Shown: positions 1-64,000 of the stretch, one piece after another
Layout of the letters: every line of letters begins with the position of its first letter
How positions within the stretch are numbered: position 1 is the first letter of the stretch
Source of the DNA: Candidatus Eiseniibacteriota bacterium
Lineage (GTDB): Bacteria > Eisenbacteria > RBG-16-71-46 > CAIMUX01
DNA: 64,000 nucleotides
Direction of reading: 5' to 3'
Assembly (NCBI GenBank): GCA_020633975.1
Contig: JACKCR010000009.1
Span: 155,119-219,118, forward strand
The notes under the pieces: model-generated
Databases searched by the model: none
The model's input: the letters and a program-made list of their open reading frames with translations, nothing else
Told to the model about the DNA's origin: nothing
Translations under genes and position numbers: made by a program

Positions 1-113
1 GTTTGCTGTCCACAACGGTCTCTCTAGCCATCGGCCGGGGGACAACTCGGTGGACAACTACGTAGCATGGTCCTAAGACCAATAATTTAGGTAAGTTATC
101 GGCGGAAGCGGAT

Positions 114-243
114 TGTGGATACTCTCGTGAGTAGTGACTCTTCCTTGTGGGTACTCACCCAGCATCTCCTGGCCACATTGTCCCCAATCCTTACCGCTTC
201 TGTGGATAACTCTGTGGATAAACCCTGCCGCAATGTGGATTGA
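114..243 (+). promoter_or_regulatory. DnaA-box cluster upstream of dnaA. TGTGGATAC at 114-122, two perfect TGTGGATAA at 201-209 and 214-222, TGTGGATTG at 235-243, all in one orientation; AT-rich stretch at 81-100
   Basis: Direct reading of the sequence. TGTGGATAA is the reverse complement of the TTATCCACA DnaA-box consensus. The boxes end 26 nt before the dnaA ATG at 269. Confidence 0.6.
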
Positions 244-268
244 GGAGTCTCTATTGCACTCGAATGGC

Positions 269-1801
269 ATGGCCCATCCAGAGGCCGAGACCTGGACCGC
301 GATCCTGGAACACATTCGACGTCGTGTAACCGAACAAAAGTTCGAGACCTGGTATCGTAAGCTTCATCCGGTATCTCTCGCCGACGATGTCGTGCTGCTG
401 GAGGTGCCCAATGCGTTCTTCGTGGACTTCTTCGAGGAATACAACATCCCGACTCTCAAAGAGAGCGTGCATCAGGTTCTCGGTGCCCATCCCGCCATCC
501 GTTTCCAGGTGAGGAAATCCGAAGATGGCTCCTCTGAGCGCAATCAGCTTTCGGAGGTCCAGTCCATGAATGAACCGAATGATCCTACTCCCGCTCCGGC
601 GGACACACCCGAAGCCGCAGATGTCTCTGTGAGCACTATCGCGGACAGGGTGCGCCGGATTGCCTATGATGCCGCTGAGAAAGCGACACCGCCTCCTTCT
701 ATGGAGACGACGACTGCAGGCCCTCCGCGGAGAATCCAACTGGAAACCAGTGGCCAGAGAGTGAGCGGAACGTTTCGTCCTCGATTCACGTTCGACAACT
801 TCGTCGTCGGGCGGGGGAACGAGTTCGCGTACGCCGCTTGCCAAGCCGTCGCGAACGATCCCGCGCGCACCTACAATCCGCTCTTTCTCCACGGCGGCGT
901 GGGACTGGGGAAGACGCACTTGATGCACGCCATCGGTGCCGAAGTCAGTGCGAGGAATCCTGGAGCGAAGATCTGCTACGTCTCGACGGAGCAGTTCATG
1001 AACGAGATGATCGAGTCGATTCAGCGCGGCTCGACGATCGAGTTCCGCAACCGCTACCGGAAACTCGACATGCTCCTGATCGACGACATCCAGTTCCTAG
1101 CGGGCAAGGAGTCGACGCAGGACGAGTTCTTCCACACGTTCAACACGCTCCATGGTTCGAATAAGCAGGTCGTGATCGCGAGTGACCGCGCACCCAAGGA
1201 CATCCAGAACCTCGAGGAGAGGTTGATCTCCCGGTTCCATTGGGGATTGGTCTCCGACATCCAGCCACCCGATCTCGAGACGAGGATGGCCATCCTTCGC
1301 GCGAAGGCGGAGGAGAAAGGGATCGTCGTCCCACCGGATGTGATTCTCGAAATCGCAAAGCTCATCCAGACCAACATCCGCGAACTCGAAGGCTCCCTCA
1401 TTCGGATCAAAGCGTTTGCCGATCTCCTGAGGTCGCCGATCAACGTGGGCCTGGTGCAGGAGGCTCTCGCGGACTACATCCGTGAACATGCGCGGCGTCC
1501 TATCGACGTAATGGATGTTCAGAAATACGTCGCGCAAGCTTATGGTGTTCCACCTGAATCACTTAGAGGTAAGCGTCGGACCAACAGCGTGGCTCATGCC
1601 CGGCAGGTTGCGGTGTTCCTGACCAAAGAGTTGACTGACCTCACCGTGGTCGAGATCGGTCGTCGGTTCGGGAACAGGGACCACAGCACCGTGCTCCACG
1701 CGGTCAAGAAGGTCCGTCAGTTGATGACGGAAGAGCCCGAAGTGAAGGTCCGGATCGAGCAGATGAAGCACGAGCTCGAGTCGCTCAGCCAAAGGTCGTA
1801 G
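269..1801 (+). CDS. dnaA: Chromosomal replication initiator DnaA
   Basis: ORF 134..1801 holds the AAA+ Walker A LHGGVGLGKTHL, the LLIDDIQFL box, and the C-terminal DNA-binding helix VAHARQVAVFL. Start moved to the ATG at 269 (MAHPEAETW...) because the first 45 codons of the track ORF overlap the DnaA boxes; 134 or 233 remain alternatives. Confidence 0.93.
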   Translation: MAHPEAETWTAILEHIRRRVTEQKFETWYRKLHPVSLADDVVLLEVPNAFFVDFFEEYNIPTLKESVHQVLGAHPAIRFQVRKSEDGSSERNQLSEVQSMNEPNDPTPAPADTPEAADVSVSTIADRVRRIAYDAAEKATPPPSMETTTAGPPRRIQLETSGQRVSGTFRPRFTFDNFVVGRGNEFAYAACQAVANDPARTYNPLFLHGGVGLGKTHLMHAIGAEVSARNPGAKICYVSTEQFMNEMIESIQRGSTIEFRNRYRKLDMLLIDDIQFLAGKESTQDEFFHTFNTLHGSNKQVVIASDRAPKDIQNLEERLISRFHWGLVSDIQPPDLETRMAILRAKAEEKGIVVPPDVILEIAKLIQTNIRELEGSLIRIKAFADLLRSPINVGLVQEALADYIREHARRPIDVMDVQKYVAQAYGVPPESLRGKRRTNSVAHARQVAVFLTKELTDLTVVEIGRRFGNRDHSTVLHAVKKVRQLMTEEPEVKVRIEQMKHELESLSQRS

Positions 1802-2251
1802 TTTCGACGGAAGTGACTCATCTACAATTTAAGTCACTACATAACAACATCTTAGTGTTAACGAAACGTGGGCTGGAGTTATCCCGGGTGCCGGGACTCC
1901 AGCCTTCTCTTTTATCCCGGGACGTTCAACAGCACTCGACACCAGTTAACTGACTGTGAATCCTACAATTACAGCTTTGGTTCGCGTAGTTCAACGCTAT
2001 CCACGCTCCTACTACGACTACTGTATTTCTACAACCAACTCCGTAGTAGGAAAGAAGAGTCCGGAAGGGGTTCCCCGTAAGACCTAACTCATTGCAGTCC
2101 AGGCTCCTGACTCCAGTACAGACTGGCCTTTCTGAGTGGACTGAATCGCTCCGATTCCCTATCCTCTCTCAATCTTGGCGACCCTTTCGTGGCGACGGAT
2201 TCCGCCTTCGGATCGATAGTTGCTTGAAGGCACTTCCAGGGTCGCCCTTCC
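1802..2251 (+). other. dnaA-dnaN intergenic region: candidate oriC/DUE. AT-rich 1815-1870, weak DnaA-box-like sites TTATCCCGG 1879-1887 and CTATCCACG 1997-2005, and an inverted repeat AGTGACT/AGTCACT at about 1813-1848
   Basis: A stretch of about 30% GC inside a 65% GC genome, with partial DnaA boxes. In many bacteria oriC lies between dnaA and dnaN. Confidence 0.4.
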
Positions 2252-2263
2252 GTGGAGGAAACG

Positions 2264-3415
2264 ATGAAGTTCTCGCTGGTCCAGAGCGAGCTGTACCGCA
2301 GCTTGAGCCTGGTTGCCGGTGTCGTGCCGGTAAGAAGCAACATTCAAGGGCTAGGCTCCGTTCGAGTCGAGGCGACGGCAGACGGACTTCTCAGCTTCAT
2401 GGGAACGGACCTCGATACGTTCCTGGTCACCAACGCTCGCGGAACGGTCGACGAGCCTGGTGTGGTGACGATCCCCGCGCGTCGATTCCTCGAGATCGTC
2501 AAGGAGCTTCCTGCAGATCTCGTCGAAGTGAAGTCGACTAGTTCCGGGATCTCTCTCAAGAGTGGACAGGGACGGTTCTCTCTCGTCGGTACCGATCCCG
2601 AAGAGTTTCCCGCAGCGCCCGAGATCAGCGAGGAGTCTGTCTTTGCCGTAAAGGGTGATGTTCTCGATCGACTGATCAAGCGCACGATCTACGCCGTCAC
2701 GACTGACTTCACGCGAGCAGAGCTCACTGCGGTCTTCGTCAAGGCGAACGATGGCGAGCTTCGTTTCGTCGCCACCGACGGACATCGACTGGCTCGCGCC
2801 GCGCACAAGGAAGACTATCCTGAGTGGGGTGGAGTGCTCATTCCACCGAAGGCACTCTCTCTCGTTCAGAAGCAGCTTCCCGAAGCCGTGGAGACGATCT
2901 CTCTCAGCACGAGCAAGCGGTACTGCCTCTTCAATCTCGGGAACAGCCGGCTCTACACGCGCCTTCTCGACGGAAGCTACCCGCCTGTCGAAGACGTCAT
3001 CCCGAAGGACAACAACGTCAAGGCTCACGTGAATCGCGAGCTGTTCATCGCGTCGCTTCGAAGAGTCTCGGTGATCAGCGAAACGACGACCAAACAGGTG
3101 AAGCTGAGTTTGGTCCCCGGTGGGCTCACTCTAAGCGGGCAAGCTCAGAATGTCGGAGAGGCGGAGGAAGAGCTTCCGGCATCCTACGAGGGGGAAGCGT
3201 TCCACATCGGCTACAACGCCACCTACCTTCTCGATCTTCTCCGCACGATGGACACTCAGGAAGTCCAGCTCTCATTCAAGGGACCGACGAGCGCTGGAGT
3301 CTTCACTCCGGTCGTGGAAGACGGCGAACCCGACCTGCTCTGCCTGGTCATGCCGCTCCGCCTACCAGGCACGGAAGGTTCAGGTTCGGCCGTAGCGGCC
3401 AGCGCGAAGCAGTAA
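2264..3415 (+). CDS. dnaN: DNA polymerase III beta sliding clamp
   Basis: Track ORF 2252..3415 (GTG at 2252). The ATG at 2264 (MKFSLVQ...) sits 4 nt after GGAGGA at 2254-2259. Three-domain clamp of about 385 aa ending MPLRL, the conserved beta-clamp terminus. Confidence 0.93.
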   Translation: MKFSLVQSELYRSLSLVAGVVPVRSNIQGLGSVRVEATADGLLSFMGTDLDTFLVTNARGTVDEPGVVTIPARRFLEIVKELPADLVEVKSTSSGISLKSGQGRFSLVGTDPEEFPAAPEISEESVFAVKGDVLDRLIKRTIYAVTTDFTRAELTAVFVKANDGELRFVATDGHRLARAAHKEDYPEWGGVLIPPKALSLVQKQLPEAVETISLSTSKRYCLFNLGNSRLYTRLLDGSYPPVEDVIPKDNNVKAHVNRELFIASLRRVSVISETTTKQVKLSLVPGGLTLSGQAQNVGEAEEELPASYEGEAFHIGYNATYLLDLLRTMDTQEVQLSFKGPTSAGVFTPVVEDGEPDLLCLVMPLRLPGTEGSGSAVAASAKQ

Positions 3416-3442
3416 GCAGCTTCGCCAGAGAAGGAACTCGAT

Positions 3443-5670
<2,228 letters not shown>

Positions 5671-5761
5671 TCCGTCGATGTCGTTTCCTCGGTTTTGCGT
5701 TTTATGAAGTATGAAAGCCCGCCGGAGACTGCCAGGCCCGACCGGGAAGTAAGAGGCGAGA

Positions 5762-8356
5762 ATGGCTGACGACACACAGAGAGTTCTACCGGTACTCATC
5801 GAAGACGAGATGAAGAAGTCGTACATCGACTATTCGATGTCCGTCATCGTCTCTCGAGCTCTACCGGACGTACGGGACGGTCTCAAGCCGGTTCATCGAC
5901 GCATTCTCACCGCGATGAACGACCTGAACCTGTACCACGACCGGCCATATCGTAAGTCGGCCAAGATCGCCGGTGACGTGACGGGTAACTACCACCCGCA
6001 CGGTACCGTCGCGGTCTACGACACACTCGTGCGCCTCGTCCAGGACTTCTCCCTTCGCCACCCACTCGTCGATGGACAGGGGAACTTCGGTTCGATCGAC
6101 GGCGACGCGGCGGCGGCCGAGCGGTATACGGAAGCTCGTCTCAGTGAGATCGCAGAGGAGATGCTCCGCGATCTCGACAAGGAAACGGTCGACTTCCGTC
6201 CCAACTACGACGAGACACGACAGGAGCCGGTCGTCCTTCCGGCCAGCTTCCCGAACCTACTCGTCAACGGGACGTCCGGGATCGCGGTCGGCATGGCGAC
6301 GAACATCCCGACGCACAACCTCTCTGAAGTGATCGACGCCTGCGTCCTCTGCATCGATCGGCCGGAATGCACGATCGACGACATGATGGAGCACGTCATC
6401 GGGCCGGACTTCCCGACGGGCGGGCAGATCCTCGGTACGACCGGCATCCGGAACTGCTACCACTACGGCCGCGGGCACATCATCGTCCGCGCGAAGTCGG
6501 ATGTGGATGAGCTCAAGAACGGGAAGCTCGCCATCATCGTGAGCGAGATTCCGTACCAGGTGAACAAGGCGTCGATGCTGGAGAAGATCGCCGACCTGGT
6601 GAAGAACGGCCACATTACCGGCATCTCCGACATCCGCGATGAGTCCGATCGCGATGGCCTTCGCGTCGTGATCGAGCTCCGGAAGGACGCGCAGCCTCAG
6701 GTCGTGCTCAACCAGCTCTACAAGCACACACAGATGCAGACGACCTTCGGAGCGAACATGCTCGCTCTCAAGGACGGCCGTCCGCAGGTGATGAACCTCA
6801 AGGCGATCATCGAGGCGTTCCTCGAGCACCGTCACGAGGTGATCGTTCGCCGAAGCCAGTACGAGCTCGAGCAGGCAAAGAAGCGTGCGCACATCCTGGA
6901 AGGTCTGCTCAAGGCGCTCGATCACATCGATGCGATCATCCGCCTGATCCGCGAGAGTGCAGACGTAGAGACGGCCCGCCAGGGCCTCATGGAGCGGTTC
7001 GAACTCTCCGAGATCCAGTCGAATGCGATCCTCGAGATGCGTCTCCAGAGGCTCACCGGCCTCGAGCGTCAGAAGATCGAGGAAGAGTACAAGGAGATCC
7101 TGGCCCGGATCGAAGAGCTGGAGTCTATCCTCGCAAGCCGCGAGAAGGTCATGGCGATCGTCCGTGAGGACCTGCTCTCGCTGAAGAAGCGGTTCCACTC
7201 ACCGCGCCGGACCGAGATCGTTCCGGCCGACGAAGGAAGCTCGCTCCACATCGAAGACCTCATTCCGGAAGAGGAGATGGTCATCACCATTTCCCACGCC
7301 GGGTACATCAAGCGTCTTCCGGTCACGACGTACCGCGCCCAGAATCGGGGCGGTCGAGGGCTGACCGGCGTGAAGACGAAAGAAGAAGACTTCGTCGAGC
7401 ATCTCTTCGTCGCATCGACTCACACCTACCTCCTCCTCTTCACGGACAAGGGACGGTGCTACTGGATCAAGGTCTACGAGATTCCGACCGGAACCCGTAC
7501 GGCCAGGGGACGGTCGATCCTGACGCTGGTAGCGGCGGCGCCGGACGAGAAGGTCACGGCGTACGTCCCGACGAAGGAGTTCCCCGAGGACAAGTACCTG
7601 ATGCTGGCGACCCGGAACGGCACGGTCAAGAAGACGCCGCTCTCCGCGTTCGGGAATCCGCGCAAGGCAGGCATCGTGGCGATCGATCTTCGGGACAACG
7701 ACTCGCTCATCGGAGCCGCCCTCACCGAAGGAGACGACGACGTCTTGCTCGCGACCTCGGAAGGAAAGGCGATCCGGTTCAACGAATCGGACGTTCGCTC
7801 GATGGGCCGCACGGCGGCCGGTGTCCGTGGCATCAGCCTCTCGGCCGAGAACGATGGGGTTGTCGGGATGGTCGTCATCCACGATCGCACCATGGACATT
7901 CTCGTCGTGACCGAGAACGGATACGGTAAGAGAACCCCGGTCGAGGACTACCGTCTCCAGGGAAGAGGTGGACAAGGCATCATCAATGTACGGACCTCCG
8001 GCCGGAACGGCCAGGTGGCCGCGATCAAAGCGGTGACCGATCAGGACGACGTGATGGTGATCAGCAGCCAAGGGCTCATCATCCGGATGGCCGTGGCGCA
8101 GATTTCGCAGCTCGGCCGTGCGACGCAGGGAGTCCGCTTGATCCAACTCGGCGAAGACGAGCGCGTCTCGGATCTGGCCCACATCGTCCGTGAGGACGAT
8201 GAAGAGGGTGGAGATGGCGAGGGCGGCCCTGCGGATGGGGATGACGGCGGAGACGGAGATGATGGCGGCGGTAGCGGCGGTGAGGCCGGTGACGCAGGCT
8301 CCGGATCCGAAGGAGTGACTTCCCAGAATGGGACCCCGGGTGCGCACGAAGCGTGA
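5762..8356 (+). CDS. gyrA: DNA gyrase subunit A, with an acidic Gly/Asp-rich C-terminal tail
   Basis: N-terminus IEDEMKKSYIDYSMSVIVSRALPDVRDGLKPVHRRIL; active-site region AAAERYTEARL; six GyrA-box/beta-pinwheel repeats; tail EDDEEGGDGEGG... Confidence 0.97.
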   Translation: MADDTQRVLPVLIEDEMKKSYIDYSMSVIVSRALPDVRDGLKPVHRRILTAMNDLNLYHDRPYRKSAKIAGDVTGNYHPHGTVAVYDTLVRLVQDFSLRHPLVDGQGNFGSIDGDAAAAERYTEARLSEIAEEMLRDLDKETVDFRPNYDETRQEPVVLPASFPNLLVNGTSGIAVGMATNIPTHNLSEVIDACVLCIDRPECTIDDMMEHVIGPDFPTGGQILGTTGIRNCYHYGRGHIIVRAKSDVDELKNGKLAIIVSEIPYQVNKASMLEKIADLVKNGHITGISDIRDESDRDGLRVVIELRKDAQPQVVLNQLYKHTQMQTTFGANMLALKDGRPQVMNLKAIIEAFLEHRHEVIVRRSQYELEQAKKRAHILEGLLKALDHIDAIIRLIRESADVETARQGLMERFELSEIQSNAILEMRLQRLTGLERQKIEEEYKEILARIEELESILASREKVMAIVREDLLSLKKRFHSPRRTEIVPADEGSSLHIEDLIPEEEMVITISHAGYIKRLPVTTYRAQNRGGRGLTGVKTKEEDFVEHLFVASTHTYLLLFTDKGRCYWIKVYEIPTGTRTARGRSILTLVAAAPDEKVTAYVPTKEFPEDKYLMLATRNGTVKKTPLSAFGNPRKAGIVAIDLRDNDSLIGAALTEGDDDVLLATSEGKAIRFNESDVRSMGRTAAGVRGISLSAENDGVVGMVVIHDRTMDILVVTENGYGKRTPVEDYRLQGRGGQGIINVRTSGRNGQVAAIKAVTDQDDVMVISSQGLIIRMAVAQISQLGRATQGVRLIQLGEDERVSDLAHIVREDDEEGGDGEGGPADGDDGGDGDDGGGSGGEAGDAGSGSEGVTSQNGTPGAHEA

Positions 8357-9020
8357 TGCTCAGGACGCCGGGGGCGACGAGTCGACGCGCATTTCCGAGT
8401 ACACGGTCAGGCGGCTGTCCGTGTACTGCCACAACCTGGAAGAGCTAGAGGCCGACGGAGTCGACATGGTGTCGTCGGCTCGTCTTGCCGACCTCACCGG
8501 TACGAATCCGGCGCAGGTTCGGAAGGACCTGTCGTACTTCGGCAACTTCGGCAAGCGCGGGACGGGGTATCGCGTCACCGACCTCAAGAACCGGATCCGC
8601 AAGATCCTGGGTATCGATCGTCGGTGGAAGGTCGTGCTCGCGGGAGCCGGAAACCTCGGCTCCGCACTCTTTTCATACAAGGAGTTCGAGAAGAACGGCT
8701 TCCAGATCGTGGCGATCTTGGACAGCGACGAGAAGAAGGTTGGATCCCGCTGGGACGGTGTGCAGATCCATTCGATGGCTCGGTGTTCGGACATCGTGCG
8801 GAAGTCCGGAGCTGAAGTCGCCGTTCTCGTGACCCCTGCCGCTGTGGCGCAGGATGTGGCGGATCAACTCATCGCTGCCGGGATCCGCGGGGTGCTGAAC
8901 TTCGCGCCCGTGAAGCTCGACGCGCCGGACCACGTCCAGATCCGGAACGTGAACATCACGATCGAGTTGGAGGGGCTGTCCTTCGCCCTCCGCGGGAGGG
9001 AACCGGGAATCGACGAATGA
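8328..9020 (+). CDS. rex: Redox-sensing transcriptional repressor Rex
   Basis: Winged-helix N-domain (RLSVYCHNLEEL...VRKDLSYFGNFGKRGTGY) plus Rossmann NAD(H) domain (VVLAGAGNLGSAL...GVLNFAPV). The ATG at 8328 overlaps the gyrA 3' end by 29 nt; a GTG at 8340 is an alternative. Confidence 0.85.
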   Translation: MGPRVRTKRDAQDAGGDESTRISEYTVRRLSVYCHNLEELEADGVDMVSSARLADLTGTNPAQVRKDLSYFGNFGKRGTGYRVTDLKNRIRKILGIDRRWKVVLAGAGNLGSALFSYKEFEKNGFQIVAILDSDEKKVGSRWDGVQIHSMARCSDIVRKSGAEVAVLVTPAAVAQDVADQLIAAGIRGVLNFAPVKLDAPDHVQIRNVNITIELEGLSFALRGREPGIDE

Positions 9021-9949
9021 CGTTTCCGATCCTGCCAGCGATCGTCTGTCACCGCCGCCGAGCGGAAGCTCGGGCCGTTCCCCCCGATTCGGGACGACTC
9101 ACTCCTCCCGCCGGACCATTCCGAGTCCACGCGAGAAACCGGCTGGCAGCCCCCAGGACGACCTTCTTCAGCGCCCTCGCAGTCCTCTTCCTCGTTTCTT
9201 GCCTCCGTCCGGCAGCCACTGTGGCTCGGGACGAATTCCCCCAGGCTGTCGGTTACGTCAACGACTTCGCGCATGTCATTCCCCAGGCCGAAGAGGGAAA
9301 GCTGGAAGGGTTCCTCCAGAACGTAGACCAGAAGTACGGGATCCAAGTGGCGATCGCGATCATGCCGGACCTGGGGGGCGAGGATCCTACGGAGTACGCG
9401 AACCGGCTCTACGAGGCGTGGGGTGTCGGTGACCCGAACACCGATCGTGGTCTGCTCGTCTTGGACGCACGGAAGGAACGGTTCGTCCGGGTCGAAGTCG
9501 GCTACGGACTCGAAGGCGCTCTTCCAGACGCGCGGACCGGTGACGTCGTCCGCGGTGTTCTCATACCGCTCCTGGCCGCCGGCCGCACGGATGCCTATGC
9601 ACAAGGAGCGCTGGCACTGCTCGAGTTCGCGGTCGCGGACATGGGGCGCGACCCCGCCGAAGTCGACGCGTTGTTCGAGAGCGCTGGATACGTGGCATAC
9701 GCGCCCAAGTCCAAGGGCATCGACAAAGAGACGCTAGAGTTCCTCGTCCTACTCCTCGTCGTGCTCATCCTCCTTTCTGCGATGCGACGCGGAGGAGGCC
9801 GTCGACGGGGACGAAGGCGGACGGTCTACTGGGGTGGCGGGGGATTCGGAGGAGGCTTTGGTGGATTCGGCGGAGGAAGCTCCGGTGGCGGGTTCGGAGG
9901 CTTCGGCGGAGGGATGAGCGGAGGCGGCGGAGCCGGCGGCAGCTACTAA
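9017..9949 (+). CDS. TPM-domain (YgcG-like) protein with a signal/TM segment, a C-terminal TM and a Gly-rich GGFGG tail
   Basis: Core VNDFAHVI...LLVLDARKERFVRVEVGYGLEGALPDA is typical of the TPM phosphatase domain. C-terminal repeats GGGFGGGFGGFGGG. ATGA overlap with the rex stop. Confidence 0.75.
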   Translation: MTFPILPAIVCHRRRAEARAVPPDSGRLTPPAGPFRVHARNRLAAPRTTFFSALAVLFLVSCLRPAATVARDEFPQAVGYVNDFAHVIPQAEEGKLEGFLQNVDQKYGIQVAIAIMPDLGGEDPTEYANRLYEAWGVGDPNTDRGLLVLDARKERFVRVEVGYGLEGALPDARTGDVVRGVLIPLLAAGRTDAYAQGALALLEFAVADMGRDPAEVDALFESAGYVAYAPKSKGIDKETLEFLVLLLVVLILLSAMRRGGGRRRGRRRTVYWGGGGFGGGFGGFGGGSSGGGFGGFGGGMSGGGGAGGSY

Positions 9950-10083
9950 CCGGGACTCGGTGTAGACGCTCGAGGCGAGCGGTCGTTGGATGCGGATCGA
10001 CACGGGGGTGCTTCCGCCTTCCAAGCAGTGCGCCGACCCTTCGGGGACGGGCTCGCAGCGGAACCCTTTGGGAGAAACAGACG

Positions 10084-10794
10084 ATGGAGAATCGGGAACA
10101 GGTCGTGGACACCGTCCGACGGGACGTAGAGCGCGTGGCGGGGCCCGGTCTCAGGAGCCTGTTCCTCTATGGCAGCGCTCTGACCGAACAGTTCGTAGAC
10201 AAGGTCTCGGACTACAACTTCGGTCTCGTTGCCGACCCGGTGGACGTTCCGTTTCTCGAGCGACTGCAGTCGTTGGCGGGAAAGTGGGAGGAGCAGCGCG
10301 TTCCCGTTCCGGTCCTCTTCACGCCCAAGTTCTTCCTGCAAGCACGCGACTCGTTTCCTCTCGAGTTCCTCGCAATGAAGGCCTCCTACCGAGTCGTCTC
10401 CGGGGACGATCTCATCGCGGGCCTCGAGATCGACGTTCGTGACGTGCGTCTGGAGTGCGAGTGGGAACTCCGGTCCAAACTCCTCGTCCTGCGAAGGCAG
10501 TACGTCCGATCTCGCGGGGATATGCGGTTGCTTCACGACACCGTGGTGGAAGCGGTGCCGGCGTTCACGGCCATTCTTCGAGGCTGTCTCTTCTTCCTAG
10601 GTCGGGAGTGGGACGCTCGCGGCGATCAGCTGTGGCAGGAAGTCGAGGATGCGCTGGGAGTCCCGGCCGGCCTCATGCCGGCTTTGATCGAGGAAAGACG
10701 GGAGCGGGGCCATGGCGGTGGGGCGGTAGGGCCCCTGTACATTGCGCTCCTCGAAGCCACGGAGAGTTTGGTCCAGAAGGTGGACGCTTGGTGA
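10084..10794 (+). CDS. Hypothetical protein, possible nucleotidyltransferase-fold (GS-motif) protein
   Basis: LFLYGSALTEQF...D resembles the minimal NTase GS...D signature, but weakly. GAAACAGACG lies before the ATG. Good coding periodicity. Confidence 0.45.
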   Translation: MENREQVVDTVRRDVERVAGPGLRSLFLYGSALTEQFVDKVSDYNFGLVADPVDVPFLERLQSLAGKWEEQRVPVPVLFTPKFFLQARDSFPLEFLAMKASYRVVSGDDLIAGLEIDVRDVRLECEWELRSKLLVLRRQYVRSRGDMRLLHDTVVEAVPAFTAILRGCLFFLGREWDARGDQLWQEVEDALGVPAGLMPALIEERRERGHGGGAVGPLYIALLEATESLVQKVDAW

Positions 10795-10904
10795 TGCTGA
10801 TGAGCGCAGAGCGACTCGTCTCCGCCCGGCGGGGACCGGCCGAGAACGATTGCCTTTCCGACGGAGTCTGCTAGAAAGGTCGAGACGGGGCAAAGGAGAA
10901 CAAG

Positions 10905-11489
10905 ATGCGCGGTTTCCTCATCGGGTTGGGGGTACTCCTCGTCCTTGCGCTGGGCGTCGGGATGTGGGTCAAAGGCGTCTACAACGGACTCGTCACCGCA
11001 GATGAGGGCGTGAAGACCGGGTGGGCTCAAGTCGAGAACCAGCTCCAGAGACGGTTCGACCTCATTCCCAACCTCGTCCGGACCGTGCAAGGGTACGCGG
11101 CCCACGAGCGTGAGACGCTACAAGCGGTGACCGACGCTCGTGCCAGAGTCGGACAGGCGCGATCCGTCGATGAGAAGATCGAAGCCAACCAAGAGTTGGG
11201 CTCGGCGATCTCCCGCCTTCTGCTCGTCGTCGAGCGCTATCCGGATCTCAAAGCGAACGTGAACTTCATCCGTCTCCAGGAAGAGCTGTCAGGAACGGAA
11301 AACCGGATCTCGGTGGAGCGGCGCCGGTACAACGATCTCGTCCAGGCCTACAACATCAAGGTTCGTAGCTTCCCTACGTCACTCTTTGCTTCCATGCTCG
11401 GGTTCGAGCGCGCGAAGCCGTTCGAGGCCGACGAAGGGTCTGACGTGGCACCGAAGGTGGAGTTCCCGGGGACTGGCACCGACGGTTGA
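10905..11489 (+). CDS. LemA family protein
   Basis: N-terminal TM then VKTGWAQVENQLQRRFDLIPNLV...RRRYNDLVQAYN, a textbook LemA signature. AAAGGAGAA lies 5 nt upstream of the ATG. Confidence 0.85.
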   Translation: MRGFLIGLGVLLVLALGVGMWVKGVYNGLVTADEGVKTGWAQVENQLQRRFDLIPNLVRTVQGYAAHERETLQAVTDARARVGQARSVDEKIEANQELGSAISRLLLVVERYPDLKANVNFIRLQEELSGTENRISVERRRYNDLVQAYNIKVRSFPTSLFASMLGFERAKPFEADEGSDVAPKVEFPGTGTDG

Positions 11490-11516
11490 TCCGGTGGGTC
11501 CGAAGGCACCCGAGTG

Positions 11517-11942
11517 TCAGACGGACAGCAGGTAGAGGTGGTACCCGACCAGTCCCAGGAAGAGCAGGAAGAGGCTGGCGGCAGCGTGCCGGGTGTAGGG
11601 GAAGTTCTGGTGCAGTCCGAGCAGGAAGAGCCCTGATCCCGCCAGCCCGAGCTTCACGACGAGGAAGAGCCTCGGATCGATCTGGATGAGGACATCCATG
11701 ATCGGGTTGAGTTCGGTCCCGCCTCTCGCCAGATGGCCGAGGGTGAGCCACGCGTCGAGGATGTGGAACACGAAGGTCAGGGCGAGGATGATGGCCAGCT
11801 TCGTCCGGATCCGGTCCACGTAGTAGAACCCAGGATCCTCCTCCCGCCGGCGTGAACGACGTCGTCCGCCCACCCAAGAGTAGCGGCTCAACAAAGGCGT
11901 CGGCTTCCGCCTCCGATCAACTCCACGACGACGTCCGTCCAT
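11517..11942 (-). CDS. Small polytopic membrane protein (DUF5658-like) with an Arg-rich N-terminus
   Basis: Three to four hydrophobic helices and a DAWLTLGHLARGGTELNP motif. Convergent with LemA. Confidence 0.5.
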   Translation of the reverse strand: MDGRRRGVDRRRKPTPLLSRYSWVGGRRRSRRREEDPGFYYVDRIRTKLAIILALTFVFHILDAWLTLGHLARGGTELNPIMDVLIQIDPRLFLVVKLGLAGSGLFLLGLHQNFPYTRHAAASLFLLFLGLVGYHLYLLSV

Positions 11943-12152
11943 GATGTAGGAATTCTATCACCAAAACATCCAGTCGGAACGCGTTGTGACGTGAGTCATT
12001 TCGCCGGAAACGGCGGACTCCTGCCCATTTGAGCATCGAGCGGATGTGTCGTTCGGCACTGCCGCCCCAACCGACCGGTTCGGGTCCGGCGGTTGCGGCA
12101 CGGCCGACGAGTCCGGAGTCGTGACGATCCCCGCGCGTCGACTTGGATCCAC

Positions 12153-13643
12153 CTACAAGAGGAAGATCAGCGTCACGATTGCGAACAGCGGGAACAGGAT
12201 GAGAGCCGACCAACCCATGTAGCCGAAGAAGCTCGGCATGGACAGTCGTCGCTCCTCGCAGATCGACTTGACCATGAAGTTCGGCGCGTTGCCGATGTAG
12301 GTGTTCGCGCCCATGAAGACCGCGCCGAGGCTGATCGCCTTGAGGATCTCGACGCCCTCCGGATGCTGAACGAGGTGGAGCAGGGAGTCCGGTCCACCGC
12401 CGGGCAGCCCGAGTACGCCGAGCCCGAGTGACGTGAAGGTCAGGTAGGTCGGTGCGTTGTCGAGGAACGAAGAGAGCAAACCGGTGAGCCAGAAGAACTG
12501 CCACGGATGCTCCACGCCCAGAGCCTCGCCGTTCGCTTCCAGAAGCACCAGTGCCGGGACGACGGTGACGAAGATTCCGGCGAAGAGGATGGCGACCTCG
12601 TTGATCGGGAAGAACGTGAACCGGTTTGCGAGGTGGAGATGCCGAGGCGTCATCTTGTACGAGACCACGGCGATGGCGAACATCGCGAGGGCGCGCCACG
12701 GCATCGGGATGAAGACCGAGCCGATGATACCGAGGACGAGGATCAGGTTGCGCTTGCCCCGGAGCTCGAGCGGGTTGACCCGCTCCACGTCGGCCCGCAT
12801 CGCGGCCGCCGTCTCCTTCTTCACCTGAACCGTGTCCCAGACATAGAAGACGGCGAGGAGGAGTCCGATCATGACGAGCCACTCGGGGAGCAGGTGAAGC
12901 GTCCATGTGAACGGCACACCGCGGAGGTAGCCCAGGAAGAGGGGAGGATCTCCCAACGGAGTCAGGCATCCGCCGATGTTGCTGACGACGAAGATGAAGA
13001 AGATCGGCAGGTGCTTGATGTTGTTTCGCTCGGAGTTCGTCTTCAGGAACGGACGGATCAGCAACATGCTCGCGCCAGTGGTCCCGATGAAGTTCGCCAG
13101 GATTGCACCGACGGCCAGGAACGCCGTGTTGATTCGGGGAGTTGCGCGGAGGTCACCAGAGAGGACGATTCCGCCGGACACGACGAACAGACTCCCGAGC
13201 AGCGCGATGAAAGCGACGTACTCGTACATGCTGTGGAGCAGCTCGTGTCGGCCGGGGCCCCAAAGCGCGATAGCGATCGGGAGAGACAGACCGAAGCTGA
13301 CGATGGCCCGGTTGCGGAGTTGCTCCCACCAATGATGCGCCACCAACGGAAGGACGGCGATCGAGAGAAGGAGGAGGACGAACGGGACCACCGTGTACCA
13401 GGGAAGTGAGGCCGCGAGACTTCCGTGTCCGGCGGCGGCATGGGCGGCTTCCGTAGCCGCGTGGGTCGCTTCCTCTACTGCGTGCCCGTCCTGAGCGAAG
13501 ACGATCTTGGCCTGGCTCGAGAAGAGGCCGAGCGCGAGCAGAGCGCCGAGTCTGGTCCCCATCGTGGTGAAGAGAGCATGGGCAGCGGTGTGGAGCTCGA
13601 GAAGGCGGGGATGCTGGCGGCCGGCGGATCCTGTATTGGTCAT
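12153..13643 (-). CDS. ArsB/NhaD-superfamily ion permease (NhaD-like Na+/H+ antiporter or YbiR-like)
   Basis: About 11 TM segments and the repeated-half motifs FLDNAPTYLTF and ANTYIGNAPNFMV. Start ambiguous: track ORF runs to 13733; ATG at 13643 (weak SD) or 13562. The N-terminal region encodes a signal-like peptide and a His-rich stretch GHAVEEATHAATEAAHAAAGHG. Confidence 0.72.
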   Translation of the reverse strand: MTNTGSAGRQHPRLLELHTAAHALFTTMGTRLGALLALGLFSSQAKIVFAQDGHAVEEATHAATEAAHAAAGHGSLAASLPWYTVVPFVLLLLSIAVLPLVAHHWWEQLRNRAIVSFGLSLPIAIALWGPGRHELLHSMYEYVAFIALLGSLFVVSGGIVLSGDLRATPRINTAFLAVGAILANFIGTTGASMLLIRPFLKTNSERNNIKHLPIFFIFVVSNIGGCLTPLGDPPLFLGYLRGVPFTWTLHLLPEWLVMIGLLLAVFYVWDTVQVKKETAAAMRADVERVNPLELRGKRNLILVLGIIGSVFIPMPWRALAMFAIAVVSYKMTPRHLHLANRFTFFPINEVAILFAGIFVTVVPALVLLEANGEALGVEHPWQFFWLTGLLSSFLDNAPTYLTFTSLGLGVLGLPGGGPDSLLHLVQHPEGVEILKAISLGAVFMGANTYIGNAPNFMVKSICEERRLSMPSFFGYMGWSALILFPLFAIVTLIFLL

Positions 13644-13761
13644 CGAGACATCCTGTCCGAAGGTCGAGAACACGAGAGATTCATCGAGACATTCCCGAAC
13701 GGCGGAAGGATAGTGCGATCCTTCGCACGCCACAACGACTTAGGTTAGTGGCCGCGAAGAG

Positions 13762-14754
13762 TCACGGCCCGGGACGGGCGAAGGTCTCGTTGAATGCGAG
13801 GGTCGCCGCCGGGTCGTCGTCGAGACTCCAGTTCGGCTCACCTTCCCTAGACTTGTCCAGGGAGAACCATATCGCGGCGCGGATCTCGGGCCGGCGGGAG
13901 ATGAACGCGTGGGCGTCGCGGATCCAGGAAGCGCGCTGTCCGGGCCGGCCAGGAGCACACCCGAACTCTGCGATCATGACCGGCTTTTCCGGACAATGAT
14001 CGGCAAGCTCGTCCAGCCCCGGAGTGAACACCTCCTCGAACGATTCCCAACGATGCCACTCCGAGTGTTCGTCGCCGAAGTTGTAGCCGTCCAGCGCGAC
14101 CCAGTCGACGAACTCGTCACCCGGATAGTACGCGGCGATCCGGTTCCACAGCTCCCGCGGGATGCTGATCGCATTCGGAGACCAGACCCAGACGACGTTC
14201 GTGGCGCCTTCCTCTTCGAAGATCCGGTGAGCCCGTCGCCAAGCGCGGATGAACAGGTCCGGGTGTCCGCCCCAGCCGAACCAGTCCCCGTTCATCTCGA
14301 AGCCGAACCGAAGATAGACGGGACTCCCGAACGCCAAGGCATCCTGGGCCCATTCCCGGAAGAACGAGTCGAACTCACCGTCCGCGATCCGCGGAAGGTA
14401 GTTCTCGTGCGCACCCCAATCCCAGAGCTCCAGACTTACGATCGGAGTCGCGCGCCGGGAGCGGATCGTCTCGCAGCCTCGGAAGGGAAATCCTCGGCCT
14501 AGATCCCGATAGAACATGACGAAGTCCGGCTCGGACGCGAGCGGCTCCAAGGAACGGGAGAGCATCTCGTCATAGTGACGGCCCCAGTAGATTTGGTAGA
14601 TCCCCCACTCGAGTTCTCGAGGTGGACTCCCTTCGGCGGAGTGGTTCTGACGTGAGCCGGTGTCTCCCGAGGAGTCGACACAGCCACAGAGCGTCGCGAT
14701 CCCGACGAGCGCGACTAGACAGATCGCGATCGCGCGCAGCCCCGAATCACGCAC
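13762..14754 (-). CDS. Glycoside hydrolase family 26 (beta-mannanase-like) lipoprotein
   Basis: Lipobox LCGC. GH26-type motifs WVWSPN and the catalytic MIAEFG context. Family-level call only. Confidence 0.7.
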   Translation of the reverse strand: MRDSGLRAIAICLVALVGIATLCGCVDSSGDTGSRQNHSAEGSPPRELEWGIYQIYWGRHYDEMLSRSLEPLASEPDFVMFYRDLGRGFPFRGCETIRSRRATPIVSLELWDWGAHENYLPRIADGEFDSFFREWAQDALAFGSPVYLRFGFEMNGDWFGWGGHPDLFIRAWRRAHRIFEEEGATNVVWVWSPNAISIPRELWNRIAAYYPGDEFVDWVALDGYNFGDEHSEWHRWESFEEVFTPGLDELADHCPEKPVMIAEFGCAPGRPGQRASWIRDAHAFISRRPEIRAAIWFSLDKSREGEPNWSLDDDPAATLAFNETFARPGP

Positions 14755-14793
14755 GTTGAAGCGCCTCAGCTCGACACCGATTGCCGGATCAAG

Positions 14794-15690
14794 CTAGTGA
14801 ACCCGCTTCAGCTGCACGGCGAGGAAGTCCCAGTCGATCATTTCGAGGAACTTGTCGATGTAGTCGTCCCGACGGTGCCCGTAGTCCGGGTAGTAGGCAT
14901 GCTCGTGGAGGTCGAGAGCGAGGAGCGGCGCGGACCCGAGAAGGAACGGACCTGCATCTCCCTCGATGTTGACGACGAGAAGACGGCTCGAGTTCGGCTC
15001 CCACACCAGCGTCGTCCATCCCGACTCCGAGACCGCGCGCGCCATGGAGCGTAGCTGTGAGCGGAACGCATCCGTCGATCCGAAGTGATCGACGATGTGC
15101 GTGGCCACGTCGCCTGTCGGGTCGCCCGCGGTGTAGGGACTGACGGAGTGCCAGAAGAGGGAGTGGAGGACATGACCGGAGATGGCACGGGTCAGTTCGT
15201 CGCTGTACCCAGGGATGAGATCGAACGTCTTCTCCGCTCGGGCCTTGGCGAGCAGCTCGAGTAGTTCGTTCGCTCGATCGACCTGGGGACGGTGATGGAA
15301 TCGGTAGTGAGACTCCAACGATTCCTGAGAGAGGAACCCCTTGAGGGCAGTGAAGTCGTAGGGAAGAGCCCCCTGGTAGAACTTGTTCGGGCTGTGGGCC
15401 GATGCCCGTCGTGCTCCGAAGGGGACGATTCCCAGCCCGACGAGTCCGCTCCCGATCGCCGCGAGCGCGGAGCGTCGCGTCAGTCCTTCGCCCCAACGCA
15501 CGGGCGGGCCAGCGGCTGAACGAACGTCACCTAGCTCGCCATCACCCGGCAGACCGTCCCCGCCGAGACCGATGTCTGACGGGCCGTCGTCCCGCCGGCA
15601 AGCGAGGACCTCAGTGGTTTCGGAATGAACGATCTCGGGGCGGTTGCCCTGGGCTTCACTTCCGTAGCGCGGATCGGGAGGATTCTTCAT
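14794..15690 (-). CDS. Fe/Mn superoxide dismutase with a twin-arginine signal and a long N-terminal extension
   Basis: LPYDFTALKGF...HHRPQV...HSLFWHSVSP...DLHEHAYYPDYGHRRDDYIDKF are canonical Fe/Mn-SOD motifs. TRRSALAAIGSGLVGLGI is a Tat motif about 70 aa into the ORF, so the true start is uncertain. Confidence 0.85.
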   Translation of the reverse strand: MKNPPDPRYGSEAQGNRPEIVHSETTEVLACRRDDGPSDIGLGGDGLPGDGELGDVRSAAGPPVRWGEGLTRRSALAAIGSGLVGLGIVPFGARRASAHSPNKFYQGALPYDFTALKGFLSQESLESHYRFHHRPQVDRANELLELLAKARAEKTFDLIPGYSDELTRAISGHVLHSLFWHSVSPYTAGDPTGDVATHIVDHFGSTDAFRSQLRSMARAVSESGWTTLVWEPNSSRLLVVNIEGDAGPFLLGSAPLLALDLHEHAYYPDYGHRRDDYIDKFLEMIDWDFLAVQLKRVH

Positions 15691-15755
15691 TCTTCCTATC
15701 TCATATCATATCAGAGTGTTATGGGAGCAACTCAGGCCTGGCTGTGCCGATCGAG

Positions 15756-16556
15756 CTAGGAACGGCGATGGAACTGGCGCTTGATCGATCCCCACGTGCT
15801 TGGGAGTACCGGCTCGAGCCCGCACGGTTCTGCGAGAATCCCGATTCCGAGTGCCGTGACCCCGGGAAACGCGACGGAGGTTTCCTGCCACCCGGAAGGG
15901 AATCCCAGCCCGGGTGTGATCAGGGTGAGGCCCGCCGTACCGAAGCCGTCCTGGTCCGCGCCGACGAATGCGCCCGCCGGCCCGTTCGCCCAGTTGCCCC
16001 AAAACCCGGCCCACGCAGCGCCGCCAGTGAGTTGCTGGCAGCGTACCGGCGGATCGATTGCGAGAACGGCCCTCGAGAACTCCGGCCACGCCGACGAGAC
16101 CTCGAGAGACACGCCCGTCTCCAGATGAACGACGACACCAGGAAGACTACCCTCTGCCTCGTCCCAAACGTAGACGTCGACCAGCGCCGAACCGGCGCGG
16201 GCGCCCCGGGCCACAAGCGCAGGCGGTGCCCCGGTCACATCCAAGACCAGTCCGGAAATGACCGACGTGGTCGACTCCGGGAAGCGGACGGCGAATGCTC
16301 CGTAGTCAGGTAGGGCGGCCCCTTCGTACTGCCATGCGATCGCGTTCTCGTACGTGCCGTCACCGCGAAGGATCACTTCCGGATCGCCTGCAGTTGCAGC
16401 GGTGGGCACGAGGCCCGTCAACGCGCCGATCCCGACAGTCAACGCCACGCTCATAGCGACACCCATCCGCATGCCCGCTCCGACGTGCATTGCCACACGT
16501 GCCGCTACGCTCATCGTCACGCGGATCGCGACATCCCTCGCTACGCCCATCGTCAT
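15756..16556 (-). CDS. Secreted hypothetical protein with a repetitive RVAM-rich N-terminal region
   Basis: Track ORF 15756..16784. Candidate starts at 16556 or 16454 (MSVALTVGIGALTGLVPTAATA looks like a signal peptide). I recognise no family. The N-terminus is encoded by a degenerate 18-20 bp tandem repeat. Confidence 0.4.
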   Translation of the reverse strand: MTMGVARDVAIRVTMSVAARVAMHVGAGMRMGVAMSVALTVGIGALTGLVPTAATAGDPEVILRGDGTYENAIAWQYEGAALPDYGAFAVRFPESTTSVISGLVLDVTGAPPALVARGARAGSALVDVYVWDEAEGSLPGVVVHLETGVSLEVSSAWPEFSRAVLAIDPPVRCQQLTGGAAWAGFWGNWANGPAGAFVGADQDGFGTAGLTLITPGLGFPSGWQETSVAFPGVTALGIGILAEPCGLEPVLPSTWGSIKRQFHRRS

Positions 16557-16597
16557 GCGCCGCCCGAGTTCGGTCCGCCGATGTTGCACCGGACGGA

Positions 16598-17986
16598 TCA
16601 TGACGGCCGGTCCTGCACGTGGAGCGTCAGGAGATCCCCGACTGCCGCGCCTCTCGCGATGCAGTCTTCGATTGTGACGTCGGACCAGCGGTCTCTCAGG
16701 GTTGCGTCCACTTGGTCGAGGATCTGGTCCACGCCGAGGTCCCTTCGACCGGAACGGGGCACGTGTCCCTTGTCGACGATGCACGCGACGACTTCGTACA
16801 CCGTGATCCGCTCGGGGGAGCGGGCGGGAGCGATCCCACCGTCTTTGGGCGTCTGGACGACGTGGACGATGCCACCATCGGTGAGGATCTCTGCAACCTG
16901 TCGGACGAGACGGAGCGGGAGGCTGAGGCTACGCGAAATCTCCACGAGTTCCGGCGCTGGCCGTTCCTCGCGATAGCGGCGACACGCTTCGAATACGAGA
17001 TGCAGTGCGACTCGGATCCGCTCGCGCAGGCTCACCGTTCCCGCGAGTTCCTCTTCGCGGATGTCGTCCACGGCATCTTGAGCGAACGTGAGCTGGGCGC
17101 CGAACAACACCACGGCCCAGCTGATGAACACCCAGAGAAAGAAGAGCGGAAGCGCCGCAAGCGGGCCGTAGATCGCGTTGTAGTGAGTCGCACTCTTGAG
17201 GTAGGTCGCGAATCCGATCTTCGAGATCTCCCAGATCACGGCAGCAGCCAATCCCGCCGGGAGCGCGGCGCGGATCCGCACTTTGACGTGCGGCATGATC
17301 GTGTAGAGAAGCGTGAGTGCGATCCCGGTGAGGACTACCGGCAGGAACTGGAAGAGCAGTGTGAGGAGCCGGTCCCCGTTTGGAAAGAAGTCGAGCCAGC
17401 CACGGAGTAAGGTCGACGACTGGAGACTCGCGGTGAGAGAGAGGGAGACACCGATCAGGATCGGGCTCGAGACGATGAGTGTCGTGTAGGTGGAGAGTCT
17501 CTGGAAGAAGGAGCGTCCACGATGCACTCCCCAGATGTCATTGAACGCGCTCTCGATCGAGGAGAGCAGTCCCAGGACACCGCCGGCGAGGAGTAGCACC
17601 GAGATCCCGCTGAATGCGCCACCCTTGATGTCTTCCAGGAGGCCACCGATCCATGCCTCCATCGCCTCTTGGTGCACGGGCATGATGTTCTCGAGCATCC
17701 AGGTCTCTACCTTGGACTCGAGATTCGGCAGTCCACCGAAGGCACGAAAGACGGTGAATGCTACGACGAGGAGAGGCACGAGCGACAGAAGCGTCGTGTA
17801 CGTCATCGCGGACGCACGAAGGGCGAGGTTTCCCGACGTAATCCCTTTGACCACGATGATTCCGACGCGGAGTTGGCGTAGCGCGAACGCCTCGATCCAG
17901 GGGCGGCCGGATAGCTCCTGCTCCCAGACCTGATCCTGAAGGAACCGTCGGGTGGTCTCGATCGATCGACGCACTCTGTCCACCAT
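16598..17986 (-). CDS. YihY/BrkB (ribonuclease BN-like) family inner-membrane protein with an approximately 170-aa cytoplasmic C-terminal extension
   Basis: Six TM helices plus YihY family conservation (GISVLLLAGGVLGLLSSIESAFNDIWGV, YGPLAALPLFFLWVFISW). The C-terminal domain is not assigned. Confidence 0.8.
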   Translation of the reverse strand: MVDRVRRSIETTRRFLQDQVWEQELSGRPWIEAFALRQLRVGIIVVKGITSGNLALRASAMTYTTLLSLVPLLVVAFTVFRAFGGLPNLESKVETWMLENIMPVHQEAMEAWIGGLLEDIKGGAFSGISVLLLAGGVLGLLSSIESAFNDIWGVHRGRSFFQRLSTYTTLIVSSPILIGVSLSLTASLQSSTLLRGWLDFFPNGDRLLTLLFQFLPVVLTGIALTLLYTIMPHVKVRIRAALPAGLAAAVIWEISKIGFATYLKSATHYNAIYGPLAALPLFFLWVFISWAVVLFGAQLTFAQDAVDDIREEELAGTVSLRERIRVALHLVFEACRRYREERPAPELVEISRSLSLPLRLVRQVAEILTDGGIVHVVQTPKDGGIAPARSPERITVYEVVACIVDKGHVPRSGRRDLGVDQILDQVDATLRDRWSDVTIEDCIARGAAVGDLLTLHVQDRPS

Positions 17987-18089
17987 TGCGCGATTCTAAC
18001 CGATCGGATCGTCTACGGTAAGGACCGGGACGTCCCCGGCCCGGATGGCGTCGTCCGAGGCCAACCCTACGGCCAGGCCCAGCAACGGC

Positions 18090-18200
18090 GAGGCGGTTGC
18101 CCGGCCGAACAAGACAGCCCGCTTCGCTCGAACGACGAGCGGGATGCGTGCCGAGCGGGACAGCCCGCTTCGCTCGAAAGGCGAGCGGGTTGCGTGACTG
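18090..18200. repeat. About 2.5 tandem copies of a 38-bp hairpin-forming unit (GACAGCCCGCTTCGCTCGAAnGnCGAGCGGGnTGCGTG) lying between the 3' end of the receiver gene and the YihY start
   Basis: Unit 1 at 18113-18150 and unit 2 at 18159-18196, about 90% identical. Each holds the inverted repeat CCCGCT...AGCGGG. A partial copy sits at 18090-18105. Confidence 0.55.
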
Positions 18201-18202
18201 AA

Positions 18203-19297
18203 CTAGACGGCGCGCCTTCGCTTGGATGGCGGGACAGACTGGCCGAGCCACCGCATGCAAACGGAGTAGAGCAGCGAACGACGGATCGGCTTCTCCAGGA
18301 TCGTGTCGACCAGGGCCGTCGACGGGTCCAGTGAGTCGGACACCAGACCAATGATCCGGGCGTCCGGACAGGCGGCTCTGAGGAAGAGGACCAGTTCGTT
18401 CGGATCCGCGTGGGGAAGCTCGAGGTCCAGGAAGATCAGCTCGAACTCGCGAGACGACGTCACGAGCATCGTTTCCGTCACGTTCTCTACGACAGTGACG
18501 TCGGCGCCGGCAACGTGGAGGAGCTTTCCGACCACGCGCTGAATCATCGAAGAGCTCTCCGCGAGCAGCACCCTTCCCTGACACTGAGAGAACCGGTTCT
18601 GTCGGCTTCGTGGAGATGCTTTGTCCGCGAACATGAACTCTGACACGAACTCTTGGACCGAGTCCTCGAAGCGGCTTCCCATGCCCAGGACCGTGTCCGG
18701 GCGGTAGAAGCTCAGATCCATGAGTCTCGGATCTTGGGGCGTGATCACTGCAATCGGGATCGATCGGCTCGACGGGCATGCCTTGAGAGCTGCGATCAAC
18801 GATGGCGCGTGCAGCGGTTCGAACTCGAGACCTGTGAAGACGAACGTCGGGCGATGGACCTCGACTCCCTCGAGAGCGCCCGAGAGGCTACTCGTCTCGA
18901 CTACGGTGAACTCACCCGTGAGTGCAGTGCTCAGTCGTTGGACTGTCTCGCTCGGGAGGAAGGCTGAGAGTGCGAGCTGGACCCGCGGACCAGCGCTTCG
19001 CTCCCTTCCGGCCGTACCGACTCTGATGATCTCAGCCTGTCCGCGTGGATCGGTCCTGGAACCGGAGTCACCGGACTCTGGCGCGTCGGAGTCTGCCACG
19101 GAAGTGGGACTCTCAGGCCCCTTGCCTTCCGCCTCCTTCGGGATTCTGACCGGTGGATCGAAGGTCCCAGCTCGACGCAAGTCTTCGAGTGCGGGTGGAA
19201 GCGAATCGGAGTTGTGGCGGAGCTTCCGGACGAAGCTCTCCAACTCCTGCTGATCCCAGACCTTTCTCTCGATCCGATTGTCCTCGGGCTTTGCCAT
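18203..19297 (-). CDS. Orphan response-regulator receiver protein (C-terminal REC domain, degenerate N-terminal REC-like domain, no output domain)
   Basis: C-terminal VLLAESSSMIQRV...LIFLDLELPHADPNELV...ARIIGLVSD fits the REC fold with the phospho-acceptor Asp in FLDLELP. No histidine kinase is adjacent. Confidence 0.7.
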   Translation of the reverse strand: MAKPEDNRIERKVWDQQELESFVRKLRHNSDSLPPALEDLRRAGTFDPPVRIPKEAEGKGPESPTSVADSDAPESGDSGSRTDPRGQAEIIRVGTAGRERSAGPRVQLALSAFLPSETVQRLSTALTGEFTVVETSSLSGALEGVEVHRPTFVFTGLEFEPLHAPSLIAALKACPSSRSIPIAVITPQDPRLMDLSFYRPDTVLGMGSRFEDSVQEFVSEFMFADKASPRSRQNRFSQCQGRVLLAESSSMIQRVVGKLLHVAGADVTVVENVTETMLVTSSREFELIFLDLELPHADPNELVLFLRAACPDARIIGLVSDSLDPSTALVDTILEKPIRRSLLYSVCMRWLGQSVPPSKRRRAV

Positions 19298-19402
19298 TTC
19301 CTCATCATCGGCCCGGAATTCGGGGTTCTTGACGGCGGGTCTGGTGGCTCCGGATCTCCGCGGCTATACTGCGCGACGAACGGGGCAGGAGGACGCTACA
19401 GC

Positions 19403-21439
19403 ATGCACCCCCAGGAAGCCCAAGTCGCCGGGAGCCACAACCCCATACCCAGTCACCCAGGTCGGAGCAACGAACCGCTCCATTCCGCTGGCCCTCGAGG
19501 AGCTACCGGTCGTTCCGGTGCGCGGATCGCTCGCGGAATCGTCGTCCTCTGCACCCTCCTGGTCATGGCGGCGTGCGGCGGAGGAGATGACTCGCCGACG
19601 TCGGTGAACTCCGCGCCCGAGATCCTTCAGATCACGTTGGAAAAGCTCGCCGTCGCTCAGGGCGAAGAGATCTCGATCTCGTGCATGGCGGAAGATCCCG
19701 ACAACGATCCGTTGACCTACGTATGGAGCGCAGACGTTGGCGAGTTCCTCGGCGATGACGACGTGGCGGATGTCGACTGGCGTGCCCCTGAAGCATACGA
19801 AGGCGACGCCACGATCACGGTGGTGGTGACGGACGGATCGAGTGAGAGTGATCCACGCCACGTGACGGTCGATGTCCAGGCAGAGAGCGGAACCTTGACC
19901 GGAACGATCACCCAGACGGGCACGTCCGACGTGCTCGAAGGGGTAACGGTTGCGATCGGCCAGCTCAGTGCGCAAACGAGCGCGGACGGTACGTACGAGA
20001 TCGAAGGGATTCCGCTCGGAAACCACGATGCCGCCGCGAGCCTTGCCGGGTTCGTGACGAATACGCGGAGTATCGAGATCAAGAACGGTCCGAACGAGCT
20101 CAACTTCACGCTGACTCCCGAAGCAGACATGGGCACGATCACGGGCCGGGTAACGAACTCGAGAGGCGAACCGGTCGTCGGTGCGGTCTGTAGAATCTCG
20201 AGTCGCGACCTTCAGACGGAGACGGGATCGGACGGTCGCTACTCACTCGGGCCGATGCCCCAAGGTCCGTTCAACCTCCAGGTCACGCGGCCGGGATACA
20301 TCCTCTTCAGCAGGTCGCATGAACTCTCGAGCACGGAGCAGGTGCTCGATGTCGCGCTCACCACCGCGGTTCCCGGGTCGCCCACCAACGTCGTCGTAAC
20401 CCGATCAGGGACCACGATGACGCTCACGTGGGACGCACCGGATGGTGACACGATCGACGGCTATCATCTCTACTGGAACATCGACGCCACCACGACCGAA
20501 GAAGTGCCCGGCGGACTCCTTGGCTCGGAAACCACTTCGTTCACGATCAGCGGGACCGAGCACCACCTCTATCGGTTCATCGTCTTTGCGATCGACATCG
20601 AGGGACGAGAGGGTGGTGCAAACGGGATCTCGAACGCGGTCGTGCTCTCCGAACTCTCGAACCTGGTCGACATTCCCGCGGGCCAGGTCGTCATGGGAGA
20701 GTGGGTGCCCGGCGAAGACGCCCCGCTGACGAGCGAGCACGCTGGAAACCCGGTTTCGGTGGGAGCCTTCCAGATCGAAGAGAACGAGGTGACGAACCAA
20801 CAGTTCTACACGTTCCTTTGGGAAGCGACCTCGTCCGGGTTCGCCAGCATGACGAGTACGGAAGTGCTGGAGAACGGCAACCAGTTGATCCTCTTCGGAG
20901 TCAGTAAGATCAAGCTCGAAGGAAACATCTTCAAGCTGCCCGAGGAGTACCAGGACCATCCGGTCACGGGAGTCACCTGGTTTGGGGCCGAGGCGTATGC
21001 CCGCTTCTACGGACGCAGACTGCCGACTGAAGCGGAGTGGGAGCGGGCGGCGCGCGGTTCGTCTACCACGTCAGGAACCTACGAGAATTCCGGTGTCGGA
21101 TACGGTACGCGTTATCCATGGGGCAACGACGCACCGACGACGACCCTGGCGAACTACGGCGAGTTGATCGGCCGGACGCGCGCGGTGAGATCACTCCCTG
21201 CCGGCGCGACGGTGCATTGGGGCGCTCCCGTCTACGAGATGGCCGGAAACGTCTGGGAGTGGTGTCAGGACTGGTCCGGTCCGTACACGAACCCTCATAC
21301 GCCGCCGTCTACCGGGACCCATCGCGTGCTCCGAGGCGGCAGTTATCATGACGAAGCGCAGAAGCTCGCCACGTGGGCGAGGTTCAAGCAGGACCCCGGA
21401 GTCACGAGCGTCTGGACCGGATTCCGCTGCGCGAACTGA
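19403..21439 (+). CDS. Multi-domain lipoprotein: PKD/Ig-like domain, three carboxypeptidase-regulatory-like domains, an FN3 domain and a C-terminal formylglycine-generating-enzyme (SUMF1/FGE) domain
   Basis: Lipobox LLVMAAC. C-terminal FGE-sulfatase signature (VTGVTWFGAEAYARFYGRRLPTEAEWERAARG...RVLRGGSY). The ATG at 19403 sits 9 nt after AGGAGGA; the track ORF starts at 19214. Confidence 0.75.
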   Translation: MHPQEAQVAGSHNPIPSHPGRSNEPLHSAGPRGATGRSGARIARGIVVLCTLLVMAACGGGDDSPTSVNSAPEILQITLEKLAVAQGEEISISCMAEDPDNDPLTYVWSADVGEFLGDDDVADVDWRAPEAYEGDATITVVVTDGSSESDPRHVTVDVQAESGTLTGTITQTGTSDVLEGVTVAIGQLSAQTSADGTYEIEGIPLGNHDAAASLAGFVTNTRSIEIKNGPNELNFTLTPEADMGTITGRVTNSRGEPVVGAVCRISSRDLQTETGSDGRYSLGPMPQGPFNLQVTRPGYILFSRSHELSSTEQVLDVALTTAVPGSPTNVVVTRSGTTMTLTWDAPDGDTIDGYHLYWNIDATTTEEVPGGLLGSETTSFTISGTEHHLYRFIVFAIDIEGREGGANGISNAVVLSELSNLVDIPAGQVVMGEWVPGEDAPLTSEHAGNPVSVGAFQIEENEVTNQQFYTFLWEATSSGFASMTSTEVLENGNQLILFGVSKIKLEGNIFKLPEEYQDHPVTGVTWFGAEAYARFYGRRLPTEAEWERAARGSSTTSGTYENSGVGYGTRYPWGNDAPTTTLANYGELIGRTRAVRSLPAGATVHWGAPVYEMAGNVWEWCQDWSGPYTNPHTPPSTGTHRVLRGGSYHDEAQKLATWARFKQDPGVTSVWTGFRCAN

Positions 21440-21452
21440 CCCGAAAACGGGA

Positions 21453-21477
21453 CGGGCCTGACATCCTGTCAGGCCCG
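21453..21477. terminator. Perfect 11-bp GC-rich stem-loop (CGGGCCTGACA tcc TGTCAGGCCCG) 14 nt after the FGE-gene stop, between convergent genes
   Basis: Read from the sequence. No U-tract, which is common in high-GC genomes. Could act as a bidirectional terminator. Confidence 0.5.
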
Positions 21478-21804
21478 GTGGTGCTCCGTGGATCGTGCCG
21501 ATCCAGAGTCGAGTTCGCTTCGATGTCTACGCCACAGGCTGTCCTTCCAACTCGTTACTCCTCGACTCTCTGGACCCCGTCGCGGCGATTCCTCCCGCGA
21601 CCATCCTCAGTGGGTCCCTTCCTGGTCTCGATCGCTCCTGTCGAATCCGCGCTCTCAACACCAGGAGGAGAATTGCGGTTCCGCGTTTCCCTCGCGGTTG
21701 TCAATGAGACCCGACACCAGTCAGCGAAGTCACATCGCGCGGTGCGGACTCCCGAGAAGTCCACACCGCGCGATTTGGGAACCGAGCCAGAAGGGCAGGA
21801 ATTC

Positions 21805-22896
21805 CTATAGGAACCGGTAGGTGAAGCCGATGGCCATCGTCTGCTTGAACTGACCAGCCTTCCGCGTCGCGACCCGCAGGTCACTCGCGTTCTTCACCGT
21901 ACCGTCCTCATTGAAGACTGGTACGACGGAGTTGTCGTACTTGTCGTAGAGCCAACGAAGGTAGAGGTTCACCGAAACGATCTTCGTGATCTGCGTCGAG
22001 AAGATGTTCTCCCAGTCGAGATCTGCAACCGTCGTGAAGTCCTTGATGTCCGGATCGATTCCCGACGTAGCGAAGTTCGAAGCATCGAGCAGCATGTCGA
22101 AGTCGTCCGACGCGGAATAGAAGACCGGCTGGAAGGCCGTGAACTTCGAGGTGTAGGTCACCTTGTCTTCCAGGATCTTGTTCTTGTAGTCCAAGACGAA
22201 CTCGAGACCACCGTCGTTGGTGAACTCGCTATCGGTCGTCGTGTCGGTCGGGAACGGATTCTCCGACGTCGGCTGCACCACGAACTGCTTGCGCAAGTTC
22301 TGGCGGAAGGAGAAACCGAGACGGGTGATCAGGTTGAGGTCCTCTTCGTCGAGGAACACCTTCGCCACACCCGCGGTCTCCTTGAACTTCATCGGGTTGA
22401 TCGCGAGCGTTCGGCCGGCCGGATCCGTCGCGTCCTGGAACTGGCTCTCGAACCGGCCCGCGAGGAACGGGTCGACGACGCCACCCAGCGTGAAGCGGAA
22501 GATCGTTTCGTAGTCGATGAGGTCCGTCGACTTCTCCGGACGATCCCAAGCACGTTCGCCGTTCGGGCCGACCGACTGCTGGTGCGTCTGGCCGTAGGCG
22601 AGCTTCAGCGTGTTGTTCCAGTTGATCTTCGGCTTGATCTGATTCTCGGCGGTTCCGTTGACGATCGCCGTCCAGACGATCGAGCCCTTGTCTCCACCCG
22701 ACCAGTTGTCGCTGTACGAACTCTGGGTGAGTTGAAGACCGCCCTCGAGCGTCGGATACCACTTGCCGACTTCGAGTACCTTCTTCTCATCACCATCGCC
22801 ACCATCCTGGGCGAGGGCCAGATCGACTCCGGCGGCCGTGAGCAGAAGGCCGCACGCCGAAAGGCCGAGCCACCAAGTCCTGTTTGACGTGGTCAA
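21805..22896 (-). CDS. Outer-membrane beta-barrel protein (putative porin, DUF3078-like)
   Basis: Signal peptide (LLLTAAGVDLALAQD), alternating amphipathic beta-strand pattern, and a C-terminal aromatic residue (GFTYRFL) of the kind the BAM machinery recognises. Confidence 0.55.
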   Translation of the reverse strand: MTTSNRTWWLGLSACGLLLTAAGVDLALAQDGGDGDEKKVLEVGKWYPTLEGGLQLTQSSYSDNWSGGDKGSIVWTAIVNGTAENQIKPKINWNNTLKLAYGQTHQQSVGPNGERAWDRPEKSTDLIDYETIFRFTLGGVVDPFLAGRFESQFQDATDPAGRTLAINPMKFKETAGVAKVFLDEEDLNLITRLGFSFRQNLRKQFVVQPTSENPFPTDTTTDSEFTNDGGLEFVLDYKNKILEDKVTYTSKFTAFQPVFYSASDDFDMLLDASNFATSGIDPDIKDFTTVADLDWENIFSTQITKIVSVNLYLRWLYDKYDNSVVPVFNEDGTVKNASDLRVATRKAGQFKQTMAIGFTYRFL

Positions 22897-23136
22897 AACT
22901 AGTTGCCTCCGTTTGACTTAGATCCAAGACGAGCCCCAACGCACACCATCCGGCCAGGGCCCCATCGACAGTGCCGGGGTACAGGCAGCAGACATCGCGC
23001 TGACCCGGAACAGCAGTCGTCTCCCCTCCGACACGGCCCGATCGGAAGGAGTCACAGACGGCCGGACGGGAATGGAACGGCAGGGACCAGTGGGTTGCAA
23101 GCGGTTTCGTTCCCGCGCTCTCGTGCCGGGCAGACC

Positions 23137-24699
23137 CTACGTGATGGGCTTTCGAGCGCAGACGAGCCAGCCGTGGACAGACTCCCCGACTTCCATCCGC
23201 AGCACCTCGGGGAGGACGGTCGGATTCTCGAAGTTGGAGCCACGTAATGCTTTGTGGATATGAGACTTGGCGTGAACGTAGCGCCCGTGGAACTGGAGCC
23301 GATAAGGCGGTTCGTCACCGGAACGGCCCGGCTCGTCTTCGGACGCGGAGTCACGGACGGCATCCAGCGACTCGACCGTGAAGACGAACCAACCGCCCGG
23401 ACGCAGCGCGTGCCAGGCAGCCTGGGTCACCTGGGATAGGTCTCCGAAGTAGCAGAGGGTATCGGCCGAAACGACCGCGTCGTAGGCAACCGGGTGCTCC
23501 TCGAGAAAGGCGGTGAGTTCCGCCACCACGAGTTCGTCGTACCCCCGGCCCTCCGCCTTCTTCAGCATGCCCGCCGATAGGTCGACTCCGACGAGTCGAC
23601 GGCAGAGCGGGGTCAGATACGGACCGCAGAGCCCCGTCCCGCATCCCGCGTCGAGGATCGTGTCGAGCCTACGAAAGGGCTCCGCGCTGGTGGCATCGGA
23701 TGGATCCGGCGCGTCGTCACGGTTCGCCGCGCTGCCACGGTCCGGTGCGTCGGGTCCGTTCCAACCGAGTGAACGCTGCAGCATCGCACCGACCTTCTCC
23801 GGCGCCTGGTACTGCAGCTCCGCGAGGTGTTCGTCGAAGCTGTCTGCGTGCTCGTCGAAGTGTGTGCTGACGAACTCATCGGAAGCGCGGACGACAGACT
23901 CCGTGATCCCGAACGCGGCAGCCAAGTGCTGGGCCGTGGCGTTGTCAGGATCGTACGCAAGCCACTCTCGGACGGCGGCGCGAGCGTCGTCTTCCTGGCC
24001 CGCTCTCCACAAAGCTTGGCTGAGGTTCTGGTAGTCGCGCGCGGCGTCCGGCTTGAGTTCGATTGCTTTGCGGAAGCAGACGGCGGCTTGCGCATGGTGT
24101 CCCGCTCGACGGAACACGTTTCCGAGGTTCTGGTGCGCGTCGGCGTGATCGGGAGAGATCCGGATCGCGTTCCGGAACGCATCCCCGGCCTCGTTCCATC
24201 GGCCGGAGCGCTTGTAGAGCGTTCCTAGATTGTTCCACGCATCTGCCGATGCATCGGGCGCGAGCGTGATCGCCTGCTCGAACGCAGTGCGCGCCTCGTC
24301 CGACCGCCCTCGCTCCATGAGAATCCGGCCGAGGTTGTTGTGCATGTCCGCGTGCTCCGGATGGAGCGCGATTGCGGACTGGATCCTCTCGATCGCCTCA
24401 TCGCTCCGGCCGAGCTGGTGAGTGACGACGCCGAGGAAGTGCAACGCATCTGGCTGGTCGGGTACGGCCTCGAGCACCTTGCCGTAGATGTACTCCGCCT
24501 CGGCGAGTCGCCCTGCGCGGTGATGACGGATGCCCATCTCCACCGCTTCCTGGACGGAGATCTCACGGACCTGCACGGATCCCGTCGGGTCCTCGTGACG
24601 ATCGGTCGACCCTTCCGCGTCATCGCCACCATTCGGTGATTCGGTAGGGCGTTCGCGTTCTGGGTCTGTCTCGGGTGTCTGCTCCGGAGAGTCCGTCAT
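23137..24699 (-). CDS. TPR-repeat protein fused to a class I SAM-dependent methyltransferase domain
   Basis: About 7 TPR repeats (e.g. AEAEYIYGKVLEAVPDQPDALHFLGVV, AIALHPEHADMHNNLGRI), then MTase motif I LDAGCGTGLCG and a post-I acidic VGVDLS. Confidence 0.8.
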   Translation of the reverse strand: MTDSPEQTPETDPERERPTESPNGGDDAEGSTDRHEDPTGSVQVREISVQEAVEMGIRHHRAGRLAEAEYIYGKVLEAVPDQPDALHFLGVVTHQLGRSDEAIERIQSAIALHPEHADMHNNLGRILMERGRSDEARTAFEQAITLAPDASADAWNNLGTLYKRSGRWNEAGDAFRNAIRISPDHADAHQNLGNVFRRAGHHAQAAVCFRKAIELKPDAARDYQNLSQALWRAGQEDDARAAVREWLAYDPDNATAQHLAAAFGITESVVRASDEFVSTHFDEHADSFDEHLAELQYQAPEKVGAMLQRSLGWNGPDAPDRGSAANRDDAPDPSDATSAEPFRRLDTILDAGCGTGLCGPYLTPLCRRLVGVDLSAGMLKKAEGRGYDELVVAELTAFLEEHPVAYDAVVSADTLCYFGDLSQVTQAAWHALRPGGWFVFTVESLDAVRDSASEDEPGRSGDEPPYRLQFHGRYVHAKSHIHKALRGSNFENPTVLPEVLRMEVGESVHGWLVCARKPIT

Positions 24700-24793
24700 G
24701 TGCGCCTCCCTTTGCGGGAGAGACTAGCACGTCGTCACACGGCCAAAGCCCCGACGACACAATGCGTGTCGTTGCAGAAGCGGCCTACCGCGG

Positions 24794-25363
24794 TCAGACT
24801 TCGCGGAACTGCGTCCAGAGCTTGGTGAACCGCCGCGCATAGACCTTGTCGTACGCGCGCTCGATCTCCGGGAAGTAGCGCTCGCAGCGTTCCTTCAACT
24901 GCACCTGCTCGCGCTCGATTTCCTGCCGCGAGTAGCTCGTCGCGGAGATGAGGTAGCAGATCCGATCCGCGCGACGCTGGAGTTCCTTCGCCTTCCGCTC
25001 GTCATCCAGCTCCCAGGAGAACCGGAGGTCGTACTGATACGGCCAGTCGAACTCGGGAAGCGATCCGGTACTCCTCGCCTCGAGCTCTGCTCTGAGATCC
25101 TGCCACTCGGCGTCCGACAGTTCGATCCCCTTGCGACTCGATGGGTCAGGCGAGGTCCACTCAGGAGCGACCCGCTCTCGACTGAGGGGGGTGTCCGATC
25201 CTGTCGTCGCGGCAGCGGACGAGTGGTCGTGGCCGTGTCCGCCCGTTGGGTCTTCCGTCGGCTTTCCGACGATCGCGCCACATCGGCACCAGAAGGGGAT
25301 GCCGAACTCGAACAGGTAGAGCGGATAGGGTTCTGTGCAGACTGGGCAAGTGATGATGCGCAT
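24794..25363 (-). CDS. Hypothetical protein with an N-terminal CPxC...CRCG zinc ribbon
   Basis: The internal ATG at 25363 gives MRIITCPVCTEPYP...WCRCGAIVG. Track ORF runs 24794..25510. Upstream of, and co-directional with, the TPR-MTase. Confidence 0.45.
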   Translation of the reverse strand: MRIITCPVCTEPYPLYLFEFGIPFWCRCGAIVGKPTEDPTGGHGHDHSSAAATTGSDTPLSRERVAPEWTSPDPSSRKGIELSDAEWQDLRAELEARSTGSLPEFDWPYQYDLRFSWELDDERKAKELQRRADRICYLISATSYSRQEIEREQVQLKERCERYFPEIERAYDKVYARRFTKLWTQFREV

Positions 25364-25634
25364 TCGCGTCCTACTCCCTTCGAAGCGCCTCGTGCTGGCC
25401 GGCCTTCCTGGCGCGTGCCTGCTAGGGTTTTCGGACGGAAGTCGTCGGACTGAACCCGGTCGGTCTCTCTTTTTGAGGGTTGTGGATCGGAAAATGTTCC
25501 GAAGCGGCAAGTGGGGACCGGCAACCGAATGTCAGTGCTGCATTTGCGAGGAAATGCCTTCCCTTTCGGGCCGTAGGGGCAAGGCATTGCCAACAGACGA
25601 CTTAGCGGGGCAGGTACATTTTCCGATCCACTGC

Positions 25635-27203
25635 CTACCGGAGACGAAGGAGTTTGGCGGAGCCTGGGCCGGACATCTCGCGGACGAAGTAGACGCCAGC
25701 GGGGAGCAGCCGACTCGCGTCATCCCGACCATCCCAGTCAGCCGTCCAGACACCCGCTTCACCTCGCGCGGCGGCAAGGCTCCGCACCGATCGGCCCATC
25801 GCGTCGGTGACGACCAGGACAGGCGATGTCGACGACCGCTCTGCGGCCCAGTCGCCCACAGGCGTCGACCATTGGACGGTGATGACCGCGTCGCGTCCGA
25901 GCGCTGACGGGTTCGGGGCGATCGAGATGGTGGTGGGGAGCGGGGAGGGAACTGAAGGCTCCACATCGGAGGCCTGCGGTTGGATCACGTTCCACGTTTC
26001 CAAGCCATCGACCCGACCCGTGCCGAGGAGTCCGTAGTAGGGGGCGTTCCCGGGTAGTTGGTAGATGTCGGCGACGCCATCCTGGATCAGCGAATCGGTC
26101 ACTGCTTTCGGCAGGGTCGGTGTCGCTCCGATGATGACCGCGGCTTGGCCGGAGACGAACGGTGCGGCGAACGAGGAGCCGGCGCCGAGGGCCCAGCCGT
26201 TGTCCAAGAACGGCGCGCGGATTCCGACGCCCGGGGCGGAAAGGCTGATCGTCGAGTGGAAGCTCGCGAAGTCCGCTTTGACGTCCAGAGTGTCGAGCGC
26301 AGCCACTCCGTGAACTCCTGGAAGAGAGGCGGGGAAGAAGGGTGGTTGCTCGATTCCCTGGTTTCCTCCTGCGGCCACGACTACGACGCCTGCGTCGATC
26401 GCGTAGCCGACACCACGGCCGAGTGCCTCGCACGGAGTCGTCAGCCCGAGGCTCAGGTTGATGACGTCGGCGCCCTGAGCGATGGCGTACTGGATGCCCT
26501 TGACGACGTCGAAGGTTCGGCCGACTCCCTCGTCGTCCACGACGCGAACGGGCAGGATGCGCGCGCCGGGCGCCGCGAGGTGAGCGATTCCCGCGACCAT
26601 CGTTCCGTGGCCTGCGCCCTCGTCTACCATCGAGTCGTTGTCATCGTCGATCCCGTTTCCGGTATCCGACGGGTCGTTGTCTTCGTCCACGAAGTCGTAG
26701 CCGGGGAGCACGCGACCGAGGAGGGCGGGGTGTGTGCCGTTCACACCGGTATCCAGGACCGCGATGATCGTCCCCGATCCGGTGGCGTGCTGGTGCAGCT
26801 CGTTCAGGTGGATCCGGGAATAGACGTCTTGGTCCTCGTAGTCCTCGATGGTGCCGCCGACGAGACCGACGACCATGGCGCGAAGGGCTTCGGGCGTGGT
26901 GTTGAGGTAGGACGGCTCGGCCCACACGATGCGCGGGTCTAGTGCCATCTCGTCGATGAGCAGCCAGACGTTGCCGGTGTTCACGGCGAGGAGGTGGAGT
27001 GGTTCGGCCGCATCCTCGGAGGTAGTGCCGTAGTCGTTGTTGATGTCCTCGATGAGAACGCCGGGCGCGAGTTCACACTGGATGTGGTCGTCTTCGTAGT
27101 CGAGGAATGCGCTCGCCGTGGTCGGGAACTCGAGCCACGCGACGATCGCCAGCAGAATCGTGAGCGCGACGACACGCGCAACTCTCGGAGGCCTGGTCAT
27201 CAT
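25635..27203 (-). CDS. Secreted S8 (subtilisin-family) serine peptidase with a Por/FlgD-like C-terminal sorting/Ig domain
   Basis: Catalytic triad contexts VLDTGV (Asp), HGTMVAGI (His), GSSFAAPFVSG (Ser). Signal peptide MMTRPPRVARVVALTILLAIVAWL. C-terminus WDGRDDASRLLPAGVYFVRE...AKLLRLR matches the T9SS-CTD/FlgD-Ig pattern. The ATG at 27203 overlaps the CHAT stop (ATGA). Confidence 0.85.
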   Translation of the reverse strand: MMTRPPRVARVVALTILLAIVAWLEFPTTASAFLDYEDDHIQCELAPGVLIEDINNDYGTTSEDAAEPLHLLAVNTGNVWLLIDEMALDPRIVWAEPSYLNTTPEALRAMVVGLVGGTIEDYEDQDVYSRIHLNELHQHATGSGTIIAVLDTGVNGTHPALLGRVLPGYDFVDEDNDPSDTGNGIDDDNDSMVDEGAGHGTMVAGIAHLAAPGARILPVRVVDDEGVGRTFDVVKGIQYAIAQGADVINLSLGLTTPCEALGRGVGYAIDAGVVVVAAGGNQGIEQPPFFPASLPGVHGVAALDTLDVKADFASFHSTISLSAPGVGIRAPFLDNGWALGAGSSFAAPFVSGQAAVIIGATPTLPKAVTDSLIQDGVADIYQLPGNAPYYGLLGTGRVDGLETWNVIQPQASDVEPSVPSPLPTTISIAPNPSALGRDAVITVQWSTPVGDWAAERSSTSPVLVVTDAMGRSVRSLAAARGEAGVWTADWDGRDDASRLLPAGVYFVREMSGPGSAKLLRLR

Positions 27204-30200
27204 TGGTCGACTCCTCCCAAAACTGCGAACGAGGCCCAGTGCCAAGGATGTGGGCGTGTCCGCATGAGTCGGCGCATGGCTGCTCCCAACGCTTCTGGAG
27301 CAGTCAGACCCGATGTTAGCTCTTCATAGAAGCAGTCCATGAGCTCCACGGTCGGCTCGTCCTGGATCGGCCAGAGCGAGGCGATGACGGTAGAGGCTCC
27401 TGCTTGGAGGAACCCTCGTGCGAGGCCGATCCACTCGTCCCCGGCCGGCGCAGAACCGCGGGCCGAGGAGCAGGCCGTGAGGACCACTGTCGATGAAGGC
27501 AGTTGCAAGTGTAACAGGTCGTGCACGTAGAGCGGCCCGTCGGCGAGCTCGATGAACGAATAAGCCGGGTTGTCGCGGCGCAGGGAGCCGTGGGCTGCCA
27601 GGTGGACGATTCCGGCCCCGGGCGTGTGGTTGAATATGTCCGATCGATCCGGATTGAGGTGGGCCATCGTCTTCGGCACCCGAAGGTGCCGAACCACATG
27701 CTGGACTTCGGTTTCGACCGCAGGCAGTTGGGAGGAAAGGACACCGGCCACGAACGCCGACCGTACCTCCCGGACCGGTACGGCCCGAGGGAGCTGCCCG
27801 AAGACGCGAGCGCTCGGGGAGACTGCGATATCCTGGGACTCGATCAGGTACCCGTCGGGGCCTCGGAGCGCGTGCAACGGGACCCGGTGGACCGGGCCAT
27901 GGGGCGAGACGATCCAGCCGCGCACCTCGGGAAGTCCCAGTCGAACGATCGGTTCCCAGAGGAGCGAGTAGAGCTCGGAGAGGATCGCATCGGTCGAACG
28001 GCCGAGGAGCATCATGGGATCGATCGTCTTGGGCTGGCCGATTCCGTTCGTGGCCGACCCAGTCTGAGATACCGACGCTGCCGCTGTGGCCGCACTGGTA
28101 GTGGTGGCCGTGGGCTCGGACAGGGCGACGGCGGTGGACGCGCCCCGGCTGCGAAGACTGGTCATCGCCGCGGCGCCCCACTGGAAGTCGAGACGGTCGC
28201 ACAGTGCGCGGACCCGCGTGCCGACGTCGTCCGCTAGACGGCACCAGCTGGTACCGGCAGCGGTGACGATCACAGCGAGCGCGAAGCTCGGGCCGACGTG
28301 ATAGCTCACCCATCCCCAGCCGTCCGGAAGCCGACCACGTACGAGTTCGAGCGGGGATGGTTCCGCGTGCGCATCCGGCCCCTGCGCAGCCGCGCGTTCG
28401 GCGCGTCGGCCGGGAAGTCGCTCCTCGAAGCGACGAAGGAGTCGGCTGTAGGCCACCTCTGCTTCCGCGAGACGGCCACGAAGCGTCTCTGCCTGCGTTC
28501 GCTCACCGACCGTACCGAGCTCGAGTCGCGACAGTCGCGTGTGGAGCCAGGAGAGGCGGTGCCTGGCGCGCTCGAGTTCCTCGTCTCCTTCTGGAGACTT
28601 CGCTTCTGCGCGGGAGGCGTTTCCGTCGGCGGTGAGGTACTGATTCGGATTCCGGAGTCTGTCCCAGAGGCTCTGCGCCCGGCTTCGCTCCATCGCGTCG
28701 AAGAGTCGATCGACCGACGGAGTGCGCCTGGTGAGTTCGAGACCGATGAGTCGGTCGTAGAGGTGCGTCTTGTCTTGGAGGAACGAGAGTTTCGAGTCCT
28801 CCGTGGGGATGCGCACACGGAGGTCTTCCAGACACGCCAAGGCTTCGCGATACGCGCGTTCTGCGTCCGCCTTCTTGCCGCTCTCGTCGAGAACTTCACC
28901 CAACATCTCGAGCAGGCGATAGCTCTGGAGCGGATAGAGGTTGCGCGGCAACTTCTCGAGCATGCGCCGGAGCATGCCGGCCGGGCTCTTCGCGCGACGG
29001 CGTTTCACCCGAAGCCGGGCGAGCAGAACGGACGACGCGGCTTCCCACCTGGGAAGGCCGAGCTTTCGGAAGCGACGGATCGCTTCGGTGACGTGCTGCT
29101 CGGACTCGCTGTAGCGCTGCCTCAGGAAGAGTGCCTCGGCCCAGATGAGCCGGATGTAGGCCGAGCGGGCTGCGTTCTCGTCCTTGTCGAACAGCCTACG
29201 CGCACGGCGGATCTGCCGCAGCGCGGGACGGATCTCTCCCATCGCGAGCGCCGTGATCGCCGTCTGACACTGGGCGAGGGCTTCGTCGTAGGTGAGTCCG
29301 ATCCCGGCGAAAACCTCTGCCGCTTCGGACGCGAGCTCGTTCGCCTCTCGGTGGAGGTTCAGCTGGTAATAGACCTCCGCTCGGTTGAGCAGGCACGCGC
29401 CGAGGAACGCTGGGTGGTCCGTCTTTCGGAAGTAGTCCGTTGCTTGCGTCAGGCGTTGGAGGGCGCGATCGAACTCGCTTCGTAGGCAGTGGACGTCACC
29501 CGCATTCATCCGAATCTGTGCGAGCAGGAGTTCGAGCTCGCGCTCCGTGCACTCGGACTCGAGTTCCTCGTAGAGTTCGAGCGCCTCTTCATCACGATCG
29601 ACATGACCGAGGACGACCGCGCGGTTGACCTCGACGGACAAGACGGTTTCGTCACGTTCCGCGATCCGGTCGAGGATGGCGAGGCCCTTGTCGTATGCCT
29701 CGAGCGCTTCGTTGTAGCGATCCCGTTGGAAACGGGCGTTGCCGAGGTTGATCCCCAGCTTCGCGAGGTAGAGGTCGTCGCCTGCGTCTTCGAGCAGACT
29801 TCGCGCTTCGGCCGCGAGCTCTTCGACGAGGTCGTGCCGTCCGAGAAGTGTGGCGACGTGGATCCGCCCGACCAGGAGCTGTCCCAGTGCGGCCGATTCC
29901 TTCGCCGTCCGCCAGGCAGCCGTAGCGAGGGCGTACTCGTCCTCGGCTTCGTTCATCCGTCCGGAGTAGAGGAGTGCTTCGGCGAGGATCCTGTGTCCCC
30001 AACCGATGGCGCGAGGCTCATCGATGAGGTCGGCAAGCTCGACGGCGCGACGCCCGATGTTGCGGGCCTCGCGTGCGTCGGTGCTGTAGTACCGGAGGGC
30101 TTCGTCTCTCAGGTCGCGCACCCATCGCCACGCTTCACCGGGAAGACCGTCAGTGACGAGGCGGGCAAGCTCCGCCGAGGGGACCTGTCGGATCCGCGCG

Positions 30201-30223
30201 ATGTCGAGAGGCGCGGCGGTCAC
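27200..30223 (-). CDS. TPR-repeat CHAT-domain (caspase-like) protease, 1007 aa, no signal peptide
   Basis: N-terminal two-thirds are TPR-like helical repeats. C-terminal CHAT domain has an intact His/Cys dyad (VHLAAHGSLRRDNP and VLTACSSARG). Start overlaps the upstream stop (30223/30227). Confidence 0.85.
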   Translation of the reverse strand: MTAAPLDIARIRQVPSAELARLVTDGLPGEAWRWVRDLRDEALRYYSTDAREARNIGRRAVELADLIDEPRAIGWGHRILAEALLYSGRMNEAEDEYALATAAWRTAKESAALGQLLVGRIHVATLLGRHDLVEELAAEARSLLEDAGDDLYLAKLGINLGNARFQRDRYNEALEAYDKGLAILDRIAERDETVLSVEVNRAVVLGHVDRDEEALELYEELESECTERELELLLAQIRMNAGDVHCLRSEFDRALQRLTQATDYFRKTDHPAFLGACLLNRAEVYYQLNLHREANELASEAAEVFAGIGLTYDEALAQCQTAITALAMGEIRPALRQIRRARRLFDKDENAARSAYIRLIWAEALFLRQRYSESEQHVTEAIRRFRKLGLPRWEAASSVLLARLRVKRRRAKSPAGMLRRMLEKLPRNLYPLQSYRLLEMLGEVLDESGKKADAERAYREALACLEDLRVRIPTEDSKLSFLQDKTHLYDRLIGLELTRRTPSVDRLFDAMERSRAQSLWDRLRNPNQYLTADGNASRAEAKSPEGDEELERARHRLSWLHTRLSRLELGTVGERTQAETLRGRLAEAEVAYSRLLRRFEERLPGRRAERAAAQGPDAHAEPSPLELVRGRLPDGWGWVSYHVGPSFALAVIVTAAGTSWCRLADDVGTRVRALCDRLDFQWGAAAMTSLRSRGASTAVALSEPTATTTSAATAAASVSQTGSATNGIGQPKTIDPMMLLGRSTDAILSELYSLLWEPIVRLGLPEVRGWIVSPHGPVHRVPLHALRGPDGYLIESQDIAVSPSARVFGQLPRAVPVREVRSAFVAGVLSSQLPAVETEVQHVVRHLRVPKTMAHLNPDRSDIFNHTPGAGIVHLAAHGSLRRDNPAYSFIELADGPLYVHDLLHLQLPSSTVVLTACSSARGSAPAGDEWIGLARGFLQAGASTVIASLWPIQDEPTVELMDCFYEELTSGLTAPEALGAAMRRLMRTRPHPWHWASFAVLGGVDQ

Positions 30224-30226
30224 CCG

Positions 30227-30898
30227 CTACCCCTCTTCGTGCGAGGGAATCCGGAAGGGTACGAGCCTCAGGGAATCCTTCCCCATGTCCAGCTCGATCC
30301 GAATCTCACCGTCTTCGACATCCGTGAAGTGGAACTGGGCACCTGGGTCGAGATGCGTGGACGTCGTGCCTCGCTCCGTGGTGGCGCGGGCTTCGATCTC
30401 GGCGTCGAGCAGATCCAGGTGGAGCGGGACGAACTGCCCCATGACGGAGTGTCCCCGCTCGCTGCGATCGATCTGGAGGTGAACGTCACCGAGCTCGGAA
30501 GAGAAGTGGAGTTGCCGAGGCTGGAACGCCGCAGAACCACGAATGCCCTGCATGGCGGCTCCGGCGAACGTATCGCCGACGAGCTGGGCCTCGATGATCC
30601 GGACCGCGTCCCGGAGGGCGTCCTTCGCACGCTCCAGCAGGCTCGGAGCCGGAGCGAGACCACGCTCGAGTTCCATGATCCGGGCGACGGCGGCGTCGAT
30701 CCAAGGACGGGGTGTCGCAACCTCGGCTACGTCCTGGATCTGAGCCAGGAGGGAACGAACCTGGTTCAGGGCAACGGGATCGTCCGCCAACTCTTCGCGT
30801 AGGGAGTTCAGGACGTCGCGGAGGTCCTGCTCGCTACCGGTACGGGCCGCGCGTGCTAGGGCGGCTGCAAAGATCTTGTCGGCGTCGTTCGTGGTCAT
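30227..30898 (-). CDS. Hypothetical 223-aa acidic cytoplasmic protein (helical N-half, beta-rich C-half, no Cys, no TM); candidate sigma-factor partner
   Basis: Internal ATG at 30898 (MTTNDADKIF...) chosen because the longer track ORF (to 31222) would overlap the ECF sigma gene by 160 nt. Translationally coupled to the CHAT gene. Confidence 0.5.
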   Translation of the reverse strand: MTTNDADKIFAAALARAARTGSEQDLRDVLNSLREELADDPVALNQVRSLLAQIQDVAEVATPRPWIDAAVARIMELERGLAPAPSLLERAKDALRDAVRIIEAQLVGDTFAGAAMQGIRGSAAFQPRQLHFSSELGDVHLQIDRSERGHSVMGQFVPLHLDLLDAEIEARATTERGTTSTHLDPGAQFHFTDVEDGEIRIELDMGKDSLRLVPFRIPSHEEG

Positions 30899-31058
30899 GG
30901 CACATCTCCGTGATCCTGCAAACAACCGTTCGGCATGGCGCCTGGTCTGCCACTGCAGGGGGCCCCGAATTCGATCAGTTGTCGCTCCGGACGCCGTCCT
31001 GATACGCACGGGTTCGGATTGGCGTGCCACTCGGCGGCTCTCCGCGGGATAGCCCCCA

Positions 31059-31691
31059 TCACTCGCCGCCCTCCCATCCACCTTCCTCGAGGAAGGTGCG
31101 GAGCTTGTCGAGACATCTGGCGCGGGTCGGCCCGATGCTTCCGATCGGAATCCCGTCGCGGCGCGAGATGGTTTCATAGTCCGGCGGAGGATCCTCGAAG
31201 AAGAGCGAGTGCAACAGCACACGGCACCGACCGGTCAGGTGTTCGACGGCCTCCCGCACCTGTTGGATTTCGATGAGCCGACTGCGCTCCGAATCCGGGA
31301 GCTCGAGATCTGCGACGTGCGTCTCGAGGTCCACATCCGGTACGGTGAGATCACGAGTTCGCACCCGGATCCTGTTGATCGCCTGACGATGCGCGATTCC
31401 CACGATCCAGGAGACGAGCCGCTCGGGCTCGCGGAGTTTCGGGAGCTGTTGGTGGATCGCGACGATCGAGGACTGAAACGCCTCTTCGACGTCTTCCTCC
31501 GGCAGCTGCACACGCAGGATCGTGGCGTAGATCAGATTGGCGTAACGCTCGACGAACTCCGACCACGCGGCCTCCTCGTGCGCGAGACAACGGGCCACGA
31601 GTAGCTCGGGTCTTGGATTCTGCACGCTCCCTGGGTTCGTGGACTTGGATTCTGCACGACGGGAGCCGATCGAACGCGGGCGTCGAGGCAT
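31059..31691 (-). CDS. ECF-type (sigma-70 family) RNA polymerase sigma factor
   Basis: Region 2 (YANLIYATILRV, DVEEAFQSSIVAIHQQL, WIVGIAHRQAINRIR) and region 4 (LTGRCRVLLHSLFFEDPPPDYETISRRDGIPIGSIGPTRARCLDKLR). Confidence 0.8.
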   Translation of the reverse strand: MPRRPRSIGSRRAESKSTNPGSVQNPRPELLVARCLAHEEAAWSEFVERYANLIYATILRVQLPEEDVEEAFQSSIVAIHQQLPKLREPERLVSWIVGIAHRQAINRIRVRTRDLTVPDVDLETHVADLELPDSERSRLIEIQQVREAVEHLTGRCRVLLHSLFFEDPPPDYETISRRDGIPIGSIGPTRARCLDKLRTFLEEGGWEGGE

Positions 31692-31902
31692 GACGAAGAG
31701 AGTAGCACAGCGAGAGGCGTGTTGACTGTTCAGGAGACGCCCGGTCGGGCCGCAAATTGATTTGGGGCTGGCTTCGGGCGCAGCGTATATTCCGAATGAC
31801 CAGCCCGAACATTCGTGAGGGGTCCGCGGAGAGGGGTATCTCCCTCCTTCGGACGCGGCAGACGACGGCTCGGGCTCAACGGGCTAGAAGGGACCTCTAG
31901 GA

Positions 31903-33381
31903 ATGGTGATGAGACCCGGAATCGGCATGCATCAGACGATGAGTCTGAGCCAGGTTCTGACTCCGCAGATGCGGATGAACCTGGAGCTGATCCAGGCGCC
32001 GATCCTAGAAGCCGTCGAAGCCCTCGAGCAGACCGTCATGGAGAACCCCTGGCTCGAGCGGAACGAGGACCAAACGGATCCTCGCTTCGTTCGTGACGCC
32101 GACCGGGAAGTCGCGCAGACGCCGTCGACCCCGACCGAGCAACGCGAGTTCGACGAAGCCGAAGCCTGGTTCGACGCGCCGGCCACTCCTTGGACCCACG
32201 AAGGGTTCCCGGCGGACGAAGCGCAGGGAGCGATCGCAGTCAACGTTCCCACGCCCTATGAACAGCTCAACGAACAGGTCGCGGATCTGGACGTGCGTCG
32301 TCCCGTCATGGAGATGGTACGTCTCCTCATCTGCAACCTGGACGAGCACGGCTACCTCGCGTGTCCGGAAGATGAGCTGAAGGAGTTCCTCGGGATCGAG
32401 ACGCCGATCCAGGAGAAGACGTTCGAAGAGGGGCTGGAGGCGATCCGTCGCGAGATGGAACCCGCCGGTCTCGGCGCCCGGGATCAGGCGCATTGCTTCC
32501 TTCTTCAGCTCGAGCGCCAAGGCAAGGGCAAGACCCTCGCCGCGCGCATGGTGAAGGAAGGCGTCCTCGGAATGATGAAGCCGAGGAACCTCAACACGGT
32601 TGCAAAGAAGCTCGGCGTCAAAGAGTCCGAACTCCGGGAAGCGTTGGAAGATCTCCGTCGTCTCTATGCGCATCCACTTTCGCTTCTCGATCAGACGACC
32701 GAACCGACGCGGTATCCGGACCTGATCGTCGAGAAGATCGACGACGAGTGGATCGTCAACCTGAGCCATCCGCTCGCGGGTCGGTATCGCTTCCGCGACA
32801 CAAAGGTTCCTCGGAAGAAGGCTCTGGTTGCCGAGATGAACGGCGATCTGGACAAAGAAGATCCCGCCGCGGTTCTCGCCCGTCTTCGCGAGATGAGGCA
32901 GAACGCGCGCATGATGGTCAACGCGACCGAGTATCGGGACCGAACGCTCTACGAAATCGGTCGTCACCTCGTCGCGGAGCAGACCGAGTTCCTCGAGAAG
33001 GGCGAAGAAGCCCTCCGCCCGCTCCTCCAGAAGGAGCTTGCCGAGCGGCTCGGTATGAACGAAGCCACGATTTCACGAATCCTCCGGGACAAGCACATGC
33101 TCACACCGCGTGGGCTGATGCCGATGAGTTCATTCTTCTCCCGTTCGATCACTGGCGACGACGGTGAGAAGGTCGCGAACAAAACCGTCATGGATGCGCT
33201 GAAGAAGCTCATCGACGAGGAAGAGGATTCGGAGAAGCCGTGGAGCGATCAGGAGATCTCCGGCCTTCTCAAGGAGCGGGGATTCCCGATCTCCCGCCGG
33301 ACGGTGACGAAGTACCGTCTGAACCTCGGCATCGGATCCGCGAGTGACCGCAAGGCCATGGCGCGGATGCGCCAGGGTTGA
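31903..33381 (+). CDS. rpoN: RNA polymerase sigma-54 factor
   Basis: Gln/Leu-rich region I (LSQVLTPQMRMNLELIQAPILE), core-binding region, HTH, and C-terminal RpoN box ISRRTVTKYR. Start could be 31903, 31927 or 31939. Confidence 0.9.
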   Translation: MVMRPGIGMHQTMSLSQVLTPQMRMNLELIQAPILEAVEALEQTVMENPWLERNEDQTDPRFVRDADREVAQTPSTPTEQREFDEAEAWFDAPATPWTHEGFPADEAQGAIAVNVPTPYEQLNEQVADLDVRRPVMEMVRLLICNLDEHGYLACPEDELKEFLGIETPIQEKTFEEGLEAIRREMEPAGLGARDQAHCFLLQLERQGKGKTLAARMVKEGVLGMMKPRNLNTVAKKLGVKESELREALEDLRRLYAHPLSLLDQTTEPTRYPDLIVEKIDDEWIVNLSHPLAGRYRFRDTKVPRKKALVAEMNGDLDKEDPAAVLARLREMRQNARMMVNATEYRDRTLYEIGRHLVAEQTEFLEKGEEALRPLLQKELAERLGMNEATISRILRDKHMLTPRGLMPMSSFFSRSITGDDGEKVANKTVMDALKKLIDEEEDSEKPWSDQEISGLLKERGFPISRRTVTKYRLNLGIGSASDRKAMARMRQG

Positions 33382-33486
33382 CGCCTCTACCGACTACGAC
33401 CGAGTCGACACGCTAGAGCCCTATCTTTCCCAGCACCGGTGGTTGGGTGTCGAACCGTCCCTGCGTGTGACCCCGACTTCCTCTGA

Positions 33487-33526
33487 CCAGGACGCCAGCC
33501 ACCCTCAGTAACAAGGGTCGCGTCCT
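33487..33526. terminator. Imperfect stem-loop (CAGGACGC...GCGTCCTG, 8-bp outer stem with an inner ACCCT/AGGGT stem) about 105 nt after the rpoN stop
   Basis: Read from the sequence. No U-tract. Weak call. Confidence 0.3.
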
Positions 33527-33597
33527 GACTTCTCCTCCCGTAGACTTCGCCCGGCAAGTCCTGGCGGGACCGCGACGGTCCGAGGACTCCGGAGAGG

Positions 33598-34887
33598 ATG
33601 CGCGAAATGAACCGGTTCTCGAGGCACCGCCAGGCCGCGGCAGTCTGTACGATCACGTTGGTCGCAGCGGCGATCGGGTTTGGAGGGTGTGCATCGGGAG
33701 GCGGACCCCAAGGTGGGCCTCCGCACAAGGGCGGCCCGCCGCCCGGCGCTCCGGCCGCACATCACGACACCCGTTCGGATAGTCGTGTAATCGCCGTTCA
33801 CATGGCGTCGAATCAGCCGTCCCAAGTGATCCCGGTCATCCGTCGAGAGACGCGTGACGTGCTGCGTCTCTCCTTCGACGTGGCCGGCGATCGGAGAGAG
33901 TTCTACTCGGCGCACTTTCATCCGGCGACGAGAGATTGGGAGCTGTCCACCGGTATCGAGGACGGCATCCTCCCTCCCCCGGACGACATCACCGAGTACG
34001 AAGCCTCGACCGATCTGGACTTTCCCTACGTGCAGTACACGTACGAGTTCCCGAATCCGAGAGTGGACTTCTATCGAAGCGGGAACTTCGTCCTTCAAGT
34101 GTTGGACGATCGGGGCGGCATCGTTCTCGAGAAGCCGTTCTACGTCAGTGACGAGATGGTCGACATCGATATCGACGCGAAGAGCACGTCGCTCATCACC
34201 GACCGACCGGACGAGCTGATCCCGGAAGCGCGGATTCGCGTTCCAACCGATCCGTGGTTCTCCCCGGCCGACTGTTCCGTCCGGTTCTTCAAGAACGGTT
34301 GGACCGACGAGTACTTCCACGTCGACATCTCCCGGCCCGACGGGGATGACCACGTCTACGAAGCGCCGTCGGTGTTCCGACTCACCATTCCCGTCTACAG
34401 CGCGGACCTTGCTGGCAACTCGGGAATCCGTCGACGGGATGCGATCACCATTCCCGAGACGGTTTCGCTGCTCCCCGACGACATGCGTTTCTGGGGAGAC
34501 GACTACCGGTTCGCATCGCCGCTCCCGAGGCGGGCCACCCCTCACGATGCGTTCACTCGGTACGTGATGGCCGACTTCGCGGTCCAGAACGGACCCCGCA
34601 ACGATCCACCGTACCTCGTCGGGACGTTCAGTGACTGGGAGCCGTATCCCGAGAACCGGCTCACTTGGAACGACGAGACGCGGGCCTACGAGATCCATGT
34701 GCCGCTCCGCGAAGAGCAGTTCTTCTACACCTACGTCTGGACCGATCCGAACACCGTGCGTCCGCAGTCCAAGTTCGAAGGCCCGGGCGAGGTCGTATTC
34801 ACAGGTGTGGTCTACGCGAACGATCGCCGCTATCCGACGGAACGGATTCTCGCCGTGAAGAGTCAGACTCTTCCCGACCAGAACTAG
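33598..34887 (+). CDS. Secreted hypothetical protein (429 aa)
   Basis: Signal peptide MNRFSRHRQAAAVCTITLVAAAIGFGGCASG (possible lipobox). Good codon bias. No family recognised. Its stop lies 4 nt from the convergent TonB-receptor stop. Confidence 0.55.
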   Translation: MREMNRFSRHRQAAAVCTITLVAAAIGFGGCASGGGPQGGPPHKGGPPPGAPAAHHDTRSDSRVIAVHMASNQPSQVIPVIRRETRDVLRLSFDVAGDRREFYSAHFHPATRDWELSTGIEDGILPPPDDITEYEASTDLDFPYVQYTYEFPNPRVDFYRSGNFVLQVLDDRGGIVLEKPFYVSDEMVDIDIDAKSTSLITDRPDELIPEARIRVPTDPWFSPADCSVRFFKNGWTDEYFHVDISRPDGDDHVYEAPSVFRLTIPVYSADLAGNSGIRRRDAITIPETVSLLPDDMRFWGDDYRFASPLPRRATPHDAFTRYVMADFAVQNGPRNDPPYLVGTFSDWEPYPENRLTWNDETRAYEIHVPLREEQFFYTYVWTDPNTVRPQSKFEGPGEVVFTGVVYANDRRYPTERILAVKSQTLPDQN

Positions 34888-34891
34888 CCGA

Positions 34892-36970
34892 CTACATCGT
34901 GCCGCGAATGAAGACCAAGATGGATCGTCGCGGCTGCGGTGTCGTTGGGAGCGAGAAGAAGAACTCGTCGAACTTCGAGATCTTCGAGTAGGACCTGTCG
35001 AACAGGTTCTGCGCGTCGATGCCGACACTCAGCCGCCAACTTCCCGTGGGGATCTGCTGCTCCAGGAGGGCATCGGCCGTCCAGGTGCCGTCGATCGTCT
35101 TCCCGGCGAGCGCCGTGTTCGCTTCGTTCGAGGTGACGTCGTCGAACCCGCGGGCAACGAGGCGCAAGTGAGTTCCTGCCCTATGCCAGTCGGCCCCGAG
35201 TTGGTAGAGGTGACGCGGCATGTGGTTCAGCGGCACCTCGCCGTCCGAGGTCGAGGCCGCGGTCTGGGTTCCGTCGGTCAACGTGTAGTGTCCGCTGAGC
35301 GACCACTCACGCCAGACTTCGTACTCTCCTGACACGTGGAAGCCCTGGATCGAGGATTCTGCGACGTTCGCGTTGGTCTGGTAGACCACGTTGACCCCGT
35401 CGATCTCGATCGGTCCGCGGAACTCGATCCGCCACAGATCTTCGGCTCGTGTGCGGAAGCCAGCCAAGGCCAAGTGGGACCGGTCCGATGGGAACCAGTC
35501 GATCGAGGCGTCGAACGTTTCCGAAGACTCCGGCTGAAGGTCCGGGTTCGGAAGGTGGACGAACTCGCCCTCTGCGATCACGCCCCATCGCTCGTACATC
35601 TTGTGAGACGACGGCGCGAGGTACGCGGTGCTCCAGTTCGCACGCATGCGGATGCCGTCATGTGGGTGGAGCATCGCTCCGAATCGCGGATTCCAGCGGT
35701 GAGGGAACCTCGAGTCGTCGTCGATCCGGATTCCCGCAGTCACACCGAGCCACGACGCTGGGCTGAGCTCTGCCTGGGAGAAGGCGCCGACGTTTCGGTA
35801 GTGGATGTCGTACGAACCTAGGGGGTAGTCGAGGTCGGTCTTGGGAATCGACTCGAACCACTCGGACTCGGCTCCACTGATCCAGGTGAGCCATTCGTTC
35901 TCCCAACCGACGTCGGTGGCGAGGCGTGTCGAGTGCCCCTTCCAGAAGAACGAGTGGGACTCGAACTCCTGCGATCCGGAGAAGTCGTAGGCGTACGTCG
36001 AGGTCGGTTCGAGCTCGGTCCGCGAGTAGGCGACGGTGCTTCGGACGCGCCAAGGTCCGTCATTCTGGAGACTCCATCCCAGTCGCCAGTAGTCGTTCTC
36101 GGTGTCCCACGTAGACGCACCCGAGTAGTCGTAGAGGGTCGGTTGGAAACCGATGCCGTTGTTCCGGCTACCGAAGAGACGCAGGTATGACGCGTCGAAC
36201 GCACCCGCCTCGAGCCGAGCATGGAAGCTCTGGCTCTCGAGCTTCGGGTCGACGTCGAACGTGCCGAACGTCTTCGGATACGCGTTGGCCAGATCCTCCT
36301 GCGAGGACGTGAAGAAGCTCGCGGTGATGCTGAGCGATGCGCGATCTCCCAGTTCGATGCCATGCATGGCCTGGGCTTCATATGTCCGGTTGGTGCCCGT
36401 ACCGAACCACGCGCCCGCGGGCATGTCCTTGCTCGGTTCCATCGTCACGACGTTGACGACACCCGCAATCGCGTCGGCCCCGTAGAGGGATGCCGCCGCG
36501 CCGTAGCTCATCTCGACTTGCTTCACGGAGATGAGGGGGATGTTGCGAAGGAACGTGAACGGCTCTCCCGTGGGAGCGGAGATCTCTTCTCCGTCGAGTA
36601 GGAAGAGCATCTTGGAGTTCGCATCCACGCCCCGCACCAGGACTTCCGTTGCGGCGTGTTCGCTGCTCGTCATCTCGACGAGGTAGACACCGGGGAGGTC
36701 ACGCAGGACGTCGAGGAGATCCCGGTAGCCACGTTCGAGGATCTGATCGCGCGACACGACGACGGCCGACACGGAGTTTTCGAGGAGCGGCTTCTCCGTC
36801 TTGCTCACGGAGATCACAGGAATGTTGAGGATCTCTTCGAGCGACAGATCGAGGAGATCGGTCGTCTCCTTCGCCGCGGCGACGCCGGACACAGCGCTGA
36901 GCAATCCCAGCAACGCAGCTGGACCGAGCCATGTCGATACTTCGGAGAGAAACCTGTCGATAGACAACAT
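34892..36970 (-). CDS. TonB-dependent outer-membrane receptor
   Basis: N-terminal signal, TonB-box/plug region (DLSLEEILNIPVISVSKTEK...AVVVSRDQILERGYRDLLDVLRDLPGVYL) and a 22-strand barrel of about 690 aa. Confidence 0.82.
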   Translation of the reverse strand: MLSIDRFLSEVSTWLGPAALLGLLSAVSGVAAAKETTDLLDLSLEEILNIPVISVSKTEKPLLENSVSAVVVSRDQILERGYRDLLDVLRDLPGVYLVEMTSSEHAATEVLVRGVDANSKMLFLLDGEEISAPTGEPFTFLRNIPLISVKQVEMSYGAAASLYGADAIAGVVNVVTMEPSKDMPAGAWFGTGTNRTYEAQAMHGIELGDRASLSITASFFTSSQEDLANAYPKTFGTFDVDPKLESQSFHARLEAGAFDASYLRLFGSRNNGIGFQPTLYDYSGASTWDTENDYWRLGWSLQNDGPWRVRSTVAYSRTELEPTSTYAYDFSGSQEFESHSFFWKGHSTRLATDVGWENEWLTWISGAESEWFESIPKTDLDYPLGSYDIHYRNVGAFSQAELSPASWLGVTAGIRIDDDSRFPHRWNPRFGAMLHPHDGIRMRANWSTAYLAPSSHKMYERWGVIAEGEFVHLPNPDLQPESSETFDASIDWFPSDRSHLALAGFRTRAEDLWRIEFRGPIEIDGVNVVYQTNANVAESSIQGFHVSGEYEVWREWSLSGHYTLTDGTQTAASTSDGEVPLNHMPRHLYQLGADWHRAGTHLRLVARGFDDVTSNEANTALAGKTIDGTWTADALLEQQIPTGSWRLSVGIDAQNLFDRSYSKISKFDEFFFSLPTTPQPRRSILVFIRGTM

Positions 36971-37173
36971 GCCGATTCCCCTTGGTGACGCATCCGTCTC
37001 CCTCTGTTGGGTTTCGGCCTTTCAGCTGTCGATGCTTAGACATCCTGTGAGGGATGTCCCTCAGGAGATCGACAGGGACCGAGTCGGACTCTCACGGATG
37101 CGCGGTCGGCCCGCGTCGTCGGCTTGGCGGTGAGGCGGCTCGAAACCTCGGCCTGGAGGCCTTGGCCAAGCTC

Positions 37174-38115
37174 TCAGCGGGTGGGGGCGCAGACGTAGAG
37201 CCGGCGAGGAACGAACACCTCCGCCTGCTCTTCCGGATCGATCAGTTGGACGTGGATGACCTCGAGGCCGGCGTCTTCCACCATCGGATCGAACTCCTCC
37301 CGACGCCAACAGCGTTCGAGGATCTCCGCGTCGCGACGGGCCCAGTGAGAGCCACCGCCGACCCCAGAGCGGCTCGCGCCCGTCCGGCCCGGCTGCCGTT
37401 CCCGGGGTTCGCGGCCGAAGAACGTGTACCGAACACGACCGTACTCGGCATCGCCGCGGAAGAAGTGTTGGGTCTCGGAACCGACGTAGAGGTCGTCGTC
37501 CTGCACGATCCAGGGGGAGGAGAAGATCTCCTCGAAGCTGTCTTCATCGATGAGGTCGAAGAGGAACAAACCGTTGGGAAGGAGGGATTTCCGGGCACCG
37601 ACGAGCAGCCGGGAAAGGTCCTGTCGGCGGGTGATGTGATTCATGCTGTCAAAGAAGCAGGTCACCATCCCGAACCGAGTCTCCGTCGACAGCCTGGTAA
37701 TGTCCTGCACCTCGAAGACGGGATCCGTGGCGTCCCGGGGCGTGGTCTTGGGTGCTCTCGTTGTCTTCGTCCGGGCTTTGCCCGCTCCTTCGCCTCTCGT
37801 GGCTGGGACGGCGTGTGCGTTCTCTCCGCCCGGCCCTCGGAAGGGACGGTGGCCATCTCCGGAACGTGCGCGCTCGATCATCTCCGCGGACCGATCGACC
37901 CCACGGATCATCCAGTCCGGGTGCTCCTCGCTCCACCACCGGGCGAGAGTGCCGGTGCCGCACGCCAGATCCAGGAGCGACCGTTCCGGTACGCCCCACT
38001 CCTCTAGCGCCTGCTCCATCCGGAGGATCATCGCGGTAGAGAAGGGAGCGGCGTGGAGCCACTGCCAGCGGTCGTAAACGGATGCAAACTCTGAGTATGG
38101 ATCGACCACCGTCAT
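37174..38115 (-). CDS. Class I SAM-dependent methyltransferase with an approximately 45-aa disordered Gly/Arg/Thr-rich insertion
   Basis: Motif I LLDLACGTGTLARWW and post-I IRGVDRS. ATGA overlap with the upstream DUF4126 gene. Confidence 0.72.
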   Translation of the reverse strand: MTVVDPYSEFASVYDRWQWLHAAPFSTAMILRMEQALEEWGVPERSLLDLACGTGTLARWWSEEHPDWMIRGVDRSAEMIERARSGDGHRPFRGPGGENAHAVPATRGEGAGKARTKTTRAPKTTPRDATDPVFEVQDITRLSTETRFGMVTCFFDSMNHITRRQDLSRLLVGARKSLLPNGLFLFDLIDEDSFEEIFSSPWIVQDDDLYVGSETQHFFRGDAEYGRVRYTFFGREPRERQPGRTGASRSGVGGGSHWARRDAEILERCWRREEFDPMVEDAGLEVIHVQLIDPEEQAEVFVPRRLYVCAPTR

Positions 38116-38753
38116 GGCTCGGGCGTGATCTCCATCGGGTCACGAGTCCCACGTCCCGAGCGAGCTGCCGTCCCGAACCGGCGGACGGAGACACGATGGA
38201 CGGATCGAGCGACTTTCCAGAGGATCCAGAGCATGACGAGGACCGCGACCCCGGCGAGGATCGGGAGAACGATCGCTAGGAAGGAGAGCGTTCCCGACAC
38301 CGCGTCCTCCGCGGTCGAGAGAAGCGGATTCGCGAGTCCGCCCGTCGTGGCCGTGGATCCGAGTCTCGCCTTCGCGCGCCCGACCTGAGTACCGAGCGAA
38401 ACCACTGCCATCACGAGAGCTACGGCGATCGCGATCGGCTGCGGCAGGTCCCCGAACATCGCCATGGCGGCCACGAACCCGGCGATCGGCCGGAGGAAGG
38501 TGGAGACCACGTCGAGCATGTTGTCGACCACGGGGACCTTGTCGGACCCGATCTCGAGGAGGGTGGCGACGATGAGGGCGATCAGGGCGAGGTCGGTGGA
38601 GAGAAACTCGAGCCCGGGATTCAGATCGATCAGTCCAAGCCGGGATCCGATGCTGACGGCGAGAAGGGGAAGGAAGGCTCGGATTCCAGCCGCGGCGGCC
38701 AGGCCGATCCCCGCGCAGAGGGCGACGACGATCTCGAATACGTGCTCAGGCAT
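38112..38753 (-). CDS. DUF4126-like polytopic membrane protein
   Basis: Five to six TM helices and a conserved-looking N-terminus (MPEHVFEIVVALCAGIGLAAAAGIRAFLPLLAVS). Translationally coupled to the MTase. Confidence 0.55.
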   Translation of the reverse strand: MPEHVFEIVVALCAGIGLAAAAGIRAFLPLLAVSIGSRLGLIDLNPGLEFLSTDLALIALIVATLLEIGSDKVPVVDNMLDVVSTFLRPIAGFVAAMAMFGDLPQPIAIAVALVMAVVSLGTQVGRAKARLGSTATTGGLANPLLSTAEDAVSGTLSFLAIVLPILAGVAVLVMLWILWKVARSVHRVSVRRFGTAARSGRGTRDPMEITPEP

Positions 38754-39201
38754 GGGCGGATTCTACTCCCCAGAACGTGTGAGTGCCACGGGGCCGTCGA
38801 TCAGCGGTCCGAGAACCGAATCGGGTGACAGTAGAGACAACGGCCCGGGAGCGTATACCTGCGAGGGCCCAGACGATTCGGGCGGGAGGCCGGCCGGGGA
38901 GCGGCGCGCGGGAAGCGGGCGGCTTCCAGAGCGGGACCATGCGCTATCGCAAAAAAAGGCGACGGGCACTCGATGGGACGTGGGAGAGGTTACGCCATCG
39001 AGGCCCGTCGTCCGAGGGGGGAGAGGGACCGTTTTCGTTACAAAGCGCTCTGCCTGCCGGGGCGGTTCTTGCCTCGTTTCGAAAAGGTCCCCTCCTCCTT
39101 CACCTGGGGTGGCGCGACCCCTGCAGCCGGTCCCTCTAGGTCGAACCTACGTTCGACAGCAACGGGGACGGGCCGCGCCAACCTACGTCAACGATCGAAT
39201 G

Positions 39202-39714
39202 TCAGCTGTCCGCGCCCTTCTCCTTCGCTGCGGTATCAGAGGCTTCAGCGACGGATGCGTGGCTCTCCATGAGATGTCGTCCGATCCAGCTCGCGAGAAC
39301 GTCTGCCGGCATGGCGGCCAGGGTCAGGTGGATCTCGTGGTTCTCACCTGCACGACGGACGGTGTACTCGACGTGCTGGCCCGGCTTCCACTCCGCACGG
39401 GCCTGCTTGATCTTCTCCTGATTCGCTTCGTTCAGCTCGATTCCGTACATCGCGAAGAGGACATCCCCGGGCTGCATTCCGCCGGCCTCGGCCGGGCTTC
39501 CGGGCACGACCTTGGTGATGGACCAGCCGGAGCCTTCCTCGACCTGCTCCATCTCGATGCCGACCCAGCCACTGTCCTTCATCTTCTGCGCCATGTAGTC
39601 CAGGCACTCCTGGGTCGAGGAGTCGCACTTGGTATTGGATCCTTCCCCAGCGAAAGCGGATACGCCAATGGCGAGTACGGCAGCGGCCATGGCAAGCGAC
39701 TTCAGATAACGCAT
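39202..39714 (-). CDS. Periplasmic PDZ-domain protein (170 aa)
   Basis: Signal peptide MRYLKSLAMAAAVLAIGVSAFA, then PDZ motif GWVGIEMEQV...GSPAEAGGMQPGDVLFAMYGIEL. AGGAG lies 7 nt upstream of the ATG at 39714. Confidence 0.7.
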   Translation of the reverse strand: MRYLKSLAMAAAVLAIGVSAFAGEGSNTKCDSSTQECLDYMAQKMKDSGWVGIEMEQVEEGSGWSITKVVPGSPAEAGGMQPGDVLFAMYGIELNEANQEKIKQARAEWKPGQHVEYTVRRAGENHEIHLTLAAMPADVLASWIGRHLMESHASVAEASDTAAKEKGADS

Positions 39715-39965
39715 TGTGGAATCTCCTATCGAGGCCGGGGGTGCCGGCCCAGTCCCGTCTTGGTTCGGGACAGTTCTCGGGGAAGAGACCGGCATCTCGT
39801 CCTCGTACCACGACTAAAGTACGGCAGCGCGAGGTAAAAGTGATCTCGACGGAAGTAAAAAGATGTCAAAGTCGTAACCGAGTCGTGAACACGGCGACGG
39901 GTGCCCCGAGCCCTTTGCGACGCGCTCGATCCGCAGGCCAGCTGCGCGACGCTGCCCAGGCGAAG

Positions 39966-40036
39966 CGGCTATAATGAGAGCCTGCCACCTAGTCGGGTGA
40001 CTCCACCTGGTCGGGTTCACTTGGTCGGGTGACTCG
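39966..40036 (+). promoter_or_regulatory. TATAAT hexamer (39968-39973) followed by three tandem direct repeats of about 16 bp, C(T/C)(A/G)GTCGGGT(G/T)AC(TC), at 39987-40036, immediately upstream of the histidine-kinase start
   Basis: Read from the sequence: CTAGTCGGGTGACTCCAC, CTGGTCGGGTTCAC, TTGGTCGGGTGACTCGAG. Direct-repeat operators are the usual binding mode of OmpR/PhoB-family regulators such as the adjacent RR. Confidence 0.5.
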
Positions 40037-40048
40037 AGGAGCCGAAGT

Positions 40049-41713
40049 TTGCAGCTGTTCCGCACTGATCGCCTTTGGATTGCGTTCCTCGTCGCTCTCG
40101 TTCCGCTCGTCGTGTTGCTCCTCTTCCAGTACGCGTGGCTCCGCCGATACGAACAGGTCTCGTCACTGGCGTTCGAAGCCAGCGTGACCGGCGCGATCGC
40201 GGCCGTCCGGACCGATGTCGAGCAGACATACCGGAATCTGGGTGAGGAGCTGCTCACCTTCTCCGACGCCGATCTCTCGAGCGATGGCTACGACCGGATC
40301 CGCCAACGTTGGATGGAGAAGCGGGGCCCCGAGGTTCGTCGCCTCTTCCTCGCCGACTATCGGGGTGCGCCGTTCGGCCGGTTCCTCTACTTCAACCCGG
40401 ACACCGGAGATCTCGAGCAGGCGTTCGCGTCGGCGGAAGCGCTCGCGGTGATCGTGGCGTGCTCTCCGTTTCAGATCATCCGCTCCCAGCCGCAACCGTT
40501 GCGATCCGGCGAACTCGTGTCCGATGCGAGTGATCCTTCCTACGACATTCTCGTTCGTCCCATCCTGGACGCGAACGGGATCGTACTCGCCGTCGCGGGG
40601 GCGATTCTGGACGAGACGACGTTCCAAGAAGAAGTGCTTCCCCGCATCGTGGCCCATCTCCTCCCTACATCGGACGATGCGCCCAGGGAAGGGATGGCAC
40701 TTCGCGTCGAAGATGCCGACGGCGTGTGTCTCTTCGGACCCGAAGACGTCGGTGGGGCCGTGCCGATCCGTACGGGACGGTTCTCCTTCGTCTTCACGGA
40801 TTGGGCCGTGTCTCTCTACAACCTCGGACCGTCTCCGCTGGTGTGGAGACGGTCCGAACTTCGGTTCTCGGTCGTCCTCTCCGGAATCCTTGCGCTCGTA
40901 CTTCTCGCAGGGGTTCTGCTCGCACTTCAGGCGGCCAAACGGGAGATGCGTGTCTCGCAGATGAAGGCGGACTTCGTTTCGAACGTGTCGCACGAACTGA
41001 GAACTCCCGTCGCATCGATCCGTGTGTTTGCGGACCTACTGCGTTCCGGTCGCGTCGGCGCACCTGAGAAGATCGTGGAGTACGGGGAGCGGATCGAGTC
41101 GGAGAGCCGTCGCCTCTCCAACCTGATCGAGAAGATCCTCGAGTTCAGCCGGATGGAGTCCGGCCAAAAGACCTACACGTTCGCTCCGATGAACGTGGAG
41201 GACGTGGTCGTGCGGACTGTCGAGGGTTTCCGGCATCGGCCCGTCGCACAGGGGTTCGATATCGAGATCGAGTCCTCGGACGACTCCATTCCAGAGATCG
41301 TCGGAGACGCAGATGCGATCTCGCAGGCCATCGACAACTTGCTCGAGAACGCCGCGAAGTACTCGGGGGACCGGAAGGAGATCCGGGTGAGAGTGGCTTC
41401 GAATCCGGCAGGTGCGCACGACGACCGAGGCACGGTTCGGGTCGAGGTTCGCGATCGGGGGATCGGGATCGAACGGTCCGAGCAGAAGCGGATCTTCGAG
41501 AGGTTCCATCGCGTGTCGACCCACGGAGTGCACGACGTCAAAGGCAGTGGCCTCGGGCTCTCCATCGTGGAAGGAATCGTGAGATCACACGGTGGGAGAG
41601 CCAGCGTCGAGAGCGAACCCGGGGTGGGAAGCGTCTTCCGTATCGAGTTGCCATGGATGGGGCCAAACAAGTCCGGGGTGCAACGGAGTGGGACAGGAGG
41701 ATCGGATGAATGA
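40049..41713 (+). CDS. Sensor histidine kinase (two TM helices, periplasmic sensor domain, HisKA + HATPase_c), TTG start
   Basis: H-box [17 protein letters not shown]-box [11 protein letters not shown]-boxes RDRGIGI and [19 protein letters not shown] lies 8 nt upstream of the TTG. Confidence 0.85.
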
Positions 41714-42401
41714 GCGCGCCGTGCGTCGAGTTCTCGTGGTCGAGGACGACGACGCCATGGCCGCAGCGCTCCGCGACGGATTCGAACTCGAGGGCTACGA
41801 CGTTCGGGTCGAACGCGACGGAGAGGCTGGGCTTGCCGCGATCCGCGAGGATCCACCGGATGTCGTCCTCCTCGATGTGATGCTGCCGCGAAAGAGCGGA
41901 CTGGACGTGCTGAAAGAACTCCGCAGCGAAGGAGCCGAAGTTCCGATCTTGATGCTCACCGCGAAAGGGCAAGAGATCGACAAGGTGCTCGGCCTCAAGC
42001 TCGGCGCGGACGATTATGTGACGAAGCCGTTCGGCTTCCTCGAACTCATCGCGCGCGTCGAAGCGCTGCTGCGCCGGACCGGGCGTCGGAAGAAGTCGGC
42101 GGGCGAGTTCGTGTTCGGAGATGTTCGGGTCGACATGGCTCGGCAGGCGGTCTGGAAGGGCCAGGAACCTCTGGATCTGTCTCCGCGCGAGTTCGAGCTA
42201 CTTCGCTACCTGATCGAACACCGCGGCAAGGTGGTCCGAAGGGACGAGCTGCTCGATGCCGTGTGGGGCTACGACCGAGCGCCACTCACGCGAACGATCG
42301 ACGTCCACGTCGCGAAGCTGCGAAGGAAGGTCGAGGACGATCCAGGCAACCCCGCATTCATCGTGACGGTGCATCGGGTGGGCTACCGATTCCTCGGGTG
42401 A
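41706..42401 (+). CDS. OmpR/PhoB-family response regulator
   Basis: REC domain ([25 protein letters not shown]...[10 protein letters not shown]...LMLTAKG) plus winged-helix output ([12 protein letters not shown]...VWGYD...[15 protein letters not shown]...[11 protein letters not shown]). 8-nt overlap with the HK gene. Confidence 0.9.
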
Positions 42402-43200
42402 CCGCGTCGCCGAACTCGCGAAACCATGCGGGTAGGTCCGCGACCGAGTCCAAGATATGGTTCGGGGGCTCGGATCTCGCGACGTCCTCCGGATGGAACT
42501 TGCCGGTGCGGACCAGGATTCCGGTCGCCCCCGCTTGCTGCGCGCCGAGCACGTCGCTCTGGATGTCGTCTCCCACCATCGCGATCTCGGGGACGGTGAG
42601 CCCGATGAGTTCGGCAGCCCGCTCGAAGTATGTCGGCGACGGCTTTCCGACGAGAGTGGCCTGAACCCGTGCGGCGGCCTCGAGACCCAGGATGAACGGG
42701 CCCGCGTCGAGAGACAGGCCGTCCGCGGCTCGCCAGTAGAGGTTCCGCTGGACCGCGACGAGTTCGGCTCCTCCCATGAGCTGCCGGAATGCGGCGTTCA
42801 GAATCGCGTAGCTCCACTCGTCGCCCAGGTCGCCCACGAGTACGGCCTGACAGGAGACTCCCGGATCCATCGGCAGACGCGGATCGACTAGGTCGAACCC
42901 GGCCAGGTCCTCGCACGTATCGCGAGCGACGCAGGCGAGGATGCGGCGGATTCCCCGTGATGCGAGCCACGAGGCGGCAGCGATCGGGGCGGTGTAGACG
43001 CGCTCGGCCGGAAGAGTCAGCCCCATCCTGGTCAGCTTCTCGAGAAGGATGCGGCGAGGTCTTCGTGTCATGTTCGTCGCGAAGAGCATCGGGATGCCGG
43101 CTTCGTCGAGTTCCGCGATGGCGTCGGCGGCGCCGGGGAGAAGGGCGTCACCCACGAAGACGGTGCCGTCCAGGTCGAGCAAGAGCCCACGAGGTTTCAT
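42358..43200 (-). CDS. HAD-superfamily subfamily IIA hydrolase
   Basis: Motif [11 protein letters not shown], and motif III/IV regions K...GKP...[20 protein letters not shown] at 43200; track ORF starts at 43428. The 3' end converges with and overlaps the RR gene by 44 nt. Confidence 0.72.
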
Positions 43201-43303
43201 GGAGGCAGGATACGGGAGGAACAAGAGGTGCCGCGAGTCCCTAGCGACCGAACTTCGCGCGAAAAAGCCCCACCCATGTGCAAGGGGCGGTATGCTCCCC
43301 GCC

Positions 43304-44092
43304 ATGAATACGCTAGACACGATCAATGGCCACCGCTCGATCCGGAAGTACCTCGGTGACCCGATTCCCGACGACGACCTGGAGCGGATCCTCCACGCTG
43401 CGACCCGCGCATCCAGCAGCGGAAACATGCAGACCTACAGCATGATCGTGACGAAGGATCCGGAGCGGAAGAAGACGCTCTGGAAGCTGCACTTCGAGCA
43501 GGACATGGTCCTCCAAGCGCCGCTCCTTCTCACGTTCGTCGTCGATTGGCACCGGATGAACCGCTGGTGTCGTCTCTCCGGAACGGAGCCCGGCTACGAC
43601 AACTTCCTCTCGTTCCTGGTCGGATTCTCGGATGCATTCGTCGCCGCGCAGAACGCCGCGCTCGCGGCAGAGGCGATGGGATACGGCATCTGCTACATGG
43701 GGACGACGCTCTCGTCGGGGCCAGCGATCGCGAAGTTTCTCGAACTCCCGACGTCGGTCTATCCCGCGACCACTCTGGTCATCGGAAGGCCGGACGAGTC
43801 GCCGGACATCCGCGCACGGCTTCCGATGGATGGCATCGTCCACCACGAGACCTACGAAGTGCCGAGCGACGAGGACGTTCGGAAGACGTACGAGAAGCGC
43901 GAAGTGGAAGGCTGGAAGCGCTACATGTCGTTCCCGGAACTCGCGGCGATGATCGAGGAGTCCGGAGTGAAGAACCTCGCCGAGGTCTATACGACGCTCA
44001 AGTACACCAAGAGCGAAAACGAGGAAGTGTCGCGTGAGCTTCTGGAGCTTCTAGAGTCGCAGGGGTTCTTCTCGGGCGCACTCGAGCCGTAG
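43304..44092 (+). CDS. Nitroreductase-family (NAD(P)H-flavin oxidoreductase) protein
   Basis: TINGHRSIRKY...HAATRASSSGNMQTYSMIVTKDPERKK and the dimeric fold length are typical of this family. Confidence 0.78.
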   Translation: MNTLDTINGHRSIRKYLGDPIPDDDLERILHAATRASSSGNMQTYSMIVTKDPERKKTLWKLHFEQDMVLQAPLLLTFVVDWHRMNRWCRLSGTEPGYDNFLSFLVGFSDAFVAAQNAALAAEAMGYGICYMGTTLSSGPAIAKFLELPTSVYPATTLVIGRPDESPDIRARLPMDGIVHHETYEVPSDEDVRKTYEKREVEGWKRYMSFPELAAMIEESGVKNLAEVYTTLKYTKSENEEVSRELLELLESQGFFSGALEP

Positions 44093-44180
44093 CGATCCTC
44101 ATTACCGGGGCTTTCCTCTGCTCGCCCCGCAGAAAGGTCTTGAGTCCGATAGGTCCTCTGCCGAACAATACTCGTTATCC

Positions 44181-44519
44181 ATGCGTAGATTGCTGCTCCC
44201 CATACTCACGATCTGGGCGATCGTGGCCAGCCCCGGACTCTGCGTTGCCGGCGTTCTCGAACACCTGTGCGCGGGTTGCCCCGAAACGGCGTCCTGTGAA
44301 CACGAGGACGACTGTGCCGTCGACCCGTGTGTCGACTCGGCCGTCCGGCCGGTCGTGGGTGCGGAGGTCGGCGTTCTCGCGCCGGTCGTCGCGCTCGTGC
44401 AGACCTACACGGTCATCGAGTTCGATTCGAACCGGCACGACGCTTCAGGCGTCGATCCCTTCCCTCCCGAACGGAAGAACCTCTCGCAGCTCGAGAGCGA
44501 TCTCCCTCTTCTCAACTGA
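44181..44519 (+). CDS. Small Cys-rich secreted protein (112 aa), candidate periplasmic metal-binding or accessory protein of the downstream efflux operon
   Basis: Signal peptide MRRLLLPILTIWAIVASPGLCVA, then six Cys plus His/Asp/Glu within 30 aa (LEHLCAGCPETASCEHEDDCAVDPCVD). No obvious SD, so existence is uncertain. Confidence 0.4.
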   Translation: MRRLLLPILTIWAIVASPGLCVAGVLEHLCAGCPETASCEHEDDCAVDPCVDSAVRPVVGAEVGVLAPVVALVQTYTVIEFDSNRHDASGVDPFPPERKNLSQLESDLPLLN

Positions 44520-44807
44520 TCGTTCCCGCCGAATAGCCACAACTCGATAGGCGTCGTCTCGACGTGCGCCGACACACGCGTGTGCTTGCTCTGTCACGAG
44601 CATGCCTGCACGCGGTCGCGCTTGCCGTAGCTCTTGCTGCCGTGAGGCAGTGTGCGTCGCCGTCGCCGGAGTGCTTGGTTGTGTGAGGTGCGGCCGGAGA
44701 GCGCCGTTCCCTCCTACGGCTGGAGCGACGTGTCGTTTGCATGCGATCGAATCCTGGTCGCCGGCGCGTGATGGGGAAGCGGAGGAAACTCAATTGGGAA
44801 CGAAGTC

Positions 44808-46259
44808 ATGAACACGTGTCCATCGTGGCGTTGTCTCGCCATCACGTGGGGGGCTGCGGCCATCGGCCTGTCACCCGTCGAGGGCGTCGCGGACGACGCT
44901 GGATCGAGTGGCGACAGTCCGTACGAAGTCGTCGAGACGACTCTGGCGTGGAAAGAGCTGGATGTCGGCTTTCCGGCGCCGCTCGGCTCGGAAGAGACGT
45001 TCGGCGTCCGAACTTCCGGTCCGACCGGAGCGCTGACGTTGGAGGAGGCCGTTCGTTGGGCCGAGGCACGAGACCCTGGCCTGGCCGCACTCCGGCTCGA
45101 AGTCGCGGCCGTCGAGGCCGAGGCCTCCGGGGTCGACGTACGCCCGAATCCGGAACTCGGCATCGAGCTGGAGAACTTCGCTGGATCTGGGGGAGCGAGC
45201 GGGCTCGGTGGCGCGGAGGCGACGGTGTCGCTCTCCCAGGCGTTCGAGCTAGGTGGGAAGCGCTCCAAGCGGAAGGCGCTCGGGGATCACGAGTCGAACC
45301 TGGCGCGATGGGAATACACGCTCGCGAGGAACGACCGGGCGGCCGAGACGAAGGTGGCGTTCGTCGCCGTCATGGCCGCGCAGGAGCAGTTGCAGCTCGC
45401 GGAGGACCTCGTCCTCGTGGCGGAGGAGATGCTCGCGTCCATCTCGCGCCGGGTGAAGGCGGGGTCGAGCTCGCCGATCGAAGAGAGCCGCGCCCGAGTC
45501 GAACTCGAGATCACGAAGGTCGATCTAGAGGAAGCGCGTCGAGAACTCGCGTCGGCGAGAACGCGGCTCGCTTCGAACTGGAACGGGGCGACGTTCGACC
45601 TGTCGTTCGACGCTGTCGGTTCGCTCGACGTCCATGAGGAGACGCCGACCCTCGACGAACTCCTCGCCAGACTCGACACGAGCCCCGCGTTCGTGCGCTG
45701 GGATGCGGAGTCTGAGCGCCGACGTGCGGGTTTGGCGCTAGAACGGGCCATGGCGAGGCCGGACCTCACCATCGGCTCCGGCATCCGCTACTCGGCGGAT
45801 GGCGACGACGTCTCCCTCTTGGTCGGCGTCGGCCTGCCCCTCTCTGTGTTCGACCGGAACCGAGGGGCGAGCGTCGCGGCCGAACGACGGATCGAGAGAG
45901 TCGCTACGGAACGGGCCATGGAGCGCAACCAGGCGGCCACGGAACTCGCTCAGCTCCACCACGACCTGATTGCGAATCAGAACGAAGCTCGTGCCATTCG
46001 AGTCCGCGCCCTGCCGGAGGCCGAAACGGCGTTCGCTGCCGCGCGCGACGCATACCTGAGAGGAGCGATGCGTCTCACCGACGTGCTCGACATCGAGCGA
46101 CTCTTGTTCGAGCTGCGCAGCCGATACGTCGCGGTCGCCGCGGCCTATCACACCTCATACGCCGAGATCCAACGACGACTCGGAACTCCGGTGAATGGAA
46201 ATCTGGAATCCAGTGGCGGGCGTGGCCCCGCGCAAGATGGGATGGGAGGTTCACGATGA
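44808..46259 (+). CDS. RND efflux outer-membrane factor (TolC/CzcC family)
   Basis: Signal peptide, two repeated alpha/beta halves of about 480 aa, and its position heading a three-gene RND operon. Confidence 0.82.
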   Translation: MNTCPSWRCLAITWGAAAIGLSPVEGVADDAGSSGDSPYEVVETTLAWKELDVGFPAPLGSEETFGVRTSGPTGALTLEEAVRWAEARDPGLAALRLEVAAVEAEASGVDVRPNPELGIELENFAGSGGASGLGGAEATVSLSQAFELGGKRSKRKALGDHESNLARWEYTLARNDRAAETKVAFVAVMAAQEQLQLAEDLVLVAEEMLASISRRVKAGSSSPIEESRARVELEITKVDLEEARRELASARTRLASNWNGATFDLSFDAVGSLDVHEETPTLDELLARLDTSPAFVRWDAESERRRAGLALERAMARPDLTIGSGIRYSADGDDVSLLVGVGLPLSVFDRNRGASVAAERRIERVATERAMERNQAATELAQLHHDLIANQNEARAIRVRALPEAETAFAAARDAYLRGAMRLTDVLDIERLLFELRSRYVAVAAAYHTSYAEIQRRLGTPVNGNLESSGGRGPAQDGMGGSR

Positions 46260-47491
46260 GTGCGATGCAACTTGCACCAAGGACCGACAGTGACAGCCGA
46301 CGGAGGAGTCGCACTTGGGCGCTCCCCGGTGCGGCCGTCCTGCTCGGTGTCGCGGTGGCGCTCTTCGGTACAGGCGTCGTCGACGGAAACGCGACGGAGT
46401 CTGGCGGCAGTGGAAGCGCACCACAAGCCGATCCGGGGTCGACGAGCGAAATGGGTGGCCATCCAGACCATCCCGGGCACGACGACCACGACCATGACGA
46501 TCACGCCGTCGGCGACAGCGAAGCGCACTCCGAAGCTGGTCACGACGATCATGACGACGAGAGCCACGACGACCACGATCATGATGGCCACGATGCCGCC
46601 GGGTCCCCTGACGGACACGATGACCATGATCACGACTCGCACGACGACAGCGACGCCCACGACGACCACGTCGACATCGTCCGACTGACCGCAGCGGAGA
46701 TCGCGGAGTTCGGCGTGATCGTGGAGACCGCGGGATCAGGGGTGATCGAACAGACGCTCGAAGTTCCGGGTGAGGTTCGTCCGAACGACGACCGCCTCGC
46801 GCACATCGTCCCTCGGTACTCCGGCATCGTGACAGACGTCCGGGTTGGGATCGGGGACTACGTGAAGCGGGGGCAGGTGCTCGCGATCATCGAGAGTGAC
46901 GAGAGCCTCGCTCCGTTCGAGGTGAAGACGCTCCTATCCGGCACGGTGATCGGCAAGCACATCACCTTGGGTGAGGCGGCGTCCCGAGACCGGGACACCT
47001 TCGTGATCGCGGACCTCTCGACGGTGTGGATCGACCTCACGATCTACCAGCGTGACCTCGAGCGAGTTCGGGTCGGGCAGGAGGTGGTACTCCTCCGCGG
47101 CCACGAAGAGCGTGCCGAGGGAAAGATCAGCTACGTCACTCCGATCGTCGACGAGAGAACGCGTACGGCGACAGCACGCGTCGTCCTGACGAATCGGGAC
47201 GAGGACTGGCGACCAGGAATGTTCGTGACCGGGCTCATCCGTGTGGAGAGCGCGGAGGTTCCGCTCGCGATCCCGACGACTGCGGTTCATCGCGTCGAAG
47301 GCAGAGCCGCGGTGTTCGTCGAGACGGCGGATGGCTTCGAACCCCAGCCCGTAGTCCTGGGACGAACTGGAAGAGGTGTCGTCGAGGTGCTCTCCGGAAT
47401 CCATCCGGGAGATCGGTTCGTCAGCGAAGGTGGATTCACTCTCAAGGCGGAGCTGGAGAAGGGTTCGTTCGGCCACGGGCACGCGCACTAG
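46256..47491 (+). CDS. RND efflux membrane-fusion (periplasmic adaptor) protein with a long His/Asp-rich N-terminal metal-binding region
   Basis: HPDHPGHDDHDHDDH...HDDHDDESHDDHDHDGHD..., then biotinyl-lipoyl/beta-barrel MFP domains (RVGQEVVLLRG...). ATGA coupling with the OMF gene. Confidence 0.85.
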   Translation: MSAMQLAPRTDSDSRRRSRTWALPGAAVLLGVAVALFGTGVVDGNATESGGSGSAPQADPGSTSEMGGHPDHPGHDDHDHDDHAVGDSEAHSEAGHDDHDDESHDDHDHDGHDAAGSPDGHDDHDHDSHDDSDAHDDHVDIVRLTAAEIAEFGVIVETAGSGVIEQTLEVPGEVRPNDDRLAHIVPRYSGIVTDVRVGIGDYVKRGQVLAIIESDESLAPFEVKTLLSGTVIGKHITLGEAASRDRDTFVIADLSTVWIDLTIYQRDLERVRVGQEVVLLRGHEERAEGKISYVTPIVDERTRTATARVVLTNRDEDWRPGMFVTGLIRVESAEVPLAIPTTAVHRVEGRAAVFVETADGFEPQPVVLGRTGRGVVEVLSGIHPGDRFVSEGGFTLKAELEKGSFGHGHAH

Positions 47492-47560
47492 CAGCTTGCT
47501 GATAAGTCCCTCCGGGACCATTTCCGCAGCCTGCTAACAGGCACTGCGTAGGAGATCTCG

Positions 47561-50500
47561 ATGATTCAGCCGATCGTACGGTTCGGGCTCGCGAACCGGC
47601 TTCTCATGGCGGTTCTCGCCGTGCTCGTGATGGGGGGCGGGTACCTCGCGTACCTCCGTCTTCCGGTGGACGCATTCCCGGACGTGTCACCGAACCTGGT
47701 CCAGGTGTTCACCGTGACCGAAGGGCTCGCGCCGGAAGAGGTCGAGACGTTCGTGACCTACCCGGTGGAAGTCGCGATGACCGGTCTTCCTGGCGTGACG
47801 AAGGTGCGTTCCGTCTCGAACTTCGGGCTTTCCGTGGTGAACGTCTACTTCGAGGACGGGATGGACATCTACTTCGCCCGCCAACTCGTGGGCGAACGGC
47901 TCCAGGAAGCGCGGGAGCAGATTCCCGAAGGGTTCGGCGAGCCGGAGATGGGGCCGATCTCCACCGGGATGGGACTCGTTCTCTTCTACTACCTCGAGGA
48001 CGAGTCCGGGCGGTACTCGATGGAGGAACTGCGCTCCATCCAGGACTGGATCGTCAAATTCCACCTGCAGACGGTGCCTGGCGTGACCGAGGTTCTCGGC
48101 ATCGGCGGATATGAGAAGCAGTACCACGTCGTCGTTCACCCGGAGGAGCTCCAGCGGTTCGACCTCACGATCGGCGAGATCATCGAGCGGATCCACGCGA
48201 ACAACAAGAACGTCGGGGCGCAGTTCATCGAGAAGAACGCGGAGGAGTTGGTCGTTCGGTCTGTCGGACTTGCGACGAGCATGGAAGACCTCCGCTCGAT
48301 CGTCGTGATGACCGACGACGGCCGTCCGATCTTCCTCTCCGACGTCGCGGATGTGGAAGTGGGCGGAGCGGTCCGCCGTGGACTCCAAACCCGTAACGGT
48401 GAAGGCGAAGTCGTCGCTGGAATGGTCATCAAGCTGTTCGGGACGAACTCGTCGAGTGTGATCGAGCGGATCGAAGAACGACTCGTGGAGATCAACCGGA
48501 TCCTCCCCGAGGGCGTTCGGATCGTTCCGTACTACGAGCAGAAGACGCTGGTCTCGTCGTCGATGCACACGGTAACGAATGCGCTGGTCCAGGGCGTCGT
48601 CCTCGTCTCGGTGATCCTGCTCGCGTTCATGGGAGGACTTCGGCCGAGCCTCGTCGTGGCGGTGTCGATCCCGTTCTCCGTGCTCTTCGCTTTCCTTCTG
48701 ATGGGGCGCTTCGGGATCTCGGCCAACTTGATGTCGCTCGGCGGGCTTGCGATCGCGATCGGGATGATGGTGGACGGCACGATCGTCATGGTCGAGAACA
48801 TGGATCGACGACTCCGCGAGGCCGGGCCCAACGAGCCGAAGCTGCACGTGATCGCGCAGGCGTGTCTCGAAGTAGGGCGGCCGATCGTCTTCGCGATCTC
48901 GATCATCATTCTCGTGTTCCTTCCGCTCTTCACCTTGCAAGGCGTGGAAGGGAAGACGTTCCGGCCGCTCGCCTACACGGTGGCGCTCGGCATGGCCGGG
49001 TCGCTCGTTTTCGCGCTCGCCCTCGCGCCGATGCTCGGGAGCTTGGTGTTGTCGCGAGGCGGTGATGGCACCGTCTCGGATGCGTGGATCGTCCGTGCGC
49101 TGCTCCGTCCCTATCGCCCCGTCGTTTCGTTCTTCGTCCGTCGCCGATGGGCGTCCGTCGGGCTTGCGGCCGTACTCCTGTTGTGTGGGGCTGTCGTGTT
49201 CCCCAGGCTCGGCTCCGAGTTCACCCCGAAGCTCAAAGAGGGCACGATCGTCGTCCGGCTCTCGATGGCGCCGTCCATTGCGCTCGTCGAGAGCACGCGA
49301 CTGACGCAGATCGTAGAGCGACGGCTGCTCGCGATTCCGGAAGTGCACGAGGTGGTGACCCGGTTGGGGCGTGGGGAGGTCGGCGCGCATGCAGATCCGA
49401 TCAACAGCGCCGAGATGTTCGTGCTCCTGGAGCCGCCGTCCGAGTGGCGAACGGCGCGTACCCAGACCGACATCGAGGACCTGATCCGGTCCGAACTCGG
49501 CAACGTCCCGGGTGTCATGGTGAACCTGACCCAGCCGATCGAGATGACAGTCGACGAACTGCTGGAAGGTGTTCGCGCCGAGCTCGCGATCAAGATCTTC
49601 GGCGACGATCTGGATGTGCTGAAGGAGAACGCAGACGAAGTCGCCGCCGTCGTGAGGGACGTGCGCGGTGCGGCGGACATCCAGGTCGACCAGGTGGGAG
49701 GTGCGCCCCAGCTGCTGATCCGGGTCGATCGGCAGGCCATCGCGCGCTACGGGATCAACGTCGCGGAAGTGCAGGAAGTCATCCACGCGGCGGTCGGCGG
49801 AGAGGTGGCGGGGCAGGTGTTCGAAGGCGTGCGGCGCTACGACATCCTCGTTCGCTACGAACCCCGCGCACGCGAGACGGAAGCGGCGATCCGTGACATC
49901 CTCGTCGGTGGTCCGGATGGGCTCAAGGTTCCACTCGACGAACTCGTGACCGTCTCGGAGATCGTCGGGCCGAGACAGATCACACGCGAAGACAACCAGA
50001 GGTTCATCACGATTCAGTGCAACGTGATCGGACGCGACATCGGCACGTTCGTCGAGGAAGCGCAGCGGTCGATCGACGCGAGCGTGGAGCTCCCACCGGG
50101 GTACCGTGTGACGTGGGGCGGTCAGTTCCGTCTGCAGCAGGAGGCGAACAAGCGACTCGCGGTGGTCGTGCCGATCACGCTCGTTGCCGTGTTCCTACTG
50201 CTCTTCACGAGCTTTCAGTCGGTGCGGAACGCGTTCCTCATCCTGCTCAACATTCCGCTCGCGTTGGTCGGCGGGATCGTCGCGCTCTGGATCTCCGGAC
50301 AGAACCTTTCTGTCCCCGCTTCGGTTGGGTTCATCGCTCTCTTCGGAATCGCGCTCGAGAACGGGATGGTGCTCGTGACGTACTTGAATCAGCTCGTGAG
50401 AGACGGCATCCCGATCGATCGAGCGTCGGTGCAGGGCGCGTGTCTTAGGCTTCGGCCCGTGCTCATGACCGCGCTCACGACTGCGCTCGGGCTCATTCCG

Positions 50501-50647
50501 TTGCTTCTCGCTTCCGGAACCGGGAGCGAGGTGCAGAAGCCACTCGCGACGGTAGTGATGGGCGGACTCGTCACGTCGACGATGCTGACGCTGCTCGTTG
50601 TGCCGAGCCTCTACAAGTGGTTCGCGCCGAGTCCGTCGCGCGGGTAG
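47561..50647 (+). CDS. Heavy-metal-efflux RND transporter, CzcA/CusA family
   Basis: 1028 aa with 12 TM. N-terminus MIQPIVRFGLANRLLMAVLAVLVMGGGYLAYLRLPVDAFPDVSPNLVQVFT is diagnostic of HME-RND pumps. Confidence 0.93.
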   Translation: MIQPIVRFGLANRLLMAVLAVLVMGGGYLAYLRLPVDAFPDVSPNLVQVFTVTEGLAPEEVETFVTYPVEVAMTGLPGVTKVRSVSNFGLSVVNVYFEDGMDIYFARQLVGERLQEAREQIPEGFGEPEMGPISTGMGLVLFYYLEDESGRYSMEELRSIQDWIVKFHLQTVPGVTEVLGIGGYEKQYHVVVHPEELQRFDLTIGEIIERIHANNKNVGAQFIEKNAEELVVRSVGLATSMEDLRSIVVMTDDGRPIFLSDVADVEVGGAVRRGLQTRNGEGEVVAGMVIKLFGTNSSSVIERIEERLVEINRILPEGVRIVPYYEQKTLVSSSMHTVTNALVQGVVLVSVILLAFMGGLRPSLVVAVSIPFSVLFAFLLMGRFGISANLMSLGGLAIAIGMMVDGTIVMVENMDRRLREAGPNEPKLHVIAQACLEVGRPIVFAISIIILVFLPLFTLQGVEGKTFRPLAYTVALGMAGSLVFALALAPMLGSLVLSRGGDGTVSDAWIVRALLRPYRPVVSFFVRRRWASVGLAAVLLLCGAVVFPRLGSEFTPKLKEGTIVVRLSMAPSIALVESTRLTQIVERRLLAIPEVHEVVTRLGRGEVGAHADPINSAEMFVLLEPPSEWRTARTQTDIEDLIRSELGNVPGVMVNLTQPIEMTVDELLEGVRAELAIKIFGDDLDVLKENADEVAAVVRDVRGAADIQVDQVGGAPQLLIRVDRQAIARYGINVAEVQEVIHAAVGGEVAGQVFEGVRRYDILVRYEPRARETEAAIRDILVGGPDGLKVPLDELVTVSEIVGPRQITREDNQRFITIQCNVIGRDIGTFVEEAQRSIDASVELPPGYRVTWGGQFRLQQEANKRLAVVVPITLVAVFLLLFTSFQSVRNAFLILLNIPLALVGGIVALWISGQNLSVPASVGFIALFGIALENGMVLVTYLNQLVRDGIPIDRASVQGACLRLRPVLMTALTTALGLIPLLLASGTGSEVQKPLATVVMGGLVTSTMLTLLVVPSLYKWFAPSPSRG

Positions 50648-50679
50648 GAACGAGGCCGGCGGCCAGGCCTCGCGAACGG

Positions 50680-51237
50680 CTACTTCGCCTCGAAGCTCTC
50701 GACCGTCCTCCGGATGAGGTCCGGGTCCATGTGCTCTTCCATGCCGGCGTGGAACTCGACGGAGTACGTCTCGTCTTCGTACGGGACGACGGCGACCCAG
50801 TCGATGGAGGAGAGGTCGCCCTTGTAGAACTGACGGATCTCCCAGGCGAACGCGTCGTGTCCGTCGATCTCGACCTCTTCGACCGGGCCGTAGTCGAGTC
50901 CGCTCGTAGAGCCTGCGCGCCGACCCCAGCGCTGCTCGTGCGCGGCACGTGCGGCGTAGATCGCGTCCTCCGGGATCTGGCCAGAGTAAGTCGTGATCAT
51001 GATGGAGCTGTGGTCGTCGTTCGAGTTCATCGCAAACCAACCGGACTGATCGAGCGGCTGCGCGTCGAGGAACACCTTCCGAGCGGCCGACGCGTTTGCG
51101 TCGAAGGCAAAGCCTTTCGGAACGTCCTGGACGTTCGGCCCGGGACGATCGGGCCCCGAACACGCGGTGAGGGCGAGAGACAGCCCAAGTGCGAGCCATC
51201 CCGTGACGACGATTCTGGGGTTCCGTGTTGGGCTCAT
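50680..51237 (-). CDS. Hypothetical lipoprotein
   Basis: Lipobox LALTAC after a signal peptide. Coding periodicity. No family recognised. Confidence 0.55.
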   Translation of the reverse strand: MSPTRNPRIVVTGWLALGLSLALTACSGPDRPGPNVQDVPKGFAFDANASAARKVFLDAQPLDQSGWFAMNSNDDHSSIMITTYSGQIPEDAIYAARAAHEQRWGRRAGSTSGLDYGPVEEVEIDGHDAFAWEIRQFYKGDLSSIDWVAVVPYEDETYSVEFHAGMEEHMDPDLIRRTVESFEAK

Positions 51238-51381
51238 CGGTCTCCTCCCTGAGCCAGGCCATCGTTGCCCTGGGTCATCCGCGGATGCGATTCCGCGGCC
51301 TCCCGAGGTCGAGAAGCGACGACTCTCGGCCGAACTTCTATATCGGCCCGTCGAACCGTTACCTCAAGGGAGGGTGCCGCA

Positions 51382-51771
51382 ATGCTCGACCGTGCGTTCC
51401 GTTGGCGTCTCGCCGTCATGGCGTCGGGGCTCCTGCTCGCCATAGTGGCCTGGTCTACCGGACTCTTCTCGCCCAAGAAGGCGATCGTCATCGAGTACGG
51501 GATCCTGGGGGAGGACGCCCTCGGAGCCGAGGTCTTCATCGACGACCAACTGGCTGGACGACTGGAAGCCCTTACGGCAGCGACACGTACGGGATTCGAG
51601 GTCGAGGAGGGCGCCCACGTCGTCCGGATCGAGCATCCTTATTATGGATGTGAGCCGATCCGGGTGGAGACCCAGGCCTCATCCTCCAGCATCCTCCTCC
51701 GGATGGACATCGCCGAGTTCTACGATCAGGCGACCGGGGAGAGCGAGGCGCGGATCGTCTTCGACTGGTAG
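51382..51771 (+). CDS. PEGA-domain protein with an N-terminal membrane anchor
   Basis: EVFIDDQLAGRLEALTAATRTGFEVEEGAHVVRIEHPYYGCEPIRVE resembles the PEGA beta-sandwich. AAGGGAGGG lies 6 nt before the ATG at 51382. Confidence 0.5.
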   Translation: MLDRAFRWRLAVMASGLLLAIVAWSTGLFSPKKAIVIEYGILGEDALGAEVFIDDQLAGRLEALTAATRTGFEVEEGAHVVRIEHPYYGCEPIRVETQASSSSILLRMDIAEFYDQATGESEARIVFDW

Positions 51772-51872
51772 GGGCCTAGGAGTGAAGAGCGCGACCCGTG
51801 GTGGCAAGACCCGATCGTCCGCGCTTGATGCGGCGCTCGAGCGGCGGTGTCCCAAACCCTGCGCACCACTCC

Positions 51873-53069
51873 TCACCCCACCGGAAGTCGGCGCAGGAGG
51901 ATCCAGGTGGTGTCGTCTCCGATCGGCCCGTGCGATGACACCTCCGTTTCGATCCGACGGGAGATCGCGCTGACTGACTGGCCGATGGTGTCGCAGAGGA
52001 TCCGAGTGACGCGCGCTTCTCCGAACATCTCGCCAGTTCGGTCGGTTCGTTCGAGGAGACCGTCGGTCGGGGCGAAGAGTAGGTCGCCCGGCTCGAGGAA
52101 GACATGCCCACGACGATACCGACCCGGCTCCATCGGGCCTAGCACGGCGCCGCCCACGTCCAAGCGGACGGCGTCTCCGGAGGCCTTCAAGACCCACGGG
52201 CTCGGGTGACCGGCGTTCACGTAGAACACGTTTCCTTCGCGTTCCACCTCGGCGAGGAAGAGGGAGGTGAAGCGGGTCGAAAGGAACCCGCGTGCAATGA
52301 CGCGACCCAACCGCTCCACCAGCACCGCCAGCTTCAGCTCGCGCTCGACTCCCATGCGGAGGCCCGTGACGACGTCGCGAGCCAGAAGCGCAGCCCCGAG
52401 CCCGTGTCCGCTCGCGTCTCCCACGACCCAGGTGAGGGAGACCTCGTCGCCGATGAGAAAGTCGTAGAAGTCTCCACCGACGCGTTCGGCCGGCGACGAG
52501 AACGCTGCGAACTCGAACCCCGGCAACACGGGGACCTTGGATGGAAGAAGGCTGCGCTGGATCTCGAACGCTTGCTCGAGATGCGAGTGCATCCGGTCGG
52601 TCTGCAGCCTGTGGTCGAGAGCGCTTCGAAGGGTGCGAAGCGCGAACTCCACCTCCTCGCCCGTACTCTGCTCGCCCAACTCGAACGTCAGGATCCGCCT
52701 CGGTTCCGACTGGATCAGCACGGCCGCGATCCCGCTCCGGCCCAAACGGACGCAATCACCGATGGAAGTCCGAAAGAGACAGACGCCGTGATCCACGACG
52801 AGCGCCACAGCCGCATCGCTCGTGCTCACCGAAACCGGCACAGTGTCGTCGGTGTCCTCGAGGAAGAAACCTCCGTGGTCGACGAGTACCGTGCCCCCTC
52901 GAAGGTGGAGCAGGTCTCCGAACGCTCCCAAGATTCCCGTGTGGACGCGACGGATCCAGTTGCCGTCTCCCGAACCCGCCTGCACGACTTCGAGGATGGC
53001 TTCGAGCTGTCGATAGAAGCGCTTCGAACGAACGTCCAATACCTGGGACGTCGTTCCGTTCGTCTCCAC
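51873..53069 (-). CDS. GAF-domain PP2C-type (SpoIIE/RsbU-like) serine phosphatase
   Basis: PPM motifs: GGDFYDF, VVGDASGHGLGAALLA, the conserved Asp/Gly in FLAEVEREGNVFYVNAGHPSPWV and DGLLE. The GTG at 53069 is preceded by AAGAAGGAGGAG. Track ORF extends to 53339. Confidence 0.78.
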   Translation of the reverse strand: METNGTTSQVLDVRSKRFYRQLEAILEVVQAGSGDGNWIRRVHTGILGAFGDLLHLRGGTVLVDHGGFFLEDTDDTVPVSVSTSDAAVALVVDHGVCLFRTSIGDCVRLGRSGIAAVLIQSEPRRILTFELGEQSTGEEVEFALRTLRSALDHRLQTDRMHSHLEQAFEIQRSLLPSKVPVLPGFEFAAFSSPAERVGGDFYDFLIGDEVSLTWVVGDASGHGLGAALLARDVVTGLRMGVERELKLAVLVERLGRVIARGFLSTRFTSLFLAEVEREGNVFYVNAGHPSPWVLKASGDAVRLDVGGAVLGPMEPGRYRRGHVFLEPGDLLFAPTDGLLERTDRTGEMFGEARVTRILCDTIGQSVSAISRRIETEVSSHGPIGDDTTWILLRRLPVG

Positions 53070-53440
53070 CTTCGTCTCCTCCTTCTTTCTCGCCTGGACC
53101 CGGGAAGTGTAGGAGACGAAGCCACCGCGGAGACGCATGTGACGTCGAGATTGCAGAAACCTCACATGACGAAGTCGAGTGATCGTGAGGACTGGGGCGC
53201 GCACAGCCTCGTCGGCGAAGCGGGGCGTCCGGCGTCGGCGGTCCGAAGGTCGAGGCCCCGTAGCCGTTGCAGAGACGTTCGTAGGTTCTACATGGAGAAC
53301 CATCGCTCGTCCGGGATCGTCGCGTTCCGGGACTTCCAAACTCCTCCACTGGAGCGCTCCTGTAACGCCATGTCATAAAATGGTTTGCCGCGATCGATCC
53401 TGGAGGGTGACCCGGCTTCGGACGCGCCTCGAGAGTGGCT

Positions 53441-53455
53441 TGGCACGCCTCCTGC
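53441..53455 (+). promoter_or_regulatory. Candidate sigma-54 (-24/-12) promoter, TGGCACG-N4-CTGC
   Basis: TGGCACGCCTCCTGC matches the TGGCACG-N4-TTGC consensus with one mismatch. It sits about 80 nt upstream of the lmo0937-like ORF. rpoN and a sigma-54 activator are both encoded in the window. Confidence 0.4.
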
Positions 53456-53535
53456 CACCTATCCCTTTGGATTCGAAACTCCACGACGCCGTGCGAAGGA
53501 CTCGTATCGGTGCCAGTGGGGAGGAGGAGGAAGAG

Positions 53536-53682
53536 ATGCTGTTCATGCTCGCACTGCTGTTCATGACTGCCTGGATACTCGGCTTGGTCACTGGATACGC
53601 GTTCGGTGGACTCCTTCACTTCCTTCTGTTCCTCGCCTTCGTGGCCATGATCGCGAGAGTCCTCCATAGAAAGACGACCTAG
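53536..53682 (+). CDS. lmo0937-family small membrane protein (48 aa)
   Basis: MLFMLALLFMTAWILGLVTGYAFGGLLHFLLFLAFVAMIARVLHRKTT fits the two-helix G..GG..H motif of that family. Strong SD GGAGGAGGAGG lies 5 nt upstream. Confidence 0.55.
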   Translation: MLFMLALLFMTAWILGLVTGYAFGGLLHFLLFLAFVAMIARVLHRKTT

Positions 53683-53793
53683 TGAAGCTGGAGTTCCTGT
53701 GTCGTGCGTGGGAGCCGCATCGGGCGCCCCACGAGGCACGATGCGAACTCCACGCATAGAGGCACTCGCGTCCCCAAGGAAAGGAGACACACC

Positions 53794-54150
53794 ATGAACA
53801 CCAAGAATCATCTGCTCTCTGCTGGTTCGCTCATGAGCGACAAGGTGAAGAACATGCAGGGTGACGATCTCGGCAAGCTCGAAGAGATCATGCTCGACAC
53901 CACGAACGGCAAGATCGCCTACGGCGTTCTCTCCTTCGGCGGATTCCTCGGCATGGGTGACAAGCTCTTCGCAGTGCCGTGGACCGCGCTCAGCGTCGAC
54001 CGCAAGGAGAAGTGCCTGCGTCTCGACTGCGACAAGAAGGCTCTCGAGAATGCGCCGGGCTTCAACAAGGACAGCTGGCCCGACATGGCCGACCCCGCGT
54101 GGTTCGTCCCGGTCCACTCGTACTACAAGCAGCCTCAGCCGGTGATGTGA
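53794..54150 (+). CDS. PRC-barrel domain protein
   Basis: GDDLGKLEEIMLDTTNGKIAYGVLSFGGFLGMGDKLFAVPW is a canonical PRC-barrel motif. AAGGAGA lies 7 nt upstream of the ATG. Confidence 0.75.
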   Translation: MNTKNHLLSAGSLMSDKVKNMQGDDLGKLEEIMLDTTNGKIAYGVLSFGGFLGMGDKLFAVPWTALSVDRKEKCLRLDCDKKALENAPGFNKDSWPDMADPAWFVPVHSYYKQPQPVM

Positions 54151-54314
54151 TCTCGTTCCCGGGGAATCGTCGATGCGGGCCGCACTGCGAACGTCTCGAC
54201 GTTTGTGGGCGTGCGGTTCCCCGGGGTCGCGAACACATGAAGTTTCGGATCGCCGTTCTGGACGCAAGTTCGGAGAACGATGCGCAAGTGTCGGGAGTGC
54301 CCGGCGATCCGAGT

Positions 54315-54343
54315 AGAGAGGGCGGCGGCGGGCCGCCCTCTCT
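54315..54343. terminator. Perfect 12-bp GC-rich hairpin (AGAGAGGGCGGC ggcgg GCCGCCCTCTCT) about 165 nt downstream of the PRC-barrel gene
   Basis: Read from the sequence. No U-tract. Confidence 0.4.
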
Positions 54344-54424
54344 CAATTCCTCCCTTCGAGCGCTCGATGGAACGCAGATCATCGACCACCCGCCGACCTG
54401 TCTGCCGCGAACAAGGAGTTCGAG

Positions 54425-54694
54425 ATGACGACGATGGCACTGACGCTGCCCGACTTCGTTCTCGGTTGGATCGAAGAACAGGTGCGATGTGGTCGAGAGG
54501 TGTGCGTCTCCGACTACCTCGAGGAGTTCGCGCGTCGCGAGAGGATCCGGCGCATGCGTACCCGGATGGAGGAGCTGCTCACGAGTGGGCTCCGTCGGGA
54601 GGAGTTGGTTCAGGCGACGCCGGAGTATTGGGAGCGGAAGCGGGTGGAGTTGGCACGAGGACGAAGTACGCATCCGCCCGATCCCGTTCGATAG
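54425..54694 (+). CDS. ParD/COG3609-like ribbon-helix-helix antitoxin (apparently orphan)
   Basis: MALTLPDFVLGWIEEQVRCGREVCVSDYLEEFARRERIRR is paralogous (about 45% identity) to the ORF at 63625. No intact ParE/RelE-like toxin ORF follows. Confidence 0.65.
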   Translation: MTTMALTLPDFVLGWIEEQVRCGREVCVSDYLEEFARRERIRRMRTRMEELLTSGLRREELVQATPEYWERKRVELARGRSTHPPDPVR

Positions 54695-54885
54695 CGCGTC
54701 AGTTCAACCAGCCATCCAGGATGGCGAGGCGCTACTCGACGCATCGACGCATCACTTGATCCAGGTGGAAGCAGTCGAGCGCCGCGATCGTTTCGCAGAT
54801 GAGGAGCGGTGTGCTCCGGTCGAACACACGGCTGGATTCGCCGCGGGCCATCACTCGAGGTCGCTCGTGGTCGCGGGGCCGGGCA

Positions 54886-56466
54886 TCAACCCCGGAAGTC
54901 GGAGAGATCGATCCCCAGCTTCTCGGTGAGCCGGTAGAGCGCGGAGCGGTGGATCCCGAGCAGTTGCGCTGCTGCCGTCACCGATCCACTCGTCTGCTTG
55001 AGTGAGTCGCGCACTAGTTCCGGTACGCTGGACATAGTGGCCACATTCACCGTCTTCGACCGAGGCTCCCACGACGAGATGAACCGCCCCTGGTTCATCG
55101 TGACGAGTCGGAAGACTTCGTTCCGCAACTCGCGCACATTCCCCGGCCAATCGTGATTCATGAGACGACGTAGCGCCTGCTTGGAGATGCCCTTGACCGA
55201 ACCCAGGCCGTTCCGGCGAGCGAGGTCGATGAAGTACGGCACTAGTAGCTCGATGTCTTCTGCGTGCTCACGCAGCGCCGGAACCTCGAGCCGAATGATG
55301 TCCAGACGGAAGAGAAGATCCTGCCGGAACTGACCGTCCTGCACGAGCTGATCGATGTTTCGATTCGTCGCCGCGATGATGCGGATGTCGACGTTCTCGA
55401 TCCGATCGGAGCCAACCGGACGCACCTCGCCATTCTCGAGCATGCGAAGCAGGCGGGTTTGGAAATCCGTCGACAGCTCTCCCACCTCATCGAGAAGGAG
55501 AGTTCCGCCGTGAGCCGTGCGAGAGAGCCCCTTCCGACTTCCCGTCGCTCCCGTGTAGGCGCCACGCACATACCCGAAGAGCTCCGAGTCGAACAGCTCT
55601 CCCGAACTCGTCCCACAGTTGAACGGCACGAACTCGGCCGCCGCGCGAGCGCTCCGCATATGGATGCGGCGAGCGACCAGCTCCTTGCCTACACCGGTCT
55701 CTCCTAGAAGAAGGATCGGCGCATTGCTGTTCGCCGCGGCGTCGACTGTCTTCAGGAAGGCGAGGAAGTGCGGGCTGCGTCCGGCAACGAGGTCCGGTTG
55801 GCTTCCAGGGCTCGCGAAGCTGGGAGAGTCGAGTGACGAAGTTGTCGCCGCGGTGACGGCTGAGTCGTTGATGCCCGAGGCGTCGGAAACCGAAGTGGCG
55901 AGGGCCTGCGTTTGCGCCGGGCCGTCGCTCTGCGTCGTGGCATCTTGCCGACCACGTTCGTCGCGCTCGTGGGCGCGGATGTCGCGGATCGGAGTCTGAT
56001 TGTGGGCGGCCTCGATGAGGCGCGCGACGCGGTGGATCTCGAACTGCTCGCCGAACTCTTCGAGAGTGGCGTGGATGGCTTCGAGTTCTTCGAGGGCCTC
56101 GGCCCAAGAGCCCTGGCAGAGGAGTGCCTGGGCGGCGACGCGGGCGGCGAAGGCGGCTTCTAGGCGGTTGCCGCGACCGGCGAAGTCGTCACGTGCTTCG
56201 ACGGCAAGCTTGCGTGCGAGAGGCGCGTTGCCGAGGCCGAGTTCGGCTTCGGCGAGACGGTACTGTGGCTCGAATTGGGCTTCGGGGTCACCGGATGCGA
56301 CGCCGATTCGGTGGGCCCGGGAGAGGAGTCGACGTGCGCGGTGGAAGTTCCCTTCGGCGAGGCGGAGTTCGCCGAGGTACTCGTACGTCCCGCACGTATG
56401 GCGGGACAGCCGCTTGGTACGGCTATCGTGAAGAGCGCGAGTTAGGATTGACCTCGCCTCCATCAT
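54886..56466 (-). CDS. Sigma-54-dependent transcriptional activator (TPR-like N-region, AAA+ sigma-54 interaction domain, C-terminal Fis-type HTH)
   Basis: Walker A GETGVGKE, GAFTGA-equivalent ELFGYVRGAYTGA, Walker B LLLDEVGEL, HTH AAAQLLGIHRSALYRL. Confidence 0.85.
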   Translation of the reverse strand: MMEARSILTRALHDSRTKRLSRHTCGTYEYLGELRLAEGNFHRARRLLSRAHRIGVASGDPEAQFEPQYRLAEAELGLGNAPLARKLAVEARDDFAGRGNRLEAAFAARVAAQALLCQGSWAEALEELEAIHATLEEFGEQFEIHRVARLIEAAHNQTPIRDIRAHERDERGRQDATTQSDGPAQTQALATSVSDASGINDSAVTAATTSSLDSPSFASPGSQPDLVAGRSPHFLAFLKTVDAAANSNAPILLLGETGVGKELVARRIHMRSARAAAEFVPFNCGTSSGELFDSELFGYVRGAYTGATGSRKGLSRTAHGGTLLLDEVGELSTDFQTRLLRMLENGEVRPVGSDRIENVDIRIIAATNRNIDQLVQDGQFRQDLLFRLDIIRLEVPALREHAEDIELLVPYFIDLARRNGLGSVKGISKQALRRLMNHDWPGNVRELRNEVFRLVTMNQGRFISSWEPRSKTVNVATMSSVPELVRDSLKQTSGSVTAAAQLLGIHRSALYRLTEKLGIDLSDFRG

Positions 56467-57209
56467 AGAACCAATGCGGACTGATGCAGGCCCCCTGGCC
56501 GACCATAGACATCAACTCGCTCGTACCCGCTGCGATCTCGTGCGAGAGAGCACGTGCCTGGGTGTAGTGGGAACGAGCGGAAAGCAAGCGCCCCGTGGCT
56601 AGATAGAGACCGCCCAACTGCAGGGTCGCCCGCGCCATTTCGACAATGATGCCGGCCTCGGTCGCCATCTCCAATGCTTCGACGAAAGCACGCCTCAGCC
56701 ATGGCGAAGCGCGATAGCATCCGTTGTGACGCGCCGAGGGCGTTCAGGGACTCAACCAGCCGATGGTTCTCTCCACACGTTTCGAAGCATGCAATCGATG
56801 AACGGAATGCGCGGCTTGCTTCCTTTGTGAAGCCCAATCGGTACTCGCAGGTGCCTCGTAGACTGAACACTAGTCCATCAAGTCTCGGGATCCCGGTCGG
56901 GGCTGCGCTCGAGATGATGTTGAGGGCCGACTCCCTTCGTCCACGGAGAAGCTCGGCCCGAGCCCGTAGGAACCGGCCAAGAGCTTGCAACGAGGAATCT
57001 GAAGTTGGCATGCCATCGAGCATTGCCTCCAGCTGATCCCAATGACCGAGTTTGCAGAGAGCGTTACCACGGATCTCAAGGTAGTCCGCCGACAGCGCAA
57101 CGTCCTCGGGGAGAGAGGCTAGCTCCTTCAGGCAGTCTTCGCACCGCCCGGCGTCGAGCAGCGTTCTGGCGAGAGTAAGACTTGTGCTGGTTTCACTTGG
57201 ACGCATCAT
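56463..57209 (-). pseudogene. TPR-repeat coding region split over two further frames (57209->about 56700 frame A; 56674->56423 frame B) and feeding into the activator frame: a frameshifted N-terminal part of the activator, or indel errors
   Basis: TPR-like translations continue across each frame switch (...LVESLNALGASQRMLSRFAMAEA | MARATLQLGGLYLATGRLLSARSHYTQARAL... | MMEARSILTRAL...). The frame-A start overlaps the upstream small gene by ATGA. Confidence 0.45.
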
Positions 57210-57505
57210 TCTTTGTCCATGAAGAGGTCGAAGATGGCAACGAGATGGTGAAGGAGCTGCTCGCCCCAATCCTGGGCGCGGCTTGCGCCACTGGACGAAA
57301 CCAGGTCTGTGGCGTCTGTCTCGCCATCAGCGATTTGCTGGTCTTCCCACGGCAGTTCGTCAGGAATCAGCTCCGGAGCCTGAACCGGCGGCGGCATGTA
57401 CGCATCCGCTCTCGCAGAGAAGATCGTCAGTGTTCCGAAAATGAGGAAGAAAAGGACGACAGATCTGGTTGCCCCTGACCAGATGCGGTTCCTTCGGTTT
57501 GACAT
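57206..57505 (-). CDS. Small signal-anchored protein (99 aa), translationally coupled to the TPR/sigma-54 activator region
   Basis: MSNRRNRIWSGATRSVVLFFLIFGTLTIFSARA; AGGGGG lies 8 nt before the ATG at 57505. Stop/start ATGA at 57206-57209. Confidence 0.45.
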   Translation of the reverse strand: MSNRRNRIWSGATRSVVLFFLIFGTLTIFSARADAYMPPPVQAPELIPDELPWEDQQIADGETDATDLVSSSGASRAQDWGEQLLHHLVAIFDLFMDKE

Positions 57506-57765
57506 CCGAATACCCCCTGAAATGGCAACCCCGTCCACGAAAGTGGGAATCGATTGAGGTGCGGCTAGGGTAGTCGCCGGAAGGGTCATCTGTCAAAGAG
57601 ATTAACAGGGGTCCGGAGGACTCAACCTCGCCAGAACCAAGGGGATACCCTCGGTTTGTTCGGGTCGGAAGGTGCCTTCGCAGCGTGGCGGATCGGTAGG
57701 TCGGTTTCGATGAAGGAGACCTTATGCCGCGCCACCGGTGGCGGGCCGTCGACTTGGGGATCTGG

Positions 57766-58593
57766 CTAGGCGGCTTCGCTCCTCAGCCCGACTCCTCCGC
57801 AGTGTTCCCGACACACCTCGTAGTACGTCCGGTGGACCGTCACCAGCGCCTCGCGACTGAGGCGTGCTTGAGGCTGTGGTAGGACGACGTGCTGTCCGCT
57901 CGTGGCTTGGTCGATGCGGTCACCGAGTGCGCGAGCGACGCCCTTGCCGATCACGATGGTGAAGCTCGGCGAGGCTTCGCGCACGACGTCACGGACGTGC
58001 AGATCCCAGCTCGTTTGGATCGCGAGACGTTGCTGTGCCGCACTTGGCTTTGTTCCGCCGGGTCGGTAGAGGGCGACGATGCTCGCGTCGACGAGCCAGA
58101 CGCCGCGTTCGCGGAGTTCCTCGAGTAGTTGGAGTTTCCGCCTGATGCGCCTCTCGTACGTCGTGTGCGACTTCAAGACTTCGATCGGGCTCTTGGTCGA
58201 CGAGGACGTGGCCAGCGGAGTTCGGCCTGCGATGTCGTTCACGGAGCTCCAGAGGAGCTTCCAGAACTGGGGTGAGCCGTTGTTCATTCGCGATCTGGAG
58301 GTGCGAGTAGGTGTGGGCATCGGGTGGCCGATGTATCTCGGCTCTCCGTATCCGAGGCAGTAGATGAATCGTGCGAACGTGTCGGGGAGGTCACCGAATC
58401 GCGGCTCGTCGGCACCGCGCATCTCGACGAGTTCGTCCTCGTCCGTGAAGACGTGGGATTCGGCGAGGAGGAGGACGCTTGGATGCGCGGGACGCCAATG
58501 CTCTCGGTGGGCATCGACGGCTTGGACGGCGAGCCAGGAGTCGGCGTGGCCTTCCAGGATGGCGGCGACTCGATCGTAGGTGTCGCGGTTCAC
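57766..58593 (-). CDS. Hypothetical protein (276 aa, GTG start) downstream of the McrBC-like pair
   Basis: The GTG at 58593 is preceded by AAGGAGGAGG (8-nt spacer). No family recognised; no signal peptide. Confidence 0.5.
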   Translation of the reverse strand: MNRDTYDRVAAILEGHADSWLAVQAVDAHREHWRPAHPSVLLLAESHVFTDEDELVEMRGADEPRFGDLPDTFARFIYCLGYGEPRYIGHPMPTPTRTSRSRMNNGSPQFWKLLWSSVNDIAGRTPLATSSSTKSPIEVLKSHTTYERRIRRKLQLLEELRERGVWLVDASIVALYRPGGTKPSAAQQRLAIQTSWDLHVRDVVREASPSFTIVIGKGVARALGDRIDQATSGQHVVLPQPQARLSREALVTVHRTYYEVCREHCGGVGLRSEAA

Positions 58594-58752
58594 GGGTGGG
58601 GCCTCCTCCTTGTTGGTATCGACAGGGCGAGGAGGGTTGCGGCGTTTGGTCGAGGGAGGAGGCTTCGACCCCAGCCGGACATGGGCCGAACTCCTTCGCC
58701 GTTTTGCCGCGAAAGCGGAACGACCGATCGTGTCTGTACGCGGATGATCTGC

Positions 58753-58815
58753 GATGGCTGAGAATGCCCCCATTTTCGACCATTGGATGGCTGAGAATGG
58801 GGGCATTTTCGTGCA
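58753..58815. repeat. Two 27-bp direct repeats, GATGGCTGAGAATG[CCCCC/GGGGG]CATTTTCG, whose 13-bp cores are reverse complements of each other (12-bp inverted repeat AATGCCCCCATT / AATGGGGGCATT)
   Basis: Read from the sequence at 58753-58779 and 58785-58811. Lies in the 345-nt gap between the McrC-like gene and the 276-aa gene. Confidence 0.55.
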
Positions 58816-58938
58816 CTGGAGGGGGTGTCTACCGTTCAGAAACGTCAAGAGACCGGGACGGCTCGTTGGGTGTGCTTGGGAACGCACCGATACCGCGACT
58901 TCCAAGCCCGGCCCGACGGCGCCCCGACGAGAGCCGGA

Positions 58939-60162
58939 TCAACCCAAGCGACCGACCCGCCCACCCTCATCACCGACACCTTCCAACGGCAACGCCCGAA
59001 GCATCTCCCGCCCCGCCTTCTCCAGATCCCCCGACAGGTCGAACGTCAGCGTCCGGAACTCGATCGAACCGACCGTGGTCTCGACAGGATGTTCGAGGGG
59101 GCGAGGGTAGATGAGCCCGGACTGTTTGCAGCCGAGCGACTCGGCGTAGGCGATGACCTGTTGAACGTCCTCTGACGCAGGGGCCCCCGGCTTCTTGTAC
59201 TTCGTGTCGAGTACGAGTACGGGGGCGCCGAGTTCACGATCGTGGATGACTAGGTCCACGAGGAAGCGGAGCACGCCTTCCCGATCGAGACCGACCGCTT
59301 GCTGCTCTCGTAGCTCGTACCTCGAAGGCAGGTTCTGTCGTAGCCAAACAGCGACGAACTTCTCGAACAGCTTGGCCATGTCGACCAGGAACGGAAGCAT
59401 CCTGCGATCGCCGAAGTCGTGCGTGGGACCAGTGTGGTCCAAGAAGAACCGACAGAGGGCGTGCATCGGTTCGTAGTCTTGGTTCAGCCGGTTGTAGGTT
59501 CGGCCTCCACAGTTCGGGCCGGTGTAGGGCACGAGTCGTGCCGCACCCTGAACACATCGAAACGCGCGACGCACGGTGGGCGCGATCCGAGGCGAACAGA
59601 TTCCGCTACGGCAGATTAGGAACAGCGTCCACGCGAGGATCTGGTTCTCCTCGAGATCGCTCGTGTGCTCTTGGTAGGCGCAGTCCAGCGTGACGTCCCA
59701 GGGTCGCCGGAGTACGCGGTCGACCTGGAGCGAGCCTCGGACGTAGGGAAGACGATCCTCTTCTGGAACGTACGAACGGTAGAGGCCGGCACGGGAGCGG
59801 TCGAGAACACGGAGAGCGAGGACGTTGGCGAGTCGCTCGTAGTACTCCTCGATACTGGTGACCGTCGTCGATCCGTCGAGGATCTCGATCTCGATGTCGT
59901 ACGCGTACTCGAGCATGCGGAACAGGTTCGCGATCGGAACCTTGGGCAGTAGAGAAAGGCCGAGACCTTCTTCGATGGGAATGAACCCGACCCAACCATT
60001 GGAGGTCAGCTGCCAGCGGCCGTCCGTCTTGAAGGACGGCGTGTCGATCGAGACCTGGGACCGGTAGTTGTCGTAGAGGTACTTGCCTGCCGTCTCGGAG
60101 ATCCGACCGGCGTCGACTCCGAGGGGTTGGTACTCGACCAGTTCGAGAACTTTGGTCGTCAC
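58939..60162 (-). CDS. McrC-like PD-(D/E)xK nuclease subunit
   Basis: About 400 aa; C-terminal LVDLVIHD...VLDTKYK (D...D-x-K) nuclease motif. 4-nt overlap with the upstream McrB-like gene. Confidence 0.72.
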   Translation of the reverse strand: MTTKVLELVEYQPLGVDAGRISETAGKYLYDNYRSQVSIDTPSFKTDGRWQLTSNGWVGFIPIEEGLGLSLLPKVPIANLFRMLEYAYDIEIEILDGSTTVTSIEEYYERLANVLALRVLDRSRAGLYRSYVPEEDRLPYVRGSLQVDRVLRRPWDVTLDCAYQEHTSDLEENQILAWTLFLICRSGICSPRIAPTVRRAFRCVQGAARLVPYTGPNCGGRTYNRLNQDYEPMHALCRFFLDHTGPTHDFGDRRMLPFLVDMAKLFEKFVAVWLRQNLPSRYELREQQAVGLDREGVLRFLVDLVIHDRELGAPVLVLDTKYKKPGAPASEDVQQVIAYAESLGCKQSGLIYPRPLEHPVETTVGSIEFRTLTFDLSGDLEKAGREMLRALPLEGVGDEGGRVGRLG

Positions 60163-63014
60163 AGCCCAAAACGCTCCCGAACACTATTCCAGCTGAACTT
60201 CTCGAGCCGGTCGGGACGATCGAAGAAGTACTCCTCCAGGTACGGGTGGATCTCCATCCGCCAGATGTCTTCGATCTGAGTCGTGAGGTCCTCGCGGAGG
60301 AAGAACGTCACGCCAACCTCGTAGTTCGGATCCGCAATCGCATGGTTGAGGTCCTTGAGTACGCTGAGAAGCGGCTCGACCGAGTATCCGGTCGACCTCG
60401 TCTCGTGGAACCGGCGAAGTACGGTGAAGTCGGGGCGAAGCTCTAAGAACGCGAACCGTCGACGAAGGGCGTGATCGACGAGAGCGATCGAGCGGTCGGC
60501 CGTGTTCATCGTCCCGATGATCCGAACGTTCCTGGGAATGGAGAAGCGACGCCGGCCGCCGGCGAGTGGGATCTCCTGATCGCGGTACTCGAGTAGGTAC
60601 ATTAGCTCGCCGAACACTCGCGACAGGTTGGCACGGTTGATCTCGTCGATGATGAGGACGCAGGTGTCCTTCCTCCGACGAGCCTCATCACAGAACTCGA
60701 GGAGCCTTCCCGGAACCATCTCGTACGCTACGGATCCGTTGTCGTCGACAGTCGGGCGGATCCCTTGAATGAAGTCCTCGTACGCGTAGGACGGATGGAA
60801 CTGGACGAGGTCCTGAGTACCCGTCCCGCCGCCGATGAGATGGCGTGCCAGTCGTTCCGCGATGAAGGTCTTCCCGGTTCCGGGAGGGCCGTAGAGGATC
60901 GCCTGTCGCTTCCGAGCCAATGCGCGGACCCAGCGTTCGAGCGTCTGGAGCTCGAATCCAGTTTCTGCGGCACACTCTTCGAGCGAGTACTCGGGGTTCG
61001 TGTCGAGCTCATCAGACTCGCCGAAGTAATCCGAGATCGCGACGGAGGGATCGGACTCGACGGCGACCAGAATCAATGGGAACAAAGCCTCGAAGAGCTC
61101 GACGACTCGATCGATGAGCTCGTCGGCGGCGAGCCGAAGTACGTCCGCGGTAGGGATCCGACGTCGGATACTGGAATCGAGTGACGCAATCTGTTCGGAC
61201 CAGGCCATCCAGTCGGTGGTACCACTGCCATCAGCCGTCGACTCGGCGCCAAACAAGAGCGTCTCCTTGCCGAAGAGGCTCTGAAGCGTGGGTGAGACTC
61301 TCATAGGACGCTCGGAGAAGTACCGTGTGATCCGCTTGCGTTCCGGTCCCGCGTGATCCCCGAGACCGAATCCGAAGTCCAGGCAGTCATGTCCAAGAAC
61401 GATGAACAGCTGGGCACCGCTCGTTCGCTTGTCGCCCTTGGGATAGAAGGCACCCCAGAGGAAGTCCCACGCTCCTCCGCGCCCGTAGTCGTTCTTCAGG
61501 ATCTTCGAGAGAATGCCCTTCTCCGTTTCCATCCGCTCCAAGATCGACTCGGGGAGACGTGCCGCCACCCGCTCCAAGAGTGTCCGCAGCGGTTGCTCGA
61601 CGTAGGTCCGGATGTCGTCCTTGTGCTCGTGGTACGTCTCCTTGACCGGATTGGCATGAAGCAGTCTCAGGAGTTCGAACGTCCGCGGCGTGAAGAGCGC
61701 GTTTTCTACGGACATGGTGGATGGGTCCTCACTGTCCGAGTCACTACTGTCCGATTCATTACTGTTCGAGTCCTCACTGTCCGAGTCTCCCTCCTCGGCC
61801 TTCTTCGACTTCTGCTTGCCTTCGATTGAACGCGATACGACCCACAGGAATCCCTGCAGATCGATCATGTCGGCCGGTTGATACGTCGCCAGCTCGGACT
61901 CGAGCTGCCGCGCCAAGTCGAGCACGAAGGCGTATGCCTCCTCGGTCGGTCGACCACGGAAAGACTGATCGAAGCCAAGCAGTTCGGTGAACCGTTTGAG
62001 GTGGCTCGGCTTCATGAAGAACTCCGACTCCGGATGGACGAGGAACAAGAGGTACGTGGGGAAGGTCCACTTGTTCGGCAGGCCCTGCGCCTCCACCCAG
62101 TCCACATAGCGAGCGAGTCGCGTCGGGCCGTCGCCCGATCCATAGAGGAGGCCGAAGAGTCGATTGCAGAAGGCAGCCTTGTCGAGCCCGTCATGCTCGA
62201 GGATCGAAAGATCACCCCGCGCGGGTACCGAGTTGTAGAGAAGGTTGGTCTTGTGCGCGACGGTTCTGATCCGCTTCAGGATCTCCTCATGATCCGACGC
62301 CGTGATCAGCCGGGAGAGTTCGTCTTCCGAGAGAAGCTCTCTGGCCAGTTCGGAGGCCTTCCGCTTGTAGGTCACTTCGTCTGCGAGGAAACGTTCGTCC
62401 TCGAACCCGGACCACTCGGGATACCGCTCGTTCACCAACTGTAGCGCTCGCTCGAGCCGAGTCCGAGACAGTCCGTGTTCCACGTAGCGCGGGTTCGGAA
62501 GTGCTCGGCCCAACGAAGCGGACAAGTACTCGATCGATGCCTGCGTGTGGGCTTGGTAGAACCCGGTGCGCTTGACCAGTCCGGCGATCTGTCGCGTGGC
62601 GGATACGCAGCTCGCCTTCAGCAGGGGGAGTGCTTCCAGTACGTTGGCAAGTGATCCCTGGTAGTAGTCGAATCCGGTGTGGGCTCGGTAGGGTCGCGGC
62701 CCGTCGAGAGTTTCGAGCGCCATTCGAGAGGAGTCCGGAAGTTCCGTGGGCACAACCAGGCCGACTTTCGGCCCAGGGCCGACGATCTGGAACGCGACGA
62801 CCTGACCGACATTCAGTCGTAGTGTCGAGATTCGTGACCTCGCGGTAAGACCCCACGAAGCGGGATTGACCTCGTTCGCGGTGACGATGAGATCCGCGAG
62901 GAGAGACTCGATCTGGGAGCGTTGCTCCGGATCGGGGATCAGCGATGCGATGAGCTTCGCGGGATCGTTGAGCGGACGCGTCGTGGGGTTGGAAGCGGGC
63001 ACGGAACTGGGCAT
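60159..63014 (-). CDS. McrB-like AAA+ GTPase (951 aa) with an approximately 650-aa N-terminal extension: unassigned N-domain, poly-acidic Ser/Asp linker, DUF2461-like region
   Basis: C-terminal LYGPPGTGKTF (Walker A), LIIDEINRAN, and the McrB-diagnostic IIGTMNTADRSIALVDHALRRRF (NTAD replaces NKxD). The ATG at 63014 is preceded by AGGAAGG. The DUF2461 resemblance (…GAWDFLWGAFYPKGDKR…) is from memory and unverified. Confidence 0.8.
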   Translation of the reverse strand: MPSSVPASNPTTRPLNDPAKLIASLIPDPEQRSQIESLLADLIVTANEVNPASWGLTARSRISTLRLNVGQVVAFQIVGPGPKVGLVVPTELPDSSRMALETLDGPRPYRAHTGFDYYQGSLANVLEALPLLKASCVSATRQIAGLVKRTGFYQAHTQASIEYLSASLGRALPNPRYVEHGLSRTRLERALQLVNERYPEWSGFEDERFLADEVTYKRKASELARELLSEDELSRLITASDHEEILKRIRTVAHKTNLLYNSVPARGDLSILEHDGLDKAAFCNRLFGLLYGSGDGPTRLARYVDWVEAQGLPNKWTFPTYLLFLVHPESEFFMKPSHLKRFTELLGFDQSFRGRPTEEAYAFVLDLARQLESELATYQPADMIDLQGFLWVVSRSIEGKQKSKKAEEGDSDSEDSNSNESDSSDSDSEDPSTMSVENALFTPRTFELLRLLHANPVKETYHEHKDDIRTYVEQPLRTLLERVAARLPESILERMETEKGILSKILKNDYGRGGAWDFLWGAFYPKGDKRTSGAQLFIVLGHDCLDFGFGLGDHAGPERKRITRYFSERPMRVSPTLQSLFGKETLLFGAESTADGSGTTDWMAWSEQIASLDSSIRRRIPTADVLRLAADELIDRVVELFEALFPLILVAVESDPSVAISDYFGESDELDTNPEYSLEECAAETGFELQTLERWVRALARKRQAILYGPPGTGKTFIAERLARHLIGGGTGTQDLVQFHPSYAYEDFIQGIRPTVDDNGSVAYEMVPGRLLEFCDEARRRKDTCVLIIDEINRANLSRVFGELMYLLEYRDQEIPLAGGRRRFSIPRNVRIIGTMNTADRSIALVDHALRRRFAFLELRPDFTVLRRFHETRSTGYSVEPLLSVLKDLNHAIADPNYEVGVTFFLREDLTTQIEDIWRMEIHPYLEEYFFDRPDRLEKFSWNSVRERFGL

Positions 63015-63624
63015 GGAACAGAGCCTTCCTGGTCGGAGTCCGGGTCGCTGTTCTGACTGTCGGGATGATCGGCACTTGGGGGCCGAGATGCTAGGTCTGA
63101 TCGGACCAGGCCCCGCCGTCCCCAAATGGAGTATCGGCTCGAGCATTGGGGATCTGGCGTCGATTGGGGATTCGGCCGAAACGACCAGATTGTCGGCTGG
63201 CATTTGCCGAGATGCGGAAGGGGCAAAGAAAATGCAGCCGGGCGGGCCGAAGCCCAACGAACCGCGTTTCCGCAGCCCTCCCAACCGCATTCCTAGTCTC
63301 CGGAATCCGAGCAATGGGTGTCAAGCACCCGGACCGCGTGAGCTCTCTGCGCCTCCCGACTCCATCCAACAACGATGGTCGGCCAGGGCTGTTGCTTCGG
63401 CCACATCGACGTGGAGGATGGGCGCGATGACCGGACCAGAACGCTGTACTCGAACTGCTCCTCCAACGTCACATCCAATCCGGATGTGATCCGCAGTGTA
63501 ACGCGTCGGACGTCGGTGTTATGCGACACGGACTCCCAGTGCTGGGACTCCGGCTGGCCCTTGACAGCAGATGGCATCTATTGTGGATGCTCTGGCGTGG
63601 ACCATCCAGGGGAGGCCTCCATAG

Positions 63625-63903
63625 ATGACGAACATGAACATCTCTCTCCCGGAACCGATGCGCGCCTGGGTGGAAGACCAGATCCGACAAGGTCGGTACG
63701 GCGATGCCAGCGAGTACGTCCGCGATCTCATCCGTCGCGATCAGGAGAGACTGACCCAGGACCGGCTCGAGCAACTCCTACTCGAGGGGCTCGAGAGCGG
63801 TGAGTCGCTCGATGTCACTCCCGAGTTCTGGGAACCGAAGCGTCGCGAAGTGGTCGCGCGGGTGCGGGAGCGGGCGAAGGGCCGGACGGAGTCGGGTGGA
63901 TAG
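63625..63903 (+). CDS. ParD/COG3609-like ribbon-helix-helix antitoxin; the partner toxin presumably lies beyond the window end
   Basis: MNISLPEPMRAWVEDQIRQGRYGDASEYVRDLIRRDQERL is a typical ParD N-terminus. GGAGG lies 9 nt upstream. Confidence 0.72.
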   Translation: MTNMNISLPEPMRAWVEDQIRQGRYGDASEYVRDLIRRDQERLTQDRLEQLLLEGLESGESLDVTPEFWEPKRREVVARVRERAKGRTESGG

Positions 63904-64000
63904 AAGGATCGGTCCTGCCGGTAAGGGACCTCGGCGACATTGTCGAGCACGTTGTTTCTCATCTGACAATCGAAAGCCGAGTCCCATAGCCGGTAGCGCC

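Follow-up and report, generated by a model that had tools for sequence, protein, structure and literature searches.

A conserved four-gene cassette of ECF sigma factor, anti-sigma-like protein, TPR-CHAT protease and subtilase in Candidatus Eisenbacteria, and its possible control by proteolysis

Introduction

How a cytoplasmic caspase-like protease could be connected to a bacterial sigma factor is the question raised by a group of genes located in a 64,000-nucleotide stretch of DNA from Candidatus Eiseniibacteriota, which is called the window hereafter. Four open reading frames follow one another on the minus strand of the window (positions 25635-31691) and encode, in this order, an ECF sigma factor, a protein of 223 residues designated here as X, a TPR-CHAT protein and an S8 subtilase. 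A preliminary description of this DNA had proposed a regulated cytoplasmic proteolysis, in which CHAT would cleave either X or the sigma factor and thus link a signal to the expression of an extracellular protease. The proposal is consistent with all of the findings reported below, but the coupling to the subtilase appears looser than was implied, precedents exist, and X resembles an anti-sigma factor. With a probability of roughly 0.45, we read the locus as the Eisenbacteria copy of a widespread four-part signalling cassette of the ECF54 type, in which CHAT would cleave the soluble anti-sigma factor X and thereby release the sigma factor.

Sigma factors of the ECF54 type are listed among the ECF groups without an identified regulator, and no member has been experimentally studied. 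The locus and its relatives turn the vague idea of "proteases nearby" into a specific scheme with four candidates, i.e., X as the anti-sigma factor, the loop G-[IV]-R-[GSA], the promoter GTATCA-N15-CGAC, and a regulon of secreted proteins.

Organization and conservation of the cassette

The four consecutive genes occur as had been described (Table 1), and the profile HMM searches matched Sigma70_r2, CHAT, TPR_12 and Peptidase_S8. Of the two ATGA overlaps previously assigned to the gene junctions, the one between CHAT and S8 exists (27200-27203) and is accompanied by a GGAGGAG Shine-Dalgarno sequence, whereas X and CHAT are separated by a gap of 3 nt (TAG at 30229-30227, "cgg", GTG at 30223). 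The inclusion of the sigma gene in a single co-directional operon is doubtful because the 160-nt sigma-X spacer contains a conserved promoter-like element and the sigma gene possesses an extended -10 of its own. The sigma gene is thus probably a separate transcription unit. A Pfam scan of positions 21805-34887 identified as neighbours rpoN, a T9SS-plug gene, a 238-residue open reading frame with a weak zinc-ribbon match, a TPR-methyltransferase and a DUF3078 protein. A TonB-receptor gene is also found among the immediate neighbours.

Table 1. Coordinates, in the window, of the genes, protein regions and promoter-like elements discussed in the text.
Feature	Position	Strand	Remarks
Putative extended -10 (TGnTAnnnT), sigma-70-type, TGCTACTCT	31699..31707	-	Ends 7 nt before sigma ATG
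ECF (group IV) sigma factor	31059..31691	-	210 aa
Bipartite ECF-type promoter-like element, GTATCA-N15-CGAC(aaCTG)	30976..31005	-	Sigma-X spacer, 82 nt upstream of X start
X, soluble anti-sigma-like protein	30227..30898	-	223 aa from ATG 30898
X residues 1-97, helical anti-sigma-domain-like region	30608..30898	-	Zinc ligands lost; AF2 model and alignment
X residues 110-127, exposed loop, G-[IV]-R-[GSA]	30518..30571	-	Candidate CHAT cleavage/recognition site; R120 codon 30539-30541
X residues 100-217, CarboxypepD_reg-like beta-sandwich	30248..30601	-	
TPR-CHAT caspase-like protease (predicted)	27200..30223	-	1007 aa, GTG start
CHAT domain, residues 747-1003	27215-27985		PF12770
His878 of CHAT	27590-27592		
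Cys918 of CHAT	27470-27472		
Secreted S8 subtilase	25635..27203	-	522 aa from ATG 27203
T9SS_plug gene	33598-34887		Pfam scan

The co-occurrence of the four genes, which had been singled out as a test of their association, is strongly conserved. Of 18 Eisenbacteria loci, drawn from 16 genomes, 15 contain the whole cassette in unchanged order; two of the genomes harbour two copies each, and contig ends truncate two further loci. The cassette persists in loci where the rpoN, T9SS-plug and DUF3078 neighbours are absent. All four components are also present in loci of Actinomycetota found through CHAT similarity only, arranged either as S8-sigma-X-CHAT or convergently, and in three other loci, two of them with the order sigma-X-CHAT-S8 (L038, L040) and one with the order sigma-CHAT-X-S8 (L035). 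Depending on the locus, the spacing varies, X and CHAT forming the tightest pair, with -4 to +25 nt between them in most cases. L040 is the sole locus in which a Radical_SAM gene adjoins the sigma gene. The distant cassette L035 is located directly after a gene for an oligopeptide-binding protein. Since the window has its whole neighbourhood in common with the first three relatives, a mere synteny artefact was considered as an explanation of the conservation; it was rejected because the cassette also turns up in other phyla and between flanking genes that are unrelated. The four-gene cassette is real and conserved across several bacterial phyla.

The sigma factor and the promoter-like elements

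The first gene encodes an ECF (group IV) sigma-70 factor, a class defined by the presence of the sigma2 and sigma4 regions only, a size of about 200 residues and a score above the cut-off of the ECF superfamily model: the protein reaches 57.8 bits with TIGR02937 (sigma70-ECF, NCBIfam; cut-off 42.9) over residues 42-200, and 35.4 bits (9e-9; cut-off 24) with the Pfam family Sigma70_r2. Ahead of region 2, the protein carries an N-terminal tail (about 40 residues) with a high content of Arg, Pro and Ser. Overall identity amounts to 29-35% with the sigma factors of the CHAT cassettes from Actinomycetota and to 41-42% with those of L038, L039 and L040, and the segment IPIGSIGPTRARCLDKLR of region 4 is nearly identical to that of the cassette sigma factors from other lineages.

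A search for an ECF-type motif upstream of position 31691 and ahead of other genes had been suggested. The sequence preceding the sigma gene is a putative extended -10 of the sigma-70 type, whereas the ECF-type element lies in the sigma-X spacer and, in the relatives, also ahead of other genes. Owing to its short distance from the ATG, the extended -10 would imply a leaderless sigma mRNA; 14 of 18 loci show it 6-9 nt ahead of the start codon, and, as read from the sequences of two further loci, it is found there 7 nt ahead of an upstream ATG. A generic scan for sigma-70 promoters and terminators yielded nothing useful.

Within the 64-kb window, the bipartite element GTATCA-N15-CGAC of the spacer is matched exactly once, at an expectation of 0.12, and a search of the window with one mismatch allowed gave 4 matches against 4.2 expected, i.e., the chance level. 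Fifteen of 16 loci have the element in their sigma-X spacer, its halves being held at a fixed distance of 15-16 nt with a non-conserved sequence in between, and the copies total 27 across 19 Eisenbacteria loci plus the window. Additional copies precede genes for secreted S8 proteases and for small secreted CarboxypepD_reg-like proteins in the Eisenbacteria relatives, one locus (L013) comprises X and CHAT with the promoter element and no adjacent sigma gene, and L038 and L040 contain the half-site GTATC in their sigma-X spacers as well. To judge from its position and conservation, the element would be recognized by the cassette sigma factor. A riboswitch or attenuator in the same spacer was considered and rejected, owing to the absence of any Rfam match, to an ordinary folding (z-score -0.43), and to a TCAG/CTGA complementarity around the motif which is partial and not kept in all loci.

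Protein X as a candidate anti-sigma factor

Both the composition and the hydrophobicity of X correspond to the acidic, Cys-free and membrane-free protein announced previously, with a pI of 4.81, no Cys residue and no hydrophobic segment. Taken alone, the window X matches no Pfam or NCBIfam family, including any anti-sigma family, and fold searches returned generic Ig-like folds only. The X family, represented by 92 cluster representatives, is more informative. Over positions 3-104, its profile matches the solved anti-sigma domains of ChrR (2q1z_B; 1.1e-4), RsiW (3.4e-4) and RslA (0.039); the N-terminal domain of DdvA (8rlz_A) appears as a weak match (E=1.1). An H-x3-4-C-x2-C zinc motif is present in 37 of 56 relatives and lost in the window X, whose residues 1-97 align to the HLxxGCxxC-bearing N-termini of the relatives and form, in the AF2 model (m2a5678869551), five helices (residues 3-20, 23-36, 41-56, 64-81 and 87-97). 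Pfam zf-HC2 is reached at E<=0.01 by 2 of the 56 members, and CarboxypepD_reg is matched by 11 of them.

Since its family carries an anti-sigma domain of the ZAS type, X is most likely a soluble anti-sigma factor which has lost its zinc ligands in the lineage of the window, and it is predicted from this homology to bind the sigma factor. The preliminary description had set X apart from the membrane-spanning anti-sigma factors; the family-level matches to ChrR and RsiW speak against taking it for a novelty or an enzyme without relation to such factors. The X-like proteins of Actinomycetota, L038 and L040 do not possess the ZAS-like N-terminus, so that the binding of sigma, if general, must involve another part of X.

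The exposed loop at the beginning of the beta-sandwich is a candidate site of cleavage or recognition by CHAT. Its residue R120 is invariant (56/56), with a Gly at position -2 in 50 of 56 sequences and Gly, Ser or Ala at position +1. The Arg is also kept in the X-like proteins of the Actinomycetota loci and L035, and a GMR[AS] motif is found in those of L038 and L040. In the AF2 model, the loop has a pLDDT of about 66, as compared to 96-98 for the adjoining strands. R120 could be a structural or docking residue rather than a scissile site.

The TPR-CHAT protein and the secreted subtilase

The third gene encodes a clan CD caspase-like peptidase, as assigned from its domain and its conserved catalytic dyad, and thus a predicted protease. 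CHAT (PF12770) is matched with 176.8 bits (8e-52) and TPR_12 with 3e-19. The motifs HLAAHG and LTACSS start at residues 874 and 915, respectively, and H874, H878, G879 and C918 are invariant across 38 CHAT orthologues. In agreement with the preliminary description of a cytoplasmic TPR-CHAT protein with an intact His/Cys dyad, no transmembrane segment occurs. X is the putative substrate of this protease.

The subtilase matches PF00082 over residues 142-368 (1.5e-35, 123.4 bits) and begins with a hydrophobic signal-like segment, VARVVALTILLAIVAWLEF, followed by a pro-region. Its translation contains AVLDTG, HGTMVAG and GSSFAAP, which resemble the consensus of the subtilase triad. The protein had been described as exported, with a T9SS/FlgD-like C-terminal domain. 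The subtilase assignment, the signal-like N-terminus and the FlgD part of this description hold, the last in the form of a FlgD_ig-like domain (PF13860; residues 454-507, 2.5e-7, 31 bits, cut-off 27), but the T9SS sorting-domain models (Por_Secre_tail, TIGR04183) gave no match at E<=0.01 on the C-terminus. Among the 13 relatives in which the CHAT-S8 gap exceeds 40 nt, nine show a TGnTATAAT-like promoter of the housekeeping type ahead of S8 itself, and S8 is accordingly tied to the pathway less closely than had been supposed.

Relationship to known ECF systems

A passage of PMC8999054, citing PMC7826278 and Huang 2015, describes for ECF54 a conserved context of CHAT, subtilase and "carboxypeptidase" genes and reports the proposal that proteolysis serves as the control. 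According to PMC7826278, ECF54 has no recognizable anti-sigma factor, and a 4Fe-4S cluster protein is encoded nearby. Similarly, the window sigma gene adjoins those of a CarboxypepD_reg-type protein, a subtilase and a CHAT protein. Taken alone, the window X displays no anti-sigma domain by standard search, but the X family profile matches such domains. Some differences are apparent: ECF54 was originally defined as actinobacterial whereas the window derives from Ca. Eisenbacteria, a MAG of which encodes a protein with 100% identity; the gene order is sigma-X-CHAT-S8 instead of the actinomycetotal arrangements; the Eisenbacteria X contains an extra N-terminal domain of the ZAS type, degenerate in the window copy; and the Pfam-scanned neighbours (21805-34887) include no 4Fe-4S protein. 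The window cassette matches the computationally described ECF54-type context, the likeness being one of gene context, and is not a new kind of system.

The Csx29/Csx30 and DdvA/DdvS pathways, together with the proteolysis proposal for ECF54, supersede the statement that a CHAT protease has no place in any characterized ECF pathway. Csx29, a TPR-CHAT protease, cleaves Csx30, the inhibitor of the ECF-like CASP-sigma, and thereby relieves the inhibition (PMC10028731). In this Craspase system, the gene of a TPR-CHAT protease has as neighbours those of an ECF-like sigma factor and of a soluble inhibitor with two domains, which binds the sigma factor through its N-terminal domain and frees it upon cleavage (PMC10028731); the gene arrangement of the window is similar, with X as the candidate inhibitor. 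However, the cassette has neither Cas7-11 nor a crRNA activator, no similarity of X to Csx30 was detected, no cas-type gene turned up in the neighbourhood, and CHAT scores 37.1 bits with the Csx29 equivalog model (NF041237), far from the cut-off of 300. The apparent regulon of the window-type cassettes consists of secreted proteins, as opposed to cas1 and defence genes for Craspase.

DdvA, an anti-sigma factor with a TPR-CHAT domain, controls the ECF sigma factor DdvS in Myxococcus xanthus (PMC11506125), and thus unites, in one ECF pathway, a TPR-CHAT module with an anti-sigma domain of the ZAS type. It is a single transmembrane fusion with a periplasmic CHAT domain and an incomplete active site, whereas X and CHAT of the window are separate, soluble and cytoplasmic, with no transmembrane segment and with an invariant dyad. 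Soluble ZAS anti-sigma/ECF pairs, e.g., ChrR-RpoE, are known from ECF11 and ECF12 (PMC8999054). ChrR, which among solved structures is matched best by the X family profile, is likewise a soluble two-domain anti-sigma factor made of an N-terminal anti-sigma domain and a beta-rich C-terminal domain. ChrR and RsrA respond by a conformational or redox change at a zinc site. The X of the window lacks the Cys/His ligands, is associated with a protease and has a C-terminal fold different from that of ChrR. Without any Cys, the window X falls outside the H-x3-C-x2-C definition of the class I ZAS (zf-HC2) domains, whereas the homology to anti-sigma domains exists at the family level.

Proposed mechanism and its significance

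The sigma factor would be made constitutively, as a leaderless mRNA transcribed from a housekeeping extended -10 promoter, and would be held by the degenerate ZAS-type N-terminal domain of X, whose beta-sandwich exposes the invariant Arg in its first loop. The TPR-CHAT protein would act as a cytoplasmic sensor-protease: some cue would trigger the TPR array, and the triggered His/Cys site would cut X, most plausibly after the invariant Arg. The cut X would be destabilized and the sigma factor released, to transcribe from the GTATCA-N15-CGAC promoters the X-CHAT-S8 unit, which would provide both feedback and output, and, in the relatives, further genes for secreted proteins.

A broader reading, which we regard as doubtful, is that a cytoplasmic TPR-caspase-like protease serves as the ECF signal receptor in at least Ca. 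Eisenbacteria, Actinomycetota and other lineages, cleaving a soluble anti-sigma factor at a conserved Arg loop, and that it represents the CRISPR-independent housekeeping counterpart, possibly even the evolutionary source, of the Craspase-Csx30-sigma switch. If the mechanism outlined in the preceding paragraph is correct, caspase-like proteolysis of anti-sigma factors would be a general mode of bacterial signalling, extending beyond CRISPR-linked defence, and a first point of access to gene regulation in Eisenbacteria, an uncultured phylum, would be available. More speculatively, the TPR array might sense imported peptides released by the co-encoded subtilase, closing a nutrient- or prey-sensing feedback loop.

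Alternative explanations

The ECF-type promoter ahead of X-CHAT(-S8), its copies ahead of other secreted-protein genes and its occurrence in L013 without an adjacent sigma gene would also suit an arrangement in which X, CHAT and S8 are mere targets of the sigma factor, devoted to the making, maturation or control of secreted proteases, the real regulator of sigma being located elsewhere or acting at the level of transcription; context alone cannot separate regulators from targets, as Casas-Pastor et al. have warned (PMC7826278). Such an arrangement appears unlikely with regard to the anti-sigma-domain homology of X, to the cytoplasmic nature of X and CHAT as opposed to the exported S8, and to the sigma-X-CHAT linkage, which outlasts changes in gene order and convergent arrangements across phyla. 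Moreover, to be target and regulator at once is the norm for ECF anti-sigma factors, which counts against a role as targets only. Another possibility is that CHAT or the subtilase degrades or matures the sigma factor directly, with no anti-sigma factor involved and X serving CHAT as an adaptor or as a subunit that recruits substrates. A direct action on sigma is what the literature proposed for ECF54, and both the lack of a recognizable anti-sigma domain in the X-like proteins of Actinomycetota, L038 and L040 and the tail ahead of sigma region 2 speak in its favour. It is nevertheless quite improbable, since ZAS-type features are clear in the Eisenbacteria X family, whose profile matches four solved anti-sigma domains, and since it is in X that the only residue invariant across phyla is found; in addition, S8 has a signal peptide and is therefore unlikely to meet a cytoplasmic sigma factor.

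The cassette could, finally, be an anti-phage or abortive-infection module, with CHAT set off by infection, and would then be related to Craspase/Csx30/CASP-sigma or DdvA/DdvS while not depending on CRISPR; in favour of this, all three characterized links between a CHAT or similar protease and an ECF factor are in defence systems (PMC10028731, PMC11506125, bioRxiv 10.1101/2023.06.23.546230). This appears highly improbable. PADLOC gave weak domain matches to BovA (for CHAT) and to subtilase/IetS, but no defence-system model matched beyond these shared domains, and membership in a defence system was rejected on this ground. The Csx29 model remained far below its cut-off. The neighbours (rpoN, T9SS-plug, TonB-receptor, DUF3078 and methyltransferase genes) include no cas or defence genes. 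Defence islands are typically patchy and mobile, whereas the cassette is distributed over 16 Eisenbacteria genomes, in several of them beside rpoN, with a divergence consistent with vertical inheritance, and where the promoter precedes other genes, their products are secreted proteases or small secreted proteins.

Gene content and junctions

The preliminary description of four successive minus-strand genes, encoding an ECF sigma factor, the acidic protein X, a TPR-CHAT protein and a secreted subtilase (S8), is correct in substance according to the ORF reading and the HMM results. The sigma factor matches the ECF superfamily model TIGR02937 over residues 42-200 with 57.8 bits (cut-off 42.9). 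X (pI 4.81) has no match in Pfam, NCBIfam or PADLOC and, as formerly stated, is devoid of Cys residues and of hydrophobic segments. In the TPR-CHAT protein, the CHAT domain (E = 8e-52) covers residues 747-1003, no transmembrane segment was found, and the motifs HLAAHG and LTACSS start at residues 874 and 915; H874, H878, G879 and C918 are invariant among 38 aligned orthologues, in agreement with the intact His/Cys dyad (H878 and C918) recognized earlier. S8 possesses a hydrophobic, signal-like N-terminus and three motifs resembling the consensus of the subtilase triad. Its C-terminus, first described as T9SS/FlgD-like, matches the FlgD_ig model and none of the T9SS sorting-domain models at E<=0.01. 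Similarly, only one of two announced ATGA overlaps occurs, at the CHAT/S8 junction (27200-27203, with GGAGGAG ahead), whereas X and CHAT are separated without overlap as TAG (30229-30227), cgg and GTG (30223). With a gap of 160 nt between sigma and X, calling all four genes one operon is too quick.

Location of the cassette, its promoter elements, associated genes and structural segments of X
Feature	Location	Strand	Remark
Four-ORF cassette, sigma-X-CHAT-S8	25635-31691	minus	ORF reading
Sigma, 210 aa	31059-31691	minus	Sigma70_r2 9e-9; TIGR02937
X, 223 aa	30227-30898	minus	no family model match
TPR-CHAT, 1007 aa, GTG start	27200-30223	minus	TPR_12 repeats; full-length CHAT domain
S8, 522 aa	25635-27203	minus	Peptidase_S8 1.5e-35; FlgD_ig C-terminal domain 2.5e-7
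238-aa ORF downstream of S8	24794-25510	minus	called as 178-187 aa in relatives
Extended -10 TGnTAnnnT, TGCTACTCT	31699-31707	minus	upstream of sigma
GTATCA-N15-CGAC	30981-31005	minus	sigma-X spacer
rpoN (sigma-54)	31903-33381	plus	divergent from ECF sigma
rpoN-sigma spacer, ~210 nt	31692-31902		common to both genes
Small secreted protein, locus L019	~5920-6315	plus	behind extra promoter copy
Small secreted protein, locus L020	~12947-13447	plus	behind extra promoter copy
Small secreted protein, locus L021	~12535-12939	minus	behind extra promoter copy
X model, five helices	residues 3-97		
X model, beta-strand	residues 100-109		conserved LVxDS motif
X model, loop	residues 110-127		lower confidence
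X model, beta-sandwich	residues 128-217		pLDDT 94-98

Conservation of the cassette

X has a counterpart of 100% identity, annotated as hypothetical, in a Candidatus Eisenbacteria MAG, and a word-indexed search returned only four X clusters, uninformative alone because their contigs share the entire neighbourhood (rpoN, sigma, X, CHAT, S8, the ~180-aa ORF and a TPR-methyltransferase). The CHAT protein, with about 40 full-length orthologous clusters (43-100% identity), was more widely traced: pattern-scanning the GTDB species genomes with the CHAT orthologue alignment gave 18 Eisenbacteria loci in 16 genomes, whose ORFs were called and scored with phmmer. The order sigma-X-CHAT-S8 on one strand is kept in 15 of these 18 loci, two others being cut by contig ends, and rpoN, T9SS-plug and DUF3078 neighbours are missing from most of them. 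Two Eisenbacteria genomes contain two paralogous cassettes each. The gaps measure 97-217 nt (sigma-X), mostly -4 to +25 (X-CHAT) and -4 to +210 (CHAT-S8). X evolves fastest, followed by S8, and sigma and CHAT slowest. The last locus, L013, consists of X-CHAT directly downstream of a tRNA gene (~7040-7120), lacks an adjacent sigma or S8 and possibly represents a rearrangement or an integration point.

The neighbourhood conservation that the preliminary description had proposed as a check thus holds, and it extends outside the phylum. Thirteen Actinomycetota loci, retrieved solely via CHAT-domain similarity, contain matches to the sigma profile (10/13; 1e-17 to 1e-40), X-like proteins (8/13; 1e-7 to 1e-13) and S8 (6/13), either in the order S8-sigma-X-CHAT or in a layout where sigma-X and CHAT converge. 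On two unrelated long contigs (L038 and L040), a sigma about 41% identical to that of the window, with a nearly identical region 4, has X (205 aa in L038, 184 aa in L040), CHAT and S8 after it. Because the linkage persists through altered order, orientation and phylum, there is strong evidence that the cassette is a functional unit. More distant CHAT homologues (25-30% identity) adjoin a sigma or zf-HC2 gene in loci L035 and L037, and a 209-aa ORF upstream of the homologue in L036 shows H-x3-C-x2-C by eye and does not score against the X profile. In L035 (830-2602 and 6857-12158), the cassette runs sigma-CHAT-X-S8 behind a gene for an oligopeptide-binding protein (SBP_bac_5) and an ABC permease-like ORF, and its subtilase is a giant S8-cadherin/Big_9 protein of >2000 aa.

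Structure of X

A profile built from four close X sequences and searched against 1.84 billion representatives defined a family of 92 clusters, nearly all of 180-245 aa. In the 56-member alignment, the N-terminal consensus reads HLxxGCxxCxxR, with H-x3-4-C-x2-C in 37 and CxxC in 40 members; the X of the window and those closest to it have other residues at the zinc-motif positions. Against PDB sequences, positions 3-104 of the family profile match the anti-sigma domains of ChrR (2q1z_B, E = 1.1e-4), RsiW (5wuq_C, 3.4e-4), RslA (3hug_B, 0.039) and DdvA (8rlz_A, 1.1). In the C-terminal half, 11/56 members match CarboxypepD_reg, and there are also matches to NOMO2 repeats. The AlphaFold2 model derived from the 56-row alignment is confident (mean pLDDT 85), and fold searches with X returned nothing but generic Ig/FN3 folds. 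The loop linking strand and sandwich contains G-[IV]-R-[GSA], of which R120 is invariant (56/56). The more distant X-like proteins from Actinomycetota, L035, L038 and L040 have kept the strand, the Arg loop (visible as GMR[AS] in the latter two) and the sandwich, but not the ZAS-like N-terminus. We read X as a soluble anti-sigma factor that descends from the zinc-binding anti-sigma (ZAS) type and has lost zinc binding in the window lineage. Its anti-sigma region is joined to a conserved module, in which the exposed Arg loop is the likeliest place for contact with the protease.

Putative promoters and regulon

Promoter elements were counted after direct reading of the aligned intergenic sequences. 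The preliminary description had suggested a search for an ECF-type motif upstream of sigma; an extended -10 of housekeeping type occurs there, and the ECF-type element lies in the sigma-X spacer. TGnTAnnnT ends 6-9 nt before the sigma start codon in 14/18 loci (7 nt in the window, within 31689-31707) and, by reading, 7 nt before an upstream ATG in two more (16/18). This closeness to the start, together with the lack of any Shine-Dalgarno sequence ahead of sigma, indicates a probable housekeeping promoter and a leaderless mRNA, and this mode of initiation may be widespread in Eisenbacteria.

GTATCA-N15(16)-CGAC, mostly with nnCTG after it, is found in 15/16 sigma-X spacers, and its N15 form has its sole exact match of the 64-kb window there (0.12 expected). 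Fixed spacing of the halves around a non-conserved intervening sequence is the signature of a putative bipartite ECF-type promoter, and L038 and L040 also have the GTATC half-site between sigma and X. Extra copies of the full element flank the cassettes of relatives. They lie ahead of a further secreted S8 in L020, of a secreted protein whose C-terminal tail is similar in L015, of X itself in L013, and of small secreted CarboxypepD_reg-like proteins of ~130 aa in L019, L020 and L021. These small proteins carry a signal peptide and a Gln/Gly-rich tail besides their CarboxypepD_reg-like beta-sandwich and, judged by sequence motifs, appear to share their fold class with the C-terminal domain of X. 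S8 would not always depend on the ECF promoter, since a TGnTATAAT-like element precedes it in 9/13 loci with a CHAT-S8 gap >40 nt; in the window, S8 is coupled to CHAT by overlap. As an RNA element, the sigma-X spacer was rejected, with no Rfam family match and folding no better than shuffles.

Proposed mechanism and comparison with known systems

From the observed components, conservation, domain homologies and motifs of the cassette, we infer that X binds sigma, that CHAT cleaves X and that the bipartite promoter belongs to the cassette sigma. In the best supported model, tentatively given a probability of about 0.45, sigma would be made constitutively and sequestered by X until TPR-CHAT, sensing a cytoplasmic cue, cuts X, with the Arg loop as the most plausible site; the freed sigma would then act at GTATCA-N15-CGAC promoters to transcribe X-CHAT-S8 and further genes for secreted proteins. 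That X, CHAT and S8 are mere regulon members of sigma seems unlikely, and direct proteolysis of sigma itself somewhat more so. A defence module is highly improbable, because the PADLOC matches reflect shared domains only, the Csx29 model scores far under its cut-off, housekeeping or envelope genes make up the neighbourhood, and within the phylum the cassette behaves like a core trait of vertical descent.

The preliminary description knew of no characterised ECF pathway using a CHAT protease, but three now exist. Csx29 (TPR-CHAT) cleaves Csx30, an inhibitor of the ECF-like CASP-sigma that binds it through its N-terminal domain (PMC10028731); DdvS is controlled by DdvA, a membrane-spanning anti-sigma factor of ZAS type whose TPR-CHAT domain is periplasmic (PMC11506125); and in the third case a putative sigma factor is cut by a SAVED-CHAT/PCaspase cascade (bioRxiv 10.1101/2023.06.23.546230). 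The central hypothesis of CHAT proteolysis governing an ECF factor is likewise already in the literature in general form, for ECF54 (PMC8999054), an actinobacterial group listed among those without anti-sigma factor or clear regulator in the ECF reclassification (PMC7826278). Since the window cassette has exactly the ECF54 gene context, and Actinomycetota cassettes were recovered directly from it, it is, by gene context, a new non-actinobacterial case of a kind known from comparative genomics alone; it differs from ECF54 as described in its origin and in lacking a 4Fe-4S protein among the Pfam-scanned neighbours. The cassette is thus real, conserved and biologically coherent, without being categorically new. 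What is added to the literature examined is that the 'carboxypeptidase' protein has ZAS-type ancestry and an invariant Arg loop, together with the promoter pair and a candidate regulon of secreted proteins, and the cassette offers a well-defined, testable entry to a widespread, uncharacterised ECF mechanism.

Neighbouring genes

The 238-aa ORF exhibits N-terminal Cys pairs (CPVC...CRCG) with a weak FmdE zinc-finger match (0.0021, below cut-off), and its homologue follows the cassette in L001, L002, L010 and L018. Comparison of the rpoN-sigma spacers of the window, L001-L003, L005, L007, L010 and L016 revealed conserved AATTTGCGG and CCTGAAC(C/A)GTC blocks in rpoN-adjacent loci, which may serve as an operator or belong to the rpoN promoter. 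In the close relatives L001 and L002, rpoN and the T9SS-plug gene are separated by a gene for a hydrophobic protein of 559-563 aa without Pfam match, for which tblastn found no match in the window; L001 5784-7552 (about 1.77 kb) corresponds there to about 125 nt (33385-33510). The genes surrounding the cassette (21805-22896, 23137-24699, 33598-36970) are envelope or secretion related. They comprise DUF3078, predicted to form a beta-barrel in the outer membrane, and a methyltransferase fused to TPRs, besides a T9SS_plug_1st protein and a TonB-dependent receptor-like ORF, consistent with the possession of a T9SS by the organism.

Follow-up and report, generated by a model that had tools for sequence, protein, structure and literature searches.

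The window analysed here, a stretch of 64,000 nucleotides from a contig of a Candidatus Eiseniibacteriota bacterium, probably encodes a two-gene, GTP-dependent anti-phage restriction system of the McrBC type (Type IV-like), in which a DUF2461-like domain would be the reader and a DUF8426 domain the platform, with extra modules that vary among relatives. The preliminary description of this DNA had proposed a module of this type, and both of its enzymatic parts, the GTPase and the nuclease, are indeed intact. The mcrB-like gene (60159..63014, minus strand), delimited by its open reading frame, its start and its homology to McrB, encodes a protein of 951 aa consisting of four domains and an acidic linker. 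The mcrC gene (58939..60162, minus strand) encodes a protein of 407 aa and overlaps mcrB by 4 nt (GTGA), as already described, and McrC is translationally coupled to mcrB.

The AAA+ core and lid of the McrB GTPase occupy the C-terminal part of the 951-aa protein (60159..60992, minus strand; residues 675-951 and the stop codon). Walker A (GPPGTGKT, residues 709-716, 60867-60890), Walker B (LIIDEINR, residues 787-794), the signature MNTAD (residues 836-840, NxxD type, with NTAD at 60495-60506), and LRRRF (residues 850-854) all align to their counterparts in E. coli McrB, with 32% identity over the motor (E 8e-57), so that the C-terminal McrB GTPase read from these motifs in the preliminary description holds. 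The NCBIfam McrB model matched residues 675-940 (E 3e-49) with a score of 168, below its equivalog cut-off of 637, as is expected of a distant homologue, and PADLOC recognised the AAA part alone, as "REase_II". The McrB_lid family (PF28529) is recorded on P0001, an identical protein that comprises residues 434-951 only. The protein is thus recognisable as an McrB by Walker A, the DE of Walker B, the NxxD signature, arginine fingers aligned with those of E. coli McrB, an McrB-type lid subdomain, and an mcrC gene immediately downstream. McrC itself matched the Pfam family McrBC (PF10117; E 2.6e-40, residues 54-353), and its nuclease residues D303, D319, and K321 (at about 59200-59256) align with the D/D-A-K of E. 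coli McrC; it therefore combines a McrBC/DUF2357-type N-terminal region with a PD-(D/E)xK triad, and the nuclease motif reported earlier in this partner is complete.

The 951-aa reading frame begins with an ATG at 63014, and despite a frame that is open 5' of this codon as far as a TTG at 63314, the N-termini of homologues, in which the same fusion is found within one ORF, start near the ATG. The NCBI record annotates instead a 518-aa form (P0001), which would start at M434 and contain the DUF2461-like domain and the GTPase; the ATG of M434 has GAGGA 10 nt upstream, and E. coli mcrB also yields an annotated short product from an internal start, McrB-S. If this form were the main or an additional product, the 433 codons before M434 would be left untranslated or be used only in a minor long isoform. 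We consider this improbable, because the upstream frame is open without a stop, residues 1-433 form two well-folded domains (pLDDT 88), dozens of homologues in other phyla encode the N-terminal domains in one frame with the GTPase, and the ATG at 63014 is itself preceded by AGGAAGG. The full-length protein is therefore preferred.

The GC content of mcrBC by codon position equals that of the rest of the window and gives no compositional sign of recent transfer, and no promoter- or terminator-like signals rose above shuffled expectation. Across phyla, mcrB and mcrC are conserved together as one unit. Among 53 related genomic loci recovered from many phyla, about 34 have a McrC homologue directly 3' of their McrB homologue, and all-against-all clustering of the neighbouring ORFs found no conserved third gene, the only recurrent families being McrB, McrC, and shadow ORFs that overlap them. 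The neighbouring 276-aa ORF (57766..58596), which had been counted as part of the defence module, is a real conserved protein with no PDB, Pfam, PADLOC, or NCBIfam match. It was found by tblastn at none of the 53 loci, and the two contexts of its homologues that were inspected are unrelated to McrBC; we therefore rejected it as a partner. The same loci bear on the idea that the enzyme is a sequence-specific, modification-independent McrBC relative of the LlaJI, LlaI, or BsuMI type, which would act with a methyltransferase. A Dcm-type methylase with Vsr is encoded about 5 kb away on a sister contig, and the McrBC census describes one branch of McrB with associated methyltransferases (PMC11090510). 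We nevertheless regard this idea as very improbable indeed, as neither a methyltransferase nor any third gene is a conserved neighbour at the 53 loci, the Dcm gene and mcrB have three unrelated genes between them, and the two-gene operon differs from the three- or four-gene layout of LlaI and LlaJI.

The region N-terminal to the motor begins with what had been taken for a single domain of approximately 330 aa but is in fact two, an alpha/beta domain at about residues 15-175, here called N-ext, and an all-helical domain at residues 182-400. N-ext (62490..62972, minus strand) has the order a-bbbb-a-bb-a, belongs to no Pfam family, and was modelled by AF2 with pLDDT mostly above 85. It could be aligned in 18 family members, which share the motifs NPxSW, RLNVG, RTPY, and LPxPxY, and it precedes DUF8426 in most members and follows it in P0109, P0135, and P0149; N-ext is a mobile module inside the DUF8426-McrB family. 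Neither the hhalign comparison of N-ext with MrcB_N nor that with the DUF2461-like domain was significant, and its fold matched only YjbR and the C-terminal domain of T4 MotA, weakly; these Foldseek resemblances were not significant and are not relied on.

The all-helical domain (61815..62471, minus strand; residues 182-400), which is the signature of this McrB clade, most likely corresponds to the recent Pfam family PF28530 (DUF8426). We make this assignment through homologues, because about 20 McrB homologues with a precomputed PF28530 match have N-termini that share 36-48% identity with the domain, and because P0001, which covers residues 434-951 only, lacks PF28530. In the model the domain is entirely alpha-helical (pLDDT above 90); it is acidic and carries the invariant polar residues E213, K217, N257, D268, R299, K335, D382, D385, and Q387. 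A model of residues 1-410 gave nothing significant by Foldseek in the PDB (best E 0.23) or among viral structures (BFVD, 0.07), and the alignment profile of the domain had no match among PDB sequences at E<=10. An HhH-GPD DNA glycosylase was considered for this domain and rejected (Foldseek best E 0.23-0.7, target-normalised TM 0.34-0.42), no GhG hairpin motif being seen by eye in the alignment, and the resemblance of residues 1-410 to Ogg/MagIII glycosylases, also not significant by Foldseek, is likewise not relied on. The literature search returned no paper with DUF8426. Next comes the acidic Ser/Asp/Glu linker (61716..61808, minus strand; residues 403-433, net charge -9), in which the poly-acidic stretch noted before, EEGDSDSEDSNSNESDSSDSDSEDPS, is present at residues 406-431. 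This linker is not common to the homologues, and L005 has a short linker in its place.

The profile of residues 182-400 found 1,991 clusters (50% identity) at E<=1e-3, and most of these roughly 2,000 DUF8426 clusters are McrB fusions; the layout recurs across uncultured bacteria and archaea, and the exact four-domain order is seen also in L005 and P0103. The preliminary description had called the N-terminal architecture unusual and novel; it is not rare, but at the sequence level it does lack a catalogued reader. The system is an unstudied variant of a known McrBC kind and not a one-off, and the fusion of McrB homologues to diverse or unknown domains is a documented theme (PMC11090510). Within the clade, EVE precedes the GTPase in P0021, P0040, and P0154 and lies between DUF8426 and the GTPase in P0078, P0111, and P0118, MrcB_N is found in P0096, P0047, P0120, and P0170, and Mrr_N is present in sister proteins. 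Minimal relatives of roughly 530-560 aa consist of DUF8426, a linker of 20-45 aa, and the GTPase.

Adjoining the motor are residues 434-670 (61005..61715, minus strand), which, judging from the family alignment, are a divergent DUF2461 member at the superfamily level with a YktB/DUF1054 fold. The resemblance to DUF2461/TIGR02453 noted earlier is weak when the 951-aa protein is taken by itself (E 0.04 at full length and 0.0014 for the isolated domain; 14-19 bits against a curated cut-off of 22.8) but stands at the level of the family, in which 10 of the 10 aligned members matched DUF2461 (best E 4.4e-8); the homologue P0008 reached 23.4 bits against the same cut-off. The model of this domain (pTM 0.81) matched 2a8e (E 2e-6, TM 0.64/0.75) and 3mqz (E 3e-4) by Foldseek, and 2a8e was the sole match of its alignment profile among PDB sequences (E 0.018). 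Chains of E. coli McrB-N came next in the Foldseek list (E 7e-3 to 0.3), with low TM-scores of 0.25/0.36 and E of only about 1e-2, and it is the YktB/DUF1054 fold that published work places structurally nearest to E. coli McrB-N. BLASTP and hhalign, independently of each other, agreed on the register and set residues 506-538 against positions 35-67 of E. coli McrB. This places the most conserved motif of the domain, KNDxGxGGxWxxxWGAxYPKGxKR, in register with strand 1, the DNA "finger" loop, and strand 2 of McrB-N, with the invariant W520 opposite W49.

At the sequence level the N-terminal ~670 aa are free of catalogued McrB readers, as the preliminary description had supposed. MrcB_N/DUF3578 (PF12102) had no Pfam match in the 951-aa protein, EVE, YTH, SRA, PUA-like, and Mrr_N had none in the N-terminal region at E<=0.1, and hhalign of the DUF2461-like domain against an alignment of six MrcB_N sequences gave a probability of 0.1-0.3%, well under 1%. 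That this region "replaces" the usual reader is right in so far as no reader signature is found, but the DUF2461-like fold neighbours McrB-N and may not be a replacement at all. The fold and the position beside the GTPase suggest that the DUF2461-like domain is a target-binding (reader) module. The members of this domain family are strongly acidic (net charge -13 on average, median pI 4.9); such acidity, here and in the DUF8426 domain, is unusual among DNA binders. The literature search found no paper on McrB plus DUF2461 and none assigning a function to DUF1054 or YktB.

By analogy with the literature on E. coli and Thermococcus McrBC, McrB would form GTP-bound hexamers, two of which McrC would bridge, and GTP hydrolysis would power DNA translocation while McrC would cut the DNA. 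The DUF2461-like domain adjoining the GTPase would be the putative target-binding module, because of its YktB/DUF1054 fold, the motif register with W520, and the EVE or MrcB_N found in the same slot in relatives. N-ext is probably a second, shuffled nucleic-acid-binding module, and DUF8426 would be the constant platform, which may itself bind DNA because it is the sole N-terminal domain in the roughly 530-560-aa relatives. The N-terminal modules could instead have a regulatory or sensing role, responding for instance to a phage protein, nucleotide, or other small ligand or keeping the GTPase autoinhibited, with DNA contacted elsewhere. The three N-terminal domains range from neutral to acidic, no DNA-binding protein matched the models of N-ext and DUF8426 significantly in structure, the invariant polar residues of DUF8426 could form a ligand or active site, and DUF8426, being also fused to KAP NTPase and other, unrelated P-loop proteins, may be a general sensor. 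We nevertheless think such a role unlikely, because the minimal relatives have only DUF8426 and the GTPase, yet a McrB needs a target-binding element, because the modified-base readers EVE, MrcB_N, and Mrr_N in the same scaffold point to a nucleic-acid-directed enzyme, and because the DUF2461-like fold neighbours McrB-N.

Starting from the preferred reading, in which the DUF2461-like domain is the reader, we also entertain, tentatively and with some doubt, a bolder proposal: that DUF2461/DUF1054 (YktB), a superfamily of widespread small proteins, is a nucleic-acid fold, possibly for modified bases, related to McrB-N, and that DUF8426 is a new, conserved platform that combines two or three different readers on one McrBC motor. 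If this were true, a multi-reader McrBC would cut foreign DNA only where it met a combined signature.

McrBC enzymes are defined by the target of their N-terminal readers, and with each new reader has come a further specificity and, in many cases, a reagent of use in mapping DNA modifications. The present system leaves the general view of Type IV restriction as it was, but the DUF8426-McrB clade is large, experimentally unstudied, and combines three domains of unknown function. If the DUF2461-like domain binds DNA, a first clue to the function of the DUF2461 and DUF1054 families would be gained. In addition, the swapping of EVE, MrcB_N, N-ext, and the DUF2461-like domain around a constant DUF8426 offers a natural series for the study of reader-motor coupling.

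CoCoNuT, a McrBC branch predicted to target RNA and marked by an NxD GTPase and long coiled coils (PMC11090510), likewise adds elaborate domains to its McrB and McrC homologues; the present system does not belong to it, having NTAD (NxxD) and no long coiled coil in the models of residues 1-410 and 434-680. It resembles E. coli K-12 McrBC (EcoKMcrBC, Type IV) in its two overlapping genes, mcrB and then mcrC, in the Walker A, Walker B, NxxD, and RRRF of the GTPase and the D...D-x-K of McrC, and apparently also in a motor-adjacent domain that, via the YktB fold, would share the overall helix-sheet-helix-strand-helix topology of McrB-N. It differs in that E. coli McrB has 459 aa against 951 aa here, and in that N-ext, DUF8426, and the acidic linker are added and the MrcB_N/DUF3578 signature is absent. 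The YktB/DUF1054 proteins (2a8e, 3mqz) and DUF2461/TIGR02453 share the fold of residues 434-670 and, at the family level, the Pfam DUF2461 matches, but they are small and stand-alone, whereas here the domain is joined to a restriction motor within one protein and is marked by a motif of its own, KNDxGxGG...WGAxYPKG. Also close are the clade members with EVE, MrcB_N, or Mrr_N (e.g., P0021, P0040, P0096), which, like the 951-aa protein, have DUF8426, the McrC partner, and this GTPase (identity of up to 60-68% in related loci), and which differ in carrying a recognised modified-base reader where the 951-aa protein has its DUF2461-like domain.

The mcrB gene (63014..60159, minus strand) starts with an ATG preceded by AGGAAGG and encodes a protein of 951 aa. 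Its frame is open upstream as far as a TTG at 63314, but the homologues begin near the ATG. The C-terminal 277 residues carry the motor motifs GPPGTGKT (709-716), LIIDEINR (787-794), MNTAD (836-840), and LRRRF (850-854), all in register with E. coli K-12 McrB in BLASTP (32% identity, E 8e-57). Residues 675-940 match the NCBIfam McrB model (E 3e-49), the product also matches Pfam AAA_5 (E 3.6e-22), and McrB_lid (Pfam) is present on the identical NCBI protein. A MoxR-like identity of the motor was rejected. The mcrC gene (60162..58939, minus strand) starts at a GTG within the GTGA that closes mcrB; its product matches Pfam McrBC (E 2.6e-40), and in the alignment with E. coli McrC the catalytic D/D-x-K corresponds to its residues D303, D319, and K321. 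Every feature of McrB and McrC that can be examined in sequence was found in these products, and the preliminary description, which had recognized the ORF, the C-terminal McrB-type GTPase motifs, and an overlapping McrC-like PD-(D/E)xK nuclease, was accurate at this level.

A 10.8-kb NCBI contig from a sister strain (L001) is 99.7% identical to window 58960-64000. The sole divergence lies at and just past the end of mcrC, where window 58811-58960 is replaced by a shorter and different stretch (contig positions 10664-10732) and the final nine McrC residues are not the same, suggesting a locally variable site at the module's border. Two tandem 33-nt units (58753-58818), some 130 nt beyond the stop codon of mcrC, form a 24-bp near-perfect hairpin with the arms GAAAATGCCCCCATTCTC (58760-58783) and GAAAATGGGGGCATTCTC (58787-58810). 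The window contains no second copy of the hairpin (chance expectation, 0.01 matches), and the sister contig retains it in part; it may serve as a terminator or bind a protein.

The NCBI annotation begins the McrB protein at M434 (window 61715), giving a 518-aa product, and GAGGA lies 10 nt upstream of this internal ATG, so that a short isoform resembling E. coli McrB-S is possible. However, homologues conserve the fused N-terminus, an argument for a genuine 951-aa form.

The N-terminal 670 residues were divided into units by BLASTP and by alignments against 23 homologues. The single unassigned domain of ~330 aa proposed earlier resolves into two. Residues 182-400 share 36-48% identity with the extreme N-termini of ~20 McrB homologues that carry a precomputed PF28530 (DUF8426) match, which is absent from the 518-aa NCBI form (residues 434-951); we therefore infer that residues 182-400 correspond to DUF8426. 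The preceding domain (N-ext, residues 15-175), with the motifs NPxSW, RLNVG, RTPY, and LPxPxY, matches no Pfam family; it was common to just two homologues in the first search, and an exhaustive profile search added 17 members. The acidic Ser/Asp/Glu linker, also noticed previously, occupies residues 403-433 (net charge -9) and is not shared by homologues. Residues 434-670, directly before the GTPase, are conserved in about half of the relatives. The suspected resemblance of this part to DUF2461/TIGR02453 is weak for the mcrB product alone (E 0.04 with the whole protein, 0.0014 with the domain by itself) and is borne out by the family, all 10 aligned members of which match DUF2461 (best E 4.4e-8), one exceeding the curated cut-off. 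In accord with the preliminary description, the N-terminal region carries no catalogued McrB reader at the sequence level.

The model of residues 434-680 (pLDDT 79.5, pTM 0.81) begins with helices, which are followed by a sheet of three to four strands, one further helix, a strand, and finally a long helix. Its top PDB match in Foldseek was B. subtilis YktB (2a8e, DUF1054; E 2e-6, TM 0.64/0.75), followed by another DUF1054 structure (3mqz, E 3e-4) and then by a long series of chains of the E. coli McrB N-terminal DNA-binding domain (E 7e-3 to 0.3, probability <=0.84, low TM-scores). BLASTP of the whole protein extends from the motor into E. coli McrB-N, pairing residues 506-540 with 35-69 and so aligning the invariant W520 with W49, which contributes to the pocket and the phosphate clamp. 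In hhalign against MrcB_N, the DUF2461-like domain gave the same register at a non-significant probability of 0.1-0.3%. These results suggest a relationship by fold class between the DUF2461-like domain and McrB-N, while homology to MrcB_N is not supported. The model of residues 1-410 (pLDDT 88.4) shows an alpha/beta N-ext and an all-helical DUF8426, neither with a significant Foldseek match among PDB and viral structures. Weak leads toward YjbR or the T4 MotA C-terminal domain for N-ext, and toward archaeal Ogg or MagIII glycosylase for DUF8426, are not relied on.

Scanning one genome per species yielded 53 related loci, all from MAGs, ranging over Acidobacteriota, Verrucomicrobiota, Chloroflexota, Gemmatimonadota, Methanothrix, Asgard archaea, and others. 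A McrC homologue directly follows the McrB homologue in ~34 of them; among the rest, most contigs are too short for this to be judged and a few show divergence in their C-terminal regions. In ~27 of the 53, the DUF2461-like domain stands in front of the GTPase. In minimal members, a linker of 20-45 aa joins DUF8426 to the GTPase (~530-560 aa in total; also at loci L043 and L047). N-ext precedes DUF8426 in some members and separates it from the motor in others. In P0021, P0040, and P0154 the slot in front of the motor is filled by EVE, and P0021 has Mrr_N as well; in P0078, P0111, and P0118, EVE follows DUF8426 and precedes the motor. MrcB_N was found in P0096, P0047, P0120, and P0170. Fusions of DUF8426 to a KAP-family P-loop NTPase (P0163) and to further P-loop proteins also occur, and the domain is accompanied by N-terminal DUF7662 (P0150) or DUF7669 (P0090); it is thus not exclusive to McrB motors. 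The novelty claimed for the architecture holds for function and not for rarity, since the DUF8426 profile matched 1,991 clusters at E<=1e-3 and 1,125 at E<=1e-10 (50%-identity clusters, 1.84 billion representatives), and the order N-ext, DUF8426, DUF2461-like domain, GTPase, McrC is repeated in L005 and P0103, while L006 has it with an insert. At three loci (L030, L032, and L035), the GTPase of the DUF8426 protein is divergent or undetected, and the gene is followed by an ORF of ~577 aa that the three have in common. This ORF has a motif resembling D...D-x-K and may be a very divergent McrC-type partner.

When all neighbouring ORFs of the 53 loci were clustered, no family beyond McrB, McrC, and their shadow ORFs occurred in more than four loci; the McrB-McrC unit is therefore a two-gene system. 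The 276-aa ORF (57766..58596, minus strand, 343 nt downstream of mcrC), previously proposed as a further member, is absent from 53/53 loci, and two homologues lie in unrelated settings, an integrase/AlpA/GmrSD_C island (L058) and beside a urease operon and TIR genes (L059); this third gene does not belong to the system and should be dropped. Its family is large (591 matches of ~250 aa each) and has no Pfam domain; judged by eye, the layout of the ORF may be uracil-DNA-glycosylase-like. To its left are housekeeping or regulatory genes (TPR protein, sigma-54 activator, PRC-barrel protein, SpoIIE phosphatase, RND efflux pump). Right of mcrBC, partly past the window, are ParD, two secreted-type proteins, and, at 418-2757 of the sister contig, beyond the right window end, a Dcm-type C5 DNA methylase (E 3.8e-48), an overlapping 241-aa ORF matching no family, and Vsr. 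Together these are probably a type II restriction-modification unit of the m5C kind and the mismatch-repair companion that goes with it. This cluster lies ~5 kb from mcrB, which implies that McrBC here tolerates that methylation. Two small ParD/CopG-like antitoxin ORFs lie on the plus strand, at 63625-63903 and 54425-54694; the sister contig confirms the former as ParD_antitoxin. No ParE-like partner for either was seen within the window.

By analogy with McrBC as studied in E. coli and Thermococcus, McrC would bridge hexamers of GTP-bound McrB, GTP hydrolysis would drive translocation, and McrC would cleave DNA. We favour the DUF2461-like domain as the putative reader adjoining the motor because of its fold neighbourhood, the position of its most conserved motif on the McrB-N finger/pocket, and its slot equivalence with EVE and MrcB_N; N-ext would be another binding module subject to shuffling, with DUF8426 as the constant platform. 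That the N-terminal modules are instead regulatory or sensory is a serious rival, because these domains are acidic (mean net charge -13 for the DUF2461-like family), the sequence tests against MrcB_N failed, and DUF8426 also accompanies other NTPases.

Our literature search found no mention of DUF8426 and no link between DUF2461 and McrB. Identity with CoCoNuT was rejected: the mcrB product has NxxD whereas CoCoNuT has NxD, and the long coiled coil of CoCoNuT is not seen in the modelled regions (residues 1-410 and 434-680). Fusion of varied, unknown domains to the N-terminus is well documented among McrB homologues (PMC11090510), and the mcrBC described here belongs to a catalogued, uncharacterised clade.
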